Shown here: positions 1 through 53,831 of the stretch, in pieces
Numbering within the stretch: position 1 is the first letter of the stretch
Layout of the letters: each line of letters begins with the position of its first letter
Origin: Candidatus Curtissbacteria bacterium
GTDB taxonomy: Bacteria > Patescibacteriota > Microgenomatia > Curtissbacterales > GWA2-41-24
Length of the DNA: 53,831 bases
Reading direction: 5' to 3'
NCBI GenBank assembly: GCA_016183325.1
Contig: JACPEV010000019.1
Span: forward strand, 1 to 53,831
The notes under the pieces: model-generated
The model's database searches: none
What the model was told of the DNA's origin: nothing
The model's input: the letters and a program-made list of their open reading frames with translations, nothing else
Made by a program: the position numbers and the translations under genes

Positions 1-3000
1 AATTCCTCCACCTCCGAGGTGAAAGCTGCCTCCACCTCGGAGGTGTCCCTTGGCGGCGGCCATATCGCCGCTGTACAAGGATATCAGTGGCATGTTTTAA
101 ACAAGTCCCAGACCTGGGTGACCAGGGGAGTCAGGACAGAGTATGCAGGAAGCTATGTTATTGAGCGCTCTGGTTGCGAGATCTATGGAGGACTTAAGCA
201 GATTGCCGGATCTGTCTACGGGATTCGAGCCGATGTACTAAGGAAGTTTGGCTGGGGGACAAGTATCACCGAGGACTTCGAACTCACCCTGCGCCTCTAC
301 GAGGCGGGCTACAAGGTGGCCTTTACTCCCTATATCCAGACACCGGCCGAAGCAGTCTCCACCATCAAGCGCTTGATCAGACAGAGAATGCGCTGGGCAG
401 AAGGAGCTTCCTTTAATGTTAAAATAATGCTTCCACGAATCCTCTTCGGCCGTTGGGTAGAGGCGGAGCAATTGATGGTAGATGATGGAAGCTTGAAGGT
501 AGATAATCCAGCATCCACCTTCCAACATCAAAATCCACCCTCCAGTTTCCATCCTCTATCATCAAAAGTCTGGGTGCCTTCGAAGCTGACACTGGCCGAG
601 AAGCTGGAGTTTATATACTTAGCCCCTTATTACCTGCAGGCTGCTTTCTTTGTGGTTGGCACCATATGCTGGTTTTTATCAGAAGCGGTCTTTGGTGCGC
701 GCTTACCCTTCTGGACTGCTGCTTTCGGCTGGTCACTGGTGTTTACCAACTTGCTTGCTCTGCCTCTAATGAACATCATCGGACTGTTTCTGGAAGAATC
801 CGATGAGCGTGACTATGTAGGCATTTTATCCTTCGTGGCCCTTTCCTACATAGTAGTGCCCTTTCAGGCATATGCAGCTATTAAGGGCTTTTTGGAGAGA
901 GAGGAAGGGCCATGGTTCAGAACCCCAAAGACTGGATTGGTGACGGATGTTATAAAGCGCGGCAGATTCCACCGGCTGATTGCAGGAATACTGGGAAAAC
1001 CAGAGCCGGCGGCTGCTCAATTTCTAATTCCTAATTATTCTAATTACTCTAATCAAATCCCAAATCCCAATGACCAAGATAATTTAGGTCAATTAGGAAT
1101 TAGGTCAATTAGGTCAATTTCTCATCCTTATCTTTCCCTCGCTACTGCCCATAATCGCTTCCAAAATTTCCAGATTCGTCCCCGGCATATTCGCTGGGTT
1201 GGTAATTTGGCACTTGGGGTGATAATTTCTATAACTGTCCTTTTGTCCCTTTTTGCACCCTTGATGACGGCAACGACTTCTTATGCCGCGGATCCAATTC
1301 TGAGGACCGTTAGTGATTCTCAAAAAGAGGTCGATCGCGCCAAGATAGATCAAGGGACAGAGGATGGAGGCGAAAAAGGAGAAGAAATTACCACTCCACG
1401 GGCAATCTCCAAAACAACCAAAGGAGGCAAAAAGCTGGAGTTTATCTTCCACGAAGAGGCGCGAGTGCGAGTCAAGTTGGAACATCGAGAGATTGAGTTT
1501 GAGACTGAAAAAGTCTTTGGACAAAGAGTCAATCCCAAACGGTCAAGGATAAAAGCGGATAAAGAGGTAGTTTATGAGGAGATTATTCCAGGGATAGACC
1601 TTAAATACTCGATAACAAACGACTTGTTGGTCGAGGAAGTTATTTTGAAGACGCCTGATGCTGCTGCTCACCTCGGAGGTGTGCCGCAGGCGCAACACCA
1701 CCTCCGAGGTGGAAATGCATCGGAGGTGTCGATAATCCAAACCTTAAGAACTGTTGATGTCAAGGTGGTTTCGCCGGATCCGGGTGCATTCGGTTTCTTT
1801 GCCGATGACGGGAAAGAACTATTTCGCTTTGGCGCACCCTTTGCCAAGGATGCTGGCGGGGCAGTGAGCAACGATCTGAGCTTTACTTTGGACAAACCCT
1901 TCGACTTCGCTCAGGGCTATAGACTGACAAAAACCTTGGGAGAGTCAGCCAAAACCTGGTTAACAGATCCCCAAAGAGCCTATCCAGTCTCAATTGATCC
2001 CTCAGTAATTGTTAGCGGGGGGATTGTTGAGACAGAAACTCAATTTGGCGGATTGCAAAGGAAAATTGTCTATATGTCTGGGGCTAATGGCGGGGCCGCG
2101 TGGTATGCATTCTACAATGATGGAGCAGATGTATTTTATAAAAGGTGTCTAGAGTCATCTGCCTGTGATGAAGCTGCGGATTGGTCTGCTGCCCAGGATT
2201 TGGACACTGGTGACGCAGATAATTATAATCCGACAATTGCGGTTTCCGGCAATTTTATTGTTGTTTTTTGGATTGATCTCAGCGCAAACGCGTATGAGGG
2301 AAGAAGGTTTGATGTTTCAACCGCATTTGCCCATACTTTAGGAACGCTTTGTACTTCTGCTTCACTAGGAACGCTTTCTTCAACATTTATGGTAAGCGTT
2401 GCGCTTCTTGATAATGATACTGGATATGTAGCTTATTCTGATACTTCAAGTGATACTGAATTTGGTGTTGAATTATTTTTTACCCTAAGTGGAATCTGTA
2501 CTACAGCCTCTGCAAATTTTGCCGGACTAACAATTACTAATGATTCTAGGCTTACAGCGGGCGACAGGCCAGTATTGGTTCCTATAAATAGCACGGGTGT
2601 TGACATGATTTTTCAAGACGGAGACTTATCATATAGCAGGTTGCATGATGTAAATTGGTCCAGGCAGAACATCACAATTGCCTCAGTTACAGACAATATC
2701 TATTCAGTTACAACAGACGGTACAACTGTCTGGATTTTGACGGTTTCTGGAACGACAGCAACCAACATGTATAAATGTTGTACTGCGGATATTGTAGAAA
2801 CCCAGGTAGATAGCGATGCCGGAGCAACCGGTCATGATTCGATATCTGATATTGATATGTTTTGTGTGGCAGCAGATGATTGTAAAATTGTCTATACAGA
2901 TGATATTGATACTACACCAACGCTTATTTTTGTTGATTGCAATGATGAAGATTGCTCAACAAAAACAGTAACAACGCTAGATGCAGACATTGGCGACAGT

Positions 3001-4350
3001 CTTGATCAGGCCGGTGCATCTGTATTTTGCGTGACTGATGGGACGAGCGTTAGCGGAAATTGCAAGATTGCCTATGGAGATGATATGGATACAACACCGC
3101 TTTTAAAAGTGATTGATTGTACGAATGATACAGATTGTTCAACGAATACCTCAGGTACTGTTGACACCAATTTGGGAAACGCAGCATCTGTTCTTCATAC
3201 TTCAATTGATTGCCCGGCAGATGACGATTGCAAAATTACCTATAACGATACAGGGTTATCAGACTTTTTCTTTGTTGATTGTTCAACTATTGCTTGTTCA
3301 ACCGGGAATACGGTTACCCAAATTGATAGCGCTTCAGGTACTGCCCCAAGAAGTGACCTGGATTGCTCTGCCGGTGCTGACAACTGTAAATTTGTGTACA
3401 ATGACGCTAATGCGACCGGAGGGTGCGCAGACGCAGATTCTATTTGTTTTGTAGATTGTTCGGCTGCGGAATGTGGGACAGGCAGGACTTTAACAGTTGT
3501 TGATGTAGATGCTGGAGTAACAAATAATGCATCGCCAGTAAGCATTGATTGCGTTGGTGGAGACACTGACTGTAAACTTGTTTATGGCGATGGAACTGAT
3601 GAGGCCATGTACTTTGTTGATTGTGGAGACGCAACCTGTACTGTTGCTAACGCTACAATTCAATCAATTGATAACACAGTCGCAGGCGCAAACACTTCAC
3701 GTAGTTTTGGTGCTGCTATGGATTGCACTCCTGGTGTGGCTGATTGTAAAATTGTTTATCCTGATGATACGGGAAATTCTGTTATCTCTTTTGCCGACTG
3801 TGATGATGCTACCTGCTCTCCCATAGGCTCAACAGAGGTTATACCTGGAGCAAGATTTAATGGAACAATCCAATGCTTGACAACTGCTAATTGTAAGCTA
3901 GCCTACTATGATGGAACTGCCGAAACCGATCCAACAGTCCAATTTTTAGATTGTGACGTAGCAGATTGTCTTCCTTCCGCAACTTCTCTGACAGCTCCAT
4001 GGACAGGACAAACAAATGTTACTTCTGTGTCTTTGTCTCTTGATACAACGAATAACGCGCTTTATGCAAATATTTTAAAAGACACTTCAGAGCAAGCATA
4101 CTTTAAATCAACAGATAAGTCTACGATTTCATGGAGCGCTGAAACATCCTACGCCTTTACAGCCGGGGATCTAGGCCATATCTCGACGCCCGAGAAAGGA
4201 GCAGGTACCACTCAAATTGGAGCGGTGTTGAGACAAGGCGCCAATTTTGAGTTTGCCGTGGTACCAGAGAGGATATGGTTTTTAATGGGAGTATTACCCT
4301 TCTTACCGAGATTATTTAAGAAGATGAAAAGTAGGAGGCGTAATTTATGA
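1..4350 (+). CDS. 5'-truncated processive family-2 glycosyltransferase (cellulose/chitin/hyaluronan-synthase-like) continuing in one ORF into TM segments, a ~1000-aa Cys-rich repeat ectodomain and a VPE-TM-basic C-terminal tail
   Basis: Frame is open to the window edge (no stop in 1-18). ITEDFELTLRL (TED) and QRMRWAEG (QxxRW) motifs. Hydrophobic helices follow the GT core. Signal-anchor-like LALGVIISITVLLSLFAPLMTATTSYAAD. Seven tandem 4-Cys repeats. Tail AVVPERIWFLMGVLPFLPRLFKKMKSRRRNL*. Confidence 0.7.
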   Translation, partial: NSSTSEVKAASTSEVSLGGGHIAAVQGYQWHVLNKSQTWVTRGVRTEYAGSYVIERSGCEIYGGLKQIAGSVYGIRADVLRKFGWGTSITEDFELTLRLYEAGYKVAFTPYIQTPAEAVSTIKRLIRQRMRWAEGASFNVKIMLPRILFGRWVEAEQLMVDDGSLKVDNPASTFQHQNPPSSFHPLSSKVWVPSKLTLAEKLEFIYLAPYYLQAAFFVVGTICWFLSEAVFGARLPFWTAAFGWSLVFTNLLALPLMNIIGLFLEESDERDYVGILSFVALSYIVVPFQAYAAIKGFLEREEGPWFRTPKTGLVTDVIKRGRFHRLIAGILGKPEPAAAQFLIPNYSNYSNQIPNPNDQDNLGQLGIRSIRSISHPYLSLATAHNRFQNFQIRPRHIRWVGNLALGVIISITVLLSLFAPLMTATTSYAADPILRTVSDSQKEVDRAKIDQGTEDGGEKGEEITTPRAISKTTKGGKKLEFIFHEEARVRVKLEHREIEFETEKVFGQRVNPKRSRIKADKEVVYEEIIPGIDLKYSITNDLLVEEVILKTPDAAAHLGGVPQAQHHLRGGNASEVSIIQTLRTVDVKVVSPDPGAFGFFADDGKELFRFGAPFAKDAGGAVSNDLSFTLDKPFDFAQGYRLTKTLGESAKTWLTDPQRAYPVSIDPSVIVSGGIVETETQFGGLQRKIVYMSGANGGAAWYAFYNDGADVFYKRCLESSACDEAADWSAAQDLDTGDADNYNPTIAVSGNFIVVFWIDLSANAYEGRRFDVSTAFAHTLGTLCTSASLGTLSSTFMVSVALLDNDTGYVAYSDTSSDTEFGVELFFTLSGICTTASANFAGLTITNDSRLTAGDRPVLVPINSTGVDMIFQDGDLSYSRLHDVNWSRQNITIASVTDNIYSVTTDGTTVWILTVSGTTATNMYKCCTADIVETQVDSDAGATGHDSISDIDMFCVAADDCKIVYTDDIDTTPTLIFVDCNDEDCSTKTVTTLDADIGDSLDQAGASVFCVTDGTSVSGNCKIAYGDDMDTTPLLKVIDCTNDTDCSTNTSGTVDTNLGNAASVLHTSIDCPADDDCKITYNDTGLSDFFFVDCSTIACSTGNTVTQIDSASGTAPRSDLDCSAGADNCKFVYNDANATGGCADADSICFVDCSAAECGTGRTLTVVDVDAGVTNNASPVSIDCVGGDTDCKLVYGDGTDEAMYFVDCGDATCTVANATIQSIDNTVAGANTSRSFGAAMDCTPGVADCKIVYPDDTGNSVISFADCDDATCSPIGSTEVIPGARFNGTIQCLTTANCKLAYYDGTAETDPTVQFLDCDVADCLPSATSLTAPWTGQTNVTSVSLSLDTTNNALYANILKDTSEQAYFKSTDKSTISWSAETSYAFTAGDLGHISTPEKGAGTTQIGAVLRQGANFEFAVVPERIWFLMGVLPFLPRLFKKMKSRRRNL
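9..45. repeat. two 13-nt GC-rich palindromic units CACCTC(C/G)GAGGTG in frame in the CDS
   Basis: cacctccgaggtg at 9-21 and cacctcggaggtg at 33-45, both preceded by cctc. The same units recur at 1669-1728. Confidence 0.85.
477..563. repeat. AT-rich imperfect palindrome lying in frame inside the GT2 domain
   Basis: GATGATGGAAGCTTGAAGGTAGAT (481-504) matches the reverse complement of 533-563 (GATGATAGAGGATGGAAACTGGAGGGTGGAT). Word content resembles the 7585-7719 palindrome. It adds about 35 aa after the QxxRW motif. Confidence 0.5.
1669..1728. repeat. cluster of CACCTC(C/G)GAGGTG palindromic units in frame in the CDS
   Basis: cacctcggaggtg at 1669-1681, ccacctccgaggtgg at 1698-1712, half unit catcggaggtg at 1718-1728. 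Encodes HLGGVPQAQHHLRGGNASEVS. Confidence 0.85.
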
Positions 4351-4474
4351 AACAAAAACAAACATTCATGAGCTTGCTGAAAACCTCAAGTAATTTTCAC
4401 CACTGCTCTTCGGTTGGAACCAGGGAATGAAAATTTGCGAATTAACTTAGCAAGGCTTACTGGGTTGTAAAGAC

Positions 4475-6382
4475 TTATTGAGAGAAGAGCCGAGACTTGG
4501 GGATTATTTGCTTGGTCTGGGACTGAGAAGACCAGGATAATTGGGCTAATGCATTACCAGTATTTTCAAAGTACTCCATTTTTATGACATATTTCGTATT
4601 AGCATTAAGGGTAATTGTGCCCGACTTTTCGGTGGCAGATTGATAGTTCCAGTTATTAATAATTAACTGATCATTAACCCATAATCTTACTCCATCATCT
4701 GTTAGAGCGTAAAAAGTATATGTTTGAGAATATTGAGGTTGAACAAAACCCTGCCATCTGATTGAGAAAGTATTGGGGTTTACACTTGAATGAGGTCGAC
4801 CTTGACCCCAGTTAAAATTAATTGTCGGATCGACTCTCGTTGCTTTTAAACTTGTAAAGTTTGTTTTGTCATAGTATTTGCCTTTTAGCCCATCACCACT
4901 CAGAGGGGATGGAGAAGGACTTGGAGACGGTGAAGGAGATGGGGAGGGTGTCGGAGAAGGTGTTGGAGTTGGAGTAGTTGCCGGACTCGGACTGGGAGAT
5001 GGGTTCCCTCCAACTCCACCAATCGGAGTGCTGAGTGCTTGTTGCCAACGATCCCAGACAATTCCTTTTGTGTTACCATTGTAGTCTCTTATTCCTATTG
5101 TGCCAAAGGCTTTCCAAAGTATATCTCCCGTAATTGGGCTTGACGGATCTACCTGCCTAAACTGATTATTGGCTTCACACCATAGATCGCCATTGCAAGC
5201 AGAGTAGGAAGGAGGATTAGCAATTGGGTAGCAGGTTGTCATAGTAATTGCCGGCTGTAGATCACGATTTGACCACCAGTTAACAACATCGAAATTTTTC
5301 GTCTGAGCTGTATTTAAAACTAAATCCAGATAATCTCGTTCTTGCTCGAGAGAATATGTTTCTCCACTCCAGCAATTACTTGAATCCAAACGGTAAACTA
5401 AATTATCGGAAAGCCAACCAGTTTCGGCGATAACTGTTTGTTCACCGCCTCTGTCTCCAGCTCGAGTGAAGAAATCATCTGGAATATCGGATGGTATTGC
5501 ATGCCGAGAACCAATTCGATATCCATAAGGATAAGTAGAAACAGCAAATCGATCACGTTTAAGATTGACAAGTGCATCATAGGCAGCTTGATCGAAACCT
5601 GTTAACGAATCATTATAGAAAGATTCAAGGTGAATTGAGGGGAAAACTAGGGCATCGGGTTTAACGCTTTTGACGGCATCGTATGCCTCTCTTTCGACGT
5701 TGACTATGCTGTTCCATCTGCCGGGATAGGTGCTTTCGCAATTTTCCCAAAAAACATTAAACTCAATGGCTACATTAGCATATTTGGGTTGGAATTTGTT
5801 GGTTAACCATTTGACATAATTAATGTAAGCGATTCTTAATTTATATGCTTCTGTGCCAGGTGTTTGGGACTGAGAAAAATCGAAGCAGTCGTATGAGCTT
5901 GGCCATTCTTGAATTACCAGTTGTCCTGCCGAATCGATGGCTTTAGATGCTAACTCCTTTCGGCTGAGGGCAACTTGCAAAAAGACTGGTTTGCCTGTTG
6001 CGGCTGCATCCGCTGCAAAGGTATTCATTGTTGTAGTCCATGGGTGGGATTGAGGTGGGTCAGCAGCTTGGGCAAACTCGTCCCAAGGAATTCCATAGTG
6101 TTCAATAAATATTGAGATGACGTCTACATCATCTGCCAATTGGGACATTGTGTAACCGGACCGCAGATATGTGAAATATGGATCTTGCCCTACTTGAGCC
6201 TGCATGCCTGTTGAGGAGAGGTAGTAGGGTCTTACGGGTTGGCCATAAGATGAAGTTTTTGGAAATAGTTTTGAAAAAAAGCCACCCTGAAAAGGTAGTA
6301 CATATGAGGCTAATAAAAATAAAAGGAGGCCCAAAACTGGGATAAGAATAAAGAAATGTACGACTCCTTTTAGATTACCCAC
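4475..6382 (-). CDS. N-terminally membrane-anchored secreted protein: TIM-barrel glycoside-hydrolase-like domain, Pro/Ser/Thr linker, C-terminal PA14 domain
   Basis: N-terminal hydrophobic helix FFILIPVLGLLLFLLASYVL. The ...AIEFNVFWEN... and VIAETGW motifs are reminiscent of clan GH-A acid/base and nucleophile (weak). PSPSPSPATTPTPTPSPTPSPSPSPSPSPSPSP linker. The C-terminal GLKGKYYD...FSIRWQGF...YTFYALTDDGVRLWVNDQLII...MEYFENTGNA pattern is typical of PA14. Confidence 0.75.
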   Translation of the reverse strand: MGNLKGVVHFFILIPVLGLLLFLLASYVLPFQGGFFSKLFPKTSSYGQPVRPYYLSSTGMQAQVGQDPYFTYLRSGYTMSQLADDVDVISIFIEHYGIPWDEFAQAADPPQSHPWTTTMNTFAADAAATGKPVFLQVALSRKELASKAIDSAGQLVIQEWPSSYDCFDFSQSQTPGTEAYKLRIAYINYVKWLTNKFQPKYANVAIEFNVFWENCESTYPGRWNSIVNVEREAYDAVKSVKPDALVFPSIHLESFYNDSLTGFDQAAYDALVNLKRDRFAVSTYPYGYRIGSRHAIPSDIPDDFFTRAGDRGGEQTVIAETGWLSDNLVYRLDSSNCWSGETYSLEQERDYLDLVLNTAQTKNFDVVNWWSNRDLQPAITMTTCYPIANPPSYSACNGDLWCEANNQFRQVDPSSPITGDILWKAFGTIGIRDYNGNTKGIVWDRWQQALSTPIGGVGGNPSPSPSPATTPTPTPSPTPSPSPSPSPSPSPSPLSGDGLKGKYYDKTNFTSLKATRVDPTINFNWGQGRPHSSVNPNTFSIRWQGFVQPQYSQTYTFYALTDDGVRLWVNDQLIINNWNYQSATEKSGTITLNANTKYVIKMEYFENTGNALAQLSWSSQSQTKQIIPKSRLFSQ

Positions 6383-6551
6383 AGCTTAATCATGTATTTT
6401 TTTCGTGCCGATTGTCAAATTCGATAACGTACTGGATGAATGCAGAATCTCTTGAAGAAAGATTGAAAATTGCGAGAGACGTGAGGAGAGAAGCTGATGA
6501 GGAACACAGGCAGGTTAGCGCAGAAGATTATTCAGATTTGGTTAAAATGCT

Positions 6552-6767
6552 TTGTTTATGGTAGGAATTGTCTACGCGAGAGGTTCAATTTCTCACAAAA
6601 GAAAATTATTTAAATACTTAAATATCTGCTCAACTAATAGAGCACTTTTGGAAGCAATCAAAGTGTTATACGGGGGGAGTGTGATAGAGCATAACGATTC
6701 ACTAAGATTGACAATTGGCAAAAAGTCCGCAACAAGATTATTTTTGAATGCTTCACTACCTGCTTAA
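6552..6767 (+). pseudogene. possible degenerate LAGLIDADG homing-endonuclease fragment
   Basis: FMVGIVYARGSIS...NRALLEAIKVLYGGSVIEHNDSLRLTIGKKSATRLFLNASLP loosely follows the LAGLIDADG half-domain pattern (xxGxxDGDGSI ... LLexIkxxlGG.i ... l.i ... l.p). The acidic residues are lost, and upstream frames are full of stops. Confidence 0.25.
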
Positions 6768-6806
6768 TTATTAGAAAATAGGGGTTAAAACTTATAGGAT
6801 TGATTG

Positions 6807-6992
6807 TTAGCAGATTCTTTCGGCTAATTTTACAGCTAAATACCAAAAAATTATAACATAGACAATGTTCCCTAGCAATGCGAAAATATCATGAGTAGCA
6901 AATATGACTATTATCCATGCTGCTACAAGATTTGTGCAGATTGAAGAAAAGAATTTCACCTGAGCTCTTGTAGGCTCAAAATAAATACTCAA
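6807..6992 (-). CDS. small two-TM membrane protein, unknown function
   Basis: 61-aa hydrophobic ORF divergent from the exosortase gene. Weak similarity (YF.P...Q...(F/I)S.IC.NL) to the ORF at 11317-11523. Confidence 0.4.
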   Translation of the reverse strand: MSIYFEPTRAQVKFFSSICTNLVAAWIIVIFATHDIFALLGNIVYVIIFWYLAVKLAERIC

Positions 6993-7601
6993 ATGAATTC
7001 ACCAATGCGCCAATTTGTCGATAAAGTCCCCTCTGTTTCTAAAGATACCTTCGTTACCCTCTTTTTAATTCTCGTTCTTCTGTTGATGTTTTTTCCCTTC
7101 ATGGCCACGTTTAATGATCTTTTGACGAGAATTGTCATTAACTTCAAGGGCTATTGGTTTATTCGAGAGGTGATTGTGCCTTTTGAGGTAAGGGTGGTTG
7201 CTGTGGTTTTGGCGGCGATGGGTTTTGATGTTGGAGTCACGAAGGAGTATGTGGTTTTGGGAACTTCTGCGCCGTTTATTGCAGAGATTGTTTGGAACTG
7301 CATTGGTTGGCAGTCGATACTGTTTTTTGCTATTACAGCTTTTGTCGGCTTGCAGGGAGATAAATACACGAATTTTTCGAAAGCAAAGGCACTGGTGATC
7401 GGAGCGCTGGGGACATTTTTAATTAATATTTTGCGGATTGTCGTGGTTGTGATCTCTGCCTATTACTTTGGACAGCTACCGGCGACAATTATCCACGATT
7501 ATGGATCGATTTTGGCATTTATTGCTTGGCTCTTTTTCTTTTGGTGGTTTAGTTATGCTTTTGTGCTGGAACAGGCAGAGACTGTAGATGGTAGAAAGTA
7601 G
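6993..7601 (+). CDS. exosortase/archaeosortase-family transpeptidase-like membrane protein
   Basis: Polytopic 202-aa protein. Family-typical Cys/Arg/His constellation: VWNCIGWQS (C-x-G), NILRIVVVV (N-x-x-R), IIHDYGS (H). Trp/Phe-rich last helix WLFFFWWF. Confidence 0.65.
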   Translation: MNSPMRQFVDKVPSVSKDTFVTLFLILVLLLMFFPFMATFNDLLTRIVINFKGYWFIREVIVPFEVRVVAVVLAAMGFDVGVTKEYVVLGTSAPFIAEIVWNCIGWQSILFFAITAFVGLQGDKYTNFSKAKALVIGALGTFLINILRIVVVVISAYYFGQLPATIIHDYGSILAFIAWLFFFWWFSYAFVLEQAETVDGRK

Positions 7602-7667
7602 AAGATAGGAGAATGAGAATAGAGAATGGAAGTTAGATAGAAATAAGTGGAAAACGTTTTGATAATT
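7526..7667. repeat. 142-bp direct repeat, copy 1 (last 24 codons + stop of the exosortase gene plus 66 bp downstream)
   Basis: Read base by base as identical to 10928-11069. Confidence 0.9.
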
Positions 7668-7719
7668 CTATCTTCTAGCTTCCATTTTCAAAAATCAATC
7701 TTCTATTGTCTAGCATCTA
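7585..7719. repeat. AT-rich imperfect palindrome (~135 bp) overlapping the last codons and stop of the exosortase gene
   Basis: Left arm TAGATGGTAGAAAGTAGAAGATAGGAGAATGAGAATAGAGAATGGAAGTTAGATAGAA. Reverse complement of right arm TAGATGCTAGACAATAGAAGATTGATTTTTGAAAATGGAAGCTAGAAGATAGAA. Confidence 0.7.
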
Positions 7720-7729
7720 TTGTCGTTCC

Positions 7730-7792
7730 TCGTACAGTTTCGTGCTGGAAGAGAGAAAGCCTGTAGTTGAAAAGGAAGTTATTAAGGTCTGA
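7730..7792 (+). pseudogene. displaced remnant of an exosortase gene 3' end
   Basis: Translates SYSFVLEERKPVVEKEVIKV*. Compare the live end SYAFVLEQAETVDGRK*. Confidence 0.55.
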
Positions 7793-7821
7793 GTCTCGCC
7801 CCGTAGACACGATACCGCGAC

Positions 7822-9201
7822 TTAAAGAAGACAAGCTGGAACTGAATATATTTTCGTCTTTTTCTTGGAGATCACCCCTGCCTCTTGCCAGTTGACAATC
7901 AGGCTTAAAGAGGGGTCGTAGGCGTCAAGAAAACTCAAGAGAGAGCGGCTGATTTTAGGGGTTTTCTTGACATCGACGGGGATGATTTTTTCTTTTAGTA
8001 CAAAATCAACTTCCGCTTTTGCAGTAGTCCGCCAAAAGGCAAGGGGTTCATGCTTTAAAACCAGAAAAGTATAGTTTTCTAAAAGTTGGCCAAGTTCAAT
8101 GTCGTCGAAGTCAAACTTATGCAAAAGAGCGTTTCTTAATCCTAAATCAAAAAAGTAATATTTAGGGTTCTTTTTTAACTCTGTAACCAGATTTCTATGA
8201 AAAGGGTTGATTTTGCCTACCACATAGGTTTGTTCAAGAATAGAGAGAATACTTTTTAGCTCTTTGAAATAAACTGATGCAAATTGTCCTAAGTCGTTAA
8301 AGTTAACAACCGACCCTGAAGTTTCCGCCAGGTATTTAAGAACCAGCAAGACTTTCTCTTTGTCTTTAATGCCATATAGCCTTGATATGTCCTTTTCAAT
8401 ATATGTAGTAAAGATATTATTAAGAAGAACCTTCTTTTTTCCCTCTTCATTTTCTTTTACCACTGCTGGGTAGCCCCCAAAAGTCAGGTATTGTTTTAGG
8501 AAGTTAGAAAGCTCGATTTTGAAAAGTGAATCGGCAAGACCCGGCTTTTGAAAAGAAAATTTGCGGGCTTGATATTCTTGGTACAATCTTTTGTCTTTCG
8601 AACGCATCACCTCGGCAAATGATAGCGGATAAAGCTCAAAAAAGAGGGCTCTACCAACCAGATATGCTCCAAGTTGGGCAAGATCAAGAGTGGATGAACC
8701 TGAAATGACAAACTTGACTTGGGGATAGGTGTCATAAAGAAGTTTTAGGACCTGACCGCCATTTTTTATGTATTGGGCTTCGTCGATGAAGAAAAATAGT
8801 TTATCCGCCTTCGCAGAAAACCACGATCGTGAGATCGTGGATGAATGCGAAGCATTTTCCGCTTCGGCGGGATTTCGCTCCCGACGAAGCGAGCGGAGAA
8901 GATACCCCGTGCGTAAGCTCGGGGGAGCTTCATCTTTGTCCCGCAGGTAAAATTCAAGATATTGTTTGGGATTTTTCTCGATCTTTTGCTTTTCTAGTTC
9001 GTCTTCTAGATTCACGAATTCGAAGTGTGCCGTTGGTGATTTTTTCTGCAAAGACATTGCTATCTTGGCCAATAGGGTTGTTTTGCCGCTTTGTCTTGGA
9101 CCGCGAACAACTATAATTTCTCGGTTATCAAGAAAATCGAAAATCGTTTTTTCTAGATCTCTTTCAATGTAATCTTTAGGAATAAAGCTATTTAAATTCA
9201 T
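7822..9201 (-). CDS. AAA+ ATPase of the AAA_14/DUF4143 (COG1373) type carrying an extra ~40-aa GC-rich insert
   Basis: Walker A GPRQSGKTT and Walker B FFFIDEAQ. C-terminal ...ENYTFLVLKH...FWRTTAKAEVDFVL is typical of DUF4143. The insert between the Walker motifs is encoded by 8806-8932. Confidence 0.8.
   Translation of the reverse strand: MNLNSFIPKDYIERDLEKTIFDFLDNREIIVVRGPRQSGKTTLLAKIAMSLQKKSPTAHFEFVNLEDELEKQKIEKNPKQYLEFYLRDKDEAPPSLRTGYLLRSLRRERNPAEAENASHSSTISRSWFSAKADKLFFFIDEAQYIKNGGQVLKLLYDTYPQVKFVISGSSTLDLAQLGAYLVGRALFFELYPLSFAEVMRSKDKRLYQEYQARKFSFQKPGLADSLFKIELSNFLKQYLTFGGYPAVVKENEEGKKKVLLNNIFTTYIEKDISRLYGIKDKEKVLLVLKYLAETSGSVVNFNDLGQFASVYFKELKSILSILEQTYVVGKINPFHRNLVTELKKNPKYYFFDLGLRNALLHKFDFDDIELGQLLENYTFLVLKHEPLAFWRTTAKAEVDFVLKEKIIPVDVKKTPKISRSLLSFLDAYDPSLSLIVNWQEAGVISKKKTKIYSVPACLL
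8806..8932. repeat. GC-rich hairpin-rich segment inserted in frame in the ATPase gene
   Basis: Hairpins ccacgatcgtgagatcgtgg (8821-8840), cgcttcggcg (8860-8869, UUCG loop) and gctcgggggagc (8917-8928). Much higher GC than the flanking CDS. Confidence 0.6.
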
Positions 9202-9247
9202 ATCTTTTCAATATTAATAGCATTGAAATTGAAAGTCAAGAAGAGCA

Positions 9248-9433
9248 ATATATTTTTCAGGTGTCTCAACTTGGCACGTCTCAACAATTGTCGCTCGGAT
9301 AGGTCACGACTATTTTGCGGCATTTCTAACCCTTATTTGGCTCTTTTTCTTCTGGTGGTTCTCGTATAGTTTCGTGTTGGAGGAGAAAAGGGTAGACTTA
9401 GGAACTAAGGATTCAGCTCGACCTGTCGGTTGA
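9248..9433 (+). pseudogene. ~60-codon remnant of a diverged exosortase gene 3' end
   Basis: Translates ...YFSGVSTWHVSTIVARIGHDYFAAFLTLIWLFFFWWFSYSFVLEEKRVDLGTKDSARPVG*. It aligns to the live gene from YYFGQLPATIIHDYGSILAFIAWLFFFWWFSYAFVLEQ. Nucleotide differences are mostly synonymous. Confidence 0.7.
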
Positions 9434-9617
9434 GTTTTGGTCCCCGCACAGACCTTACTTGCTCCCCGGGTTACCATACGGTACCCGGCGTCGCAAGGGC
9501 GGTTATGCGGGGCAAGCCCCAAAGTATACTTACCTCCTCCCGAGGTCTACGGGAAACCACGTGGGGTATCCCACTGTGGCGTCCTCGCGTCGGAGGAGCG
9601 TAACTTCGGGGCAAGGG
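9434..9617. other. GC-rich, highly base-paired ~185-nt segment (candidate structured RNA or non-autonomous element)
   Basis: Nested complementary pairs: 9442-9448/9506-9512 (CCCCGCA/TGCGGGG), hairpin 9466-9488, 9533-9540/9592-9598 (CCTCCTCC/GGAGGAG), 9541-9545/9583-9587, hairpin 9557-9579. Flanked by TTCTCGTATAGTTTCGTG (9359-9376) and TTTTCGTATAGTTTTGTG (9618-9635). Confidence 0.4.
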
Positions 9618-9709
9618 TTTTCGTATAGTTTTGTGGGGTTGACAAACAACCCATGCTTACTTAGACTGATAGTAAGATAATTTCTTACTAATAGTTTACA
9701 ATTGTGCCT

Positions 9710-10237
9710 ATGAAGCGAAGCTTGATTCTTACTCTTTATCAGTCAAAGAGAACTGTTTTTACTCTCAATGAAATAGCCTTAATAACCGGTGAACTTAATA
9801 GGAATAACCTAAAGGCAAGGCTTCACTATTATGTAAGACGCGGCTTGTTGAGAAATGTAAGAAAAGGGATATACGTCAAGGAGGAGTACGAGCCTTTTGA
9901 ACTCGCTACCAAGATATATACTCCTTCTTATATCTCTCTTGAGTCTGTTCTTGAAAAAGAGGGGGTCATCTTCCAACATTATTCGACAATTTTCGTGGTG
10001 AGCTACTTGACGCGGAAAGTGTTGGTCGACGGCTTGGAAATCCAATATAGGAAAATCAAAGAAAGGTTACTTCTTGACTCTCAAGGAATCATCAACTTGG
10101 TGAGTTACTCAATTGCATCGCCTGAGAGGGCCTATTTAGATGCCCTGTATCTTTACCATAATTATCATTTTGACAATCTTGAGGCTTTAGATAAGAAAAA
10201 GATTGAAGAACTAAAGACCCTATACAAAAATGATTGA
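9710..10237 (+). CDS. abiEi: AbiEi-family antitoxin/transcriptional regulator
   Basis: N-terminal wHTH-like VFTLNEIALITGELNRNNLKARLHYYVRRGLLRNVRKGIY. 8-nt overlap with the downstream AbiEii gene. An alternative GTG start lies at 9704. Confidence 0.7.
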   Translation: MKRSLILTLYQSKRTVFTLNEIALITGELNRNNLKARLHYYVRRGLLRNVRKGIYVKEEYEPFELATKIYTPSYISLESVLEKEGVIFQHYSTIFVVSYLTRKVLVDGLEIQYRKIKERLLLDSQGIINLVSYSIASPERAYLDALYLYHNYHFDNLEALDKKKIEELKTLYKND

Positions 10238-10922
10238 CGTTGACAAACATAAGTTTATCCTAATCCAAATCTTAAAAGACATTTATACAGATAAGGACTT
10301 AGGACCAATTCTTGGGTTCAAAGGAGGTTCGGCAGTTTACCTTTTTTATAATCTTCCAAGATTCTCCGTCGATTTAGATTTTAGTCTTTTGAATGAACGC
10401 AAAAAGAAAGTGGTTTTTGAGAAAGTTAAAGAGATTCTTGTCAGGCACGGAAGATTGAAAGAAGTTAGAGAAAAGAGGTTCACACTTTTTTACCTTCTTT
10501 CTTATGACGAAAAATTAGCAAATATAAAAGTTGAAATTTCCAAAAGAAAATTTCCTGACCAGTATGAGGTTTTGAACTATCTCGGAATCCCAATGCTGGT
10601 TATGAAGAGGGAGGATATGGTCGCCCACAAATTGGTGACTCTTCTTGAGCGAAAAGAAATTGCCAATCGAGACCTTTTTGATCTTTGGTACTTTTTGAGT
10701 CATAAATTTCCCATAAACCGCGAGTTAGTTGAGTTTAGAACCAGGGAAAAATTCGATGAGTACTTTAATAAGTGCATAAAGGTGATTGAGAGGGTAGATG
10801 CGAGGTACATTCTACAAGGATTAGGAGAAATTCTGGATGATAGACAAAAAGCCTGGGTTAGACAAAATCTTAAAAAGGAGCTTCTATTTTTAATGAAATT
10901 TTACCTGACTCAGTCGGCCTAA
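10230..10922 (+). CDS. abiEii: AbiEii/AbiGii-family nucleotidyltransferase toxin (DUF1814)
   Basis: LGFKGGSAVYLFYNLPRFSVDLDFS matches the GG(T/S)AL...RFSxDLDF signature. Size and partner gene fit the family. Confidence 0.8.
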   Translation: MIDVDKHKFILIQILKDIYTDKDLGPILGFKGGSAVYLFYNLPRFSVDLDFSLLNERKKKVVFEKVKEILVRHGRLKEVREKRFTLFYLLSYDEKLANIKVEISKRKFPDQYEVLNYLGIPMLVMKREDMVAHKLVTLLERKEIANRDLFDLWYFLSHKFPINRELVEFRTREKFDEYFNKCIKVIERVDARYILQGLGEILDDRQKAWVRQNLKKELLFLMKFYLTQSA

Positions 10923-10927
10923 CCGGT

Positions 10928-11069
10928 TTGGCTCTTTTTCTTTTGGTGGTTTAGTTATGCTTTTGTGCTGGAACAGGCAGAGACTGTAGATGGTAGAAAG
11001 TAGAAGATAGGAGAATGAGAATAGAGAATGGAAGTTAGATAGAAATAAGTGGAAAACGTTTTGATAATT
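10928..11069. repeat. 142-bp direct repeat, copy 2
   Basis: Identical to 7526-7667. Begins 6 bp after the AbiEii stop. Confidence 0.9.
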
Positions 11070-11071
11070 TG

Positions 11072-11101
11072 GGCAGTTTTGTGTTGGAAGAGAGATTGTA
11101 A
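11072..11101 (+). pseudogene. short displaced remnant of exosortase gene end
   Basis: Translates GSFVLEERL*. Directly abuts repeat copy 2. Confidence 0.45.
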
Positions 11102-11206
11102 TGTTGATAATGCGAATTAATACGAGTTAGAACGACGTGTAGCATTTTTTGATTCCGATGGCACATTGGTCGTTCTCGCGAATTTATGCGAATAGTAACA
11201 AGTTCC

Positions 11207-11320
11207 TTACTTTTTCTTTCTGAGAAGGGTGGGGAGAGCGACTAAGACTAATGCTAATAAGAGAATTGCTCCTGTGAGATAGAACTGAACTAGTACGATA
11301 TCGGTTTGGTTAAAATTCAT
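11207..11320 (-). CDS. possible 37-aa single-TM peptide translationally coupled to the upstream small ORF
   Basis: My own translation: MNFNQTDIVLVQFYLTGAILLLALVLVALPTLLRKKK*. ATGA start/stop overlap with 11317-11523. Below the ORF-track size cutoff. Confidence 0.3.
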   Translation of the reverse strand: MNFNQTDIVLVQFYLTGAILLLALVLVALPTLLRKKK

Positions 11321-11523
11321 GTTTTAATTCCTTTTAGAATTAATATAGAGCTAGACCAAGATGCAATAGTTGCAATCAAGCCTAATATTACAATCTTTAG
11401 GCTGGGTCTGTCAACGCCAAGGAAATAGGGCACAACTAGGGAAGCAAAGAATAATAAACCTAAGTTGCCGCAAATTTCGGAAATGCGATTTAGCTGATTG
11501 GGATTAAGTCTAGGAAAATACAT
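11317..11523 (-). CDS. small two-TM membrane protein, unknown function
   Basis: 68-aa hydrophobic ORF. Weak similarity to 6807-6992. Confidence 0.45.
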   Translation of the reverse strand: MYFPRLNPNQLNRISEICGNLGLLFFASLVVPYFLGVDRPSLKIVILGLIATIASWSSSILILKGIKT

Positions 11524-11534
11524 TTTTTAAGTAT

Positions 11535-11640
11535 ACAGGACTTATGCAGTGTTTCCAAAATTAGCTTCAGATTCTGGACAAGTCCTAGACCCGGACCTTA
11601 GGGCCAGAATGACAGTCAGGCACAAAGTGCGTATGTCCTG
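11535..11640. mobile_element. MITE-like palindromic element (family with ...CCAGAATGACA core)
   Basis: Ends CAGGACTTATGC / GCGTATGTCCTG are inverted. The 54-bp core at 11561-11614 recurs at 20037-20090 with 1 mismatch. Confidence 0.5.
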
Positions 11641-11722
11641 AGATTGTCAAAAAGATTTAATTATTGCATTGTTATATTGCTTCATTGTTAAATTGTTAAA
11701 TTGCTTTATTATTCAATAAGAA

Positions 11723-13597
11723 ATGATATATCCGGCTCAGACTTCTCTTATTCCAGTAACAGTTGCTTTGGCAAAGTGGGTTGAGGCGCATGGATTTGGT
11801 GGACTTTATCCCTATTGGTATTTAGGGACGACGCCGGTGAAATATCTAATTGGGCCGGTTGTGCCTTCGATTTTGGTGGGGCTTCATAAGATTTTGCCGC
11901 AATCATCTTATTTTGATTTGTCCATTTACTATTTACTATTTTCTATTTTCTTTTCTTCTGTCGGTTGGGGAGTGCTGGTCTGGAAATTGTCAGGGAGTAG
12001 GGTGATGGGGGTGATAGGGGCAGTAGGGGTATTTTTGATGCCGTGGCATTGGGTGAGCGCCTTAGCGTTATCAGAATTGTCGGCGGTTGCGGCGGGAGCG
12101 CTGACGCCGTGGGTGTTATGGATGTTTGCCAGGTATCAAGAGGCTCGGGGTCCTGCCCGCGACAGTTCGTCAGAAGGTAAAGGTAAGGAAGCCCGTATCG
12201 ATATGGATGTAGGTGTGAGTGTCGCAGCCCGTATGGGTGTTGGTCAACGTCAAACGTTAAACGAAAACGAAACTGGCAGCGACAACCCAAAACGACAACC
12301 AAACCCAAACAGGCATCCTAACCTTAACCTAACTACTATTGTTCCAGTTGCTTTCGCTTTTGCTTTGTTGCTTTTAACAAATGCTGTTGCTTCGATTCCT
12401 GCTGTAGTGGGAATGGGGATACTTTCAATTTTCAATTTTCAATTTTCAATTTTCAATTTAAGAGTAGAAGACAGGTTAAAAAGATTGGGATTGGTGATTT
12501 TAGGCGGCGGGTTAATCGCCACTCTTTGGTATGGGCCAGGTTATTGGTGGACAATCGCAACTTCACCCTCAATAGGTGGCAGGCCGGCGGTGAGTGCTTT
12601 TGTTAACTTAATAAACCTTATGAGAGGGTTTGTACCAGTTATTTTGGCCGTAGTTTTGGTATTTTGGGGATTGCGGCCTAAAGGAGTTTATCAAAAGTTT
12701 ACCTATATGTGGCTTTCAATTTTCGGACTATTGACTCTTTTTAGGTTTATGGCCGATTTCGATTTTTGGACGGACTGGACGGCGTGGGTAGGGGAAGTGG
12801 AGGTAGGCTTGGCGCTTTTAGCAAGCACAAGAATTTCAAATGTCAAATTTCAAATAACTCGGGGTCCTGTCGGCAGCTCGTCCCACTCGACGTCCTCGGT
12901 CAATTCTAGCTCGAAACATGATCGTAACCATACCTTTGACCTGCGGGCGCTCAGCGGGACCCCCTCCGCTGCCGCCACCCCTCGCGGAGTTTATCCTGAG
13001 CTCGTCGAAGGGTCATATTTCTTACGGTGGCTACCTTCGCTCCTTGACACGAAGAAAACTATTTACCTTTTACTCTTTACAATTTACCTTCTCGTCGGCT
13101 GGTTTTTAGCTTATCAGCATCGGGATTTTTGGCTGCCACGGACAGATATTGAGAATACTGTGGAATATAGGATTGCAAAATGGCTGGAGGGTAATGCAAC
13201 GGGTCCTGTCAGTCGAGACAGTGGGGGAAATTGGGGAAGTATGGGGAGTTTGGGGAAACGGTCTCTTGTTTTCCTTTCCGGAACGACGGCTTTTTGGTTG
13301 AATAGCTTTGTGGATATTGCCCAAGTGCGCGGCGGAGTCGATCAGGCGTCGGTTGATCCTTCGACAGGCTCAGGATGGCGACAGGCAGCCTGGGAGATTA
13401 GGGAAGGTGTGATCACAGAAGGCACAGAAAGAACTCTGAAGGCACTGAGAATTAATTATATTGTCGTCCACACGCAGGCTTCAAGCGAGTTTTATCATGA
13501 TTTTGTCTATAGCGCAATTTTTGAGAAAGCGCCGTATTTGCAGAAAGTATATGATGATGCGGGAGACAGGATATATAAAGTAACAATTGACAATTGA
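11723..13597 (+). CDS. polytopic membrane protein related to the YfhO-like GT-C paralogs, riddled with in-frame repeat insertions
   Basis: Shares YWYLGTTPVKYLIGP (W-x-x-G-x-P) and ...FWLNSFVDIAQVRGGVD... with the 24440, 28813 and 32715 proteins. Contains three GC-rich inserts and a heptad array without losing frame. Confidence 0.6.
   Translation: MIYPAQTSLIPVTVALAKWVEAHGFGGLYPYWYLGTTPVKYLIGPVVPSILVGLHKILPQSSYFDLSIYYLLFSIFFSSVGWGVLVWKLSGSRVMGVIGAVGVFLMPWHWVSALALSELSAVAAGALTPWVLWMFARYQEARGPARDSSSEGKGKEARIDMDVGVSVAARMGVGQRQTLNENETGSDNPKRQPNPNRHPNLNLTTIVPVAFAFALLLLTNAVASIPAVVGMGILSIFNFQFSIFNLRVEDRLKRLGLVILGGGLIATLWYGPGYWWTIATSPSIGGRPAVSAFVNLINLMRGFVPVILAVVLVFWGLRPKGVYQKFTYMWLSIFGLLTLFRFMADFDFWTDWTAWVGEVEVGLALLASTRISNVKFQITRGPVGSSSHSTSSVNSSSKHDRNHTFDLRALSGTPSAAATPRGVYPELVEGSYFLRWLPSLLDTKKTIYLLLFTIYLLVGWFLAYQHRDFWLPRTDIENTVEYRIAKWLEGNATGPVSRDSGGNWGSMGSLGKRSLVFLSGTTAFWLNSFVDIAQVRGGVDQASVDPSTGSGWRQAAWEIREGVITEGTERTLKALRINYIVVHTQASSEFYHDFVYSAIFEKAPYLQKVYDDAGDRIYKVTIDN
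12423..12457. repeat. 5 x TTTCAAT tandem heptamer inside the CDS
   Basis: tttcaat repeated five times exactly. Encodes SIFNFQFSIFN. Confidence 0.95.
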
Positions 13598-13624
13598 CAA
13601 TTGACTATTGACCATTGACAACTG
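13584..13624. repeat. CAATTGA heptamer array (TTGACA boxes phased every 7 bp) spanning a stop codon and the intergenic region
   Basis: caattga x3, ctattga, ccattga, caactg. The stop of 11723-13597 (..TIDN*) lies inside the array. The next gene starts at 13651. Confidence 0.9.
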
Positions 13625-13650
13625 CGAAATATGAACAATGAACTAAGAGC

Positions 13651-15096
13651 ATGAATCAAAGAGAAGTTTTAAAGAAAAAAGTCGCCTCCGGGGCACTGGT
13701 GCTGGGAGTCAAGCGGATTTTAATCCAAGGAATTTTTTGGCTCAGCAACATTTTTTTGGCTAGGCTCCTGTTTCCCTCTGACTTTGGTGTTTGGGGAATT
13801 ATTGTCTATGTAGGAACGATACTTTTGGTTTTTTCTGATTTAGGCATGGTGCCTGCCCTAATTCAAAAGAAAGAAAAGTTGCAAGAGGACGATGTTCAAA
13901 CAGCTTTTACATTTCAGTTAATCCTGGCGCTAATTTTGGTGACAGTGATGTTTTTGATTTCGGGGCCGATTGCTAATTTTTACAATTTAGGCGAAAGCGG
14001 CCAGTTTTTGATGGTTATCTACAGTTTGCTTTTTGTCGTCGGGCCCTTTCGCCAAATACCGGCTGCAATACTAGAGCGGAACTTGGATTACAAAAGATTA
14101 GTCGCAGTTGAGCTTGCGACATTGGTTGTCAGCTCGCTTTCAACTGTCAGTTTGGCATTTTTAAAATTTGGGGTCGCAAGCTTTGTTTTGGGATTAATCA
14201 TCGGCCAAATAACCGCCGCCGGGCTTTATTTTTTAATTTCCCCTTGGCCAGTAGGGTTGTTCTTCAGTAAGCGTCATTTTTTAAATTTAGGCAAATTTGG
14301 CGCGCCATTTCAACTCAATATGATCATGGGCTTATTTTATGGCCCTCTGATTCTGTTGTATCTTGGCAAAATTGTCGGTTCAGTGAATTTGGGATTTTAT
14401 CAGTTTGCGGCTAGTATTGCGGTTTTTCCGCTGGCCACAGCGGAGATTGTTAATCGCATAGTCTTTCCTCTTGGTTCAAGAATCCAGCAAGACAAAATAT
14501 TTTTCAGAAAAATCATCGAGCGATCAGTGACGATAGTTTCGATTTTATCCCTGCCGGTTATTTTGGCAATGCTTTCAGCAGCCAGGGAAATTGTGCACTT
14601 TATCTATACTGACCGCTGGCTGGCGGCGCTGCCGGCAATTTACATTGGGCTTTTGCAGATCGGCATAATGGCCTACAGCGGAGTTTTTGCCCAATTGCTT
14701 TTGGCTCGCGGTCAAGCAGGCGTGATTCGCAATATGGGAATAGTCTTTGCGATTTTGACTTGGATTTTGGGGCCGCCTTTAATTGGCTTATTTAATTTTG
14801 TGGGCATGAGTATGGCCGGTTTTTTGATCTCGGCAAGCGGCATCTGGTTGATTTTCAGGCTAAGGCGGGAAGTTGAGTTTGCTTTTTGGGAGAATTTTTA
14901 TCCCTATTTGATAAGCGCGCTTGCATCGGGACTTTTGATTTTGGTGGTTAATAACTTATTGCCCAAACAGATCTTGAGCCTGATTTTTGCCTTGATTTGT
15001 GGCGCCGTTTTTTACTGGGGGCTGTTGATTGTCTGGCGAGGGCGAGTGCTTTTGGAAAATTTTAAGGCACTAGTTTTGGCACTAGTCAAAAGCTAG
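13651..15096 (+). CDS. Wzx-like oligosaccharide flippase (MOP/polysaccharide biosynthesis protein family)
   Basis: About 12-14 TM helices. N-terminus SGALVLGVKRILIQGIFWLSNIFLARLLFPSDFGVWGI is typical of the Polysacc_synt family. Confidence 0.75.
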   Translation: MNQREVLKKKVASGALVLGVKRILIQGIFWLSNIFLARLLFPSDFGVWGIIVYVGTILLVFSDLGMVPALIQKKEKLQEDDVQTAFTFQLILALILVTVMFLISGPIANFYNLGESGQFLMVIYSLLFVVGPFRQIPAAILERNLDYKRLVAVELATLVVSSLSTVSLAFLKFGVASFVLGLIIGQITAAGLYFLISPWPVGLFFSKRHFLNLGKFGAPFQLNMIMGLFYGPLILLYLGKIVGSVNLGFYQFAASIAVFPLATAEIVNRIVFPLGSRIQQDKIFFRKIIERSVTIVSILSLPVILAMLSAAREIVHFIYTDRWLAALPAIYIGLLQIGIMAYSGVFAQLLLARGQAGVIRNMGIVFAILTWILGPPLIGLFNFVGMSMAGFLISASGIWLIFRLRREVEFAFWENFYPYLISALASGLLILVVNNLLPKQILSLIFALICGAVFYWGLLIVWRGRVLLENFKALVLALVKS

Positions 15097-16278
15097 AAGC
15101 TCCAAGTATTGGTCTTGCACCTGCTTGTTGTATCTTTCAAGGGTAAAATTTTTGATGATGTGGCTGCGGGCGAATTTACCAAATTTCTGACGAAGCCTTA
15201 GGTTTGTGGCCAGTGTTAAGATTTTTTGGGCAAGTAAATCTGGGCTTTTGGGAGGTACCAGGAAGCCATTTTGACCATCTTTAACAATTAAATGGGAGTT
15301 TTTAGAAGATGTGGCAACAGTCGGCAGGCCGCAGGCAGCGCCTTCGGCAAGTGCCAGTCCGAAAGATTCGGACGGCGAGGTTGAGACTAAAATATCGCTT
15401 GCTTGATAAACTTGTGGCATAAGGTCGGGGTTAACAAACCCGGTGAACCTTATTCTTTTTTTGAGGTCGGGATTATCTTTTAGATAATTTTTGACTTGAA
15501 GGTAGTAGCTATTTTTGGTGGCTGAGAAGTCGCCAAGCTTTGAGCCGACGATTAAAAAAAGAGCGTTTTTAACTTTTTTCTCAACTATTCTGGCAGCTTT
15601 TAAAAAAGTCAGGTGATCTTTTTGCTGATCAAGGCGACCGACAATGGTGATGACGAGGTCATTTTGGGGTAAGTTGAGAGCTTTTCTAGTTTCTTGTTTC
15701 TGGTAGCTGGTTGCCCGCGCACCATTCGGTGCGGGGTAAACTGGTTTAAAAAGAGAAGTGTCGATGCCGAAGGGAACTATATTAACCTTCGATCGGCTGA
15801 TGATTTTTCGTCGGGTCAAGGATTGGGCTGTTTGGGGGGTGTTGGCTAGGATTTTGTCGACGAATAGATTGGTAATCAAGTCTTGGTAAAAATAAATCGA
15901 GTCCCAAGGCCCATGGGCAGTTGCCACAACTGGCAAGTTTAGCAGTTTGGCGACTGAGCCAGCATAGATAGCAAGTGTTAGATGGTTGCTGTGGATAAGA
16001 TCTGGCTTGATTTTCTGCAAGAGTCTAATAAGATGGTAAAGATCAAAGGGAGAGGCGCCGGGAACGAAGAAAGTACGAGCAAGATAAGGATTAAGTTTTA
16101 AGTAATAAGTGTTAATTTTTAAGGATTTAAGTTTTTGGGAAAGCTGGCCTTTTTGAGGAAGGATAACAATTGGCTTAAAATGGCGGCGATCAAGACTTTT
16201 GATTAGTGAGAGCAGAATTGTTTCTCCACCGCCGATATGGGGAAATTGGGTTAAATAGAGGATTTTAGATTGTTGCAT
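15082..16278 (-). CDS. GT4-family (GT-B) glycosyltransferase
   Basis: SESFGLALAEGAACGLPTVAT (E-x7-E region), N-terminal GGGE motif. A small GC-rich hairpin at 15714-15736 lies in frame (PAPNGARA). Confidence 0.85.
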   Translation of the reverse strand: MQQSKILYLTQFPHIGGGETILLSLIKSLDRRHFKPIVILPQKGQLSQKLKSLKINTYYLKLNPYLARTFFVPGASPFDLYHLIRLLQKIKPDLIHSNHLTLAIYAGSVAKLLNLPVVATAHGPWDSIYFYQDLITNLFVDKILANTPQTAQSLTRRKIISRSKVNIVPFGIDTSLFKPVYPAPNGARATSYQKQETRKALNLPQNDLVITIVGRLDQQKDHLTFLKAARIVEKKVKNALFLIVGSKLGDFSATKNSYYLQVKNYLKDNPDLKKRIRFTGFVNPDLMPQVYQASDILVSTSPSESFGLALAEGAACGLPTVATSSKNSHLIVKDGQNGFLVPPKSPDLLAQKILTLATNLRLRQKFGKFARSHIIKNFTLERYNKQVQDQYLELLAFD

Positions 16279-16331
16279 TGTTGCATTGGGATTATATATC
16301 AGCCCAAGTGTTTATGATAAACTGAGCAGGA

Positions 16332-17614
16332 TTGATGAGGGTCCTTTTTGTTATTAGGGCAGTCGAGCATTATCCCTATTTTAGATCAATAGTTGAAGCG
16401 TTACTTGATCGTGATCATGATGTAAAAATTCTTTTTGATCGAGATTGGAGTCAAAGAGGGCTAGATTTGGTTGGGATAAAGCTGAAGGGGGTTTCTTACG
16501 GTTGGACAGTGCCATATTTAGTCCGGTTAAGAAGGATTATTTTTTGGATACGGGATCTTTTAAGTTATATTCGCTATCTAAAAGTCAGGGGACAATCCGG
16601 TTTTTATAAAGATCGTTGGCGCAAAGTGTTATTTGTGCCTGTCCAGTGGTTTTTGAAAATTCCTTTTGTGGAATTCCTTTTAAAAACTAAGGTAACTGGG
16701 CGAGTGTTGGCGGTTTTGGAAACAGTGACAGGACCTGTTTCTGAAATAGTTGAAGACATCAGGCAGTTTGATCCCGCCGTAGTTGTGGCAACGCCTGCTA
16801 ATATGCCTCATTCGTCTGCCGATCTTGAGTACTTAAAGGCAGCTAGGGCACTTTCGATACCGACAGCTTTGCCCGTTTTTTCTTGGGATAATTTAACTAC
16901 AAAGGGATTAATTCATATAAAACCAAAAGTTTTGCTTGCTTGGAACGAAAAACAAGTTCAGGAGGCATGGAAACATCATGGAATAGCAAAAAGAGACATA
17001 AGGATTTGAAATGGGGGATAGACGCCAAATGGCCGATACTTTGCTATCTAGAAACATCTGATAGTTTGACCGGAGATGAGAGAGGGTTAGTTTTAGAGTT
17101 GAGCCATAAGTTGAAAAAGTCACGAGATTCGAAACTTAAAAATACACAGATTATTGTGCGTCCTCACCCTTTTAAGTCGCATTTTGGTAATTTTAATGAA
17201 TTAGATGTCTTTGTAATTCCCAAAAGAGGAACGTGGCCGAAAGACGAAGACTCGATCCAGCTTTATTTTGATACTCTCTATTTCTCTTTTGCTGTTTTTG
17301 GAATAAATACAAGCGGACTAATTGATGCGGTCTGCTGTGACAAGCCAATTGTGACTTTAAATCTTGAGCAATATGGTAAGACTCAGAGCCAGACGGAACA
17401 CTTTAAGCAACTTATTAAAAATGACGTTTTGGAAATTAGCAGTAGAGAGGAGTTCTCAAGGATACTTGCGGAACTGTTAAGAGGCAAAGACAGAAGGAGG
17501 AAGCAACGCGCGAATTTTATCAAAAAATTTATCAGGCCAAAGGGCTTGGAAGTTGCAAGCGGAGAGACAGCCGCCTTGGAGATTGAAAAATTGGCTTACC
17601 AGAACATACAATAG
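16332..17614 (+). pseudogene. GT-B-fold-like enzyme split into two overlapping ORFs (16332-17009 and 16940-17614) by a 1-nt frame change
   Basis: ORF1 looks like an N-terminal Rossmann half (MRVLFVIRAVEHYPYF...). ORF2 looks like a C-terminal half (IVRPHP...GINTSGLIDAVCCDKPIVTL). Frames differ by -1, and A5 runs lie at 16948-16952 and 16988-16992 within the overlap. Confidence 0.5.
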
Positions 17615-17624
17615 TTTAATATTA

Positions 17625-18575
17625 ATGATGATGAGAAAAACAAAAGCAGTTAGACAGGGAGTAATTTTGGCAGCCGGACGGGGCTCACGGGCCTTGCCAC
17701 TTTCGATGAAATATCCAAAGCCGCTTTTGCCCGTTTTAAATAGGCCAATTTTGGAGTACCAAATTGAGGCTCTAAAAAATGCAGGAATTAATGAAGTGAT
17801 CATAGTAATTGGATTTTTGGGGGATAAAATTAAAAAATATTTTGGTAATGGCCAGAAATACGGAGTTGATATTAGCTATGTTTATGACAACAATCCACAA
17901 GGAATTGCTAGTTCTCTTTTTTCGGTAAAGGACAAGACGCAGGGTCCATTTGTTTTATTTTTAGGCGATATTTTCATGGATAACATTGATCTTTTACCTT
18001 CCATAAAAAAATTCAATGAATATGAGGCCAATGGGGTTGTGATCGGACGGGTAGACAGTTTGGAGAAGATCAAGGGAAATTTTGCGATAGTTTACGATAA
18101 GAGAGATTTGATCAAGAAAGTTGTTGAGAAGCCACAAAAACCTTCTGGCAGGGTAAAAGGTTATGGATATTACATTTTTGACCAGGGGATTTTTGAGGCA
18201 ATCGGCAAAACCGGCAAATCAAACCTAAGAGATGAAATTGAAATAACTGACTCGATTCAGACATTTATAGACTTGGGAGCCAGAGTTGTGTGTGATTTGT
18301 GGGATAAGTGGGATGTCAACGTGACTGACCCGGGAGATTTGCTTGAATGTAATTTAAGAATGTTACGTCTGAAAAATTTGAAAAATTTGATTGATGATAC
18401 GGTAATTATTGGTAATAATGTGGAGATTGCCTCTTCTATTGTAGGCAAACAGGCTAAAATTGGTGATAAAGTGACTTTGTCTGAGTGTTTAGTTTTACCA
18501 AATGTTGAAGTAATTTCCGAGGGAAACTTTGCCTCAAGGTATATTTTTGGAGAAGGGGTTACAGTTTCTGTTTGA
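17625..18575 (+). CDS. sugar-1-phosphate nucleotidyltransferase with C-terminal left-handed beta-helix
   Basis: GVILAAGRGSRALPLS signature (G-x-G-x-R). Hexapeptide-like IIGNNVEIASSIVGKQAKIGDKVTLSECLVLPNVEV. ATG triplet at 17625-17633 just after the upstream stop. Confidence 0.85.
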   Translation: MMMRKTKAVRQGVILAAGRGSRALPLSMKYPKPLLPVLNRPILEYQIEALKNAGINEVIIVIGFLGDKIKKYFGNGQKYGVDISYVYDNNPQGIASSLFSVKDKTQGPFVLFLGDIFMDNIDLLPSIKKFNEYEANGVVIGRVDSLEKIKGNFAIVYDKRDLIKKVVEKPQKPSGRVKGYGYYIFDQGIFEAIGKTGKSNLRDEIEITDSIQTFIDLGARVVCDLWDKWDVNVTDPGDLLECNLRMLRLKNLKNLIDDTVIIGNNVEIASSIVGKQAKIGDKVTLSECLVLPNVEVISEGNFASRYIFGEGVTVSV

Positions 18576-18594
18576 GTAAAGCTAGTTGGGTCTT

Positions 18595-19983
18595 ATGAAG
18601 ACGGGGGGCCGGGCAAGAAATATTTCCCTAATTATTCTTTTTTTTGCGCTTCTTGTAATTTCTTTCAATTTTCTTTTAAAAGCTTTAATCGTTCTGCCAG
18701 ATGAGCAAGAAAAATATCAGGGACGTTACATTTGGGTAGAATCTGTTAATTTGTATTTGAAAACCGGAAAGATATTGATGTTTCCAAAAGACAGACCGTT
18801 TGCGGATGTATTTTCTTTGCAGGAGGGGAGAATGATTGTTTTTAACAAAGACCAGAGATTGGAAGACGTTTGGCCGGATGACGATCAAGGATATCCATTT
18901 ACTATTTCGCTTCTGGCTAAAGTTTTTCAATTAAAAGAGGTTTCCGCAGTTACTTTTATCAAATTCAATTATTTGATACTTATGACTTTTGGGGTCTTAG
19001 CTGGCGCTGCGCTTTTTTTGGCTTTCAGAAGCTTACTTATTGCAATTTTGTTCTATTTTCTCTATTTGAATATACATATTTATGACGGAATTTTTGATCA
19101 CCATTGGCTTTTGGGGGCATATTTGCCTTTTTATTTAACTTTCTTGATATTTTTTATCAAAAAAAGAAGAGTCTTTAAGCCCGTTTGGTTTGCATTTTAT
19201 GTACTGGTTGCCGGTATTGCCAATATTTTGAGGGGAGGGGATGGCCACGTTGGAATTCTTCTTTTAGTACTAGCGATGTTGATAATAGCTTTATATGAAG
19301 GTTTTAAACAATTCTTCTTAAAGCTGTTTTTGAAAAAGAGCCTTTTATTTATTATTTTTTTAATCGCCGTATACATCCTACCAAGTACAGTTCTTGGCAT
19401 ATCTAGATACTTGCGAGACCAGAGGTATTTTAATGGTCGGCATACAGATGTTATACCTTACCATGGTTTTTGGCACGGGGCTTTTATGGGGCTTGGGTAT
19501 ATTCCTAATAAGTATGGGATTAAAAATGAAGATACCAGCCCAATTAACTTTGCCAGAAAATTAAATCCACAAGTGAAATATCAGTCTTTTCAATATCACA
19601 GTTTGCTTCGGAGGCTATATTTTGAATATTCTTTTGAGTCACCATCTCACTGGTTGAAAAACTACTTAACAAAGCTATTGGATATGCACATGTTGATAAA
19701 TTGGTGGTTTAGCAGACTTACTTTGGATATTTTTCCATTTAATTTACTTGGGAACTTCGTTTTGTATGTTTCGCTTTTTTTGATATGGTTATTTTCAAAA
19801 AGAGACAAGATGTTGATGAGTGTTTTTTGGCTTATTGTATTTTCAATAGCACTTTCTACTCTTCCAGGTTTCGTGCGGTCTCCTGGCTCTTTCTATCTAA
19901 AGGGATTGCTTGCCGCTCTTTTTATGACTGTATTTTATTTGGCGACTTTAATTTTTCTTAGAATAAAACCTTATACAAGTTGA
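18595..19983 (+). CDS. polytopic membrane protein, unknown (possibly polymerase/GT-C-like)
   Basis: More than 10 hydrophobic helices and no recognisable motif. Alternative TTG start at 18586. Confidence 0.55.
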   Translation: MKTGGRARNISLIILFFALLVISFNFLLKALIVLPDEQEKYQGRYIWVESVNLYLKTGKILMFPKDRPFADVFSLQEGRMIVFNKDQRLEDVWPDDDQGYPFTISLLAKVFQLKEVSAVTFIKFNYLILMTFGVLAGAALFLAFRSLLIAILFYFLYLNIHIYDGIFDHHWLLGAYLPFYLTFLIFFIKKRRVFKPVWFAFYVLVAGIANILRGGDGHVGILLLVLAMLIIALYEGFKQFFLKLFLKKSLLFIIFLIAVYILPSTVLGISRYLRDQRYFNGRHTDVIPYHGFWHGAFMGLGYIPNKYGIKNEDTSPINFARKLNPQVKYQSFQYHSLLRRLYFEYSFESPSHWLKNYLTKLLDMHMLINWWFSRLTLDIFPFNLLGNFVLYVSLFLIWLFSKRDKMLMSVFWLIVFSIALSTLPGFVRSPGSFYLKGLLAALFMTVFYLATLIFLRIKPYTS

Positions 19984-20010
19984 GAGTGAGCCTCACCAGT
20001 TAATTATACT

Positions 20011-20109
20011 ACAGGACTTACGCAAAAATTCCGAATTTAGCTTCAGACTCTGGACAAGTCCTAGACCCGGACCTTAGGGCCAGAATGACAAACTGATGAC
20101 TTGTCCCAG
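20011..20109. mobile_element. second copy of the MITE-like element seen at 11535-11640
   Basis: ACAGGACTTACGCA start. 54-bp core at 20037-20090. Internal stem CTGGACAAGTC (20050-20060) / GACTTGTCCCAG (20098-20109). Confidence 0.5.
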
Positions 20110-20218
20110 TAACCTTATATCGACAACCGAAAGCTAACAGGTTTTCAACAAGCTCTGAGTAATTACTGAGTAAACCGAAGTGTTGTAAACTCGACTTAAA
20201 CGGGTATATAATTCTTTT

Positions 20219-20488
20219 ATGAAACAAACACACATCATCTCTGACCCAAAAGTCTTAGGTGGAAAGCCAGTTATTTCTGGTACTAGAATTTCAGTGGAGT
20301 TAATTTTAGATAGAGTAGCTTCTGGGATGAGTGTCAAAGAGATTTTAAAAGATTATCCGCATTTAACAGCCAAACAGGTTCAGGCAGCCTTATCTTATGC
20401 CAGAAGCTTAGTTATTAAAAAGTCCCCCCGTTCTAAAATGGATCAGCCAGAACCCACTACCCTATATACTCATGAAATTTCTCGCTGA
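20219..20488 (+). CDS. DUF433-family antitoxin-like protein
   Basis: ISDPKVLGGKPVISGTRISVELILDRVASGMSVKEILKDYPHLTAKQVQAALSYA is the classic DUF433 pattern. Confidence 0.85.
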   Translation: MKQTHIISDPKVLGGKPVISGTRISVELILDRVASGMSVKEILKDYPHLTAKQVQAALSYARSLVIKKSPRSKMDQPEPTTLYTHEISR

Positions 20489-20816
20489 TGAGGATTTCCC
20501 CAAGCCTTTAGTGGCAAAAATCCAAAAGCTAGGTCATTCGGTTAAAACTATTCAGCAGAAGAATCTTCAAGGATCATCAGATGAAACAGTTGCCTCTCTT
20601 GCTTTAAAAGAAAAGAGGGTTGTATTGACCTTTGATAAAGACTTCCTCAAAAATCAACCTAAGAACTTACAAGTTGTTATCTTTCATTATCCTAAAAAGC
20701 CAACTTCTGAAATTACTCCATTCATTGAAAGCTTCTTAGAAGAATTACAAATGATTAAATTCTCTAAAGGTAAAATTTTACAGTTTAGTAAAAATGGATT
20801 GGAAAAACAGAAGTAG
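20472..20816 (+). CDS. DUF5615-family PIN-like toxin candidate
   Basis: MKFLADEDFPKPLVAKIQKLGHSV N-terminus. 17-nt overlap with the DUF433 gene. Confidence 0.75.
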   Translation: MKFLADEDFPKPLVAKIQKLGHSVKTIQQKNLQGSSDETVASLALKEKRVVLTFDKDFLKNQPKNLQVVIFHYPKKPTSEITPFIESFLEELQMIKFSKGKILQFSKNGLEKQK

Positions 20817-20880
20817 CCAAGGTTAAATCCCACTTCTGGAGTGGGAGTTGGGGTAATAGAATGGGTTTCAAACAATACTG

Positions 20881-21054
20881 AGGAGAATCAGATTGTTCAG
20901 CTTGATTTAAGTTTCCGCCTGGTCTCTCAGCCATAATGGCTGAAATTGTATCAAGAATTGACTCCAATGTAAACTATGGGGTATATAAGCATTCACATAT
21001 ACCCCAAAGCATGCCAGCTGGTTAGACCAGGCTGAAATTGAGATTCATTCTCCT
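20881..21054. repeat. ~175-bp long-range imperfect inverted repeat with nested hairpins
   Basis: AGGAGAATCAGATT...GCCTGGTCT on the left versus AGACCAGGC...AGATTCATTCTCCT on the right. Inner hairpins at ~20927-20943 and 20978-21005 (GGGGTATAT...ATATACCCC). Confidence 0.45.
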
Positions 21055-21066
21055 GAAACTCCGTGC

Positions 21067-21933
21067 TTAAGAAGGAGAATACCTGACTTTCATATAAAGC
21101 CAATTGGTTTTTAAAAAAAGCCATAAAATAAGCCACGATAGTGCCCCAAAATATTTTTTGTAATAGACCAAGATGTCATGTTCGGCAAGTTGATATCGTT
21201 TGGACGAGGTTAATTTGGAAAGTCCTTTTGACCCAAAGTGGGTAAACACAACATCTCCTTTATGATAGACTTGATAACCTGCGTTTTTGGCTCTCTGGCA
21301 AAAATCAGCCTCACCGTAAAAAAAGAGTAAATCTTCATCAAAATAACCTATTTTTTCGAGTAATTCTTTTCTGCCGATAATAAACGAGCCTGGTAAAACA
21401 TCAACGCTTTTTGTAGACTTTCTGTTCCAGCCTTTGTAGCGATACTTATTAAGTAGGTTTTGGCAATATTGGCACAGTGGATGCGAGAGCCTTTTGAAAA
21501 TAGGGCTTGATTCTAATAGTTCCACAATTGGAGTAGGAAATCTTGAGCAAGTTGTATCTGTTTTGCCATTTTCGTTGATTTGACGACAGCTTGTGAGTCC
21601 GATTTCCTTGTTTTGGTCCATAAATTTAACCATTTTTTCCAAAACGCCGGGACCAATTTCGGTGTCTTCATTTAAGATTAAGAAATAACGACCCTTAACT
21701 CTTCTTAAGTTCTGATTGTGGCCTTTGATATAAAGTTTATTTTGGCGGCTGGCAACAAGTTTAACTTGGGGGAATTTTTGCTTGACCATTTGGGCCGAGC
21801 CATCTTTGGAGCCGTTGTCGACAAGCAGGATTTCATAGGTTATAGATTTTGTATTTTTGATAATTGAGTTTAGGCAATTTTCAAGAAGTTCTTTGGTATT
21901 AAAAGAAAGGAGGGAAATTGAGAGGTCAGTCAT
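21067..21933 (-). CDS. GT2-family glycosyltransferase
   Basis: ISLLSFNTKELLENCLNSI...YEILLVDNGSKDGS and ILNEDTEI motifs. Confidence 0.85.
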   Translation of the reverse strand: MTDLSISLLSFNTKELLENCLNSIIKNTKSITYEILLVDNGSKDGSAQMVKQKFPQVKLVASRQNKLYIKGHNQNLRRVKGRYFLILNEDTEIGPGVLEKMVKFMDQNKEIGLTSCRQINENGKTDTTCSRFPTPIVELLESSPIFKRLSHPLCQYCQNLLNKYRYKGWNRKSTKSVDVLPGSFIIGRKELLEKIGYFDEDLLFFYGEADFCQRAKNAGYQVYHKGDVVFTHFGSKGLSKLTSSKRYQLAEHDILVYYKKYFGALSWLILWLFLKTNWLYMKVRYSPS

Positions 21934-22028
21934 GGTTAATAGTAAATAGTTAATAGTTAATGGTTAATAGTAAATAGTTAATGGTTTATGGTTAATTTTG
22001 TCAATTGTCAATTGTCAATTGTCAACTT
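21934..22028. repeat. two abutting heptamer arrays (9 x RGTWAAT, then 4 x TCAATTG) filling a divergent intergenic region
   Basis: The array ggttaat agtaaat agttaat agttaat ggttaat agtaaat agttaat ggtttat ggttaat spans 21934-21996. The array tcaattg x3 + tcaactt spans 22001-22028. On the minus strand these read TTGACAA boxes upstream of the GT2 start. Confidence 0.9.
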
Positions 22029-22080
22029 AGGACTTGAGTTTTGGAACCTGACAATATTATTGTGGTAAGGGGTTTTGTTA

Positions 22081-23286
22081 ATGATTAAGCCGGAGATTTT
22101 AGAGGCTTCTCTTCTTTTGATTCTGCTCGTTGATATCCTGCGCTCTAATTTCTTGACATCTTTTGGACTGATTCTAATTTTAGCGGCCCTGCTTTTTATT
22201 TTTTTGGGATTAACTTTTTGGCAATATTTATCAAAAAAGCAATTTTTTGGCATCCGGTTTTTGGTAGTTGCCATAATCTTGGCAATTTTATATGTGTTTT
22301 TGCTAAAGTGGCACATCGATTTGCGCCAAAATCAGGCCGACTATTCTCTGCATGATGGGGCGGTGCTAACAGAAGCGGCGACAGAGGCGATATTGGCCAG
22401 AGAAAATCCTTATGAAATTAATTATAGAGGCGCTTTCACAAATGTTTTCAATAAGCCGGTTGAGGTTGTTTATGACCACTATATGTATTCTCCGGTGACA
22501 TTTTTGATAAATATTCCTTTTAAGATTATTTTTAGCAATTTTTTAAATTTTTATGATTTTAGGATTACTTTGGTTATTTTTTTACTTTTGTCAGCAGCAA
22601 TTGCCGTTTTTCTTGTTGAACAAAAGATATTATTTTTGATAATTTTCTCACTTAACCCAATTTTTTTACAGTCGACTTTTTATGGGGCTAATGAGATACT
22701 AATTCTTTTTTGGATTTTAGCCACAATTGTTTTTTTTAAATTTAAGAAACTGGAACTTTCGGTAGTGATGCTGGCTCTGGGAACAGGTACTAAATTGTTA
22801 ATTGTGCCCTTTGTGTTGTTGTATTTTGTTTATCTGTTAATATTATTTAAAAATAGAAATAATCTTTTTGAGTATTTTAAATTGGTTATTATTTATCTGG
22901 TTGTTTGTCTCTTAATTTATTTGCCATTTTTATTATGGAATTTTCCAAGTTTTGTCGACGATGTCATCTTTTTCCACCTGAAAGGGGGAGGAGAACTGCA
23001 TTTTATTGCTGGTTTTTTAGGTATTCCGCAAATTCTTTCAAGATTGGGACTGATATCGGTTTTTTCTGCTTTCCCTTTTTATTTGTTGCAAGGGGCAATT
23101 GCGATTGGTTTTTTGGTCGTCGCCCACAAAATTTTTAAAAAATCATTGAATATAACTACGTTTTCTTTTTTATTGGTGTTTTATTTTAGTCTGATATTCT
23201 TGTTCTCAAGAATACTGCAAACTAGCTATATTGCCTTTCTTTCAGAGCTATTAATATTGGCCAGTTTTACGGCTAAACGCAGATGA
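22081..23286 (+). CDS. GT-C-type polytopic membrane glycosyltransferase candidate (DUF2029/GT87-like)
   Basis: ENPYEINYRGAFTNVF...YDHYMYSPVTFLINIPF is paralogous to KNPYSISYQDALANW...DHFPYLPAIVIINSAGY of 45591-46904. 10+ TM helices. Confidence 0.6.
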   Translation: MIKPEILEASLLLILLVDILRSNFLTSFGLILILAALLFIFLGLTFWQYLSKKQFFGIRFLVVAIILAILYVFLLKWHIDLRQNQADYSLHDGAVLTEAATEAILARENPYEINYRGAFTNVFNKPVEVVYDHYMYSPVTFLINIPFKIIFSNFLNFYDFRITLVIFLLLSAAIAVFLVEQKILFLIIFSLNPIFLQSTFYGANEILILFWILATIVFFKFKKLELSVVMLALGTGTKLLIVPFVLLYFVYLLILFKNRNNLFEYFKLVIIYLVVCLLIYLPFLLWNFPSFVDDVIFFHLKGGGELHFIAGFLGIPQILSRLGLISVFSAFPFYLLQGAIAIGFLVVAHKIFKKSLNITTFSFLLVFYFSLIFLFSRILQTSYIAFLSELLILASFTAKRR

Positions 23287-23356
23287 GTTCTCACCTCCAC
23301 TCTAATTTCCATATAGAAGAGAGAATGCCCTTAACTCATCAATTAGATATTATCCA

Positions 23357-23437
23357 CTAAACAATCTTCAAAGACTCAACATCTGCTTTTAACTCTTCAA
23401 CTAGTTTCTTGGGGGTATAATATCCTCTTTGCTTGCC
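23357..23437 (-). pseudogene. possible C-terminal remnant of the IS30-family transposase
   Basis: My translation ...IKSGKQRGYYTPKKLVEELKADVESLKIV* resembles the IS30 C-terminal ..N.RPRK.LGYKTP.E.. motif. Weak. Confidence 0.3.
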
Positions 23438-23506
23438 AGATTTTATCCTCAAGCCAAGTGAGCATCATTTTGAGATTCTTTAATCCTGCAGCGTGTCAAA
23501 AAACTC

Positions 23507-23770
23507 CTATTTATAAACATCCCATATTTTTTTAGCTATGATTTTATATCTAGGAATTTTTTTTGTTTCACCAAATGAATCCAACATAAGTTTATATACT
23601 CTGTCAAGAAAAACTGTTTCTATTTTCTCTTTTTTAAGTAATTTCATAATTATTTTAATCTCAAGATCATACTCATCTTTATTTTTTAATTCCTTAATGT
23701 ATACACCTCCCGGATCTTCGTCAAATAAGATAGATCTAATTTTAGATTCTAGTATTTTTAAATTTTTCAT
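23507..23770 (-). CDS. small cytoplasmic protein, immunity-protein-like
   Basis: ILFDEDPGGVYIKELKNKDEYDLEIKIIMKLL resembles the WDPIG...DEYD pattern seen in several polymorphic-toxin immunity families. Weak. Confidence 0.4.
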   Translation of the reverse strand: MKNLKILESKIRSILFDEDPGGVYIKELKNKDEYDLEIKIIMKLLKKEKIETVFLDRVYKLMLDSFGETKKIPRYKIIAKKIWDVYK

Positions 23771-23780
23771 GAGATAAAGT

Positions 23781-23999
23781 TTAAGGCTTGCTCTTTAGTA
23801 GATTATTTATGTAGTTTGGTTTTACGTCGTCTATTACAGTCGTAATGTCATTTCCTGCTCTACCTACAAATATTTTTGTTTTTGGATCATAGTAACCTAG
23901 TTTCCATTGCCCTTCATGATAATATTTGAATGGTTTTATAGTTTTCATCATGTTCAACACTTGCTTTTCAGTTATCTTCCCGCAGGTGAGTCCTGACAT
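23781..23999 (-). CDS. small protein, possibly an orphan toxin C-terminal module
   Basis: 72 aa: ...KLGYYDPKTKIFVGRAGNDITTVIDDVKPNYINNL. Sits immediately upstream of the immunity-like ORF. No motif recognised. Confidence 0.3.
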   Translation of the reverse strand: MSGLTCGKITEKQVLNMMKTIKPFKYYHEGQWKLGYYDPKTKIFVGRAGNDITTVIDDVKPNYINNLLKSKP

Positions 24000-24243
24000 A
24001 CAAAAAGACCAATGGGTTTTTTAAAGGGGCTTTGTACCTTTGTCTCCACCCTCTTTTATCAGAAAGTTTGTGGGCTCTGCATGGAATATACTGCGTTCCA
24101 TATTTAGCGTTTCTCTTTAACTCCCTGCCTAAAGTTGTATCTGATCTTTTAAGTCTTTTACCGATATCCCTAAGGGATAATCCTTGAGATTTTAAAGCAT
24201 ACAATCTCTCCCGCTCTTCCAAGCTTAAGTGTTTGTAACTCAT
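23968..24243 (-). mobile_element. IS30-family transposase, N-terminal HTH fragment only (no DDE domain)
   Basis: LSLEERERLYALKSQGLSLRDIGKRLKRSDTTLGRELKRN is the IS30 HTH_38 signature. The ORF stops after 91 aa. Confidence 0.7.
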
Positions 24244-24439
24244 AAATTAGTACACCTCCCTTCAGGTATGTATTTTACCTAAAGTGCTGCACTTCGTTTA
24301 TGAATTAAAGAAAGGGGTGGTTTCTTATTACATTAGGCTCGAAAAGCTCAATTTCCACCTATCATATTGGCTGGATACGAACTAACCTGTTACGATATAC
24401 GTTGTTGACGGGACTTGGGGCGGGATATTATCTTAAAGT

Positions 24440-27313
24440 GTGCTAAAAATTTTTGTTAATATTTTTAACCTGGTTCTCCATATACCTGCCATTGTTCTTA
24501 TTTATTACTTTTGGCAGCCGATTGCCAATTGGTTTCTTGCCAAAATACCGGTTTTAGGGGTGGATCTTTATCTTTCCGCCACTTATGTCTCCTATCATCT
24601 TAGGAATTTTTTGAGTCTCCCTTTTAATTCTTTTAAGGACATTTGGTTTGCCGGATCTCCTTTAATTCGAGATTTTCCTCAATTGAGCTTTTATCTGATG
24701 ATGCCCTTTGTGGCAGGTGAAGGACCGGTTGTTGGAGTGCAAAAATTTACCGTTTTTGCCTTATTGGCAATTATTGTTTGTTGTTACTTATTGTTTTATA
24801 AACTTTCTAAAAATCACGGACTGGCGCTACTACTTGCCTTTTTAGTTCTGCTTTCGCCGAATTTATACGGATCAGCTACTTGGGCAGGTTCTATTCCGTA
24901 TTTTTTGTCCCAGGCATTTTTCCCTCTGGCGCTTTTGGCGGGTACTTTTTATCTGGAGGGTGCAAACGCAAGACGCCTAGCGGCAGCGATTTTGGTGGTG
25001 GGCATAGCATTTGCGATTCACCCGCTTTCGACAGTAGCTTTTTTAATCCCATCCCTTTTAATCATGATCTTGTTTGGGGGACTTTCGGCAAAATTGCCAT
25101 TTTGGGGGATTATTAAACATCTGGCGTTTTTCAATTTTGGCTGGCTTTTGGCGGCATTTATGGTGACTTATGATTACGTAATTACATTTTTTACCCAGAG
25201 GGTTCTGCCAGCAGGAATTACGCCGACGATTGCCAACTCTAGTGGAGACTTGCGAGGCGCCGAGGAGATTGCGGCATTTTACAGGAACCAGATCGGGCTA
25301 CTCTTTGATAGGACTGACCAGACGATTTTTGTGATTGCCGGACTAGGACTTTTGTTTTTTTTGTTTGGCTTATTTTTTGCTTCTAAGCGGCGCAGGCTGA
25401 TATTTTGGGTGGCAGCTTTTTTACTAATAGTTTTCTGGACAGCACTTCATCCGGCTATGAATTTGAGCAACACGATTATCTTTTTCCGACACGATCCATA
25501 TAGGGCATTTTGGCAGTTTACGATAGCTTCGGGGGCGGTGGGCGCATTTTTATGGGGAGCCTTTATAAGTACGGTTTTGGCAAAATTTGATCGTGGCGCC
25601 TGGCGCATATTCGGATTTACTCTAAATTTGTTGGTAAGTCTTGCCCTTGTTTTGGTGATAGCAATTTCGTATAGGTCCTGGATCGAGAGAGTGATTCCTC
25701 AACTTGAGACTAATACTGAATTTTCTTCCGCCTTTCCGGAAGCTTTAAGTATCAAGGTTAAAAAAGATGAGCTTGCGACAGTTAAAAAACAGCTAATACC
25801 TTCATTTATGGATCCCAATGATAAAAACTTTAGGCTTTACAGCGCTGATGCGGCAGTCAATATTTGGTGGAATGCTTTTTTTGATATGCCAATGGCTCGA
25901 GGTTATGTAGACCCCCCGATTGGGACTCAATCAAGGGGCGGGTTTTTCTGGCTGGATATTGCCATTGCCAATGATAGCCTAGTGCGAGACTTTAAAATTG
26001 AAGAGGATATAGCATTTAATAATGCGCTCTTTTTAATAGACTGGTATGGCATCGGTTATTTTGAAGGCGGTCGGGAGGGGAGTAAAGGACCAAGCCCTGG
26101 GCTCTCATCTTATCTTGTTAACAATCATATCTTTGAAAAAGATGAACTCGTGACAACGTATGGAGCGATTCTAAAATGGCTGACGGCTTCCGGTCGCCCC
26201 GAGCTGGTGCCAGATCTTCCACAGAATTTACATTTTTTCAAAACTGCCACGGAGTATACTTCTCCAATTCTTTATCCAACTGACGCTTCCGCAGTCGTAG
26301 TGGTTAGTGCAGGTCAAGGTTATGAAGATTTGTTGAGATTGATTGCCACGGAGAATATAAATTCAAAGAGGTTGATACCGGCAAAAGTAGATTACATTGA
26401 CGATTTATCGCTGGCGCAGCTTAAAGCTTTTGATGCAGTTATTCTCCATCAGTACCTGTATAAAAACCAGAAGAAAGCTTTTGATCTTTTGGAAAAATAT
26501 GTCAGGGAAGGCGGTAAGATTTTCATTGACACCGGGGCGGAGGTTGGCGAATCAGAAAGCAAAGACTTACCGGAGATTTTCCCGTTCAAATCAAGTGTGC
26601 GCAGGGGTTTTGGAAGCGAGTGGGAACTTTCGGGAGAGGGAGATCTTATCAAAGACATTAATTTGGGCAATTTTGGACCTTTAATTTTTAACGAAGACGA
26701 ATGGAAACTAGTAAGTGCTGAAAACGGATTGAAAGATGGTGCGAAAGTTATTTTGGCTCACAAAGGGATGCCAGTTCTTGTCGAACGGAATTTAGGTGAG
26801 GGGACGGTTGTCTGGTCTGGTATTAATCTTGCCTACCACTATAACCAATATAAAAGAGATGATGAAGCTAAGCTGTTTATTAATATCTTAAAACAGTTCA
26901 CCAGTCTTGATGTTAAAAAGCCACTAGTTGCGAAAACTAAATGGATTAAACCTGAGAAGGTGATACTTGAGACTGAAAAAGCACCTCGCGGAATTCTGTT
27001 TAAGGAGGAGGCATATGAAGGTTGGGGGGCAAAAATCAATGGCAAGAGTCAGCCGATATACAAAGTCGGGCCGACTTTCCCTGGATTTATGTATGTGCCG
27101 ACTGGCGAAAAAGTACAAAGTCCTATAAAAGTCGAATTTAGATACTCGGGAAGGATTTTATTCTGGTTTGTTGCCTTCGTTAATTTACTGGTAATTCTAC
27201 TTTTGTTGGAGCTACTTATTTTTAACGGTAAATTTTTGACAAGAGCCATGATGAGGCTGGTTGGACCAGCAGGTCGCAAGCTGTCATTTTGGTGGGCGAG
27301 AGAAGAGGAGTGA
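24440..27313 (+). CDS. 957-aa YfhO-like GT-C polytopic membrane protein, paralog 1
   Basis: About 13 N-terminal TM helices and IWFAGSPLIRDFPQ. Large extracytoplasmic domain with FRLYSADAAVNIWWNAFFDMPMARGYVDP, GGKIFIDTG, TVVWSGINLAYH, EAKLFINIL, EAYEGWGAKINGK..IYKVGP. Terminal TM and WWAREEE* tail. Confidence 0.65.
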   Translation: MLKIFVNIFNLVLHIPAIVLIYYFWQPIANWFLAKIPVLGVDLYLSATYVSYHLRNFLSLPFNSFKDIWFAGSPLIRDFPQLSFYLMMPFVAGEGPVVGVQKFTVFALLAIIVCCYLLFYKLSKNHGLALLLAFLVLLSPNLYGSATWAGSIPYFLSQAFFPLALLAGTFYLEGANARRLAAAILVVGIAFAIHPLSTVAFLIPSLLIMILFGGLSAKLPFWGIIKHLAFFNFGWLLAAFMVTYDYVITFFTQRVLPAGITPTIANSSGDLRGAEEIAAFYRNQIGLLFDRTDQTIFVIAGLGLLFFLFGLFFASKRRRLIFWVAAFLLIVFWTALHPAMNLSNTIIFFRHDPYRAFWQFTIASGAVGAFLWGAFISTVLAKFDRGAWRIFGFTLNLLVSLALVLVIAISYRSWIERVIPQLETNTEFSSAFPEALSIKVKKDELATVKKQLIPSFMDPNDKNFRLYSADAAVNIWWNAFFDMPMARGYVDPPIGTQSRGGFFWLDIAIANDSLVRDFKIEEDIAFNNALFLIDWYGIGYFEGGREGSKGPSPGLSSYLVNNHIFEKDELVTTYGAILKWLTASGRPELVPDLPQNLHFFKTATEYTSPILYPTDASAVVVVSAGQGYEDLLRLIATENINSKRLIPAKVDYIDDLSLAQLKAFDAVILHQYLYKNQKKAFDLLEKYVREGGKIFIDTGAEVGESESKDLPEIFPFKSSVRRGFGSEWELSGEGDLIKDINLGNFGPLIFNEDEWKLVSAENGLKDGAKVILAHKGMPVLVERNLGEGTVVWSGINLAYHYNQYKRDDEAKLFINILKQFTSLDVKKPLVAKTKWIKPEKVILETEKAPRGILFKEEAYEGWGAKINGKSQPIYKVGPTFPGFMYVPTGEKVQSPIKVEFRYSGRILFWFVAFVNLLVILLLLELLIFNGKFLTRAMMRLVGPAGRKLSFWWAREEE

Positions 27314-27325
27314 AAAAGAGGGAAA

Positions 27326-28816
27326 ATGAAATTGGTTTTGGGAATTCCTAAATCGAAGGTTTTATTGTTTTTGGCATTTTTTGCTATTGCAGCAGCTATC
27401 CGTGTTTATTTGATTTTTTTAAGAAAATATCCTGCAGGAGATGAAATTTGGGCATATTATTTGATAAAGGGCAGTTATGGCGAAATTTGGCTTTCGACAC
27501 TTTCCGATTTGCATGGACCTTTCTACTTTTTATTATTGAAAACAATAGGGACAGTTTTAGGGGTAGAGGTAGGCGTGATTCTTATGAGGTTTGTTTCCCT
27601 CTTTTTTGGTTTTTGGAGCATTTTTTCGATTTGGTATTTAGCCCATCTATTGATAGCTAAGAAGGGATCTGGGGTAGTTGTTTTTTTGGGTCTTTTTTTG
27701 CCGTCTTTGATATGGGTCTCTATCTTTGCCAGATACTACTCTTTTTTAAATTTACTTTCGTCACTGGTGCTTATTTTTTTCTTGAAAATGCATAAAAAAA
27801 GGAATTTTTTAGCTTGGATAGCTTTTACTTTGGTTTCTATAGTTGGTATTTATACCCATTACTATTTTCCTTTGATTTTGGTTTCCCTCTTAATATTTTT
27901 AATTTTTTTCAATAGGTTTCTGCTTAAACGATTCATGATTTCTCTTGCTTTAATTTTTGTGGCGATTTTGCCTCTTGCCTACAATTTTTTAAGTTTGCCC
28001 AAACCTGAGATTGCTGGTAGGCATATCAACGACCTTGTCAAAATACCGGCAACTATTTTGACAAACTTGAGCTCCTTTGAGGTGCTTTTATTTATTTATA
28101 AAAATGGTGATTTGGTCTTTGGAGTTTTATTTATGGCTATTTTTGCGCTCATTTACATTTATTTACTCTATTTTGCTTTAAGAAGTTTGAAGCGCAGTGT
28201 AGCCGGCTTTTTGATGTTTAATATGTTGGCCCCACCAATAATTATTATTTTTTTCGCGTATATATTCTATCCTCTCTTGGCGCTTTCTTCTCTAGTAATT
28301 TTTTTGCCCGCCCAGATTTTACTTTTAAGCGTTGGCATTTTTGAAGCAATAAAGAAGAATAAATACATTTTTTTTGGCTTTAGCGCATTTGTCCTTTCGA
28401 GTTTTATACTTTTAGTAAAATCTTCTTATTCTTATAGCTTGCCTCAGAATGATATAAAGCCGGTTCTTTTGGAATTTAAAGAGGGTGATTTGATACTGCA
28501 CACTCACATCTATTCTTATATTATGGGAAGATACTATTTTAGGGATAGTGCCAATTATGGTATTAGCAAAGCCTACTCGGCAAATGCTAATTCCGAAAAA
28601 GCTCTCGGTTATAAAATGCTAGATCGTGATCAGCTTTTGGGTTCAAAAAGAATATGGTTTTTTTATCCACCTTGGGATGTGCGACCTGAAATTGTTGAAG
28701 TCAAGACAATGTTAGATAAAAATTTTGAGGTAAGTGTAAAAAACATTATTGCTTCAAAGATTAGATTCCAAGAGAATGATTTTCAGGTATACCTTTATGA
28801 AAAATTAATTAAATGA
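27326..28816 (+). CDS. GT-C (ArnT/PMT, GT39/83-like) membrane glycosyltransferase
   Basis: Polytopic. The first loop YPAGDEIWAYY carries the D-E pair typical of GT-C enzymes. Confidence 0.6.
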   Translation: MKLVLGIPKSKVLLFLAFFAIAAAIRVYLIFLRKYPAGDEIWAYYLIKGSYGEIWLSTLSDLHGPFYFLLLKTIGTVLGVEVGVILMRFVSLFFGFWSIFSIWYLAHLLIAKKGSGVVVFLGLFLPSLIWVSIFARYYSFLNLLSSLVLIFFLKMHKKRNFLAWIAFTLVSIVGIYTHYYFPLILVSLLIFLIFFNRFLLKRFMISLALIFVAILPLAYNFLSLPKPEIAGRHINDLVKIPATILTNLSSFEVLLFIYKNGDLVFGVLFMAIFALIYIYLLYFALRSLKRSVAGFLMFNMLAPPIIIIFFAYIFYPLLALSSLVIFLPAQILLLSVGIFEAIKKNKYIFFGFSAFVLSSFILLVKSSYSYSLPQNDIKPVLLEFKEGDLILHTHIYSYIMGRYYFRDSANYGISKAYSANANSEKALGYKMLDRDQLLGSKRIWFFYPPWDVRPEIVEVKTMLDKNFEVSVKNIIASKIRFQENDFQVYLYEKLIK

Positions 28817-31647
28817 CAAATATTGCCAAAAAACTTTTAATTAAATTAATCTACTTACTGTTACATCTTGGGGCGGTTGGGGTTATACTTTTTGCTTTTT
28901 GGGACATAGCTTTGTGGTACTTGAAATCTCGGCCCATTTGGGGAGTTGATTTTCATCTTTTGCCAAGTCTTGTAAGCTTACTTGGGCAAAATTTTGTAGC
29001 ACCTCAGGCATTTTGGATTTACTCATGGTTTGCCGGCTGGCCAATGACAGCTTATCCCAATTTACATGTTTACTTAACATATCTACTTTCCAACTTTTTT
29101 GATTTGATTTACGCGGCTCAGCTATTGATGATCTCCTCGACGGTCGTATTTATACTTGGGGCTTACACGCTGTTTTATATTTTAAGCAGGAACTTTCTCT
29201 TATCAACAATTTTGGCCGTGGCGACAGCTTATTCCAGTGGCGTTTATCAGACTTTGACTTGGGCTGGTAGTCTGCCCAGCTATGCCACCCAGGCAGCGCT
29301 CCCTTGGACAGTGGCTTTTTTTGTTTTGTATTTAAATTCGGGAAATTTAAGATTTCTGGCTGCGTCAATTTTGGTAGCTGGGGTTTCGATATGGGGACAT
29401 CCATTAATTTTTATCATATATATCTTACCGGCAACTGTTTTATTGATAGTCTTTAATTTTAGACATGGCTTGGCTTTTTTCGATAAGTTAAAACAATTAT
29501 TTGTATTTTTAACAATTCCCGTGATAATTGCTTTGCCAATTTTATATCCAACTTTTGAAACATCCATTCAAAATGCATTTAAGTCGAGTTATACGCAAAA
29601 AGCGCTTTCGACTACTACTGTTTCGTCTCAAGATATAGATATTGGTGCCAAAACTTTCAATAAACTTCAGCCTGAAAGACTCTATAGCGATAATCATCCT
29701 GCCCCCTTTTACTTTTTGGGATTTATTTCGGGGGTATTTTTAATCAGCTTAATATTGGGAAGAAAATTTAAAACTCTGCTTAATGTTCTACCATTTTTGT
29801 TGATAGTTGCATATTTCATTTTTTATATTTGGCTTTTTGGGCAGGGCATATCTATCTATCATGGAGGGTGGTATAGGTTATTTTGGTCCATACCAATTTG
29901 GATTGGGGCACTGGCTGCGGTTTTGTTCAAAGCCAGTATTGATAATTTTTTTAACGTAGTCAAAACTACTTATTTAAGAATCGTCTTGTATGTGGGATCT
30001 AGTTTAGCGATTCTTGTAACTGGCGTAATAATTTTTACTGGATATTTTAAAGGTGATGCTATTTGGAGAATTATATATAGAAGTCAGATTTCATCTGCAT
30101 ACCCAGATATTTTAAATATAGTAACTTCAACCGAGGGGAGAGCTGAGTTGAAACCGATACTTTCGCCAAAATGGTTGAACGCTGATGATACAAATTGGCG
30201 AATATATAGTCCTGATCAAACAGTTAATTTAGTCTGGAATAGTTTATATAAAATGCCCTTAGCGCGTGGTTATCTTGATCCCAATAATTTGCAAAAAGGT
30301 TATGTCTTTTGGTTAGATGCGGCTCTTTCTGAGAACGAAGACAGTGAGCCTCAGCTAGTAGATTCATTTGGTTATCCCCCCGAGACGGCTCTTTCAAACG
30401 CCCAATTTTTAATCGACTGGAACGCGATTCGATTTTATGAAGGTGGCCATACCAGTGAGGGTCCTAATCCACCTGTTCCAGCCTATCTGAGAGAGATGAT
30501 TTCGCAAGAAGAAACATTAGATTTGGATTTTTTGAAATATACGGATCGTCATAGGACGATGCGCTATTTTGAGTTTAAAGAGGAATATGTTTCGCCAATT
30601 CTTTCGGTAACCAATGCGCCATCTTTGGCTATTTTTGCCTCTGATGTTGGCTATGAAACAGTGATTCGGACAATTGCAGAGAGAGATAATTTGAATTCCC
30701 AAAAGTTAATACCCTTGAAATTAGGTAGAAAAATTGATGATTACGATCTTTCGACATTAAAAAAGTTCGAGGCAATTTACCTTTATGATTATGATTTTGC
30801 CAAAAGTGATCGAGCATTTAGGCGATTGACAGATTATGTCAAGTCTGGCGGCAAATTATTTATTGAAACCGGAGTTGAAGTAAAAAATTCCAGTGGTGAA
30901 TTGCCGGAACTATTTCCAATCAAAAGGGTAGAACGGAAGGGCTTTGGCCGCCAGTGGAGTTTGGCAGGTGATGGAATGTTGGCCAAAGACCTAGATCTTG
31001 CAAAGTTTGCCCCGCCAATTTTTAATGAAGATGAATGGAAACTATCTGCCGCCGATTCCCAAGATTTAAGACCTGGCGCGACAGTGATACTTAAAAACAA
31101 GGGGAAAATTATTATGGCGTCTCAAACGTTGGGGGATGGCCAGGTAGTCTGGTCCGGGATGAATTTAGCCTATCATCTTTCCAGATACCATAATGAAGAG
31201 GAGGCTAAATTATTAATCAATATATTAGCTTCAATAGTTGATTTATCAGTCAGGCCAGAGGTAGAAACAGATCAAGTCGAATTTAAAAATCCCAATTTCA
31301 GGACGATTAAAATCGAGCAAGGTAGAGGCATACTTTTTAAGGAGCAAGCCTATCCAGGTTGGGTGGCTAAGATGGTTGAGAGTCAAAGTGGTAAAAGGGG
31401 CAATTTGCCAATGTTTGCGGCTGGCCCCGCTTCTCCTGGATATATGTATATTCCCTTGCCCGAAGGGGCAAAAACGGTGGAACTGCGCTTCTTGGGATCA
31501 GGCGGCGATAAAATCATGGTCTTTATTTCTTTTTTGACTGTTTTATTATTATTAGATTATTTAATCTTGAAAGGATTGATACTGGGCTCTTTTGTTAAGC
31601 GAGTAGTTAAGATTGTCGGAAAATGGTGGGAAAAGGAAGAAGAATAA
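28813..31647 (+). CDS. 944-aa YfhO-like GT-C polytopic membrane protein, paralog 2
   Basis: ATGA overlap with the upstream gene. Motifs SWFAGWPMTAYPN, WRIYSPDQTVNLVWNSLYKMPLARGYLDP, GGKLFIETG, QVVWSGMNLAYH, EAKLLINIL, QAYPGWVAKM. WWEKEEE* tail. Confidence 0.65.
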   Translation: MTNIAKKLLIKLIYLLLHLGAVGVILFAFWDIALWYLKSRPIWGVDFHLLPSLVSLLGQNFVAPQAFWIYSWFAGWPMTAYPNLHVYLTYLLSNFFDLIYAAQLLMISSTVVFILGAYTLFYILSRNFLLSTILAVATAYSSGVYQTLTWAGSLPSYATQAALPWTVAFFVLYLNSGNLRFLAASILVAGVSIWGHPLIFIIYILPATVLLIVFNFRHGLAFFDKLKQLFVFLTIPVIIALPILYPTFETSIQNAFKSSYTQKALSTTTVSSQDIDIGAKTFNKLQPERLYSDNHPAPFYFLGFISGVFLISLILGRKFKTLLNVLPFLLIVAYFIFYIWLFGQGISIYHGGWYRLFWSIPIWIGALAAVLFKASIDNFFNVVKTTYLRIVLYVGSSLAILVTGVIIFTGYFKGDAIWRIIYRSQISSAYPDILNIVTSTEGRAELKPILSPKWLNADDTNWRIYSPDQTVNLVWNSLYKMPLARGYLDPNNLQKGYVFWLDAALSENEDSEPQLVDSFGYPPETALSNAQFLIDWNAIRFYEGGHTSEGPNPPVPAYLREMISQEETLDLDFLKYTDRHRTMRYFEFKEEYVSPILSVTNAPSLAIFASDVGYETVIRTIAERDNLNSQKLIPLKLGRKIDDYDLSTLKKFEAIYLYDYDFAKSDRAFRRLTDYVKSGGKLFIETGVEVKNSSGELPELFPIKRVERKGFGRQWSLAGDGMLAKDLDLAKFAPPIFNEDEWKLSAADSQDLRPGATVILKNKGKIIMASQTLGDGQVVWSGMNLAYHLSRYHNEEEAKLLINILASIVDLSVRPEVETDQVEFKNPNFRTIKIEQGRGILFKEQAYPGWVAKMVESQSGKRGNLPMFAAGPASPGYMYIPLPEGAKTVELRFLGSGGDKIMVFISFLTVLLLLDYLILKGLILGSFVKRVVKIVGKWWEKEEE

Positions 31648-31656
31648 CAGGAGAGA

Positions 31657-31790
31657 CTGACATTACCCCACTTTCATCTGTCATCCTGAATTCATTTCAG
31701 GATCCAGATGCTGAAACCTTACAGGTCGGAGTCTTTAGACTCCAGACAAGTTCAGCATGACAATTTAGCCACAAACTGGGGTAATGTTAG
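31657..31790. mobile_element. MITE-like element with 14-bp TIRs and a 9-10-bp flanking direct repeat
   Basis: The TIR CTGACATTACCCCA (31657-31670) matches the reverse complement of 31777-31790 (CTAACATTACCCCA). CAGGAGAGAC occurs at 31648-31657 and 31791-31800. Internal gtcatcctg...cagcatgaca inverted motifs. Confidence 0.65.
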
Positions 31791-31806
31791 CAGGAGAGAC
31801 AATTGA

Positions 31807-32592
31807 CTAGGGTGCTAGCATATATTTAAATCTGCTCAGGTTTGCCAGTAGATACTGCGGATAGGTATCATCTAAGGGAACACGCTGCCAATCTATTTTG
31901 CGATTAAAAAGATCTTTAAATTCGCGCAAACACTTTTTGAGGTGTTTGGCATTGGTGAACTGGGGCTTGTCGTATTCGCGATGGTGGCTGAACGCGGCAA
32001 TTTTGCGCTGGATACACTTGACACCGCCCAGATAACTGAAGTGCCAACCAGCGTCTGGTATGATGCGAAAACTAGCCTCGTTTGCGGGTTTGTCACGCAG
32101 ATGCTGCGGTTCGGGCAAAAGATCATGGACGCTTGCCATGCGCAGATCCCGCCACCAAGGCCATCTTACACAACGGATGTTGACATAATAGTAGAATGAT
32201 CGAAGTTCGAAGAGCGCGGGTTGCTTTAAGCTGGCTGCTTTGCTGACCGCATGGGCACGAGGAATTTCGTCCACATCAGAAACTAGCACTTGATCATCTT
32301 CTTGCAAGCCCATGAATTTGAGCGCTCGAGCGATGGCGTTTCTTTGATGCTTTTCTCGAACCCAAGGGTCGTCTCCTGCGGGCATGTCCAGGACTTTCCA
32401 ATAGACAATCTTAGGCAAGAAGGCGGCAAATTTTTGGCGGTTTTGGTGAAAATTCATCTGTTTGGGCCTTCCAGAAAATGTTCGATTGGCCTCGATGATT
32501 ACGAACCAATCGACTACTTTATTAAGTTCGTGGAGCCTCAGCTCTAAGAGATCGAGTTCATCGTAGAACAAAACAGCGTCAACAATTGCCAT
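31807..32592 (-). CDS. GT17-like glycosyltransferase (beta-1,4-mannosyl-glycoprotein GlcNAc-transferase/MGAT3-like family)
   Basis: N-terminus FYDELDLLELRLHELNKVVDWFVIIEANRTFSGRPK matches the bacterial GT17 signature (FxNELDLLEIRL...VDxFVIVE). Visibly more GC-rich than neighbouring genes. Confidence 0.7.
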   Translation of the reverse strand: MAIVDAVLFYDELDLLELRLHELNKVVDWFVIIEANRTFSGRPKQMNFHQNRQKFAAFLPKIVYWKVLDMPAGDDPWVREKHQRNAIARALKFMGLQEDDQVLVSDVDEIPRAHAVSKAASLKQPALFELRSFYYYVNIRCVRWPWWRDLRMASVHDLLPEPQHLRDKPANEASFRIIPDAGWHFSYLGGVKCIQRKIAAFSHHREYDKPQFTNAKHLKKCLREFKDLFNRKIDWQRVPLDDTYPQYLLANLSRFKYMLAP

Positions 32593-32618
32593 AAAATTTA
32601 TTTTCTACTTCAAGAATA

Positions 32619-32710
32619 CCGAGGCCTATCAGGCCTCGGATGAATTGAAGAGAAAACATACTTTTGAGTCCGGCAAAGCCGGACGAATACCGAGGGCTTT
32701 TAGCCCTCGG
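32619..32710. repeat. three GC-rich REP-like hairpins between two minus-strand genes (likely terminator function)
   Basis: ccgaggcctatcaggcctcgg (32619-32639), tccggcaaagccgga (32669-32683), ccgagggcttttagccctcgg (32690-32710). The first and third are each preceded by GAATA. Confidence 0.8.
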
Positions 32711-32714
32711 AAGT

Positions 32715-35348
32715 TTATTCTTCATCCAACAGTTTGCTGATTTTTTTATGCAAACTAGACTGCCAAAATTTCCGCAGTTTTGAGAGTCCAAGTAATAATA
32801 TGAAATTGATGGGTTTTGAAAAAAGTAAATATATTAAGCTTGCCGCCAGTGAGATTATGGCCAGATAATATAAACCCCAAGTTAAGAAGTTGCCCCGAAA
32901 CTCAAGCATTATTGTGCTTGCACTGCCTGTCGGGATATACATAAAATCAAGGCCGGCTTTATAAATTTTAAGATTTTGACCATTAGTGCGGGCTTTCCAA
33001 CCAGAATGGTAGTTTTCTTTGAAATTAATCCCCGTAAATCCTTTGCCGGAAACTGCAATTAATCCAGGTTTTGGTCTTTGAACTTGGTAATTGCCGGTGG
33101 CCACGGTTGGCTGGGTGACCAGCGCAAGGATAATATTTTTGAGTAATTTAGCCTCTTCCAAGTTGTTGTTTTCAACAATATGAAAAGGTAAATTGAGACC
33201 GGAAAATATCACTCGGCCCTTTTGATATTGGTGCGAAACAATAACTGGTTGACCATTAAATAAGAGAACTGGGCTTGCGCCTGGTTTTATTTTTGAAGCT
33301 TGATTTAATTTCCATGAGTCTCCCTTATAAGAAAGTTGTGAGAATTTGTCAAGATCAATTTTTTGCAAAATCTGCGAATCAGTTGGCCCCCAACTGCTGC
33401 CTTTCGATTCCACGAGATTAAGATGTTCAACTGGGAGGAATTTTGGTAATTTTTGGCCACGATTATCGTTTGAGCCTAGATCAATAAATACCTTGCCGCC
33501 GTTTTTGAGGTAGTTATCTAACTTATCAAGCTTACCTGTGTATTGATAAAGGACGACTGCGCCAAAGAGCTCAAGCTCTTTGGCTGATATTTTGGCAAGT
33601 GACTTGGGTCCGTGGATGGGGACAACGAACTTTGAATTTAAATTAACCATGGCCAGAATTCGGATGAAATTCTGATAGCCAAAGTCGTCTCCGATGAAGA
33701 GAACTGGCGCAGAATTGGTAGCGCTAACGATAGGGGATGAAAAATCTGCTGAGATTTGTGCCCAGTAAGGATTGCTGTCGAATCTTGCGATAATTTGGGA
33801 ATCATTTTTAATAAATTCTGGATAGGTTGACTCAAATCCTTCAAAGATGCCAATGCCAAAGGCATCAATTAAAAAAAGCGCGCGATTTTTGGCAAGTTCT
33901 TGGTCGAGATCTGGGGATAGATTGCGTGTGGAGGTGCCAAGAAAATATTGCCAGTCGCGATGAATTCCTAACGGATGGTTGGAGTAGCCACGTACTGTCG
34001 GAGACTCAGAAACCATGTAGAACCACTGGACAAGGCCGCTTGAGGAAATGTCGATTCGCCAATTTTTATCAAAGTCTAAGACCCAGTTGGGCACGACTTC
34101 TGAAAGCTCGTGCGTTTTAAACTTTTCTATAGCATATTTTTCAACTTCCATGGGAACGGTCGCAGTAAATTCCTTGTGGATATCGATAGGTTTTTGAACA
34201 ATTACGAAAAGAATCATTAAAGTAAAAATTAGAGACAGAAAATAGGAGACCTTTTTTGAGTATTTGCCAATAAGATAGAAAGAGGCAGTACCGATCAATA
34301 ATAAAACCAAATTGGCAGCCCAGAAGACACGCGTTGGAAAAATAACATTGGCCAGTCCGTTTATTTGTTTGAAATAAGCGGCTGTGGCATAAATAACAAA
34401 ATAAGTTAAGATGGCAAGCGGTGCCAAAAGATAGGACAGGCTGATTTTTCTTCTAAAAAGTACAAGAATGACTACTACAAAAAGACTGGCCGTTGACACA
34501 AGGGGTGCCAATGGATTGAGCCACCTGATAAGGTGGATTGGGTATTCCCCCCAACACTGGGTACTTTGGCAAGAACCAGTACCAGAGCCTAAAAACATTT
34601 GTAAGAAGATGACATAGAGACCAATTGAGCCAATAAGTGATGAAATCAAAATAAAAATAATCAGGTTTCTTAGTCGTTTACCAAATTTAAAATTTGGCAA
34701 TAAGGAAAGGGTAATAATGGCAGGAATAAAAGTTAGAAGTAGGTTAATTGGTGCTTGATGGACTAGTGATAGACCAGTCAAAATCGAAGCTAGAATGAGA
34801 TAGTGAGTTTGTGAGTGTTCGGCAAATCGAAAGATAAAAAACAAGACTAGTGGCAAGTACCATTGGCTGCTGGCAGAAGCAATGAACCCTCCGGTTGTTA
34901 AGGCATAATAAGTAGCTCTTGTGGACATTAAGATTGCGACCAATCCGACTGAAATAATCCAATTTTTGGAGACTTGCCAAAAGAGGGCTAGGCTGGCGAT
35001 GAAAAATAAGGCTAGTGTGGCGAAGGAGTAGTAATTCATCGAGGTCATAAGATCAAAATATTTAGTTAAAGGTTGAACGAGATAAAAGGAGAAAAAGGGA
35101 TAGCCTCCAATTTGGGGCATTCCTTCATTCCAAAATGGTAAGTAGCCGGTTGGGGGAAAAGGCAAGTATTTGGTGAAGTAAATGAGGTAAGTTAAAGCAT
35201 TAAAATAGTCGCTGCCAATAATATCGTTCCAAAAAACATAATCTTTGCCAAAAATGACCCAAAGGATTTGGACAATTAAGACACTAACAACCACAAAAAT
35301 TGCCAAATTTAGTAAACCGAGAAAAATGGTAAATAGTATTTTGGCCAT
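32715..35348 (-). CDS. 877-aa YfhO-like GT-C polytopic membrane protein, paralog 3
   Basis: FWNEGMPQIGGYPF, WRIDISSSGLVQWFYMVSESPTVRGYSNHP, GGKVFIDLG, RVIFSGLNLPFH, EEAKLLKNIIL, ENYHSGWKARTNGQ. LLDEE* tail. Confidence 0.65.
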   Translation of the reverse strand: MAKILFTIFLGLLNLAIFVVVSVLIVQILWVIFGKDYVFWNDIIGSDYFNALTYLIYFTKYLPFPPTGYLPFWNEGMPQIGGYPFFSFYLVQPLTKYFDLMTSMNYYSFATLALFFIASLALFWQVSKNWIISVGLVAILMSTRATYYALTTGGFIASASSQWYLPLVLFFIFRFAEHSQTHYLILASILTGLSLVHQAPINLLLTFIPAIITLSLLPNFKFGKRLRNLIIFILISSLIGSIGLYVIFLQMFLGSGTGSCQSTQCWGEYPIHLIRWLNPLAPLVSTASLFVVVILVLFRRKISLSYLLAPLAILTYFVIYATAAYFKQINGLANVIFPTRVFWAANLVLLLIGTASFYLIGKYSKKVSYFLSLIFTLMILFVIVQKPIDIHKEFTATVPMEVEKYAIEKFKTHELSEVVPNWVLDFDKNWRIDISSSGLVQWFYMVSESPTVRGYSNHPLGIHRDWQYFLGTSTRNLSPDLDQELAKNRALFLIDAFGIGIFEGFESTYPEFIKNDSQIIARFDSNPYWAQISADFSSPIVSATNSAPVLFIGDDFGYQNFIRILAMVNLNSKFVVPIHGPKSLAKISAKELELFGAVVLYQYTGKLDKLDNYLKNGGKVFIDLGSNDNRGQKLPKFLPVEHLNLVESKGSSWGPTDSQILQKIDLDKFSQLSYKGDSWKLNQASKIKPGASPVLLFNGQPVIVSHQYQKGRVIFSGLNLPFHIVENNNLEEAKLLKNIILALVTQPTVATGNYQVQRPKPGLIAVSGKGFTGINFKENYHSGWKARTNGQNLKIYKAGLDFMYIPTGSASTIMLEFRGNFLTWGLYYLAIISLAASLIYLLFSKPINFILLLGLSKLRKFWQSSLHKKISKLLDEE

Positions 35349-35357
35349 AGATACAGT

Positions 35358-36545
35358 TTATATATGATCCTGGGAAAATTGAAGTGAGGAGATAAGACGA
35401 TTGAATTTTTGAGTAATTTGTTGCCAATCAAATTTGCAAGCTTCATTTTGAGCTTCTTGTGAAAGTTCTTTTTGGAGTTTGCGACTGGCCAGAATTTTGA
35501 TGACTGCTAGGGCAAAGAGATGATAGTTATATTTAGGAATCTTAATATAGCCCGATTTGATGACAGAGCCTAGAATTCCTAGATCATAGCCGACCACGGG
35601 AAGGCCCGCGGCCATGGCCTCCAGCATAGCTAGCCCAAAGCCAGCTTCATGGTCTGTAAAGAGGAATACACGGGAATTTTTAAGAATACTGATCAGTTCA
35701 TTTTTTGGGACAAATCCAAGAATAGAGATGGATTTTTGTAAGTGATTTTCGGAAATCTGCTTATTTAGTTTTGAGATTAAATCGCCGATTGCACCTTCAC
35801 CGATAATTGCCAGACGAGCGTTGGGAATTTTGGCTATTACTTTTTTCCAAATCGGAATAAGATCAAGTACACCTTTTGTGGGATGGATTCTACCGATGAA
35901 TAGCGCCTCAAAACTTTTGGTTTGGGGGGTTGGTTTTATACTTTTAATATAAGCAAAGTCTACACCGGGTGGTAGAATTTCTATTTTGGCTTCGGGAAAG
36001 CCTCTTTTGATAAGTTCAGCTTTGAGCTTCTGATTTAAGATAATAATAAGATCCGAAAATTTGAGTAGTTTTTGGGTGAGCCTATCGATAATGAAGCTTG
36101 CGAGGTTGACCAAAAAGCGACCCGGCCTTTGATGTGGGGATTCAACCAAATGATGGATTCTGCCAATCCATTTAACTTCTTTGCTGAACATTTTGATAAT
36201 AAATGGCGAGAGTATATCGACAAAGACATTGGTGGTACTGTAGAGATAATAAGGTCTTTTAATTTTGTAAATAACGTAGAGGATAAAGAACGATCTATAA
36301 ATATAGATTAGAAAAACGGTGAAAGGATTTACATAATTCTCTAAAAAAATTGAAGGAATCTTTATGATTTTTAAGTTTTTATGATCTTGCCAATGTGTTT
36401 TGGCAATTTGGGGGATGATAATTTCAAGTTGATAATTATTTATCAGGTAGGGGATCATGGGCTTGGTTAATAAATCGCCACCGGAAATGGCAATTTTTGA
36501 GAGGTGGCCGCATTCAACGACAATTATTTTGGCAAATTTGGCCAT
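35358..36545 (-). CDS. GT4-family glycosyltransferase
   Basis: HEAGFGLAMLEAMAAGLPVVGYD. I prefer the ATG at 36545 (MAKFAKIIVV...), one nt after the upstream stop, over the longer track ORF. Confidence 0.8.
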   Translation of the reverse strand: MAKFAKIIVVECGHLSKIAISGGDLLTKPMIPYLINNYQLEIIIPQIAKTHWQDHKNLKIIKIPSIFLENYVNPFTVFLIYIYRSFFILYVIYKIKRPYYLYSTTNVFVDILSPFIIKMFSKEVKWIGRIHHLVESPHQRPGRFLVNLASFIIDRLTQKLLKFSDLIIILNQKLKAELIKRGFPEAKIEILPPGVDFAYIKSIKPTPQTKSFEALFIGRIHPTKGVLDLIPIWKKVIAKIPNARLAIIGEGAIGDLISKLNKQISENHLQKSISILGFVPKNELISILKNSRVFLFTDHEAGFGLAMLEAMAAGLPVVGYDLGILGSVIKSGYIKIPKYNYHLFALAVIKILASRKLQKELSQEAQNEACKFDWQQITQKFNRLISSLQFSQDHI

Positions 36546-36546
36546 T

Positions 36547-37713
36547 TTAGTGTTTAAAGAAATTATTAAGTGCTGCCGCAATTATTTTTGAGTGTCTTTG
36601 CCAAGTATACAGGCGGGCAATTTTGGCGGCAGCTGCGCCCATCTGCCGGGCTTTTTGGGGATTTTGTATCAAATACTTGACGGCCTCCAGTAAGCCCTCA
36701 CTGTCGTTTGCTTTGGGGAAGAAACCGTGGATGCCATTTTTGAAAAGTTCGGTAACGCCGGATTTGTCCGGAATAACAATAGGTAGACCATGAGTTGCAG
36801 CTTCGATTGCGGAAAGCGAGAAGGCTTCAAAATTGGGGTGGACCCAAAAACTGGCAAGACCCATGATTTTTGGCAGTTCTTCCTCTTGATAATTGATTAT
36901 AAGTTCTATTTGTTTTTCCAGACCTCTTTTTTTGATTTCGGATTTAAACCACGCGAGATCGGTTTTGTCTGTCCAACTGCCAGCGACGATAAATTTGGTT
37001 TTTGGTAAATTTTGGGCCAGATCCAAAATAGTGGCAATATTTTTCTCTTTTTCCCAACGGCCTAGAGACAAGACTTTATTGCCGTGAGGTATGACAATTG
37101 ATTTTTGTGGTTTGACTCCCAGATAAAGAACAATCGGACTGATACCGTAGTGTAACCTGAGAAATTGAGCGTGGACCTTGGAGGCTACAAAGCAGCAAGC
37201 GGCATTTTTGACGATGCGTTTTTCAATGATGGGAATTAACAAGTTTGCCAACGGCCAAAGATACGCAAGAGGTGTTTTTTTATAAACTTTGTCGAAAATG
37301 TAAGCCATAGGGTCGTGAATCATCACCAGATAAGGGATTTTTTTGAAATACAAGAGCGACAAGGCAGTGAAGGAGGTAGTTGTTCCATGGCTCAAGATGA
37401 TGTCAAACTCACCAGATGAAACGAAAAAGTGAGCGACTAGCGGACTAAAAAGGTGCAGCGTTGAGAGGAATTTAAAATAAGGGACGCGGAAACTTTTTTG
37501 CAAGACTTTTGGGTATCTGTCTGATAAAAATGCAAAAGGAATATTTTTGACCAGATAGCGATTTTTCTGGCTGAATCCCTTGCGCATCAAAACCAAAAGG
37601 CTGGCGTTAAAACCCATTTTTCTGAGGTTCCTGACTTCCTCAATAGCCGTTTTTTGAACTCCTCCAGCTATAAGTAAATCAATAAGAATGGCGATTTTGA
37701 TTTTATTTTTCAT
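36547..37713 (-). CDS. GT4-family glycosyltransferase
   Basis: FEAFSLSAIEAATHGLPIVIPDKSG. N-terminal GGVQK. Confidence 0.8.
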   Translation of the reverse strand: MKNKIKIAILIDLLIAGGVQKTAIEEVRNLRKMGFNASLLVLMRKGFSQKNRYLVKNIPFAFLSDRYPKVLQKSFRVPYFKFLSTLHLFSPLVAHFFVSSGEFDIILSHGTTTSFTALSLLYFKKIPYLVMIHDPMAYIFDKVYKKTPLAYLWPLANLLIPIIEKRIVKNAACCFVASKVHAQFLRLHYGISPIVLYLGVKPQKSIVIPHGNKVLSLGRWEKEKNIATILDLAQNLPKTKFIVAGSWTDKTDLAWFKSEIKKRGLEKQIELIINYQEEELPKIMGLASFWVHPNFEAFSLSAIEAATHGLPIVIPDKSGVTELFKNGIHGFFPKANDSEGLLEAVKYLIQNPQKARQMGAAAAKIARLYTWQRHSKIIAAALNNFFKH

Positions 37714-37772
37714 ACGGTTTCATGAGTACGCCAGCATTGTCTCAATCAAAAAACGTTCGGCTTCCATTTTTG

Positions 37773-37800
37773 TTAATTGTCAAATGTCAATTGTCAATTG
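37773..37800. repeat. 4 x TCAATTG-type heptamer array overlapping a stop codon upstream of the GT4 gene
   Basis: ttaattg tcaaatg tcaattg tcaattg. The minus strand reads TTGACA boxes. The methyltransferase ends ..TIDN* inside the array. Confidence 0.9.
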
Positions 37801-38509
37801 TTTTTTTCTGGGCTGCGATCCAAAAGCTATTTCTTATTAAACTAAAAGGTGTGGAAAATAACAAAAATACAATTGACGATCGAATAAATTTTGGCAATTT
37901 GTTGAGATTGATCGGTAATTCCCAATCAAAGGAGACGTTGCTGTCAACCCTAAAGTATAATTTTATTTTTTTGAACTGCTCTTTTTTAAGAAGACTGGCA
38001 AGGCTGTGGGGTGTATAGAAGTTGAGATGGGTGGGGTCGCTGTAGCCAAACCAGTGAGAGCCTTGAAGATATCTGATCGGAGTTGAGAAATTGGGGGTTA
38101 CGATAAAAATATAACCATTTTTTTTTAATACCCTGTAAGCTTCCTGTAAAAACTTTTTAGTAATCTTAGCAGATAGGTGCTCAATTACCGATAAGGCTAT
38201 GACTAGATCAAAATTATTACTTTGGTATGGAAGGTTATCTGCCGAAGCAATTTTGGCCACATTTTTTTTATTTAATTTGTTGGCTTTGTCAACGGCTATT
38301 TTTGAAATATCGCATCCTTGGCCGCTGAATCCGTGGTCATTTAAAAACTTGATAGCCTGACCAGTGCCACAGCCAACGTCTAAAACTTTTTTAAGATTTC
38401 TTTCTTTCATAAAAATTTCCAGGGCGCTTACTAAGGGTGGAGAGATATGGTCTCTTATTTCAAAATAGCCTTTATCGTAATACTTTTTTATCTTTTGGTG
38501 ATCAACCAT
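37787..38509 (-). CDS. class I SAM-dependent methyltransferase
   Basis: VLDVGCGTGQAIKFL motif I. About 240 aa. Confidence 0.85.
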   Translation of the reverse strand: MVDHQKIKKYYDKGYFEIRDHISPPLVSALEIFMKERNLKKVLDVGCGTGQAIKFLNDHGFSGQGCDISKIAVDKANKLNKKNVAKIASADNLPYQSNNFDLVIALSVIEHLSAKITKKFLQEAYRVLKKNGYIFIVTPNFSTPIRYLQGSHWFGYSDPTHLNFYTPHSLASLLKKEQFKKIKLYFRVDSNVSFDWELPINLNKLPKFIRSSIVFLLFSTPFSLIRNSFWIAAQKKTIDN

Positions 38510-40236
38510 TTTTCGATTATTAAATATTTAAGTTTAGATTTTTTAAAAGTATTGAGGGCGTCAGTGGGCGTGCAAACAATTGGCTCACCATGAAGATTGA
38601 AGGAGGTGTTTAAGACGGCTCCTATGCCAGTCAATTTTTCGAATTTTTTGATAAGGTCATAGTATTTTGGATTTGCGTCTCTATCCAATATCTGGGGACG
38701 AGTGGTTTTATCGTATGGGTGAATTGCGGCAGAAAGATCAATCTTGCCTTTTTCTGTGGTATCAAATGCTACGTTCATAAAGGTAGAGTCAGCTTTATGC
38801 AGAACAAGATAATCACGGGCTCTGTCCCGTAAGATTGTCGGTGCGAAGGGCATCCAAAAGTCCCTTTGTTTTATGGCATTATTTATGAATGATACGACTG
38901 ATAAGTTATCTGGTCTGGAAAGGATTGATCGGTTACCGAGGGCTCTTGCCCCAAATTCCATGCGGCCGGAAAAGCGAGCGACAACCTCACCTTTTGAGAG
39001 CAGATCGGCTACTTCTTGATTGATATCCTTGGGTTTTTGGATGTTGTATTTTTTTTGGTTTTTTGTAAGTTCTTTTTCAATTTGGTCGACTGTGTAAGAG
39101 GGTCCAAGATATAAATCTTCTAGTGGTTTAGGAATAGATGCGGTTGATTCGAAATAGGCATAGAAAGCTGCCCCGATGGCGTTGGAGTCGTCAGAGGGGG
39201 AAGGCATGAAAAAGGCACTTTTGACGTTTGGAAGCTTTGAAATTTTCTGATTGACTTTGATGTTTGCGAAAACGCCTCCGCCGCAGGCGATATTGGCGAT
39301 TTGGAAATAATCGATGGCGCCACCGACCCAAAGACTGAGAATTTCTTCGGTGATTTTTTGGGCGGCGGCTGCAATCTGATCAAAACGCCTGTAGGCAAGG
39401 AGTTGTGGTAGCTTTCTGGCAAGGTGGACTTCGTTGACTTTAATAGTCCAACAATTTTGGTTCATCTTAAAATCGAAATATGGTCTTAAAAGTTGGTAAA
39501 TTTCTTGATTTTGCCCTTTAGCATAGGGAGCAAGACCCATGACTTTATATTCATCCTCAATGGGTTTCATGCCTAGAAACTGGGTGATATGCAGGTAAAA
39601 AAAGCCTAGAGATTGTTGAGAATCGATTGAAACAAGTTTTTTAAGCTGACCATTTTGGTATTTATGGATGGTGGCACTTTCGAAATCTCCGACGCCATCG
39701 GCGGTGAAAACTAACACTGGCTGGTTATTTTTGGGAAATTGAGACGAGAAAAGAGCGGCAGCTGCATGGCAAGTGTGATGGTTAAGATAAGAAAATTTCT
39801 CTTGGGGAAGGGGAATAACTCTCTGAAGCGCTTTTTGTCTTTTTTGTTGAGAGATGGGTAAGTTTAAATTTCTGATCTTTTTGTAGAGGCTAAAAAAAAG
39901 AGATCTTGCAGGCGGGAAGCGCCTTTCAATACTTTCTTCAAGATCAAACAGAAGGTTGGTAAGTGGAGAATATTGTTGAGGCTTACCGGCGATTTTATGT
40001 TGGTCAAAAATTGGCGGAGTGATATCGGAGATGGCAACAGAGGTTAAATCTGAATGGTTGATTTTTTCAAGATCAAGGCAGAATTTGATAGCATTTTTGG
40101 GTATGCCAGGCTGAAGTTTTTGGCGAGTGAAGCGTTCTTCTGCGGCTGCCGCGATAATTTGCCCGTCTTTTAGAAGAGCGGCGCTAGCGGTGTGGCTTTC
40201 GGAAATTCCAAGAATGTAGATAGGTTTTTGGCTCAT
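38488..40236 (-). CDS. carbamoyltransferase (NodU/CmcH family)
   Basis: ILGISESHTASAALLKDGQIIAAAAEERFTRQK N-terminal signature. The 582-aa size fits the family. Confidence 0.85.
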   Translation of the reverse strand: MSQKPIYILGISESHTASAALLKDGQIIAAAAEERFTRQKLQPGIPKNAIKFCLDLEKINHSDLTSVAISDITPPIFDQHKIAGKPQQYSPLTNLLFDLEESIERRFPPARSLFFSLYKKIRNLNLPISQQKRQKALQRVIPLPQEKFSYLNHHTCHAAAALFSSQFPKNNQPVLVFTADGVGDFESATIHKYQNGQLKKLVSIDSQQSLGFFYLHITQFLGMKPIEDEYKVMGLAPYAKGQNQEIYQLLRPYFDFKMNQNCWTIKVNEVHLARKLPQLLAYRRFDQIAAAAQKITEEILSLWVGGAIDYFQIANIACGGGVFANIKVNQKISKLPNVKSAFFMPSPSDDSNAIGAAFYAYFESTASIPKPLEDLYLGPSYTVDQIEKELTKNQKKYNIQKPKDINQEVADLLSKGEVVARFSGRMEFGARALGNRSILSRPDNLSVVSFINNAIKQRDFWMPFAPTILRDRARDYLVLHKADSTFMNVAFDTTEKGKIDLSAAIHPYDKTTRPQILDRDANPKYYDLIKKFEKLTGIGAVLNTSFNLHGEPIVCTPTDALNTFKKSKLKYLIIEKWLITKR

Positions 40237-41363
40237 TTGTCAATTACCTCTTGGTAGTCTTTGACAATTTTTTGCCAATTAAACTTTGCAAATGTGTATT
40301 TTTTTGCCTCTTTCCCAAGTTTTTGAACCAATTGGGGATTATTGGTAAGTTTCCCCAAATAATATATGAGCGCGCGTTGATTTTTAGCAATATAGCCAGT
40401 TTTTCCGTGAATAATAAGTTCGTTGGCCGCGCCATAGTCAAGAGCGATTGTCGGTTTGGCAAAAGTAGCGGCTTCGCAGATTGGCAGACCGAAGTAAAGA
40501 TTTTGGTCACAAGTGACATAAAAATCGCAGCTTTGATAATTTTGGGCCAAAGTTTGATCACTGGCATTGACGATTATTTTGGCCAGACTTTGGCCTTCTT
40601 TTTGCAAATAATCAAGATAGTTTTTGCGAGGTTGAGAACCGATAATCGTCAGGGTGATTTTTGGGGTTGTGCCGATTTTTTTTAAGGCGTCAATAATTAA
40701 GTGGAAACCCTTGTAGGGAGTAATTCTGGAGACTGCCAGGATGGCAATTTCTTGCCGGTAGTTGGTGGCCGGTAGTTTGTGGCCGGTAGTTGGCGCCAGA
40801 TCGCTGGCCAAATAGATGACTTTATCGACGGCGCGTCCGTATAATTTTTTGCCTTCGCTGGCTGCATAGTGACTGATGGCCACAATTTTATCAGAGAGAC
40901 GATAAGTGATCAGGTTGGTGGCGAAAATATAGCAGTTGGCTAAAAAGTTTAGTAATTTATCAAGGAAAGTTATTTTTTGGGGGAAAACTTTTTCCAAATA
41001 AGCATCGAGCTGGGTACCCATGTAAATTCTGATGATGGGAATTGTTGTCAGTTTGGCGGCCAAAAAAGAAGTCAGAGTACCTGCAAAGAGAATTACGTTT
41101 GGAGAATGCGACCTTAATTTTTGCGTCAGGTTAAAGGCAGCCAAATATCTGGAAACTGGCGGTATTTTAGGCGTAGTTATGAGGATGGTGGTAACCCCAT
41201 TTTTTTTGAGATCTGCGATAACTTTTGGATCTTTTTGGTGATCATAGGCGTAAACTGTAATTTTTTGTAACTTTGCCAAATATTTGGCGATTTGAAGGGG
41301 AGCTCGTGACCCTGAATGATAGTCGATGATTTCTGTAAGGATAGCAATTTTTAATTTTTTCAT
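40233..41363 (-). CDS. GT4-family glycosyltransferase
   Basis: GT-B architecture. C-terminal half ...FGLPICEAATFAKPTIALDYGAANELI. Confidence 0.75.
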   Translation of the reverse strand: MKKLKIAILTEIIDYHSGSRAPLQIAKYLAKLQKITVYAYDHQKDPKVIADLKKNGVTTILITTPKIPPVSRYLAAFNLTQKLRSHSPNVILFAGTLTSFLAAKLTTIPIIRIYMGTQLDAYLEKVFPQKITFLDKLLNFLANCYIFATNLITYRLSDKIVAISHYAASEGKKLYGRAVDKVIYLASDLAPTTGHKLPATNYRQEIAILAVSRITPYKGFHLIIDALKKIGTTPKITLTIIGSQPRKNYLDYLQKEGQSLAKIIVNASDQTLAQNYQSCDFYVTCDQNLYFGLPICEAATFAKPTIALDYGAANELIIHGKTGYIAKNQRALIYYLGKLTNNPQLVQKLGKEAKKYTFAKFNWQKIVKDYQEVIDK

Positions 41364-42712
41364 TTGCTCTTGCCAACCATAAATTTAACAGAAATATCGC
41401 CAATTGCAAAAATTTCAGCTTGAGTAAAATTATCCAGGGTGTACTCACTCCCCCTTTTTTCTACCAGCCAAAAATCATTTAAATTGCCTGCGGATTCTTT
41501 TTGGCCGCCGATTAAATTAACTGTTTTTTCGGTGAGCGGATTGGCAGTTAGCATAATATTTTTTCTATGTTCTGGAAGATAGTATCTAAAGGGGTAATAA
41601 GTCAAAATTGAGGTGTGGGCGATTATTTTTGCGGACCTTTGGCTAGTAATTTCGGAAGCTTCTTTTAATTTTTCACCTCTAAAAAACGGATTAGTAATAA
41701 GAATTGCCGAGATAAGAGTAAGCAATAAGAAAATTAAGGGACCCAAATATTTTTTGCTAAAGGAGGTAATTCCTAAGGAGACAATGATAAAGTAAATTGG
41801 ACTTGTGATTGAAAAAGCCTTAGGCGAAAAGACTGGGAAGAATAAGCCAGCGGTGGAAAGTGCGGCAAGCGGGATTAAATAAATCGCTGGCAAGACTTTG
41901 GACTTTGGGATTCCCTTTACAAACATGACAAAAGTGAGCAAAGAGGTTGTCAAAAATAGAGCAAAAATTGCTGGTGGAAGATTGGGGAAGGTACGCATGG
42001 TGACATTACCCACGCCGGCAATGGTGGGGGCGACGAGACTGGCGGGGAGAGACAAAAGAGTATTTGGGCACCAACAGCCGCTGTGGGGAGTTTGAGTTGA
42101 TAAGATGAGCCACGGCACCAGTGTCAACAGGGGGATGGAGGCGATAGTGAGCCATTTGCCAAAAGTGAGATGGTTTTTGGTGCTGTAGATGATATAGGTA
42201 AGAGGCAAAAGGAGGAGAATAATGTAGTATTGGGTGTAGAGGCCAAGAGTGGTAAAAAAAATAAAAATTGCGATGTTAACAGGCGAGGGTTTGGTAAGAA
42301 GCTTAAAAAAACTGTTAATAATCAAGGTGACAAAAAGCAAGGCAAGTGAATGAAGCCTGGCCTCTGTGGCTAAGTAAATGGAAAGTGGGGAGACAGCAAA
42401 CAACGAAGCCGAAACAGTGGCGACTCTTTTGTCGATTTTGGTCTTGACGAAATGATAGAGGGCCAAAATCGACAGCAAATTTGCAAGCAGCGAAGGTAGT
42501 CTCAAGATTAACTCATCTGGACTTATCTTGACTAGGTAATGGATCAGAAGATAATAAAGTGGGGGGTTATTGTCGGCAAGAACAACTTCTAGTAAATTTT
42601 TAACTGGCAATCTGGCAAAATGATAGGTTATGGCCTCGTCGAACCAAAAATCATGAAAGTTAAGAGCTAGTAGCCTAAATAAAATACCGATAAGGAAGAC
42701 TAGCAAAAGCAT
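41360..42712 (-). CDS. GT-C (ArnT/GT39-like) membrane glycosyltransferase
   Basis: FHDFWFDEAITY first-loop motif. Polytopic. Confidence 0.7.
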   Translation of the reverse strand: MLLLVFLIGILFRLLALNFHDFWFDEAITYHFARLPVKNLLEVVLADNNPPLYYLLIHYLVKISPDELILRLPSLLANLLSILALYHFVKTKIDKRVATVSASLFAVSPLSIYLATEARLHSLALLFVTLIINSFFKLLTKPSPVNIAIFIFFTTLGLYTQYYIILLLLPLTYIIYSTKNHLTFGKWLTIASIPLLTLVPWLILSTQTPHSGCWCPNTLLSLPASLVAPTIAGVGNVTMRTFPNLPPAIFALFLTTSLLTFVMFVKGIPKSKVLPAIYLIPLAALSTAGLFFPVFSPKAFSITSPIYFIIVSLGITSFSKKYLGPLIFLLLTLISAILITNPFFRGEKLKEASEITSQRSAKIIAHTSILTYYPFRYYLPEHRKNIMLTANPLTEKTVNLIGGQKESAGNLNDFWLVEKRGSEYTLDNFTQAEIFAIGDISVKFMVGKSK

Positions 42713-42767
42713 CTTGTTTACAGACAGTTTTAATTTATGTGAGACTTAACAATAATTTGTTGTACCA

Positions 42768-44237
42768 ATGGCAAATATTAACATAATTATTAGAGGATCA
42801 TTCTTTTATTGGTTTATATTAGCATTGCTTTTTTTTCTGCAATTTCTCTTTACTCTAAATTCCACAAACCAAATAAGATATGAAGAACTTTCAGAATCGG
42901 TAAGAAATCCTTTCTGGCTAAACTCTCGCTATATGTTTGAGGGAGGAGCAAGCGTATCCTGGAATTTGTTTTTGCTCATTATTTATAACCTTTTTGGCTT
43001 TTCTCTTTTTGCTGCCAAGTTTGTAAAACTTGGAATCTTCGCAATTTCACTTTTTTGTCTTTGGGGTGTTCTCAAGAAATATTTAGGTAGGTGGCGAGCT
43101 GTTGTGCCGCTTGTGGTGACTTTTCTTTCGCCGACATTGCTTTATTTGAACATTCTTCAGAGTGCTTTTGGAATTGATCTATTACTGTTACCAATTTGTG
43201 CCTATTTGCTTTTGTCGATCGATTTTAAGAAGTTGGTTAGATCGAAAATTCTAATAAGAACGTTTTTACTCTGGTTTTTGGTAATGGTTTCTTGGTTGGC
43301 TTACCCCACATTCCTATTTTATTTACCTGCATTGTTTTTGTCTTATTTTTACAGGTTGATTAAGAGTAGTAAGTCGAAAGGTTTTCTTTTAGTGAATATT
43401 ACAGTTAGTTTATTGGGGTTTTTGGCACCACTTTTAGCAGTAATCCTGTATGTAAAAAATAAAGAGGTTCTTATTTATGATTCGGTAGGGCAGGTAGGGA
43501 GTTTATTTAGGGGAAACGGCTATTTTGATTTTAGTATTTTTACGTTTATTAAAAACTTCGCTTTCAATCTTTATTACCTTTTTTACCGATCTGGGGGATA
43601 CCATTTTGAAGTCTCTAAAGTAGATTTTTCTGATTTTTACCCAATCTTGACTCTTCTGGTTGTTGTGTGGTTTATATTTAAGCTTTTTAAAAACAAAAAG
43701 TACAAAGCGTTGATTTTGCTTATTGGGTCTGTGGTGGTTTTTAACGTCACAGTAGCTTACTTCACTCCTGATATGGGGCCTGGCATGCGCAGGTTTACGC
43801 CGATACTGGCCGCAATTTATGCTTTTTTTGTTCTAGTTTGGCATTATTTAACTTCTTCTAAGACAGAGCTTAGATTTAGAAAATTTTACATTTTGATTTT
43901 GTCGCTTTTGGTTTTGCATCATCTGATTGTCTATCCGATTAATTTAATCCACTTGAAGGATTTGGGTGTATATTATGAAAAGTTCTGGTTTACAAAAGCA
44001 GAGACGCCTAAAAAGTCACTTGATGAATATTTGGGCATCATTCAAAAAGAAGATCTATATTTAGAGTGTCCCGAGAACTCAAGATATTGCAGGTATAGCG
44101 AGATTTATGCGGCAATAGCAGCTTCCTGCTGGTGGCGCGGACTTGTTTGCCATGAAGTTTTGGGATGGTGGCCTAAGGCGGGCAAGTTCATTCCAATCTC
44201 CATTGATACCTGGAAAGTTTATAATTTCAGGTATTGA
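42768..44237 (+). CDS. polytopic membrane protein, GT-C-like
   Basis: More than 10 TM helices. Early loop IRYEELSESVRNPFW. Confidence 0.5.
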   Translation: MANINIIIRGSFFYWFILALLFFLQFLFTLNSTNQIRYEELSESVRNPFWLNSRYMFEGGASVSWNLFLLIIYNLFGFSLFAAKFVKLGIFAISLFCLWGVLKKYLGRWRAVVPLVVTFLSPTLLYLNILQSAFGIDLLLLPICAYLLLSIDFKKLVRSKILIRTFLLWFLVMVSWLAYPTFLFYLPALFLSYFYRLIKSSKSKGFLLVNITVSLLGFLAPLLAVILYVKNKEVLIYDSVGQVGSLFRGNGYFDFSIFTFIKNFAFNLYYLFYRSGGYHFEVSKVDFSDFYPILTLLVVVWFIFKLFKNKKYKALILLIGSVVVFNVTVAYFTPDMGPGMRRFTPILAAIYAFFVLVWHYLTSSKTELRFRKFYILILSLLVLHHLIVYPINLIHLKDLGVYYEKFWFTKAETPKKSLDEYLGIIQKEDLYLECPENSRYCRYSEIYAAIAASCWWRGLVCHEVLGWWPKAGKFIPISIDTWKVYNFRY

Positions 44238-44245
44238 GGGGGTTT

Positions 44246-45118
44246 ATGGCTGTTTGGATGAGTTTGAAAAGCAGAGTTTTTAGGGCTTATCGAGCGGTTG
44301 TGTTTTATCTTTCGCAAATGAATTTAGATTTTGCGGCATTTGTTACTCTGCACAACTTCTTAATGATGATTCTCAAACCGAAGATCCTAGAATTTGAAGG
44401 CCATAAAATTTTCCTTGACAAGAATAACTCATTAAGACTTTTTAAAACCCCAACCGATATCTCTCTGCAAACGACAATTGTCAGAAAAAATATCAAACTT
44501 GGGCAAGTAGTTATTGATGTGGGGGCCCATATCGGATATTATAGTTTGATTTTTGCAAAATTAGTTGGTAGTTCGGGGAGAGTTTTTGCATTCGAGCCGG
44601 ACAAAAATAATTTCTCACTGCTTGTTAAAAATGTACGTATAAACAATTATAAAAACGTAATTTGTGAACGGAAAGCGGTTGCTGATTTTTATGGCAGAAC
44701 TCGCCTCTATCTCTCAAATTCAAGCCAAGCCGACCACAGAGTCTATAAGACTTGGGAAAATCGAAAGTTTGTATTTGTACAAGTAATAACGTTAGATTCT
44801 TATTTTAAAAATTATCGCGGCAGGATAGATTTTGTAAAGATTGATGTGCAGGGTGCGGAGATGAAAGTACTTAAGGGAATGGCAGTGATGCTCAAAAAAA
44901 ATAAAAATATTAAAATTTTGACAGAATTTTGGCCAGAAGGAATAATTTCTTCTGGAGACGACCCTCTAAAATTTTTAAAGTTACTCGAAGATTTAGGATT
45001 TCGTCTCTGGGATATCAACGAAAGAAAACAAAGATTAATTAGAAGTAAAATTAATTATTTGATGAGGAGTTACACTCTTGAAAATAAGAAAGATACGAAT
45101 TTACTTTGTGCAAGATAG
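44246..45118 (+). CDS. FkbM-family SAM methyltransferase
   Basis: VIDVGAHIGYYSLIFA...VFAFEPDKNNFSLLVKNV...IDFVKIDVQGAEMKVLKGM. The ATG at 44246 is preceded by GAGGGGG. Confidence 0.85.
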   Translation: MAVWMSLKSRVFRAYRAVVFYLSQMNLDFAAFVTLHNFLMMILKPKILEFEGHKIFLDKNNSLRLFKTPTDISLQTTIVRKNIKLGQVVIDVGAHIGYYSLIFAKLVGSSGRVFAFEPDKNNFSLLVKNVRINNYKNVICERKAVADFYGRTRLYLSNSSQADHRVYKTWENRKFVFVQVITLDSYFKNYRGRIDFVKIDVQGAEMKVLKGMAVMLKKNKNIKILTEFWPEGIISSGDDPLKFLKLLEDLGFRLWDINERKQRLIRSKINYLMRSYTLENKKDTNLLCAR

Positions 45119-45599
45119 CTCCGGAATCTTTAAAGAGATGAACTTATTTATTTCGGAAAAAATTGTTTACACTGTTACGAATGAGATCCAAAAAGGGGAA
45201 AAGGTGCTTGCGCTTTTGGATTCGGATCATAGCTGCGATCATGTATTCACAAGTTTCGCACATGATGTCATCCTGGAGCGAAGTGAAACGAAGCGATAGG
45301 ATCTACTTTAAGAATTAAGATTCTATCGTGGTCGTTGCCACTCCAGAATGACAGATGAAAGTAGTTTAGTGCGAAACTCGTGGTATTTTCGGAACTGCGC
45401 ATCTACTCTAGTTTGGTTTCGCTTAGACAATATCTGATTGTCGAGGATACGGCGGGTTGGTGGGCATCCTATTTATGCGAGTTATGGGCCCGGTCCGTAT
45501 GAAGCGGTGATGGAATTTATGAAGAGGGAGCAAAAGTTTGTTGTCGATAAATCTTGCGAGAAATATTTGGTGACAGCCAATCCCCAAGGCTTATCTTAA
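45078..45599 (+). pseudogene. CmcI (cephalosporin-hydroxylase-family) methyltransferase remnant: N-terminus missing, split by a MITE, plus one frameshift
   Basis: Family blocks ...KVLALLDSDHSCDHVF | MITE | SELRIYSSLVSLRQYLIVEDT | frame change | GHPIYASYGPGPYEAVMEFMK...LVTANPQG. Confidence 0.75.
45248..45382. mobile_element. 135-bp MITE with 14-bp TIRs and 5-bp target-site duplication inside the CmcI-like pseudogene
   Basis: The TIR CACAAGTTTCGCAC (45248-45261) matches the reverse complement of 45369-45382 (CACGAGTTTCGCAC). GTATT occurs at 45243-45247 and 45383-45387. Inner inverted repeat TGTCATCCTGGAG / CTCCAGAATGACA. Confidence 0.85.
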
Positions 45600-46904
45600 G
45601 AGGGTTCGCTGATTTCTGACTTTATTCCGGGGTATAAATTCCTCGCTGGATACAAAAAAAGTGATAGTTACAAGAGTTGAGAGATAGGCGATATAGTTGT
45701 GATTCAGGTTTCTGGCGAAATATAAAAGCAGGAAAAGAAGCAAAGAGTAATTTAGGAGTACTTGCCCGATTTTGTTATTTTTCTTTTGTCGCCAAAGTAA
45801 AATTAGGGTGGCTGGCACTGCGATCAAAATCTGAAGTAAACCAAAAGGGAAATAGGCACTGCGACTTTGAATAATGCCCATGTTATAAAGTATTTCCGAG
45901 AAACCATATCCGCTTAAGACGGTAGTGTCACTTGAAAAGATCCAGATATCATCCCAAAAGTTTTTGGGATTTTGGATAACGAATGGTAAGACTACGACCG
46001 CAAACAAAACCCCGGCGTATTTAGATGATTGGAGTAAAAATTTAATTTTATCCACTGGGGCTTTTTTATCCAAATTAGCGAGGTAGAAGAAGAGAAAAGG
46101 TGCAAGAGGCCAGGCAAGTTGCTTGATTGCACTTGCGATGGCAAACAGCGCAATCGCGAGCTGATATTTTTTTGCTTTAAGAGCATAAGTTGTTGCCAGA
46201 ATGAAGAATACGATATAGATATCATTGAGTCCCCAAAGGAACGAGGAAATAAAAAGAGGATTAAAGGCGACAAGGGTGGCAAAAACAATTTTTTTTTGAG
46301 GTAGCTTGGTGAACCGGAAAATTAAATATAAACTACAAGTTAAAAATATAAGAGAAATTATTCTTGTATCAAAAAACCCTAAAATGTTTTGGAAAATCAA
46401 ATATCCGGCTGAGTTAATAATTACTATAGCGGGAAGGTATGGAAAATGATCGACGGTTGGATTTCTTTTAATATCACCGACCTTGTAAGGCCAGTTAGCA
46501 AGGGCATCTTGATAACTTATTGAATATGGATTTTTAAATTCGAGAAGTTTTTTTGATGCTTCTTCAACCATGATAGCACCATCAACTATCAAGATTGGGG
46601 ATGTGTTATCCATCCTTATTGAGATCAGTTTAATTGCGGGAATATAAATTAATAATAAGACAATCAGAAAAAACGTAATATTTTTTAATTTAAAAGCAAA
46701 TCTCGTTAGTTTTATTTTTGAATAATGATCGATTAATAAATAAAAGATAATACAAGCGATAATTGTCGAAATAAAAATATAGCTGGTGACTTTTGCAGTT
46801 GAGGTGATTAAATACTGAAAAGCTAAAATAGTAAACAAGATAGCATCTAAAGAAAGAACTGACTCGACTGTTTTTTTAGGTAGGTTCTTTTTAAGATCAG
46901 GCAT
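45591..46904 (-). CDS. GT-C-type polytopic membrane glycosyltransferase candidate (DUF2029/GT87-like), paralog of 22081-23286
   Basis: See the shared NPY...Y(L/S)P motif block. 12+ TM helices. Confidence 0.6.
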   Translation of the reverse strand: MPDLKKNLPKKTVESVLSLDAILFTILAFQYLITSTAKVTSYIFISTIIACIIFYLLIDHYSKIKLTRFAFKLKNITFFLIVLLLIYIPAIKLISIRMDNTSPILIVDGAIMVEEASKKLLEFKNPYSISYQDALANWPYKVGDIKRNPTVDHFPYLPAIVIINSAGYLIFQNILGFFDTRIISLIFLTCSLYLIFRFTKLPQKKIVFATLVAFNPLFISSFLWGLNDIYIVFFILATTYALKAKKYQLAIALFAIASAIKQLAWPLAPFLFFYLANLDKKAPVDKIKFLLQSSKYAGVLFAVVVLPFVIQNPKNFWDDIWIFSSDTTVLSGYGFSEILYNMGIIQSRSAYFPFGLLQILIAVPATLILLWRQKKNNKIGQVLLNYSLLLFLLLYFARNLNHNYIAYLSTLVTITFFVSSEEFIPRNKVRNQRTLLR

Positions 46905-47841
46905 TTGTATTTTTTTTACGTTCGTGTAAAGATTTAGAAATATTTTTCAGGTTCCAAAATAAGCCCTTAATCATTGGCAAGAAACTTCTTTCTCTTAATA
47001 TAAGCGATCGATATGGGGTGAAGATTAAAAATTGAAAGAAAAAGGCAGAAATGATTTGGGCGATGTTGGCGTGTTTTAAAATTAGGCTAAATTTGCTTTT
47101 GTAGTCTTCAAAATATTTAAAATCTCTCATTTCTGGTTTGTTCACGGTGGCGCCGCCAAAATGCCAAAGGATAGCTTTAGGATAATAGGTGATTTGGTAT
47201 CCGAGTTTTTTGGCCCGTAGGCAAAAATCCAGTTCCTCGCCGATGAAGAAAAAACCTTCATCAAAGCCGCCGAGTTTTTGCCAAAGAGACCGCGAGATAC
47301 AAAGACCGCAACCCTGCACCCAATCGACGATCACTGGGTTTTTGGTAACTTTTCCCATGGTAAATGTTCCTAGAAAAAAATGGTAATAGAGCGGTTTAAC
47401 TAAAACCTCGCGGGGTTTTTCGAGATCCATGATTTTGGGGCCAACGATGCCAGTTTTGGAATGGTGAATTAAATAATCTATCAAGTATCTTAGACAGTTT
47501 CTTTCCAAAATGACGTCATTGTTGGTGATGAAGAGGTATTGACCGGTGGCTTTTTGGCAGGCAATGTTAACTGCTTTGGCGAAGCCTAAGTTTTTTTTGC
47601 TTTTGATTATTTTTACTTTGGGGTAGGTTTTTTTGATTATTTCTGCTGAGCCATCAAAAGAGCCATTGTCAAAGACTATCACCTCAAGTCGGTCTTTAGG
47701 AAAATTGAGACTTTGAATTGACTTAAGAGCGCCGAGGGTGTTATTTATGCCGTTTAAGATGGGAAAAGTGATAGAAACAGTCGGAATTGCCACTGAGACC
47801 TTCGGTTTTAGGTAATCAAATATTTTTTTTCGACCATACAT
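46897..47841 (-). CDS. GT2-family glycosyltransferase
   Basis: LEVIVFDNGSFDGSAE and FITNNDVIL motifs. Confidence 0.85.
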   Translation of the reverse strand: MYGRKKIFDYLKPKVSVAIPTVSITFPILNGINNTLGALKSIQSLNFPKDRLEVIVFDNGSFDGSAEIIKKTYPKVKIIKSKKNLGFAKAVNIACQKATGQYLFITNNDVILERNCLRYLIDYLIHHSKTGIVGPKIMDLEKPREVLVKPLYYHFFLGTFTMGKVTKNPVIVDWVQGCGLCISRSLWQKLGGFDEGFFFIGEELDFCLRAKKLGYQITYYPKAILWHFGGATVNKPEMRDFKYFEDYKSKFSLILKHANIAQIISAFFFQFLIFTPYRSLILRERSFLPMIKGLFWNLKNISKSLHERKKNTNA

Positions 47842-48577
47842 AATAATGTGGAGAGAACATTTGAGTTAGGATTTTGTAATTTTTAATTTTTCTCTGTCTT
47901 GTTTTGTAAAATGAAAAAGCGTTTTTAAAATCTTGCCATTTTAGACTGTAAATTATCCTTATAATTTCTTTAAATTTTTGAAGGAAGTTGCGTTTCGGTA
48001 GTATTGTTTTGACAAAAGATAAATGATTTTTATTGATTATCTTTTGCCAGATTTTCGGCGATGAACCTTTAAAATTTTCTACTAAGAGGACAGAACCCTT
48101 GTTAGACAAAAATCTGGATATACCCTTATAAAACTCTTTATGTATTCTCCATCCTGGATCGATTAAGATCTTGTTTCTTTGATATTCCTTGAGGGTGCCG
48201 TTAAAATGGGGGGGATTGCCGACAACTAAGTCCCATTTTGCGTCTTTAGGGATTTTGTCAAAAACATCACAGACGTAGGCTGTAACATTCTTAAGACCGT
48301 TTGACTTTATGGTCTTGATGCAACATTTTATTGCCTGCGGATTGACATCTATAAGGCACAATTTTTGGCAAAGACCGCTTGCTAAAAGCGAGAAGCCGAT
48401 AAAACCGCATCCAGAGGCAAATTCGCAAACCTTGTCGACTTTCCCAAATAATTGCTTGACCAATTTTTGATAATCATGCACAAAATCGCGACCCCCGCCA
48501 TCTAATGCGGGTAGATAATAGATTTTAAGGCCATTGTACTTGACTATTTGCCAATTGTGCTTGAGACCTTCCATCAT
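47816..48577 (-). CDS. SAM-dependent methyltransferase with NPPH motif (MTS / N-methyltransferase-like)
   Basis: VCEFASGCGFIGFSLL (motif I) and DLVVGNPPHF (motif IV). Confidence 0.7.
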   Translation of the reverse strand: MMEGLKHNWQIVKYNGLKIYYLPALDGGGRDFVHDYQKLVKQLFGKVDKVCEFASGCGFIGFSLLASGLCQKLCLIDVNPQAIKCCIKTIKSNGLKNVTAYVCDVFDKIPKDAKWDLVVGNPPHFNGTLKEYQRNKILIDPGWRIHKEFYKGISRFLSNKGSVLLVENFKGSSPKIWQKIINKNHLSFVKTILPKRNFLQKFKEIIRIIYSLKWQDFKNAFSFYKTRQRKIKNYKILTQMFSPHYYVWSKKNI

Positions 48578-49335
48578 TTTCTACTAATTACAAAAAAACA
48601 ACTCGGGATGTTTTTAAAAGTAGGCAAAAAGCTAAAAACCCGCCCTAAGTTTACTGGCAGAGTCCAAAAGCCTTTATAGATTATTTTTAATTGAGCATTG
48701 GTTATCATTTTTTCTAGTGCCGACCATCTGAGAGGTGTTTCGATAGGCTGATTTTTTACTCCCATAAAATGGGTGAGAGCCAAGCGCATGAGTGGGGCAA
48801 AAGGCAGGTCGAATTCCCGATGGACCGTTAAAATCTGAATTTTGGCAACCCTGGCCATTTCCTTGATAGCCAGATTGGGGTTGGCAAACTGTTCAAGATT
48901 GCCGGTGTTGATTACCATATCAAAGGCATTTTCAATAAAGGGCAAATGGTGGCTATCTGCCAAAACAAGATTTTTTGCACCCAGTTTTTGGGCGTTTTTT
49001 AAGGCATTGAGAGAGAATTCTAAACCGACGGTTTCTTCAGAAAACTGTTCGATAAAACCGTCACCACAGGCAATATCAAGAGTGCGATTGCCCCGAGCAA
49101 ATCTTCCTAGAATTTCGTAGGAGCCGTCCTGCGGGCCTTCAAAGACCTTTTGGTGCATGTGGTTATACTGATTTTGCGACCTTTTTGTTTCTTTGTCAGT
49201 TATATATAAGAGTTCCCAGATACCATCTTGATATCTGTAAGCAAACTGGCACTTTGGGCATCGCCCCTTTGAGCCGCCAGGATTTAATTTGGTTTGACAG
49301 CGCGGACAGGCCAGAATTTTTCTGAGATCGACCAT
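48574..49335 (-). CDS. class I SAM methyltransferase with N-terminal Zn-ribbon (Trm112-like)
   Basis: CPRCQTKL...CPKCQFAY followed by TLDIACGDGF. Confidence 0.75.
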   Translation of the reverse strand: MVDLRKILACPRCQTKLNPGGSKGRCPKCQFAYRYQDGIWELLYITDKETKRSQNQYNHMHQKVFEGPQDGSYEILGRFARGNRTLDIACGDGFIEQFSEETVGLEFSLNALKNAQKLGAKNLVLADSHHLPFIENAFDMVINTGNLEQFANPNLAIKEMARVAKIQILTVHREFDLPFAPLMRLALTHFMGVKNQPIETPLRWSALEKMITNAQLKIIYKGFWTLPVNLGRVFSFLPTFKNIPSCFFVISRK

Positions 49336-49337
49336 AA

Positions 49338-50216
49338 TTACCGTTTTCTATATTTTAATGTTTTTCGTAAATTTTGGAGATTCCAAAGGAGTGCTTTGGC
49401 AAAAGGGATAACCCGATGGTCTTTACGGGTGACGGCAATATAAGGGAGAGTAAGTATCTGGCAGAAGAGGATTGAGATGATGTTTGAAAACGATAAATTT
49501 TTAATAGCAAATCTGAGTTTACTTTGATACCATCCATAATGTTTAAGTTTACGGTTGCGATTGGCCGTGGTGCTTTCCCCATGCCAAAATATAGCTTGGG
49601 GCAGATATACGACTTTGAAACCGGCCTTTTTTACCCTTAAGCAATAGTCGAAATCGTCAAAGGAGTAGGTAAAGTTGTCATCTAAAAGTCCAACTTTAGC
49701 TAATATTTTTCTGGGGACTAACATAGCACAGCCAGGGATCCATTCGGGTTCTTTAATTATATTGGGTTCTTGATAAGAGCCGACGTTTCCAGTCCAGGGA
49801 TTCATGTGGTAGCCGCAAGAGGCCAGTTTTTGAGGATTTGATTTGAGATAGATTTTTCCTCCAAGAACTGCCAAGTCGTGGAGTTTTTGACTATAATTGA
49901 TAAGATTTTTAAGGCTATTTTTTTCAAAGACAATGTCATCGTTGGTGATAAAGATGTATTGACCTTTGGCAAGTTTGATGCCTTGATTTATAGCTTTAGC
50001 AAAACCAAGATTTTTTTTATTTTTAATTAAAATAACTTCAGGGAATTTTTTTTGAATCTTTAAGCTGGAACCATCAGTCGAGCCATTATCAATGGTAATA
50101 ATTGCTATTTTTTCTTTAGGATAGTTAAGATTTTTAATTGATTTAATACAGTCTAGAGGTTCTTTTCCGCCGTTATAGTTTGGAAAGATTATGGAAACTT
50201 TTGGTAGATTCATCAA
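49338..50216 (-). CDS. GT2-family glycosyltransferase
   Basis: VSIIFPNYNG...IAIITIDNGSTDGS and FITNDDIVF. Confidence 0.85.
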   Translation of the reverse strand: MMNLPKVSIIFPNYNGGKEPLDCIKSIKNLNYPKEKIAIITIDNGSTDGSSLKIQKKFPEVILIKNKKNLGFAKAINQGIKLAKGQYIFITNDDIVFEKNSLKNLINYSQKLHDLAVLGGKIYLKSNPQKLASCGYHMNPWTGNVGSYQEPNIIKEPEWIPGCAMLVPRKILAKVGLLDDNFTYSFDDFDYCLRVKKAGFKVVYLPQAIFWHGESTTANRNRKLKHYGWYQSKLRFAIKNLSFSNIISILFCQILTLPYIAVTRKDHRVIPFAKALLWNLQNLRKTLKYRKR

Positions 50217-50312
50217 GAAGTTTAATACAAGTAGTTTATCTTTGGATATATTATCAGATTATGGACTTTACAGATGAACGAAAAATATGGAAAAATACAG
50301 AAAAAGGTCTTT

Positions 50313-50870
50313 ATGAATACAAGACTTATTAGAACTCCAATTAGCGATCTTTTCGAAGTGGAGATCGATTACTTTCAAGACGAACGGGGGTTTTTTATGG
50401 AGTCGTGGAACCAGCAAGAATTCGCCAAAGCTGGCCTTGATCTGACTTTTGTCCAAGACTCACTTTCGGGATCAAAGTCTGGGGTTTTGCGGGGTTTGCA
50501 TTTTCAAGATAAGCGAGCACCGCTTTCAAAGCTAGTGCGTTGCAGTCAGGGCAAGGTGTTTGACGTGGCGGTTGATATGAGAAAATCATCTAGGACATTC
50601 GGGAGATGGTTCGGAGTAGAGTTGTCTGGCGATAACAAGAAACAGCTTTATATTCCGGCGGGGTTTGCCCATGGATATCAAGTTTTGTCCGACTGGGCAG
50701 AGGTTTTCTACAAACAGACAGAATATTGGAATGCTGAGGCAGAAGTGACCTTGATTTGGAACGATCCGGACGTGGGAATTATTTGGCCGATTGCTGATCC
50801 GATTCTTTCTGATCGCGATGCTCGCGGCATCAGTTTTGCAACTTACCTCAAAAACCCGGCATTTACCTAA
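50313..50870 (+). CDS. rfbC: dTDP-4-dehydrorhamnose 3,5-epimerase
   Basis: FQDERGFFMESW, LRGLHFQ, KLVRCSQGKVFDVAVDMR, QLYIPAGFAHGYQVLS. I prefer the internal ATG (MNTRLIRTPI...) over the track start at 50274. Confidence 0.9.
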   Translation: MNTRLIRTPISDLFEVEIDYFQDERGFFMESWNQQEFAKAGLDLTFVQDSLSGSKSGVLRGLHFQDKRAPLSKLVRCSQGKVFDVAVDMRKSSRTFGRWFGVELSGDNKKQLYIPAGFAHGYQVLSDWAEVFYKQTEYWNAEAEVTLIWNDPDVGIIWPIADPILSDRDARGISFATYLKNPAFT

Positions 50871-50874
50871 AGTT

Positions 50875-50907
50875 GATGCGGCCGATTTTGGAAAGAAGGG
50901 GATTTAG
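50875..50907. repeat. cassette-junction core repeat, copy 1
   Basis: GATGCGGCCGATTTTGGAAAGAAGGGGATTTAG, 5 bp after the rfbC stop. Confidence 0.85.
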
Positions 50908-50953
50908 GCTGCGTCTTGACCGATGACATCAAATACCCTAAAATGGGTAGTAT

Positions 50954-51247
50954 ATGAATCAAATACGTTTGCAGAAAACGCCCGAAATAGAAAAAGTATT
51001 GGCGTATCTTCGCAGTAAGTATAACGTGCTCTCCGAAGCTGAAATTCTGAAACTGGCATTATCTGAAAAGTATTATCGAGAAATAAGCAGTGTTGAGACC
51101 GAACAGCAGCTCAGAAAATTGTATCGAGATCTTAAAAGTGAAGGTAAAAAGCTTGGTGATAAGCTTCTTGCAAAAAAAGGCCTAAAAAGAAAAAATGTGA
51201 GCGAGGCGGAATTTTACAGTAAGGTCATTGAACCCGATAATGCTTAA
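50954..51247 (+). CDS. small antitoxin-like protein partnered with the PIN gene
   Basis: 97 aa. 20-nt overlap with the downstream PIN ORF. No motif recognised. Confidence 0.5.
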   Translation: MNQIRLQKTPEIEKVLAYLRSKYNVLSEAEILKLALSEKYYREISSVETEQQLRKLYRDLKSEGKKLGDKLLAKKGLKRKNVSEAEFYSKVIEPDNA

Positions 51248-51656
51248 GGTCGTACTAGATACAAACATGTATCTATCAGCACTTTTGTACGGCGGCATGG
51301 CGGAGAAAATCTTAGACCTTGTTGCTGATAGTAAACTTGAACTTCTTGTTTCACCTGAACTCATCGCTGAAGTACTAAGAAAATTTCAAGAAAAAGGAGC
51401 GAATGAAAGTATGCTTCAGAGGATTAATGTATTTCTTGATTACAAAGGGAATATGGTTATACCTAAAGTAAAAATTAATATTTGTCGTGACCCGAATGAT
51501 AATTTTCTTTTAGAGCTATCACAAACTGCAGAGGCAGATTACTTGGTCAGTCGGGATAAAGATCTTTTGGAGCTGCCTAATCATAAGTGGAAGAAAACAA
51601 AAATTTTAACACCGGAAGAATTTTTGCCAATATTGCGTTTGCAGAAAATCATTTGA
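51228..51656 (+). CDS. PIN-domain toxin (TIGR00305/PIN_3-like)
   Basis: VVLDTNMYLSALLYGG...SPELIAEVLRKF...DPNDNFLLELSQTAEADYLVSRDKDLLEL. Confidence 0.8.
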   Translation: MNPIMLKVVLDTNMYLSALLYGGMAEKILDLVADSKLELLVSPELIAEVLRKFQEKGANESMLQRINVFLDYKGNMVIPKVKINICRDPNDNFLLELSQTAEADYLVSRDKDLLELPNHKWKKTKILTPEEFLPILRLQKII

Positions 51657-51672
51657 TTTAACAAAATTGTTT

Positions 51673-51734
51673 CCCTTTGAGATCAGTTTTCACCCCACAA
51701 ATTAGAGCGGACGATTTTGGAGAAGGGGATTTAG
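51673..51734. repeat. orphan DUF2283 3' end (PFEISFHPTN*) plus junction core repeat, copy 2
   Basis: ccc ttt gag atc agt ttt cac ccc aca aat tag (51673-51705), then AGCGGACGATTTTGGAGAAGGGGATTTAG (51706-51734). Confidence 0.85.
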
Positions 51735-51770
51735 TAATTTGGACATATAATGCACTGGGGCTTTTGAAGG

Positions 51771-51884
51771 GTAACTACTCAGTCTCTTTGACAAACTTTT
51801 ATTGTTCGAGCGTAAGCGAGAACTTCTCACTTCGCCTTTCAGGCTCGTTCGAAGAATATTGTGTCAAGAACTGTGAGTAGTTAC
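51771..51884. mobile_element. 114-bp MITE with perfect 11-bp TIRs and 8-bp target-site duplication
   Basis: TIRs GTAACTACTCA (51771-51781) / TGAGTAGTTAC (51874-51884). TTTGAAGG occurs at 51763-51770 and 51885-51892. Confidence 0.8.
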
Positions 51885-51922
51885 TTTGAAGGTGAGCGCC
51901 TTGCAGTTTTTGAAGCTGAAAA

Positions 51923-51946
51923 CTTTAATGATTTAAATCATTAAAG
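51923..51946. repeat. perfect 24-bp palindrome
   Basis: CTTTAATGATTTAAATCATTAAAG. Confidence 0.9.
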
Positions 51947-51994
51947 AGAGGATGAGAGAAAAGGAAAGATCTTTGAAAGTAGCGCGTGCTTTAC

Positions 51995-52056
51995 AGATAT
52001 TTAGCCACAAAAAAGGCTACGAAGTGGGAGGATTTGAAGAGGAGGCCGAGAAATTC
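51995..52056. repeat. second junction block, displaced copy
   Basis: AGATATTTAGCC...CGAAGTGGGAGGATTTGAAGAGGAGGCCGAGAAATTC. Compare 52689-52755. Confidence 0.75.
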
Positions 52057-52176
52057 TAAAGGGTGTTTGTGGATGAGAGCTGGTTTTTTGAATAGAACAT
52101 TCTCAAAGCTAGTTTGACTGAAGATAGTTTCGGTTCGGTAAAGATAAGATATGATATGAATGAATGATATTAAATT

Positions 52177-52428
52177 GTGAAATACAAAACCATTCTCGAG
52201 AAAACTGTTGAGCTTACACAAGAAAGAAAAAGGCACATTTTTGAGCGACATCCGGATGAAATCAGAATCGATAAACTGGATAAAAATGTGTTGCTCTTTT
52301 ACAGGTACTTTAGTAAAATTGGCAATGGTAAGTATCTTGTTGTGGCGATTAAGATGAATGAAAGAAATTTCATTTTGACGTTTTTCTCAACTTACAGAAT
52401 TAAAACAGGAGAAAAATATGAGTTCTAA
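52177..52428 (+). CDS. small toxin-like protein (ExxRxxHIxxRHP motif), partner of the DUF2283 gene
   Basis: LTQERKRHIFERHPDE. GTG start. 11-nt overlap with the downstream gene. Confidence 0.45.
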   Translation: MKYKTILEKTVELTQERKRHIFERHPDEIRIDKLDKNVLLFYRYFSKIGNGKYLVVAIKMNERNFILTFFSTYRIKTGEKYEF

Positions 52429-52660
52429 GAATCAACTAAATTATCTTTATGACCAGGAAGCTGATGTTCTTTATATTTCAAAAGGCAAACCTTCGGCAAA
52501 AGACGTATCTGACGAAATCGACGATGGAGTTGTGGCACGTTTAGATCCTAAAACAAAAGAGATTAGAGGCTTAACTATCATAAGTTTTGCGGCGAGAACT
52601 AAGTCGAAAACCACGGCAGTAAAACTTCCGTTTGAAATTAGCTTTCATCCTACAAATTAG
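52418..52660 (+). CDS. DUF2283-family protein (antitoxin-like)
   Basis: LYDQEADVLYISKGKP...VVARLDPKTKEIRGLTIISF follows the YDxEADxLYI pattern. Confidence 0.8.
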   Translation: MSSKNQLNYLYDQEADVLYISKGKPSAKDVSDEIDDGVVARLDPKTKEIRGLTIISFAARTKSKTTAVKLPFEISFHPTN

Positions 52661-52755
52661 CGGGCGATTTTGCCAGAAGGGGATTTAGAGATATTTGGCG
52701 GCAACAAATGCAGCGAAGTGGGAGGATTTGAGAAGGAGGAGAGAGCTAGAAATTC
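52661..52755. repeat. junction core repeat copy 3 plus contiguous second junction block
   Basis: CGGGCGATTTTGCCAGAAGGGGATTTAG (52661-52688), then AGATATTTGGCGGCAACAAATGCAGCGAAGTGGGAGGATTTGAGAAGGAGGAGAGAGCTAGAAATTC (52689-52755). Confidence 0.85.
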
Positions 52756-52849
52756 GAAAATTGTAGTTCGATTTCACTCACTACTATAGTCAGTTCGACA
52801 TGCTCACTGCTATAGCCCATCATTTGAGCCCTGAATAGCCAAACAGCGT

Positions 52850-53110
52850 TTATGTCTCTAGCCCTTTATGCAAAATTTGACGCATGAGGGTTTGGTAGGG
52901 GATGTGCAACTTTTCTGCTTTTTGTTTTGCTTTCTGTATAAGAGATTCCTCTACTCGCAATGAGATTAAGCGCTTTGTTGGTTTTAAATTGGGAAAGCTG
53001 ACCTTCTTAAAGTCAGATGGTTCAAGATACTTTGAAAAGTCGGTTTTATCTACCCACTTTCTTACTTCATCTTCATTTTTGAAATTAGGCCACTTTAAGG
53101 GTTTTTTCAT
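52850..53110 (-). CDS. brnA: BrnA-family antitoxin
   Basis: ...LISLRVEESLIQKAKQKAEKLHIPYQTLMRQILHKGL is a CopG/RHH-like C-terminus typical of BrnA. Confidence 0.8.
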   Translation of the reverse strand: MKKPLKWPNFKNEDEVRKWVDKTDFSKYLEPSDFKKVSFPNLKPTKRLISLRVEESLIQKAKQKAEKLHIPYQTLMRQILHKGLET

Positions 53111-53408
53111 ATAATCTCGCCTCCTTTCTGTTCATAGGTCTTGCCGAGATAGGTCGTATTTTTTGCTGCTTATCTATTGTGCGTATAGTAAATGCGATAA
53201 TCAGTTTTCTTCCCTCACTTGTTTCGCTATACATAAGGAACCGTCTTTCAAACTGAGAGTGCTTTTTATCTTCGATAAGAATTTTTTTCTTAGTAAAAAA
53301 TGCTTGCTCTTGCTCATTTGTTGACACTTTGTGTTTTACCCAACTTTTTGTACTATTTCCCTTATCCCACTCAAATGTCAAAACATCAGGTAAAATTGTG
53401 TCTTCCAC
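53085..53408 (-). CDS. brnT: BrnT-family ribonuclease toxin (DUF497)
   Basis: FEWDKGNSTKSWVKHKVS...DKKHSQFERRFLMYS...IRPISARPMNRKEARLYE. Confidence 0.85.
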   Translation of the reverse strand: MEDTILPDVLTFEWDKGNSTKSWVKHKVSTNEQEQAFFTKKKILIEDKKHSQFERRFLMYSETSEGRKLIIAFTIRTIDKQQKIRPISARPMNRKEARLYEKTLKVA

Positions 53409-53507
53409 GTATATACGATGTAGTTACATTCTACTGTTTATATTCATCTTTGTCAAGGCTGGCCTGGCTGTTTTTTGGAAGAAAACTAGATTTATGCTAG
53501 CAGAAAC

Positions 53508-53538
53508 GATGCGGCCGATTTTGGAGAAAGGGATTTAG
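53508..53538. repeat. junction core repeat, copy 4
   Basis: GATGCGGCCGATTTTGGAGAAAGGGATTTAG. Confidence 0.85.
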
Positions 53539-53581
53539 AAAGCTGTGATTGATCTTCTGTGCAAAAGTTTGGACTCGATTT

Positions 53582-53734
53582 GGTGACAATTCAAAACGAT
53601 CGTTTCATTTTGTCACCGTATCTTTCTCTATAATTGTTCGCAAGTACCACGGGTTTTTACCCGTGGGTGAATTGAACAATTACGTACTCGCCGAAGGCGT
53701 AGCCTGAGGATACCATGACTGTTAAGTCGTGGTA
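53582..53734. repeat. cluster of hairpins in an ORF-free cassette slot
   Basis: GGTGACAA...TTGTCACC (53582-53616). Nested AATTGTTC..CCACGGGTTTTTACCCGTGG..GAACAATT (53632-53681). TACCATGACTGTTAAGTCGTGGTA (53711-53734). Confidence 0.7.
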
Positions 53735-53774
53735 GTTCATATTTCTTCTATAACTTTCACCTGTTTATAAAAAG

Positions 53775-53831
53775 AAAACCACGGCAGTAAAACTTCCTTT
53801 TGAAATTAGCTTTCACCCTGCAAATTAGCGG
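53775..53831. repeat. orphan DUF2283 3' end (KTTAVKLPFEISFHPAN*) with the start of a fifth junction core at the window edge
   Basis: 57 nt with 3 mismatches relative to 52607-52663. The window ends at ...TAGCGG. Confidence 0.85.

Follow-up and report, generated by a model that had tools for sequence, protein, structure and literature searches.

A short exosortase-family enzyme and a giant GT2-fused protein with a Pro-Glu tail as a probable dedicated sorting pair in Candidatus Curtissbacteria

The DNA considered here (the window) is a 53,831-nucleotide contig of a Candidatus Curtissbacteria bacterium (GCA_016183325.1, JACPEV010000019.1:1-53831), a groundwater member of the candidate phyla radiation (CPR). 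An earlier annotation made from the DNA alone (the sequence-only reading) had placed it among polysaccharide or glycosylation loci, and its genes bear this out: they encode a Wzx-type flippase, PMT_2, a carbamoyltransferase, and many glycosyltransferases. Its first gene is a giant ORF on the plus strand (1..4350, stop codon 4348-4350), hereafter the target gene. Since frame 1 is open from base 1, the gene is cut by the contig end, and about 510-530 aa are missing from the N-terminus by alignment to the related locus L003. The target is homologous over its full length (40-55%) to the upstream genes of the related loci L003, L005, L011, L016, and L020. It consists of a GT2 glycosyltransferase, membrane helices, a signal-anchor helix, an ectodomain of ~990 aa, and a sorting tail, in that order, and we propose that it is a multidomain membrane protein whose GT2 module is cytoplasmic.

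According to Pfam and hydropathy, the first part (1..1020, plus strand) encodes the C-terminal half of a PgaC/CelA-like GT2 catalytic domain with a QRMRW motif. The Pfam matches lie at aa 19-240 (PF13632, E 1.7e-15), the NCBIfam models TIGR03937, TIGR03030, and NF053846 match weakly, and three hydrophobic helices follow the catalytic part (aa 204-290, by hydropathy). In complete relatives, two helix-turn-helix domains precede the GT2. Further along (1207..1290, plus strand) lies an internal signal-anchor helix (aa 403-421, hydropathy 2.46) and then a signal-peptidase-like site, TSYA/ADP (aa 426-432). The arrangement of RW-G-N, helix, and small-x-A is kept in ~8 of 13 aligned homologs, and a signal-peptidase cut at aa 429/430 would free the ectodomain from the GT2 module. 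The ectodomain itself (1288..4242, plus strand; delimited by aligned homologs and hydropathy) is variable, with only a weak DUF7948 match, and holds at least six Cys-rich repeats of roughly 50-60 aa each at about nt 2863-3990. The GT2 part is 42-60% identical to that of targets from distant clades, whose ectodomains are unalignable. Calling the giant protein a surface protein describes it only in part: aa 1-340 are the GT2 C-terminal half plus helices.

The target product ends in ..GANFEFAVVPERIWFLMGVLPFLPRLFKKMKSRRRNL, where a short signature, a hydrophobic stretch, and a basic cluster follow one another as the sequence-only reading had noticed. A conserved pre-signal segment, ..GDLGHISxPxxGxGTxQIGVVLRQGxNFEFAx (4162..4260, plus strand; from tail alignments of 15 and 6 sequences), is confined to the window's own clade. 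Next comes the V-P-E signature (aa 1421-1423; 4261..4269, plus strand), which we propose, from the sequence pattern, as the recognition and cleavage site. The window's motif reads VPER, and the family consensus is [VIL]-P-E-[NKRY], with P in 62/64 tails, E in 61/64, and V, I, or L before P in 61/64. The signal variant first described as VPE-type stands as a paired tripartite tail, with a signature broader than strict VPE. The signature is followed by a short, proline-containing hydrophobic stretch, IWFLMGVLPFLPRLF (4273..4317, plus strand; family pattern ..L.[LF]....P[FL][LI]P), and by the basic cluster KKMKSRRRNL (4318..4347, plus strand), directly before the stop codon.

The window's tail is recognised by a tail HMM from whose training it was left out (46.1 bits, E 6.6e-13), and a model made only from tails beside distant exosortase clades still gives it 25.0 bits (E 2.5e-6). 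Both models match a single ORF, the target, among the 237 ORFs of the window. When the 43- and 68-aa tails were run against NCBIfam (requested E <= 10, with most matches above ~0.1 filtered out), no family came back, so that by model the tail is not a PEP-, PEF-, PGF-, VPEID-, or Firmicu-CTERM signal. The last 106 aa of the target, used as a homolog query in a search limited by its word index, gave four matches. In essence, the tail occurs at the end of a single family of GT2-fused proteins.

Downstream on the same strand lies a gene for an exosortase/archaeosortase-family protein of an unnamed short subfamily (6993..7601, 202 aa). The database gene call begins at the second Met (Met5; position 7005, 198 aa), which is probably the true start. 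The superfamily signature TIGR04178 matches aa 98-186 with 38.8 bits (E 8.6e-10, cut-off 23). PF09721 reaches 22.2 bits on the 202-aa protein, just under its gathering score of 25.7, and a PF09721 match is on record, precomputed, for the called gene and most homologs. The family assignment made from the DNA alone is thereby borne out at the superfamily level but not by any named subfamily model. The best of these, ArtC (TIGR03762), scores 36.7 against a cut-off of 100, with CrtC (22.8 against 225), XrtG (TIGR03110; 16.0 against 102.75), and XrtM (11.1 against 125) lower. For the fused relative P0214, XrtX (27.4 against 170) and ArtF (26.7 against 150) are likewise under cut-off. Current database labels for these genes are the generic "exosortase/archaeosortase family protein" or "hypothetical protein".

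The three motifs picked out earlier each hold a residue that is invariant in 17 homologs of 53-77% identity (202-aa numbering): Cys103 in NCIGWQS (nt 7299-7301), Arg148 in NILRIVV (nt 7434-7436), and His168 in IHDYG (nt 7494-7496). Hydropathy gives six hydrophobic segments, as in a polytopic membrane protein, and the AlphaFold2 model (pLDDT 76.8) folds into a bundle of helices apart from a single small beta-hairpin region. The exosortase profile had no match among PDB sequences, and a Foldseek search of the model found nothing at E<1, which leaves no solved relative for comparison.

The cassette has a third conserved member, a GT-C-fold, oligosaccharyltransferase-like membrane glycosyltransferase that is distant kin of the PTPS_related proteins (11723..13597, plus strand; from homologs and Foldseek). 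Its AlphaFold2 model (pLDDT 77.7) finds STT3, AglB, AftD, and ArnT as best Foldseek matches (E 2e-6, probability 1.0). PF10131 is recorded for some of its homologs, and PF10131 proteins occur in the window. In relatives the GT-C gene is usually the one directly after the exosortase; in 23 loci, the start of the exosortase and that of a GT-C homolog are 550-2500 nt apart.

In the window, this cassette is split by inserted genes. A PA14-domain protein outside the system (4475..6382, minus strand; PF07691, E 3.2e-28) sits between target and exosortase and accounts for their 2.6-kb gap. Most relatives have a spacing of 0-1 kb, and the PA14 gene is absent from the gap in all relatives whose gaps were examined. 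A second insertion, of 3.3 kb (7730..11068), lies between the exosortase and the GT-C gene. It encodes a DUF4143 ATPase and an AbiEi-like/AbiEii pair, has exosortase 3'-end remnants at its flanks, and is missing from a variant seen in four metagenome runs. The target-exosortase arrangement is no assembly chimera, since four independent groundwater metagenome runs each yield one contig that extends from within the giant gene (base 321, 615, or 1893) as far as base 7555, near the end of the exosortase gene. Promoter and terminator predictions over 4200-7900 gave nothing of use.

The pairing of tail and enzyme recurs in dozens of related genomes from Patescibacteria (Microgenomates), Anaerolineae, and Bathyarchaeia; holders of the system include CP011214.1, OY970314.1, and CAWGXL010000011.1, a contig of 894 kb. 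In 56/80 loci (56/75 when counting loci with enough upstream sequence), and in 28 of the 30 testable loci of the window's own clade, the exosortase homolog is closely preceded on its own strand by a large ORF that ends in [VIL]-P-E, a hydrophobic stretch, and a K/R cluster. The tail HMM matches 57/81 sequences; among 4377 ORFs scanned, all matches with E<1e-3 but one lie upstream of an exosortase homolog on the same strand. In the opposite search, from tail to enzyme, 14 of the 15 testable loci have an exosortase immediately downstream of the tail, and some of them hold tandem target-enzyme cassettes (this pattern scan used the 6-sequence tail alignment, the 15-sequence one being too diverse). 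Moreover, tail subtypes track exosortase clades (FEFAxVPEK, TPxIIVPEA..WYSRKKK, SSLQIPENLL..LPK, and TPVVTVPE). In some relatives both partners even share a single gene: P0196 and P0214 join GT2, ectodomain, VPEN tail, and exosortase domain, whereas P0167 and P0187 join exosortase, ectodomain, and VPE tail. The P0196 and P0167 fusions were confirmed in contig DNA.

The GT2 is part of the same pattern: it lies in the same or an adjacent ORF for 38 of 43 testable targets, and the target appears almost always to be fused to a PgaC/CelA-like GT2 glycosyltransferase. The window's contig holds one tail and one enzyme, and almost all tails in ~1 Mb of related loci adjoin an enzyme of their own; over this range each enzyme has about one target, as in a dedicated system. 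Proteins of ~700-800 aa with a helix and a K/R end, found beside some exosortase homologs, were considered as alternative targets and rejected, because they have no P-E motif and no tail HMM match and are YfhO or GT-C-type enzymes. About a quarter of the related loci (clades 19, 20, and 22) have no tail-bearing neighbour, and some family members may thus work differently.

These observations invite comparison with known sorting systems. With PEP-CTERM/XrtA (EpsH), the window's pair shares the tripartite tail (Pro-Glu core, helix, basic cluster), a polytopic TIGR04178 enzyme with conserved Cys and Arg, and a place in polysaccharide or glycosylation loci. In contrast to PEP-CTERM, the motif here is [VIL]-P-E-[NK] in the family, with no second Pro and no TIGR02595-type match returned; targets and enzymes are adjacent and about one-to-one instead of tens of scattered targets per exosortase; and the enzyme has about 200 aa, whereas XrtA has ~290 aa and eight helices. 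The hosts are not the Gram-negatives of PEP-CTERM/XrtA but the three groups named above, and the target is GT2-fused.

The XrtG/Firmicu-CTERM system of Firmicutes is another dedicated system, in which a short exosortase (the XrtG model has 187 positions) has a single target next to it. The XrtG cassette also includes a PTPS-related membrane protein. The XrtG system has associated GT2 glycosyltransferases (PMC12854382), and the order of target, exosortase, and glycosyltransferase here is analogous. However, the exosortase stays under the XrtG cut-off, the Firmicu-CTERM model has no match to the tail, the associated-GT2 model TIGR03111 scores 16-34 against 364, and GT2 and target are here one polypeptide. 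Archaeosortase C/PEF-CTERM of methanogens provides the best named model (exosortase aa 28-185 align to model positions 120-270) and a signal in which a hydrophobic residue comes after the P-E core, but the N-terminal ~120 residues of ArtC are missing here. PEF-CTERM systems have several targets each, and these are not known to be fused to a GT2.

The experimental reference is archaeosortase A (ArtA) of Haloferax volcanii, which cleaves a signal of PGF, helix, and basic residues, after which a lipid is attached; the enzyme depends on its conserved Cys and Arg and acts on signals away from the C-terminus as well (PMC9263693). ArtA differs in its PGF motif, its larger size, and its many substrates, including the S-layer glycoprotein, and no ArtA model match is listed for the window's exosortase. 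Neighbouring enzyme and target genes are the hallmark of "dedicated" sorting systems (PMC3237569). The pairing of enzyme and tail with a GT2-fused target is, as far as our literature search can tell, previously undescribed: we found no paper on exosortase, archaeosortase, or PEP-CTERM in CPR, Patescibacteria, or Microgenomates.

The sorting pair suggested by the sequence-only reading is supported in both search directions, by clade co-variation, and by natural fusions; the family HMM match is significant, and the tripartite tail is abundant in relatives. We consider it likely that target and exosortase form a dedicated exosortase/archaeosortase enzyme-substrate pair in which the tail is cut and the C-terminus passed on. 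In this scheme, the polytopic exosortase of 198-202 aa would recognise the tripartite signal in the membrane, and its Cys/Arg/His would cut at or beside P-E and remove the C-terminal helix, so that IWFLMGVLPFLPR would be absent from the mature target. By analogy with ArtA, the new C-terminus would be handed to an acceptor, which may be a membrane lipid or a glycan made by the cassette. The likely role of the GT-C enzyme is to add sugars to the ectodomain or to make the acceptor. The data show the family membership of the enzyme and a conserved signal that adjoins the enzyme, co-varies with its clades, and is fused to it in single genes; tail cleavage and its position, the acceptor, re-attachment, and signal-peptidase release of the ectodomain are what we infer from sequence.

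A more specific form of this scheme would make the cassette a self-contained maker of a protein-glycan or protein-glycolipid conjugate, in which the exosortase joins the C-terminus to the polymer or lipid-linked glycan of the target's own GT2, with help from the GT-C enzyme. The fusions would then bring enzyme, acceptor, and substrate together in cis. We regard this reading as unlikely.

It is also unlikely, in our judgment, that the pair is real and the enzyme only cleaves, the ectodomain being shed or released (to the S-layer or the medium) without transfer to lipid or glycan. Sequence data look alike for hydrolysis and transpeptidation, and because the signal-peptidase-like site would free the ectodomain's N-terminus, tail removal would release the ectodomain completely. 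Anaerolineae polyproteins, in which tails are internal, each followed by a new signal anchor, and duplicated in tandem, also resemble a design to be cut into pieces, paralleling ArtA's non-C-terminal signals. Yet ArtA, which is characterised, couples cleavage to lipid attachment (PMC9263693), and the conserved fusion to GT2 and linkage to GT-C suggest that a glycan or lipid-linked partner matters.

The same polyproteins bear on a further reading, which we likewise consider unlikely: that the tail is a mere stop-transfer anchor and the exosortase homolog a non-proteolytic or differently targeted subunit of a polysaccharide synthase complex, linked through a shared pathway. A tail that is essentially one protein family's own could be integral to that fold, and some related exosortase clades have no tail-bearing neighbour. 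However, the P-E motif hardly varies and keeps a constant spacing to the helix that follows it, even among clades with unrelated ectodomains, tail subtype co-varies with enzyme clade while Cys, Arg, and His are invariant, and internal tails, each with a new signal anchor and in tandem copies, fit a processing signal better. Chance co-occurrence of a hydrophobic-basic C-terminus with a weak HMM match has almost nothing left to recommend it: helix-plus-basic C-termini are common among the membrane proteins of these loci (e.g., YfhO-like ones), but the association is reciprocal, clade-specific, fixed in gene fusions, and far beyond chance, and the leave-out HMMs single out the window's tail.

Few exosortase subfamilies have, to our knowledge, known substrates or a known transfer acceptor. 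The system described here is about as small as it can be, a single enzyme with a single target that is often its neighbour or even part of the same gene, and with an enzyme of ~200 aa and a tail of 35 aa it offers a small, clonable test case for exosortase chemistry. Genome annotation gains the definition of a new signal and a new enzyme family. The GT2 and, usually, the GT-C enzyme tie protein sorting directly to glycan synthesis. If the cassette does make protein-glycan or protein-glycolipid conjugates, this would be the first acceptor logic of an exosortase to be identified and a coat-building route in the wall-poor CPR bacteria. More broadly, the pair points to how Microgenomates/Patescibacteria, some Anaerolineae, and Bathyarchaeia show giant, fast-evolving surface proteins, which likely mediate attachment to hosts or surfaces.

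By its profile scores, the 202-aa product of the ORF at 6993-7601 (+) belongs to the exosortase superfamily but to none of its named subfamilies. The exosortase/archaeosortase signature TIGR04178 matches it with 38.8 bits (E 8.6e-10; cut-off 23), which bears out the family assignment of the sequence-only reading, and the Cys/Arg/His pattern pointed out there, namely Cys103 (NCIGWQS), Arg148 (NILRIV), and His168 (IHDYG), shows no variation across 17 homologs. The other models named for this comparison did not follow: Pfam PF09721 was marginal (22.2 bits vs 25.7), and no named exosortase subfamily model was reached, with scores below cut-off for ArtC (36.7 bits; cut-off 100), CrtC (22.8; 225), XrtG (16.0; 102.75), and XrtM (11.1; 125). 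The protein has six hydrophobic segments and a helical, confident AlphaFold2 model (pLDDT 76.8); neither sequence search nor fold search returned a relative of solved structure. A profile run against 1.84 billion representative proteins gave 465 relatives at E<=1e-3, making this a small family, and the nearest relatives of the gene come from Candidatus Curtissbacteria (Microgenomates, Patescibacteria). Public records annotate the enzyme generically, with a gene call that begins at Met5 (198 aa).

The proposed target is the giant gene; its reading frame (frame 1) runs uninterrupted from base 1 up to a stop codon at 4348-4350 (+), so the contig end cuts the gene. Its product, 1449 aa inside the window, ends in ..GANFEFAVVPERIWFLMGVLPFLPRLFKKMKSRRRNL, and the tripartite C-terminus first read from the sequence is indeed present: a VPE motif (nt 4261-4269, +), a hydrophobic stretch (4273-4317, +), and a basic cluster (4318-4341, +). 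The window is an entire contig, 53,831 nt long, from a groundwater metagenome. Single contigs from four independent runs span from the interior of the giant gene (start base 321, 615, or 1893) to base 7555, close to where the exosortase gene stops.

The suggested pairing of tail and enzyme holds from both sides. Starting from the enzyme, a one-genome-per-species scan gave 212 exosortase relatives, and 80 loci were retained from Curtiss-, Levy-, Woese-, Davies-, Gottesman-, and Chisholmbacteria, other Patescibacteria, some Anaerolineae, and Bathyarchaeia. Tails were detected with a simple filter and then with an HMM made from the tails themselves. A tail of the same design lies on a same-strand ORF 5' of the exosortase homolog in the window and in 56 of the 80 loci (56/75 where upstream sequence suffices), and in most tail-positive loci this ORF immediately adjoins the enzyme gene. 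Against 4377 ORFs, the E<1e-3 matches of the tail HMM are, with one exception, all upstream of an exosortase homolog on the same strand. Starting from the tail alignment alone, a reciprocal metagenome scan found 16 loci, 15 of them testable; an exosortase homolog (E<=1e-94) sits directly 3' of the tail gene in 14, and several loci are tandem target-enzyme-target-enzyme arrays.

The relatives share the tripartite design itself. In a motif-anchored alignment of 64 tails, P is conserved in 62, preceded by V, I, or L in 61, and followed by E in 61 and D in 3. The residue after that is N, K, R, or Y; a stretch rich in Leu follows, with Pro at positions +11 and +14, and K/R residues cluster between +18 and +25. 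From P to the protein end, the median distance is 31.5 residues. Tail subtype matches exosortase clade: [FY]EF[AS]x[VL]PE[KN] in the window's own clade (tail present in 28/30 testable loci), TPxIIVPEA..WYSRKKK in a second, SSLQIPENLL..LPK in a third, and TPVVTVPE in Anaerolineae. An HMM omitting the window tail scores that tail at 46.1 bits, and one made from other clades' tails alone at 25.0 bits (E 2.5e-6); for both, the giant ORF is the sole match among 237 window ORFs.

A search of representative proteins also returned four natural target/exosortase fusions, all passing TIGR04178. P0196 (946 aa) and P0214 (1227 aa) run from GT2 through an ectodomain, ..PIEVPEN, a helix, and a basic cluster to the exosortase domain; P0167 and P0187 begin with the exosortase domain and continue with an ectodomain, ..GIIVPE, a helix, and a KRKK tail. 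Contig DNA confirms P0196 (locus L097, 3331-6171) and P0167 (L098, 5332-6708) as single genes. The four are probably archaeal, having tails similar to the ones at Bathyarchaeia loci L069 and L072. Fusion in two orders is strong evidence for a direct functional link between target and exosortase. In the Anaerolineae loci L048 (1-3990), L041 (643-4683), and L037 (3-6134), single ORFs hold two or three internal sorting-tail copies (..TPxxTVPE + helix + RRRR), each followed in L048 by a new signal-anchor helix, an Ala-x-Ala site, and another ectodomain; these ORFs would encode polyproteins that are cleaved to give several surface proteins.

The predicted topology is coherent: the GT2 is cytoplasmic, the ectodomain lies outside the cell, and a short helix near the C-terminus leads back to the basic tail inside. 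From homology to ArtA we infer that the target is cleaved, where, and what accepts it: most likely, the exosortase would cut the target at the P-E motif and the cut target would be passed on to a lipid or glycan. ArtA itself cleaves a PGF + helix + basic signal, with lipid attached afterwards; it depends on its conserved Cys and Arg, and signals not at the C-terminus are processed too (PMC9263693). Cleavage without any transfer seems unlikely to us, and we give rather little credence to a tail that is a plain membrane anchor beside an exosortase homolog serving as a synthase subunit. Chance co-occurrence of tail and enzyme is ruled out by the reciprocal pairing, the leave-out HMMs, the clade-matched tails, and the two-order fusions. 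Sorting systems with adjacent enzyme and target genes are called dedicated (PMC3237569), and the window cassette is similar in layout to the XrtG system of Firmicutes, in which XrtG is accompanied by a Firmicu-CTERM protein and by two glycosyltransferases (PMC12854382).

The window target starts within a PgaC/CelA-like GT2 domain (PF13632, 1.7e-15; QRMRW motif), followed by three synthase helices, a cytoplasmic linker, and a strong signal-anchor helix (aa 403-421) with TSYA|ADP directly behind it. Such a small-x-A site is kept in about 8 of 13 aligned homologs, which suggests that signal peptidase may cut the ectodomain free of the GT2 module. The GT2 shares an ORF with the tail in 36 targets, lies on the adjacent upstream ORF in 2, and is absent from 5; 17 further targets are cut by contig ends. 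Within the window's clade, targets are homologous over their full length (40-55% identity); across clades the GT2 part alone aligns (42-60%), the ectodomains are unrelated, and the tail is retained. The core is therefore GT2, tail, and exosortase, with a variable displayed domain.

Complete targets (L003 2239-9180, L011 3326-9199, L014 5056-9984, L056 3725-9994) carry two helix-turn-helix domains before the GT2 that resemble those of IS481, IS3, and IS630 transposases, with no transposase catalytic domain, an odd pairing of a DNA-binding module with a membrane glycosyltransferase; the matching region of the window's gene falls past the contig end. The window begins with a short in-frame insert of ..TSEV.. 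repeats (nt 1-60). The distal ectodomain (about 2863-3990, aa 955-1330) contains at least six Cys-rich repeats of ~50-60 aa (DCx4-6C[KN][IFL][VAT]Y ... FVDCx4C) with no Pfam match.

The window cassette is broken twice, between target and enzyme and after the enzyme. The first gap measures 2.6 kb, mostly 0-1 kb in relatives, because a PA14 gene (4475-6382, -) is inserted. Its 635-aa secreted product carries the PA14 domain at the C-terminus and also has a Pro/Ser/Thr-rich linker; its N-terminal 450 aa gave no family match. In L009 (3574-4422), L011 (9174-9971), and L020 (9101-9967), the same gap holds a ~265-288-aa protein that has a helix at its N-terminus and a conserved domain at its C-terminus (..FNGxDxKN..I.AG.G....D.YND..), and in other relatives unrelated small genes, including four-helix-bundle 23S-intervening-sequence-like, IS200-like transposase, and beta-lactamase-like ones. 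This gap looks like a hotspot for insertions.

A 3.3-kb block 3' of the exosortase holds a DUF4143/AAA_14 ATPase (7822-9201, -), which has an apparent in-frame low-complexity insert (..EAPPSLRTGYLLRSLRRERNPAEAENAS..), and the AbiEii nucleotidyltransferase toxin (10230-10922, +), overlapped by an upstream partner (9704-10237, +) that is probably the AbiEi antitoxin, itself without HMM match. Each of the four runs contains a population variant that lacks 7730-11068 (7729 joined to 11069). These genes are flanked by a perfect 142-nt direct repeat (7526-7667 and 10928-11069), made of the final 76 nt of the exosortase gene and the 66 nt that follow it, and by three degenerate exosortase 3'-end remnants at about 7727-7790, 9302-9400, and 11075-11100 (..SYSFVLEERKPVV.., ..HDYFAAFLTLIWLFFFWWFSYSFVLEEK.., and ..VLEERL*). 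The 3' end of the gene looks like an insertion site used repeatedly; no recombinase is visible.

Past this block lies the ORF at 11723-13597, homologs of which begin 550-2500 nt after the start of the exosortase gene, in the same orientation, in 23 loci. The product itself has no Pfam or NCBIfam match, and some homologs carry PF10131 (PTPS_related). Its AlphaFold2 model (pLDDT 77.7) best matches GT-C glycosyltransferases (E 2e-6, probability 1.0), led by STT3 and AglB, which are catalytic subunits of oligosaccharyltransferases, and followed by AftD, ArnT, and PglB. Low-complexity inserts at aa 153-186 and 387-428, one including ..PRGVYPELVEGS.., are modelled at pLDDT <50, are mostly gapped in the homolog-alignment consensus, and are similar to those at the window start. 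Just 5' of this gene, assembled word depth at 11201-11700 is 3-5x that of the flanks in four of four runs and many contigs stop there with unlike continuations, which suggests a repeated or strain-variable segment. Three larger PTPS_related paralogs (24440-27313, +; 28813-31647, +; 32715-35348, -) are 877-957-aa membrane proteins, one with a PF10131 match, that end in a helix and an acidic tail (..WWAREEE, ..WWEKEEE, ..LLDEE). Large membrane proteins adjoining exosortase homologs in L004, L021, L028, L040, and L049 also have acidic ends (..EEDDY, ..EEEEE), and acidic ends of this kind may be a second C-terminal signal, of opposite charge. Elsewhere, the overlapping ORFs at 16332-17009 and 16940-17614 (+), in different frames, look like a single gene broken by a frameshift.

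No curated subfamily model covers the enzyme and no sorting-signal model the tail, and full-text literature searches turned up no account of an exosortase system from CPR bacteria. The exosortase superfamily to which the enzyme belongs is already known; what is new is the signal, a layout that pairs one target with one enzyme, a target fused to a GT2, the GT-C partner, and the natural target-enzyme fusions.

Follow-up and report, generated by a model that had tools for sequence, protein, structure and literature searches.

Gene-end copies and small cassettes at the 3′ end of an exosortase-family gene in Microgenomates-type bacteria

How did the end of one protein-coding gene come to be repeated several times over ahead of the next backbone gene, with small cassettes between the copies? 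The question is raised by an exosortase/archaeosortase-family gene at positions 6993..7601 (plus strand, 202 aa) of the window, i.e., the whole 53.8-kb stretch of DNA that was analyzed, which comes from an uncultured CPR (Microgenomates-type) bacterium. The gene carries the TIGR04178 signature (38.8 bits vs. a cut-off of 23) and has 316 homologues in CPR Microgenomates. Its live end translates as ..WLFFFWWFSYAFVLEQAETVDGRK, with the stop codon at 7601, and the repeated block comprises the last 17 codons before a variable tail (WLFFFWWFSYAFVLEQA, 7527-7577, plus strand). This C-terminal 17-mer is near-invariant among 85 genes, and the underlying block of ~50 bp (TGG YTN TTY TTY TTY TGG TGG TTY ... 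GTN YTN GAR GAR) is almost invariant at the DNA level in Microgenomates. The block is placed where the conserved gene borders a dispensable spacer, and the conserved right-hand backbone gene, encoding a polytopic membrane protein (11723..13597, plus strand), adjoins the exosortase gene when the site is empty. The 3′ end of the exosortase-family gene is a real and little described lineage-wide insertion hotspot.

The 142-bp direct repeat and the gene-end remnants

Exact-repeat comparison reproduced the perfect direct repeat reported in the initial annotation: positions 7526-7667 and 10928-11069 (both plus strand) are identical over 142 nt at a spacing of 3402. Copy 1 holds the gene end and 66 nt of 3′ UTR, and copy 2 lies directly 3′ of the terminator-like hairpin of AbiEii; the window contains neither a third copy nor any N character. 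The perfect stretch stands, whereas 142 bp does not limit the repeat: beyond it, copy 2 lacks 63/64 nt (7668-7731) and then aligns again with 22/24 matches (CAGTTTyGTGyTGGAAGAGAGA). The extended unit U1 (7526..7756), which consists of gene end, tail and the core of the next remnant, thus pairs with a distal unit U2 (10928..11095) without 7668-7731. The perfect repeat takes in 66 nt of lineage-specific non-coding DNA, and imperfect non-coding similarity continues past it. An AT-rich terminator-like hairpin (GGAAGTTAGATAGAA..TTCTATCTTCTAGCTTCC, 7630..7690, plus strand), read from the sequence as an inverted repeat, is whole only after copy 1, while copy 2 stops in the hairpin loop. Two other sequencing runs contain the junction 10927/10928 in their Logan unitigs, at 100% identity.

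The four further gene-end copies that had been described, all on the plus strand, were found in frame where they had been placed, and translation returned every peptide. Remnant 2 (SYSFVLEERKPVVEKEVIKV and stop, 7727..7792) has a tail type that forms the live gene end in one related locus (L040) and a remnant in another (L121). Remnant 3 (9248..9433), an open frame of 61 codons ending in ..IGHDYFAAFLTLIWLFFFWWFSYSFVLEEKRVDLGTKDSARPVG and a stop, had been taken for about 60 gene codons; the frame is open, and gene likeness is confined to approximately the last 45 codons (IGHDYF..), whose homology is to another exosortase allele, of the HDYFAA type. The AbiE promoter region truncates remnant 4 (FSYSFV, 9618..9635) at its 3′ end; the full-length form, FSYSYFLEERTT and stop, is kept in L141 before the same promoter. 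The most distal copy, remnant 6 (GSFVLEERL and stop, 11072..11101), shares 90% identity with remnant 2 across 21 nt.

The segment originally described as GC-rich and structured has both properties; folding and comparison led us to re-read it as two tandem hairpin elements within one gene-end copy (9442-9516 and 9517-9616, plus strand; CCCGCC..CTTAC..stem..GGCGGGCARGG; folding z of -4.4 and -4.6), for which no Rfam match was found. They apparently interrupt gene-end copy 4 at TTYTGGT^GGTTT, by analogy with precise insertions elsewhere: homologous elements interrupt gene-end copies at three positions (L003, L010, L062, L065, L089, and L118), most clearly in L089. In L121 and L087, both att copies around one cassette bear the same 33-nt hairpin insertion, and thus were copied from, or recombined with, each other over at least 54-85 nt.

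The differences between remnants and resident ends are mostly synonymous. The 17 codons of the live end and of 9338-9388 in remnant 3 comprise 8 identical, 6 synonymous (with a serine switch, AGT vs. TCG) and 3 replacement positions; the two replacements noted initially are those of the first 16 codons. Across 46 remnants, the codon alignment covers 526 codons (256 identical, 157 synonymous, and 113 replacement), six-fold serine switches are present between remnants and resident ends, third positions are equally free in remnants and live genes, and no DNA-level conservation of the remnants beyond coding constraint was found. Because synonymous differences prevail, the remnants are best read, as was initially suggested, as ends of once-functional diverged alleles of foreign origin.

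Related loci and their cargo

From 85 full genes we derived a 17-residue PSSM, which was run against 91 non-redundant related loci at a threshold of at least 20 bits; 167 matches fell on the gene strand and 2 on the other, a split that places the gene-end copies beyond chance. Extra copies form arrays in ~38 of the 91 loci, always in direct orientation, which bears out the proposed pile-up of displaced ends at this site. Most remnants have at most 17 codons, with a maximum of five per array, although long ones of 45-105 codons occur (window remnant 3, L035, L080, and L102), and tail types are common to live ends and remnants of different genomes. The spacer at the syntenic site ranges from -4 bp to 5.5 kb, longer spacers holding more remnants; an empty site was found in the closest relative (L005, 80% amino acid identity), which has the -4 bp spacer. 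Related contigs lose homology at gene-end copies. The 5′ ends of remnants are scattered, the outermost lying 97 codons upstream of W1 and the innermost 11 codons within the block; many are at W1 or a few nt before it. The window repeat begins at W1, divergence in L067 and L119 begins just before W1, L119 is cut after W6, and the L121 copies are 98% identical as far as F8 and divergent after it. In L131, a flanking direct repeat of 150-290 nt (81-91% identity) reaches into non-coding DNA around a non-defence gene. Most copy pairs within arrays share ~75% identity, and the median length of their longest exact match is ~11 nt.

The cassettes are single-operon units of 0.5-2.8 kb with their own promoters, in either orientation, and their cargo across related loci includes DUF4143 ATPases, AbiE, HicAB, HEPN/MNT, Fic, NYN, and PIN. 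Both annotations between the window repeats were confirmed. The AbiE module (9637..10927, plus strand; Pfam, PADLOC, and promoter scan), whose boundaries were set by comparison with L139, L140, and L141, consists of a promoter-like TTGACA-17-TAGACT (9639-9667), AbiEi (9704-10237), AbiEii (10230-10922), and a terminator-like hairpin (10912-10928). The DUF4143/AAA_14 ATPase cassette (7822..9201, minus strand; Pfam) has its own promoter-like site at 9239-9211, found by promoter scan. The term "defence islet" suits AbiE, a known system; the ATPase is listed in PADLOC solely as the candidate PDC-S01 and bears an in-frame, GC-rich multi-hairpin insertion (8806..8945) that adds ~45 residues absent from four homologues. 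DUF4143 ATPases are the commonest cargo type of the related arrays (nine cassettes, sharing only 26-33% mutual identity), and of the 16 DUF4143 genes found in 802 kb, 13 have a gene-end copy no more than 260 bp away, with both orientations represented. The window also holds a second array, of toxin-antitoxin cassettes separated by a 28-31-bp non-coding site.

Alternative routes of insertion

The initial annotation envisaged accretion of integrative elements at the 3′ end of the gene, a model that is largely supported. An insertion site with pile-up holds; the units are small single-operon cassettes, not classical integrative elements, and the proposed element-borne (attP) replacement end is the less fitting reading, since homologous recombination or duplication accounts better for a repeat that contains 66 nt of lineage-specific non-coding DNA. 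For the 3.4-kb islet we favor homology-driven (Campbell-type) recombination, the main rival being a site-specific recombinase acting in trans. Tentatively, we propose that recombination of this type at the conserved block, presumably by host RecA, builds the arrays. DNA circles made of a block copy and a small selfish operon (toxin-antitoxin, Abi, or DUF4143 ATPase), either excised array segments or circularised foreign fragments, would join the resident block via a single Campbell-type crossover; the exosortase gene would retain an intact end, the other end copy being displaced downstream, and repeated events together with whole-block transfers would yield cassette arrays separated by gene-end remnants. 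The last event in the islet may have been RecA-type homologous recombination or gene conversion involving the 142-230-bp unit of gene end, tail and next remnant, and these repeats could now delete or re-insert the 3.4-kb block. Counting against this route, we observed neither a circular form nor a donor, nor any read from an empty site.

Several observations favor homologous recombination: the window repeat (142 nt perfect, ~230/168 nt in total, with non-coding DNA) exceeds what an att core needs; the long flanking repeat of L131 likewise runs into non-coding DNA; breakpoints vary among L121, L119, L067, and the window; copies share hairpin insertions; gene-end copies are where homology between related contigs ends; and the remnants are conserved no further than coding requires. 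The empty site in L005 favors Campbell-type insertion. As the initial annotation stated, no recombinase lies between the repeats, and none was found in the 53.8-kb window; none, nor any transposase, was found among the cassette ORFs checked (~20 cargo representatives on Pfam, the others grouped only by similarity), and no recombinase family recurs among 150 ORFs within 7 kb of ~35 other arrays.

An unlinked host or helper recombinase that uses the gene-end block as an attachment site, integron- or CIME-like, and inserts or excises recombinase-free cassettes each with its own block copy, is possible, if doubtful. It would account for small single-operon cassettes separated in strictly direct orientation by a ~50-bp conserved site, and for the many remnants starting at or a few nt before W1, and a precedent exists: accretion at the 3′ ends of genes can include decayed elements that lack an integrase (PMC5704250). 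Copies ~75% identical with ~11-nt exact matches are a poor RecA substrate, and the synonymous-type differences imply that divergence within arrays predates insertion, a pattern best explained by a sequence-tolerant enzyme; homologous recombination must additionally assume either that old remnants arrived within larger blocks or that rare events with short homology are enough. The 28-31-bp site of the second array is too short for homologous recombination, which hints at a site-specific system in the organism. Against such an enzyme stand the lack of a recombinase family among the cassette ORFs checked, recurrently among neighbours, or in the window, the far-reaching flanking repeats of recent events, and remnant conservation that does not exceed coding constraint; moreover, no fixed crossover point, dyad-symmetric core or extra DNA-level site signal was found in the gene-end copies, and IMG/VR viral contigs do not contain the att pattern.

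It is unlikely that the perfect pair reflects an assembly path through a mixed population of empty-site chromosomes and a separate circular or alternative form, such that the two copies do not bracket the islet on one molecule. The de Bruijn graph is identical for either configuration; in other runs, Logan k=31 unitigs end exactly 30 nt inside copy 2, indicating a branch; and in L038 the perfect duplicate simply lies on either side of a run of N and is a scaffolding artefact. However, the N-free contig traverses both copies, independent runs reproduce the junction, dozens of independent assemblies contain equivalent arrays, and copy 2, which lacks 63 nt and continues into a different diverged remnant, is no simple re-use of copy 1. 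Such a path, if real, would itself be evidence of excision.

Equally improbable is an origin of the remnants as tandem exosortase paralogues decayed by duplication and 5′ deletions, with selfish genes settling between them, even though two full paralogues lie close together in many genomes (L004, L032, L047, L085, L110, and L119) and some remnants are long. Most remnants are too short and too numerous per array, their starts cluster near W1 as random deletions would not, tail types are common to different genomes, and the window pair is identical, non-coding tail included. A very improbable candidate is the DUF4143 ATPase itself, which we take to have a predicted nuclease-like C-terminal domain besides its AAA+ domain: as a homing-type mobility factor it would cut the block and spread through repair copying, toxin-antitoxin cassettes hitch-hiking with it. 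Its frequency, diversity and proximity to gene-end copies speak for this role, but the enrichment may reflect no more than abundance in CPR accessory DNA; many arrays lack it, the window ATPase domain is interrupted by the 45-residue insertion, and no nuclease activity or target is known for it.

Comparison with known systems

Phage 21 and e14 supply an alternative 3′ end to the E. coli icd gene, and the displaced native end stays as a pseudo-end with mostly synonymous differences. The exosortase remnants resemble this case in the replaced gene end and its mostly synonymous displaced counterpart, whereas phage 21 and e14 are single prophages with their own integrase and form no arrays or cassette-sized units. 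Integrons and the exosortase arrays have in common small cassettes that mostly hold a single operon, that in many cases encode toxin-antitoxin systems, that lack a recombinase, and that are separated by a recurring recombination site; however, the arrays have no adjacent IntI/attI, their site is coding sequence rather than a structured attC, and their cassettes have own promoters and both orientations. As far as the sources cover them, hotspots flanked by core genes in E. coli and Pseudomonas likewise have variable defence/TA content bounded by a pair of conserved backbone genes, frequently with no mobility genes, and their turnover is attributed to recombination in the flanks (PMC10121019, PMC10250203); as there described, they lack the build-up of displaced flanking-gene ends seen here.

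ICESt1/ICESt3 at fda of Streptococcus thermophilus and SGI1 at trmE target protein-gene 3′ ends and leave the gene intact, and in ICE/CIME accretion direct att repeats form, decayed integrase-less elements are retained, and newly arriving ones are added in tandem (PMC5704250, PMC3234194, PMC8409611). The intact conserved target end, direct repeats, integrase-less units and tandem stacking are common to both; ICE/SGI1 islands have, now or recently, a tyrosine integrase, a short defined core and elements of 10-100 kb, whereas the exosortase arrays have units of 0.1-2.8 kb and variable repeat ends, with no integrase seen in ~38 arrays. In Prochlorococcus tycheposons, serial integration at the same site pushes older elements inwards, with partial target-gene copies between them and adaptive or defence genes as cargo (10.1101/2020.12.28.424599). 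Tycheposons target tRNA genes and carry tyrosine recombinases and replication modules, whereas the exosortase site is a protein-coding end with no mobility genes present; the two have in common the stacking at one site, partial target-gene copies between units, and defence cargo.

The exosortase gene end and its displaced copies

The gene located at 6993-7601 encodes a 202-aa protein of the exosortase/archaeosortase family, which was assigned by TIGR04178 (38.8 bits against a cut-off of 23); the score for the Pfam family PF09721 is below its own cut-off (22.2 vs 25.7), and an exact look-up of the product matched no record. The live gene end, which translates to ..WLFFFWWFSYAFVLEQAETVDGRK*, is included in the first copy of a perfect 142-nt direct repeat (7526-7667 and 10928-11069, spacing 3402). 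These repeats of the target gene 3' end lie on both sides of the inserted DNA, and the target gene is intact. Displaced remnants of the gene end are found at 7727-7792 (SYSFVLEERKPVVEKEVIKV), 9248-9433 (..IGHDYFAAFLTLIWLFFFWWFSYSFVLEEKRVDLGTKDSARPVG), 9618-9635 (FSYSFV), and 11072-11101 (GSFVLEERL*). The initial annotation had claimed the 142-bp identity and had listed the encoded peptides; the repeat is exact in the window, and translation reproduced all of the peptides. The observation is confirmed, and its interpretation is partly supported. Beyond the 142 nt, the alignment shows a gap of 63/64 nt in copy 2 (7668-7731), followed by a 22/24-nt match to the next gene-end copy, so that the repeated unit comprises the gene end, the tail and the next remnant (7526-7756 vs 10928-11095). 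An AT-rich hairpin (7630-7690) is complete 3' of copy 1, and copy 2 stops within its loop. The AbiEii 3' hairpin together with the T-run of the gene-end block (10912-10928) scores as terminator-like. The gene-end block itself, which comprises the last 17 codons before the variable tail (7527-7577), is an imperfect palindrome at the DNA level in the window and in all homologues, with a 9-12-bp stem and a 27-nt loop; the palindrome arises from the resemblance of LFFF (CTN TTY TTY TTY) to the reverse complement of EEK/EER (GAR GAR ARR).

Homologues of the exosortase (316) were identified in CPR Microgenomates, including Curtiss-, Levy-, Woese-, Davies-, Gottesman-, and Chisholmbacteria, and 122 fetched loci together with the window gave 91 non-redundant sequences. 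Across 85 full genes with 36-84% overall identity to the query, the 17 residues that precede the variable tail, WLFFFWWFSYSFVLEEK, show almost no variation. A PSSM of this block, at a threshold of at least 20 bits, matched the 91 sequences 167 times on the strand of the gene and twice on the other strand. Approximately 38 loci, a few of them representing split copies or genes cut at contig ends, contain at least one block copy that does not end a full gene; such copies, nearly all of them 3' of a full gene, number up to five per array. Successive copies are separated by 56 intervals of two kinds: non-coding intervals of ~100-230 bp, and intervals of 0.5-2.8 kb with one to three genes. In 15 loci, the exosortase gene is syntenic with a downstream gene for a polytopic membrane protein (homologue of 11723-13597), and the spacer between them varies between -4 bp and 5.5 kb, longer spacers having more remnants (none in spacers of up to 608 bp, five in the window). 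The closest relative, the locus L005 (80% aa identity), has an empty site with a spacer of -4 bp.

Comparison of 46 remnants with the resident gene ends over 526 codons revealed 256 identical, 157 synonymous, and 113 replacement codons, a ratio that is biased because the PSSM picks copies for protein similarity. Despite this bias, the decisive observation is that high-scoring copies carry multi-nucleotide synonymous switches; the codon differences include Ser AGT vs TCG, which is not a product of neutral decay of a local duplicate. The nucleotide profile of the remnants by position equals that of the live genes, with third positions free. Mean identity is 75% for within-array pairs vs 69% for random between-locus pairs, and the median longest exact match within arrays is ~11 nt. 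The tail types after ..VLEE are common to live ends and remnants of different genomes: the tail KPVVEKEVIKV* belongs to a remnant in the window and in the related locus L121, and the closely similar KPIVQVKAIKV* is a live end in the locus L040. Thus, the remnants derive from the ends of diverged alleles that were once functional, in agreement with the initial annotation.

Cargo of the islet and a second array

The islet between the repeats contains a DUF4143/AAA_14 ATPase gene (minus strand; PADLOC PDC-S01 candidate), a GC-rich stretch, and an AbiEi/AbiEii pair, the genes of which overlap at 10230-10237. The adjacent AbiEi antitoxin and AbiEii nucleotidyltransferase genes, recognized by both PADLOC (AbiEi 6e-62, AbiEii 5.4e-78) and Pfam (PF08843, 3.5e-21), constitute an AbiE type IV toxin-antitoxin/abortive infection system. 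The lack of a recombinase between the repeats, as initially reported, was borne out and extends to the rest of the window: no recombinase or transposase was found among window ORFs of at least 110 aa (53.8 kb), islet interior included. The window represents a glycan-biosynthesis cluster with toxin-antitoxin genes scattered through it; its ORFs lacking a Pfam match encode chiefly polytopic membrane proteins, and neither tRNA nor tmRNA genes were detected in it. Isolated toxin genes inside this cluster are DUF5615/PIN_10 (20472-20816), which has no flanking gene-end duplication, and PIN_3 (51228-51656).

The cargo of the surveyed arrays includes clusters of DUF4143 ATPases (n = 9, both orientations) and AbiEi/AbiEii (n = 4), as well as HicA/HicB, HEPN with MNT, Fic, NYN, DUF3800, 23S-rRNA-IVP, PIN, and a few non-defence genes; no recombinase was found among the cargo proteins run on Pfam (~20 representatives). 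Among 150 ORFs of at least 140 aa located within 7 kb of ~35 arrays, the commonest families are AbiEii (7), exosortase (7), and DUF4143 (6), and none of the recurrent families is a recombinase family. The closest relatives of the window AbiE pair (74-78% aa identity) are again located 3' of exosortase genes, in the loci L139 and L141. The same arrangement of the hairpin-element 3' end, FSYSYFLEERTT*, and the AbiE promoter is retained in L141; the AbiE module of L139 has no gene-end copy on either flank. AbiEii as the sole protein query of genome contigs returned no loci. In loci sharing cargo at 85-92% nucleotide identity, the alignment is confined to the ORFs, and thus cassette boundaries cannot be defined from shared cargo.

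A second cassette array is located at 50870-53831 and contains copies of a 28-31-bp non-coding site, GCGGNCGATTTTGGAGAAGGGGATTTAG, at 50880, 51707, 52661, and 53511; a further copy probably lies just beyond the window end. The first site begins ~10 nt past the rfbC stop. The cassettes of this array encode an unannotated ORF (putative antitoxin) with PIN_3, a DUF2283 pair, and BrnT with CopG/BrnA (minus strand). Three of the sites are preceded by gene-end copies PFEISFHP(T/A)N*, the first two of which differ synonymously only and the third of which has one replacement (T to A). A scan for the 28-bp site in genome contigs and other fetched loci gave no match.

Hairpin elements in the gene-end copies

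The segment described in the initial annotation as GC-rich and structured is indeed structured, and is resolved here as two tandem copies (9442-9516 and 9517-9616) of one hairpin element family of ~70-100 nt, CCCGCC..CTTAC..stem..GGCGGGCARGG. Every element copy folds to one long hairpin (z -0.9 to -4.6), with folds computed per sequence since two subfamilies were misaligned in a joint run. In other genomes, homologous elements interrupt gene-end copies precisely and without duplication, at three positions, namely TGGCTCTTTT^TCTTC, TTCTTC^TGGTGG (a 33-nt variant), and TTCTGGT^GGTTT; in the locus L089, the element splits an otherwise complete gene-end block. The family is present in at least 10 loci, with precise insertions found also twice outside the block. 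The elements are thus MITE/REP-like, i.e., short, non-coding, multicopy hairpins precisely inserted at differing sites, and the GC-rich segment is a secondary palindromic parasite of the gene-end block. The possibility that the segment is a guide/bridge-type RNA joined to its target was dropped, as homologous elements insert precisely at three block positions. Rfam gave no gathering-score match in the window, and only chance-level matches in 7500-11300.

A similar GC-rich multi-hairpin cluster (8806-8945) lies in frame in the DUF4143 ATPase gene, where it adds ~45 residues that are absent in four homologues and are located between the Walker A and Walker B regions. Comparable GC-rich stretches occur in the membrane-protein gene 11723-13597 (12000-12300 and 12800-13000). 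The in-frame GC-rich hairpin inserts of the window genes are reminiscent of Rickettsia palindromic elements. In the related locus L001 (10570-11300), and also in L002, a Y1 (PF01797) transposase gene is located directly 3' of the exosortase stop; with CACGATCCCGTATCGTG-type hairpins on its flanks and inside it, the L001 gene resembles a REP-associated (RAYT) element. Hairpins of a related type, CCACGATC..GATCGTGG, are found in the window ATPase insert and in the locus L043.

Homology-driven and site-specific models of cassette acquisition

We favor homology-driven, Campbell-type recombination as the origin of the islet, wherein circles bearing a gene-end block would recombine with the resident block, and the transfer of whole blocks would account for the old, diverged remnants. 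This process is favored by the long perfect repeat, the scattered breakpoints, the shared hairpin insertions, and the lack of both conservation beyond coding and a recombinase in cis. The perfect repeat flanking the islet extends into lineage-specific non-coding DNA. Likewise, a single 627-aa PQQ beta-propeller gene in the locus L131 lies between two copies of a long direct repeat consisting of the gene end and ~200 nt 3' of it (57-339 and 2306-2649; 150-290 nt, 81-91% identity); the L131 contig has been binned as Omnitrophota. The sequence AGTTTYGTG is common to the window gene-end copies; breakpoints in other loci are scattered before W1, after W6, and after F8 of the block, and the position profile revealed no remnant conservation exceeding coding constraint. 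Two copies around one cassette share a hairpin insertion both in L121 (98% over 54 nt, with divergence beginning at codon S9) and in L087 (91% over 85 nt). Three pairs of loci, L067 vs L119 (around L119 5740-5770), L050 vs L054, and L116 vs L119, are 99-100% identical upstream and diverge at or beside a gene-end copy; in L054, one paralogue precedes the downstream region that belongs to the other paralogue of L050. Gene-end copies thus seem to recombine with each other, reshuffling such loci.

The chief weakness of the homology-driven model is that adjacent copies are mostly too diverged for efficient RecA recombination, which speaks for its main rival, an unlinked site-specific recombinase acting on the gene-end block, as does the second array (50880-53831), with its toxin-antitoxin cassettes separated by a 28-31-bp non-coding site. 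However, no integrase was found in the islet, the window or the checked cassette ORFs, nor was one recurrent among the 150 neighbour ORFs, and we consider this rival possible but doubtful. Rather unlikely, in our view, is a broader proposal that Microgenomates possess a recombinase-in-trans cassette platform analogous to integrons, with the last ~50 bp of the exosortase gene and the 28-bp site after rfbC as attachment sites and an unlinked recombinase, or conceivably the DUF4143 ATPase, the most frequent cargo, as the putative enzyme; the cassettes would then be promoter-bearing toxin-antitoxin and defence units, and the 28-bp site would act in the same genome. A search of IMG/VR for a phage or plasmid with the att, by protein and by degenerate DNA pattern, gave no match.

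A pure assembly artefact is also unlikely, although the phasing of the two perfect copies may be one. Two Logan unitigs, from other runs, that match 9551-10957 and 9798-10957 at 100% identity confirm the junction 10927|10928; both end 30 nt into copy 2, where the graph branches, and are compatible with either phasing of the copies. A perfect 55-nt gene-end duplicate in the locus L038 (3068-3122 and 3223-3277), astride a run of N, is a scaffolding artefact and calls for caution on perfect repeats in MAGs. An IMEX/Xer-dif mechanism was rejected, as the window has a positive GC skew throughout, indicating that it is not a terminus/dif region, and there are several paralogous sites per genome; dyad symmetry was assessed by eye only.

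The displaced end of a protein gene has a classical precedent in phage 21/e14 at icd. Elements that integrate into a protein gene at its 3' end and restore that end, tandem accretion, and integrase-less derivatives are known, for example, for CIMEs and ICESt1/3 at fda and SGI1 at trmE (PMC5704250, PMC3234194, PMC8409611), and partial target copies separate stacked tycheposons at tRNA genes (10.1101/2020.12.28.424599). In contrast to these systems, the arrays described here consist of cassette-sized units, have no mobility gene across dozens of arrays, target an ultra-conserved coding block, and occur in the CPR host group. They differ also from integrons, since the array is preceded by the exosortase gene itself instead of IntI/attI, with no Phage_integrase-type family recurrent nearby; the site, unlike attC, is a block of coding sequence whose third positions are free, and the cassettes have promoter-like sites and both orientations, whereas integron cassettes are promoterless and in one orientation. 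Integron-like core motifs (RYYYAAC/GTTRRRY), found in a 7-bp hairpin at some tails, were discounted as too degenerate and short. A literature search found no description of an exosortase gene-end hotspot.

The genomes of CPR/Patescibacteria are thought to be streamlined and to contain few classical mobile elements, and their acquisition of defence and toxin-antitoxin genes is poorly understood. The locus provides a concrete, recurrent acquisition site, recognizable by extra WLFFFWWFSYSFVLEEK copies 3' of an exosortase gene, in which each displaced gene end is a dated insertion footprint bearing the allele of an earlier host or donor. The site lends itself to cataloguing accessory cassettes of CPR and to following gene flow among lineages. 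Given reads or a cultured Patescibacterium, it also offers a test of short ultra-conserved coding blocks as sufficient homology anchors against the action of a recombinase; the latter, if true, would represent a new system of cassette capture beyond the integron paradigm. Several TPA MAG records, including those of L005, L007, L014, L015, and L017, are titled 'uncultured Gammaproteobacteria bacterium' and contain the Microgenomates-type locus at 55-80% aa identity; these labels are almost certainly wrong.

Follow-up and report, generated by a model that had tools for sequence, protein, structure and literature searches.

The last 3 kb of the window (the whole analysed contig of 53,831 nucleotides, probably from a Patescibacteria-type groundwater bacterium) hold three toxin-antitoxin (TA) modules and two slots free of open reading frames (ORFs), with copies of one short core between them. 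The region looks like a strain-variable stack of small TA cassettes whose boundaries are left-over end codons of neighbouring genes. It follows a glycosylation gene cluster, on the rfbC/SDR side, and the contig stops at 53831, inside the array and within junction c5 (Table 1). The initial annotation had described three TA-type pairs and two ORF-free slots, arranged as a cassette array with one common junction that includes gene 3′ ends. Junction alignments and the contigs of relatives agree with this description, with the proviso that PBECR3 matches the ExxRxxHIxxRHP protein of 83 aa only weakly (E = 0.031; 14.6 bits, cut-off 30).

Table 1. Features of the array and its left neighbour, in window coordinates.
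Feature	Position	Strand	Evidence or remark
rfbC (dTDP-4-dehydrorhamnose 3,5-epimerase)	50274..50870	+	Pfam PF00908, 1.2e-67; conserved gene anchoring the array
Junction c1: GAT + core	50875..50907	+	orphan of last 31 nt of SDR epimerase gene
Cassette 1: promoter, antitoxin-like ORF, PIN_3 toxin	50908..51656	+	profile matches, promoter scan
Cassette 1 promoter, TTGACC-17-TAAAAT	50916-50944	+	strong sigma-70-like, 10/12 matches
97-aa antitoxin-like ORF	50954-51247	+	conserved next to PIN in L102, L103, L106
PIN_3 toxin gene	51228-51656	+	PF13470, 2.4e-17; TIGR00305, 3.6e-24
Junction c2: orphan DUF2283 3′ end + core	51660..51734	+	strict match 51671-51705; core 51707-51734
ORF-free spacer containing MITE candidate	51735..51989	.	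read from sequence
Block 2 copy a, spacer natively behind core	51990..52060	+	alignment
Cassette 2: 83-aa PBECR-like putative toxin + DUF2283 putative antitoxin	52177..52660	+	toxin ORF 52177-52428
Live DUF2283 gene	52418-52660	+	Pfam 7.7e-07; 29.6 bits, cut-off 23
Junction c3: core + block 2 copy b	52660..52759	+	core 52660-52688; block 2 52689-52759
Cassette 3: BrnT + BrnA/CopG antitoxin with own promoter	52850..53456	-	arrangement identical in L001
BrnA/CopG antitoxin	52850-53110	-	PF12441, 2.4e-22; BrnT/BrnA TA layout
BrnT	53085-53408	-	PF04365, 1.4e-17
Cassette 3 promoter, TTGACA-17-TAGAAT	53456-53428	-	strong sigma-70-like, 11/12 matches
Junction c4: GAT + core	53508..53538	+	reading frame still open as MRPILEKGI-stop
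Cassette 4: ORF-free, strongly self-complementary	53539..53767	.	RNA fold, four hairpins
Junction c5: orphan DUF2283 3′ end + first bases of fifth core	53768..53831	+	different allele, …PFEISFHPAN-stop

Gene ends at the junctions

A motif scan of the 53,831 nt found the core, CGATTTTG-N1-3-AGAARGGGATTTAG, at 50883-50907, 51712-51734, 52665-52688 and 53516-53538, the four slot boundaries where it had first been annotated, and a fifth copy starts at 53828, where the contig ends. The four copies of 28-30 nt and the start of the fifth all lie on the plus strand as direct repeats, irrespective of which way the cassette genes run. The rest of the window contained no copy, and shuffled sequences gave 0. 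The junction copies differ from one another, with identical runs of at most 25 nt. The right boundary of the junctions is precise, falling after GGGATTTAG/A in 9/9 cases, and is followed by one of five distinct cassette starts or by a second conserved block (block 2).

The core is homologous to a gene end. In contigs L102 and L103 an SDR sugar-epimerase gene behind rfbC ends in it, the core supplying the final 10 codons, and c1 aligns with L102 1169-1199, which encodes WMRPILGKGI-stop of this 337-aa SDR gene. The gene is intact in L102, while in this genome it is absent apart from c1. That the core and the final 31 nt of the SDR gene are homologous had been overlooked in the initial annotation.

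Three of the cores directly follow a DUF2283 gene end, as annotated; the core of c3 takes in the G of the DUF2283 stop codon as its first base, and a single fusion (DUF2283 stop/CGG…) is common to all DUF-type junctions. The orphan at 51671-51705 differs from the live DUF2283 gene at 6 positions, all synonymous third positions, with 0 replacements (chance ~0.0014), and the orphan at 53774-53828 has 3 mismatches to the live end in 58 nt; both counts of differences had been read correctly from the start. The first of these orphans extends left to ~51660, just behind the PIN stop codon, as judged by eye. The second reaches 53768 by comparison with the L018 and L101 alleles, which the c5 end matches. 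Across 7 DUF ends compared, 7/10 variable columns were third positions. Since the orphans differ only synonymously and match different alleles, the divergence appears to have arisen inside functional genes rather than after local duplication, and we count their probable origin from diverged functional alleles towards the best explanation of the array. The lengths of the orphans vary (31, ~45 and ~61-64 nt), as expected if incoming fragments end at arbitrary points but not if crossovers occur at a fixed site. The point at which PIN is fused to a DUF end is shared by the window and L102, and less clearly by L104, again as read by eye.

The two copies of block 2 (51990-52060 and 52684-52759) are 82% identical, and L102 has block 2 contiguous with the core at 2037-2085. 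The spacer ahead of copy a contains a MITE candidate of 114 bp (51771-51884) with perfect 11-nt termini, GTAACTACTCA, flanked by an 8-bp target duplication, TTTGAAGG, at 51763-51770 and 51885-51892. No second copy of the candidate occurred in the window or among 106 fetched loci. Both the duplicated block and the MITE in the displaced spacer had been proposed earlier, and both hold, the MITE as a candidate on its terminal inverted repeats and target duplication.

In the aligned copies the core is no better conserved than the adjoining orphan DUF2283 end. The junction consists of orphan gene ends, the SDR end and the DUF2283 end, together with the native downstream spacer. The dedicated recombination site of defined extent that had been proposed did not materialise as far as is visible, the core being an orphan SDR gene end.

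Cassettes and their variation among relatives

In cassette 1, the 97-aa protein has no family match, and its gene overlaps the PIN gene by 20 nt, the layout of a PIN (VapC-like) type II TA module. L104 has a partial ORF next to PIN in the antitoxin-like position. Identity to cassette 1 is 84.6% in L102, 84.8% in L104 and 73% in L106, where the cassette sits at a different site; its promoter is conserved in L102 and L106. The PBECR-like + DUF2283 pair of cassette 2 recurs in L015-L017, L019 and L079. Cassette 4 gave no Rfam match, and the RNA fold of 53539-53774 has z = -5.79 on the plus strand and -4.56 on the minus strand.

The contigs used for comparison are short pieces from metagenomes (0.9-3.5 kb), which often break off at a junction, and none of them carries a second long array of the lineage. 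L102 and L103 are JGI contigs; L104, L101, L018, L100 and L001 are Logan contigs. The left neighbour of the variable region is rfbC in L018, L100, L101 and L102. The order in L102/L103 is the rfbC C-terminus, the SDR gene ending in the core, the PIN cassette, a DUF end with core and block 2, and the next gene. The antitoxin-PIN cassette of the window therefore sits there between two cores, flanked by a direct repeat of the end of the resident SDR gene. L104 reads PIN, DUF end-core, XRE+Gp49 on the minus strand, and GAT-core. L101 has rfbC, a truncated toxin with DUF2283, a core variant and the same XRE cassette as L104; L018 has rfbC and DUF2283; L100 has rfbC, a weak block-2-like stretch (nhmmer E = 0.059) and a DUF3800 gene. 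Junction c3 is also present in L001. Thus, the relatives have one junction in common but differ in cassette content and order. The initial annotation had anticipated both the motif in other contigs (found, for example, in L102, L103 and L104) and a cassette order that is not invariant between related genomes.

L102 resembles the window with cassette 2 taken out. The DUF end of this contig has 3 differences to c3 and 6 to c2, although c2 is the positional counterpart. Paired cores are 27/28 identical within L102 and 28/29 within L104, and within each of these contigs the two cores share derived states absent from the other arrays. Recombination between repeats may account for this and is also counted towards the best explanation.

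The same architecture occurs with unrelated sequences. Within the window, an exosortase gene end at 7526-7667 is repeated at 10928-11069, with four shorter orphans between defence cassettes; these repeats at 7.5-11 kb, with 80% identity and perfect runs of ~15 nt, support the parallel that had been drawn with the exosortase hot spot. In L106, a 36-nt atpC-end repeat surrounds a homologous PIN cassette, and in L079, a Latescibacterota chromosome, DUF1156 gene-end repeats surround a PBECR-DUF2283 cassette. The recurrence of this logic at unrelated sequences and in other phyla speaks for a process driven by homology rather than for a single sequence-specific recombinase.

A homology-driven model and its rivals

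The process that we infer, with a slight leaning in its favor, is Campbell-type single-crossover accretion with repeat-mediated cassette loss, driven by homology and supplied by transformation. The repeat would be a duplicated insertion target, consisting of the core (the SDR end) with the end of a former DUF2283 antitoxin gene on its left and the block 2 spacer on its right. A cassette would arrive when the resident unit and a circularised DNA molecule from outside recombine in a single crossover. Such DNA would stem from a related strain, with transformation as the probable route, and would carry a diverged copy of the unit beside the cassette. The product would be a live gene end, the new cassette and an orphan copy of the unit, and older cassettes would move distally with each arrival. 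Unequal recombination between the direct repeats would delete cassettes and homogenise the repeats. In E. coli, a single crossover with a circular molecule carrying a gene-end fragment gave gene-end duplications of 109-950 bp in 56/60 recombinants (PMC3240628), and Patescibacteria are reported to retain homologous-recombination genes and competence machinery (PMC12455944). The homology for some of these crossovers is very short (28-31 nt for the core) and diverged, which is marginal for RecA-type recombination, the exosortase case included. The exact start of all five distinct cassettes after GGGATTTAG/A could equally reflect a site-specific cut.

Such a cut is the basis of an alternative that we consider unlikely while giving it real weight, in which an enzyme encoded elsewhere recombines the cassettes in trans and the core is the att identity segment. 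This could take the form of integron-like capture, or of decayed CIME-type elements with att overlapping the SDR/DUF2283 3′ ends. Besides the precise right boundary and the uniformly direct cores, it is favoured by an identity segment of 28-31 nt at the 3′ end of a gene together with a synonymous copy borne by the element, a combination that is the classic signature of integrase-mediated islands and accretion (PMC5704250). A recombinase could also lie just past 53831, as the contig stops inside the array. However, no recombinase, integrase, resolvase or transposase domain was found among 37 window ORFs scanned against Pfam (34 of at least 100 aa upstream and the three cassette proteins), or in the examined array ORFs of L025, L079, L102, L104 and L106. 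The core has GATTT as a direct repeat, its two half-sites ~15 nt apart, and lacks dyad symmetry, a hairpin and attC R″/R′ boxes. The left boundaries of the repeats vary (31, ~45 and ~64 nt), and the use of unrelated sequences at further loci, some in other phyla, would call for a separate specific enzyme at each.

A simple recent tandem duplication is excluded, since the flanks are not uniformly identical. An old local amplification of a core-block 2-PBECR toxin-DUF2283 unit, with interiors replaced or eroded and no cassette movement, would place block 2 on both sides of the PBECR-DUF2283 pair (51990-52060 and 52689-52759), as observed, and would explain the one fusion seen in all DUF-type junctions. 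We nonetheless regard it as improbable, because the orphan ends show only synonymous differences from the live gene and correspond to different alleles, junctions of the GAT type (c1, c4 and the second copy in L104) come from the SDR end and not from the DUF2283/core fusion, and the PIN cassette has a gene-end repeat of its own at atpC in L106; interior replacement would itself require several independent insertions. It is very improbable that the assembler joined junction-sharing strain variants in series. The contig does stop inside a junction, and relatives are seen only as fragments that often end at junctions, but the copies differ beyond their short identical runs, the linkage c3-BrnTA-c4-slot 4 recurs in L001, an independent assembly from another sample, and core-PIN-DUF end-core linkage recurs in L102, L103 and L104. 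It is scarcely credible that the core belongs to a class of intergenic motifs dispersed through the genome (REP-like repeat, operator or terminator) and lies between short genes by chance. The core is short and non-coding here, and its two half-sites could bind a regulator; against this, copies are missing from the remaining 50.8 kb of the contig and from L106 (14 kb), and the core lies inside coding sequence in L102 and has no terminator-like fold.

Relation to known systems

The array resembles an integron array without integron machinery, and no mechanistic kinship is supported. Like sedentary chromosomal integrons and CALINs, it is one-directional, with 0.25-1-kb cassettes between copies of one repeat, many TA modules, some of them inverted with their own promoters, and strain-variable content. 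Unlike them, it has no attC and no folded bottom strand; IntI, attI and Pc were not found, and its repeat is an orphan gene end whose sequence differs from locus to locus. No pair of attC R″ (RYYYAAC) and R′ (GTTRRRY) boxes 50-150 nt apart was present on either strand of 50801-53831, in a scan run without a positive control. DNA folds of the five junctions, on both strands, gave no attC-like single-strand hairpin (z +0.13 to +1.71 against shuffles). Integron cassettes are expected to be mostly promoterless and driven from Pc, whereas cassettes 1 and 3 are self-promoted. The initial annotation had reported no attC-like dyad and no integrase in the window, and the scans agree; the kinship with chromosomal integron TA arrays that it had also suggested is not sustained.

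Xer-dependent modules (IMEX at dif; Acinetobacter plasmid pdif modules, including TA modules) are likewise small, integrase-free and stackable, with 28-bp sites. Their dif/pdif site has two inverted 11-bp arms around a 6-bp spacer, and pdif sites alternate in orientation. Here all copies are direct and the aligned cores lack the 11-6-11 structure, the left arm GCGGCCGATTT being unrelated to the reverse complement of the right arm, CTAAATCCCTT. In CDI, Rhs and Maf orphan toxin/immunity arrays, and in Neisseria minimal mobile elements, cassettes are exchanged at a fixed site by homology. As in the model proposed here, these loci have no mobility genes and use short pieces of a resident gene as recombination handles. 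In those systems the piece kept belongs to the toxin gene itself, whose C-terminus is swapped by recombination; the pieces retained here are functionless 3′ ends of unrelated resident genes.

CIME/ICESt1-type accretion also involves direct att-like repeats that include a target gene end, diverged copies borne by the element, tandem stacking and units without recombination genes (PMC5704250). Units flanked by direct repeats of a target gene 3′ end, a CIME trait, are found here: the SDR gene end flanks the PIN cassette on both sides in L102, and DUF2283 ends flank cassette 2 in the window. CIMEs are decayed multi-kb elements, whereas these units are minimal, running from promoter to stop codon, with repeats of varying length; no cognate integrase is known here, and the PIN cassette uses another gene end (atpC) in L106. 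Campbell-type integration of circular DNA with a gene fragment (PMC3240628) leaves the same intact end, insert and partial duplicate of variable length, and needs no dedicated recombinase. That laboratory outcome used homologies of at least 100 nt, whereas here the array-building would be natural and iterated, with homologies of 28-145 nt.

Taken together, the region is best explained as a hot spot where small accessory cassettes accrete, most of them type II TA modules with promoters of their own. Being compact, expressed on their own and difficult to lose, TA modules would accumulate at such a site.

Toxin-antitoxin cassettes between repeated junctions

The array of toxin-antitoxin (TA) cassettes downstream of rfbC is divided by a repeated junction, and copies of this junction separate other cassettes in other contigs. 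The initial annotation had proposed a cassette array with one conserved junction, and this much of it stands. Reading of the sequence at 50400-53831, the ORF list, a repeat finder, a mismatch-tolerant pattern search, a whole-window regex and a sensitive self-BLAST gave concordant results. The successive junctions are called c1-c5. The core repeat was found four times in the array and nowhere in the rest of the 53.8 kb. Because the window is the entire contig, the assembly end falls within the fifth junction.

The gene calls PIN_3, DUF2283, BrnT, BrnA/CopG and rfbC are supported by Pfam and NCBIfam. The 83-aa partner of DUF2283 matches PBECR3 weakly, and the 97-aa partner of PIN has no family match, yet is conserved beside PIN in other contigs. 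Cassette 1 (antitoxin-like gene and PIN) and cassette 3 (BrnT/BrnA, minus strand) each have a strong promoter of their own. The orphan gene end at 51673-51705, previously read as a synonymous copy of the DUF2283 end, indeed differs from the live gene in six places, all of them third-codon positions, and encodes an identical peptide. Under random placement, six of six third positions would occur with a chance of about (1/3)^6 = 0.0014. The putative MITE of the initial annotation is a 114-bp element, and no second copy occurs in the window or the fetched loci.

The ORF-free slot at 53539-53774 folds far better than shuffled sequences (z = -5.79 on the plus strand, -4.56 on the minus strand). Among its four hairpins are a 46-nt palindrome and CCACGGG-TTTTT-ACCCGTGG, and Rfam gave no match. 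The slot could hold a small RNA gene or a palindromic element, or be a remnant rich in operators. More broadly, the contig is a glycosylation cluster with TA modules scattered through it. One solitary TA-type gene (DUF5615/PIN_10) lies within the cluster at 20472-20816, with no flanking direct repeat of at least 18 nt within 19800-21200.

Positions of repeats and associated genes in the window and in two comparison loci
Locus	Feature	Position	Strand	Remarks
Window	Junction core, n=4	50878-50907, 51707-51734, 52660-52688, 53511-53538	+	GCGGNCGATTTTG-(2-5 variable nt)-GAARGGGATTTAG
Window	DUF2283 live gene, with one copy of the 3' end	52418-52660
Window	DUF2283 3' end, orphans, n=2	51671-51705, 53774-53828
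Window	Block 2 (second conserved stretch, 3' of core), n=2	51990-52060, 52684-52759		82% identity
Window	Putative MITE, 114 bp	51771-51884		Perfect 11-nt termini (GTAACTACTCA); 8-bp target duplication TTTGAAGG; whole site 51763-51892
Window	Exosortase-family gene	6993-7601		TIGR04178
Window	Exosortase C-terminus, shorter diverged orphans, n=4	7716-7790, 9337-9389, 9616-9640, 11074-11095
Window	DUF4143 ATPase gene	7822-9201	-
Window	AbiEi/AbiEii	9704-10922
L079	DUF1156-end copies	9519-9637, 10341-10459, 11876-11980
L025	Repeat unit copies	7104-7213, 7875-7984, 9791-9862, 10982-11046

Close homologues of DUF2283, rfbC and PIN were fetched and their encoding contigs were read. Two contigs from two JGI samples (L102 and L103) start with the rfbC C-terminus (YKKNPAFK*), followed by a 337-aa SDR sugar-epimerase gene whose last ten codons, WMRPILGKGI*, are the core. 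Behind it come the same promoter-antitoxin-PIN cassette as in the window (84.6% identical over 872 nt), a DUF2283 end, the core, block 2 and an unrelated minus-strand gene. In L104, PIN is followed by a DUF2283 end and core, an XRE/Gp49 (HigBA-like) pair on the minus strand, GAT and core, and the start of block 2. The contig L101 carries rfbC, a PBECR-like stump of 21 codons, an intact DUF2283 gene, a core variant and the same XRE cassette as L104. DUF2283 lies directly behind rfbC in L018; in L100, rfbC is followed by a weak block-2-like stretch (nhmmer E = 0.059) and a DUF3800 gene. An independent assembly from another sample (L001) reproduces c3, BrnTA, c4 and the ORF-free fourth slot. None of the outcomes that the initial annotation listed as refuting it was seen: the motif does occur in other contigs, cassette content and order behind rfbC or the core differ (L102/L103, L104, L101, L018 and L100), and the repeats are not explained by a simple tandem duplication.

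Two further features of these contigs were seen. At 731-800 of L101, the PBECR-like putative toxin gene is shortened to 21 codons (MKYETTLGKTVELTEERKSHI*) with its DUF2283 partner intact, apparently a case of toxin loss that left an orphan antitoxin directly behind rfbC. In the rfbC-SDR spacer of L102 (50-110), the motif TTTGTCATTCCCGC is duplicated and there is a hairpin of the GGGAAT/ATTCCC type (CATTCCCGCAAAAGCGGGAATC), perhaps a terminator or REP-like element.

A junction profile matched this set of contigs only and was absent from 80 DUF2283 loci of other phyla. The strict pattern CGATTTTG-N1-4-AGAARGGGATTTAG gave no match in GTDB genomes or in viral contigs (IMG/VR), and its three matches in JGI metagenomes were all due to chance, in unrelated coding contexts. 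This pattern missed real copies because it fixed the variable middle of the core, which is GGGGAA in L102. A relaxed pattern gave one match among viral contigs, inside a phage integrase gene, and this was rejected as chance. A search of GTDB genomes with DUF2283 gave no close relative (best identity 57%) but did supply unrelated arrays, and exact look-up of the window DUF2283 and PIN proteins returned no record. The core is missing from more distant DUF2283 homologues (families P0003 and P0008, and locus L019), and the sequence downstream of DUF2283 is unrelated in the P0008 family and L019. In the P0003 family (L005-L014, DUF2283 71% identical), a tRNA-like sequence was seen by eye about 100 nt 3' of the gene. 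Most of the independent assemblies fetched terminate within or just past it, which points to another variable or repeated site.

Composition of the junction

The core and the SDR gene end are homologous. The SDR gene is absent from the window, and its last 31 nt persist as c1, directly behind rfbC. The idea that the core is a conserved peptide was ruled out, as the frame is intact only in c2, c4 (which reads MRPILEKGI*) and L102. Indels in the variable middle shift the frame in c1, c3 and both L104 copies, and the core is therefore not a coding element here. In the L102 SDR protein, PDB homology reaches as far as residue 311-316 of 337, and the last residue of one weak NCBIfam alignment is W328, exactly at the core start. 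The nine-codon tail may be the native C-terminus or a read-through into the repeat.

Junctions are of two types: GAT plus core, the SDR type (c1, c4, L102 left and L104 copy 2), and DUF2283 stop plus core (c2, c3, c5, L102 right, L104 copy 1 and L101). To the left of GAT, c4 and L104 copy 2 resemble the SDR 3' region too weakly for homology to be called. By eye, the window and L102 share the point at which PIN is fused to the DUF2283 end, as does L104 less clearly; if this common point is real, cassette 1 and its orphan were inherited together as one unit. In the window (c3) as in L102, block 2 directly adjoins the core, which makes it a spacer natively 3' of the gene end. About 22 of the 28 core columns are invariant, versus 23 of 33 in the orphan DUF2283 end. 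The core is thus conserved no better than the orphan, and it bears no mark of a selected protein-binding site.

The junction copies also carry traces of recombination. L102 looks like the window minus cassette 2 (PBECR-like and DUF2283), lost via a crossover between c2 and c3. Its DUF2283 end has three differences from c3 and six from c2, though c2 is the positional counterpart. The two cores of L102 are identical at 27 of 28 positions and share the GGGGAA variant; those of L104 are identical at 28 of 29 and share GGACG, GCA.GAA and a terminal TTTAA. This sharing reflects concerted evolution or recent duplication in each array.

Similar repeats at other loci

The initial annotation saw the same logic at an exosortase hot spot in the window, and closer reading bears this out. 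The last 76 nt of the exosortase gene and 66 nt downstream (7526-7667) are repeated with 100% identity at 10928-11069, just behind AbiEii. This exact 142-nt repeat could have arisen very recently or stem from the assembly. The four shorter orphans are interspersed with a DUF4143 ATPase gene, a GC-rich ORF-free stretch and the AbiEi/AbiEii pair. The orphan at 9337 is 80% identical in DNA and keeps the peptide WLFFFWWFSYSFVLEE, including a serine codon switch from AGT to TCG. The GC-rich stretch (9400-9615, in a contig otherwise of 40% GC) has an internal 29-nt repeat (9488-9516, 9587-9615) and no Rfam match at the gathering threshold.

Other genomes present different repeats in this role. L106, a more distant relative, has a homologous antitoxin-PIN cassette (73% nt) behind atpC (ATP synthase epsilon); there is no core, and on either side of the cassette lies a copy of a 36-nt direct repeat from the atpC 3' end, 92% identical (3322-3357, 4148-4183). 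The Latescibacterota chromosome L079 has a 998-aa DUF1156 gene whose end recurs twice (88% and 92%, differences mostly synonymous), once behind a PBECR-like/DUF2283 pair and once behind an SDH-type protease cassette. The Fraserbacteria contig L025 carries a 70-110-nt unit, ending …LEKARSV-TGA, in four copies; these set apart VapBC, an XRE-M78 ORF with DUF4411, DUF2283 and a second PIN pair. No array ORF examined in the exosortase, L106, L079 and L025 loci matched a recombinase.

Routes of cassette gain and loss

As a mechanism, the integron likeness suggested in the initial annotation did not hold. No R''/R' box pair was found on either strand of the last 3 kb. As single-stranded DNA, five junctions fold no more stably than shuffles on either strand (z +0.13 to +1.71). 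There is no 11-6-11 dyad in the core, whose GATTT motifs are direct. Neither Rfam (E-value mode for the region, gathering mode for the whole window) nor a tRNA scan gave a match. Pfam found a recombinase or transposase domain in none of 37 window ORFs (three cassette proteins and 34 ORFs, each of 100 aa or more, upstream of the array). The array is like a sedentary chromosomal integron or CIME stack in outcome, but the scanned sequence showed neither the IntI, attC sequence and attC fold that define integrons nor the dyad site that defines Xer modules. With accretion islands it shares only an att repeat that includes a gene end.

The simplest route would be a Campbell-type single crossover between the chromosome and a circular DNA carrying a piece of an orthologous gene end adjoining a cassette. 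The product would be a live gene end, a cassette, and an orphan gene end that stems from a diverged allele and can have any length. In E. coli, gene-end duplications of 109-950 bp were the dominant outcome, present in 56 of 60 recombinants (PMC3240628). Circles could form when two junction copies of another array recombine, and linear DNA could enter via transformation; Patescibacteria are said to retain homologous-recombination and competence genes (PMC12455944). For L102, the crossover would fall within the core, between SDR-core-block 2 and a circle bearing DUF2283 end-core-PIN cassette. The sharp right boundary after ...TTTAG would be where a gene end meets donor-specific DNA. The enrichment of TA modules could follow from their being compact, self-expressed and resistant to loss.

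Crossover has its weak points, as stretches of 28-36 nt, or an identity of 80%, would give RecA only marginal homology. We therefore retain, as a serious rival that is nonetheless unlikely, a site-specific recombinase acting in trans by integron-like or CIME-like accretion (PMC5704250). Each junction is the end of a local gene, so one sequence-specific recombinase cannot explain all of them. An old tandem amplification followed by in-place replacement of the units seems quite improbable.

In the literature covered by our search, no paper describes cassette stacks that occur in nature without an integrase and have orphan gene ends as their boundaries. Somewhat doubtfully, we suggest that these stacks may represent a general cassette-capture platform, widespread in Patescibacteria, Latescibacterota and Fraserbacteria, in which accessory and defence genes are split by orphan copies of the last 30-145 nt of a resident gene. 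Such a platform would be recombinase-free or use a structure-specific enzyme. It would be an integron analogue with any gene 3' end as attachment site and the newest cassette beside the live gene.

Few recognisable mobile elements are found in ultra-small groundwater bacteria, Patescibacteria among them, yet their defence content is strain-variable. Judged by the names and sources of homologues, the window probably derives from a groundwater bacterium of Patescibacteria type. If short gene-end homology alone can stack cassettes, it would provide a simple, testable route for gain and loss of defence and TA genes in streamlined genomes. It would also account for metagenome assemblies breaking at such regions, and integron-like arrays with no attC or IntI should then not be classed as integrons. 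Orphan gene-end repeats would be usable as an annotation-free signature of accessory cassettes.
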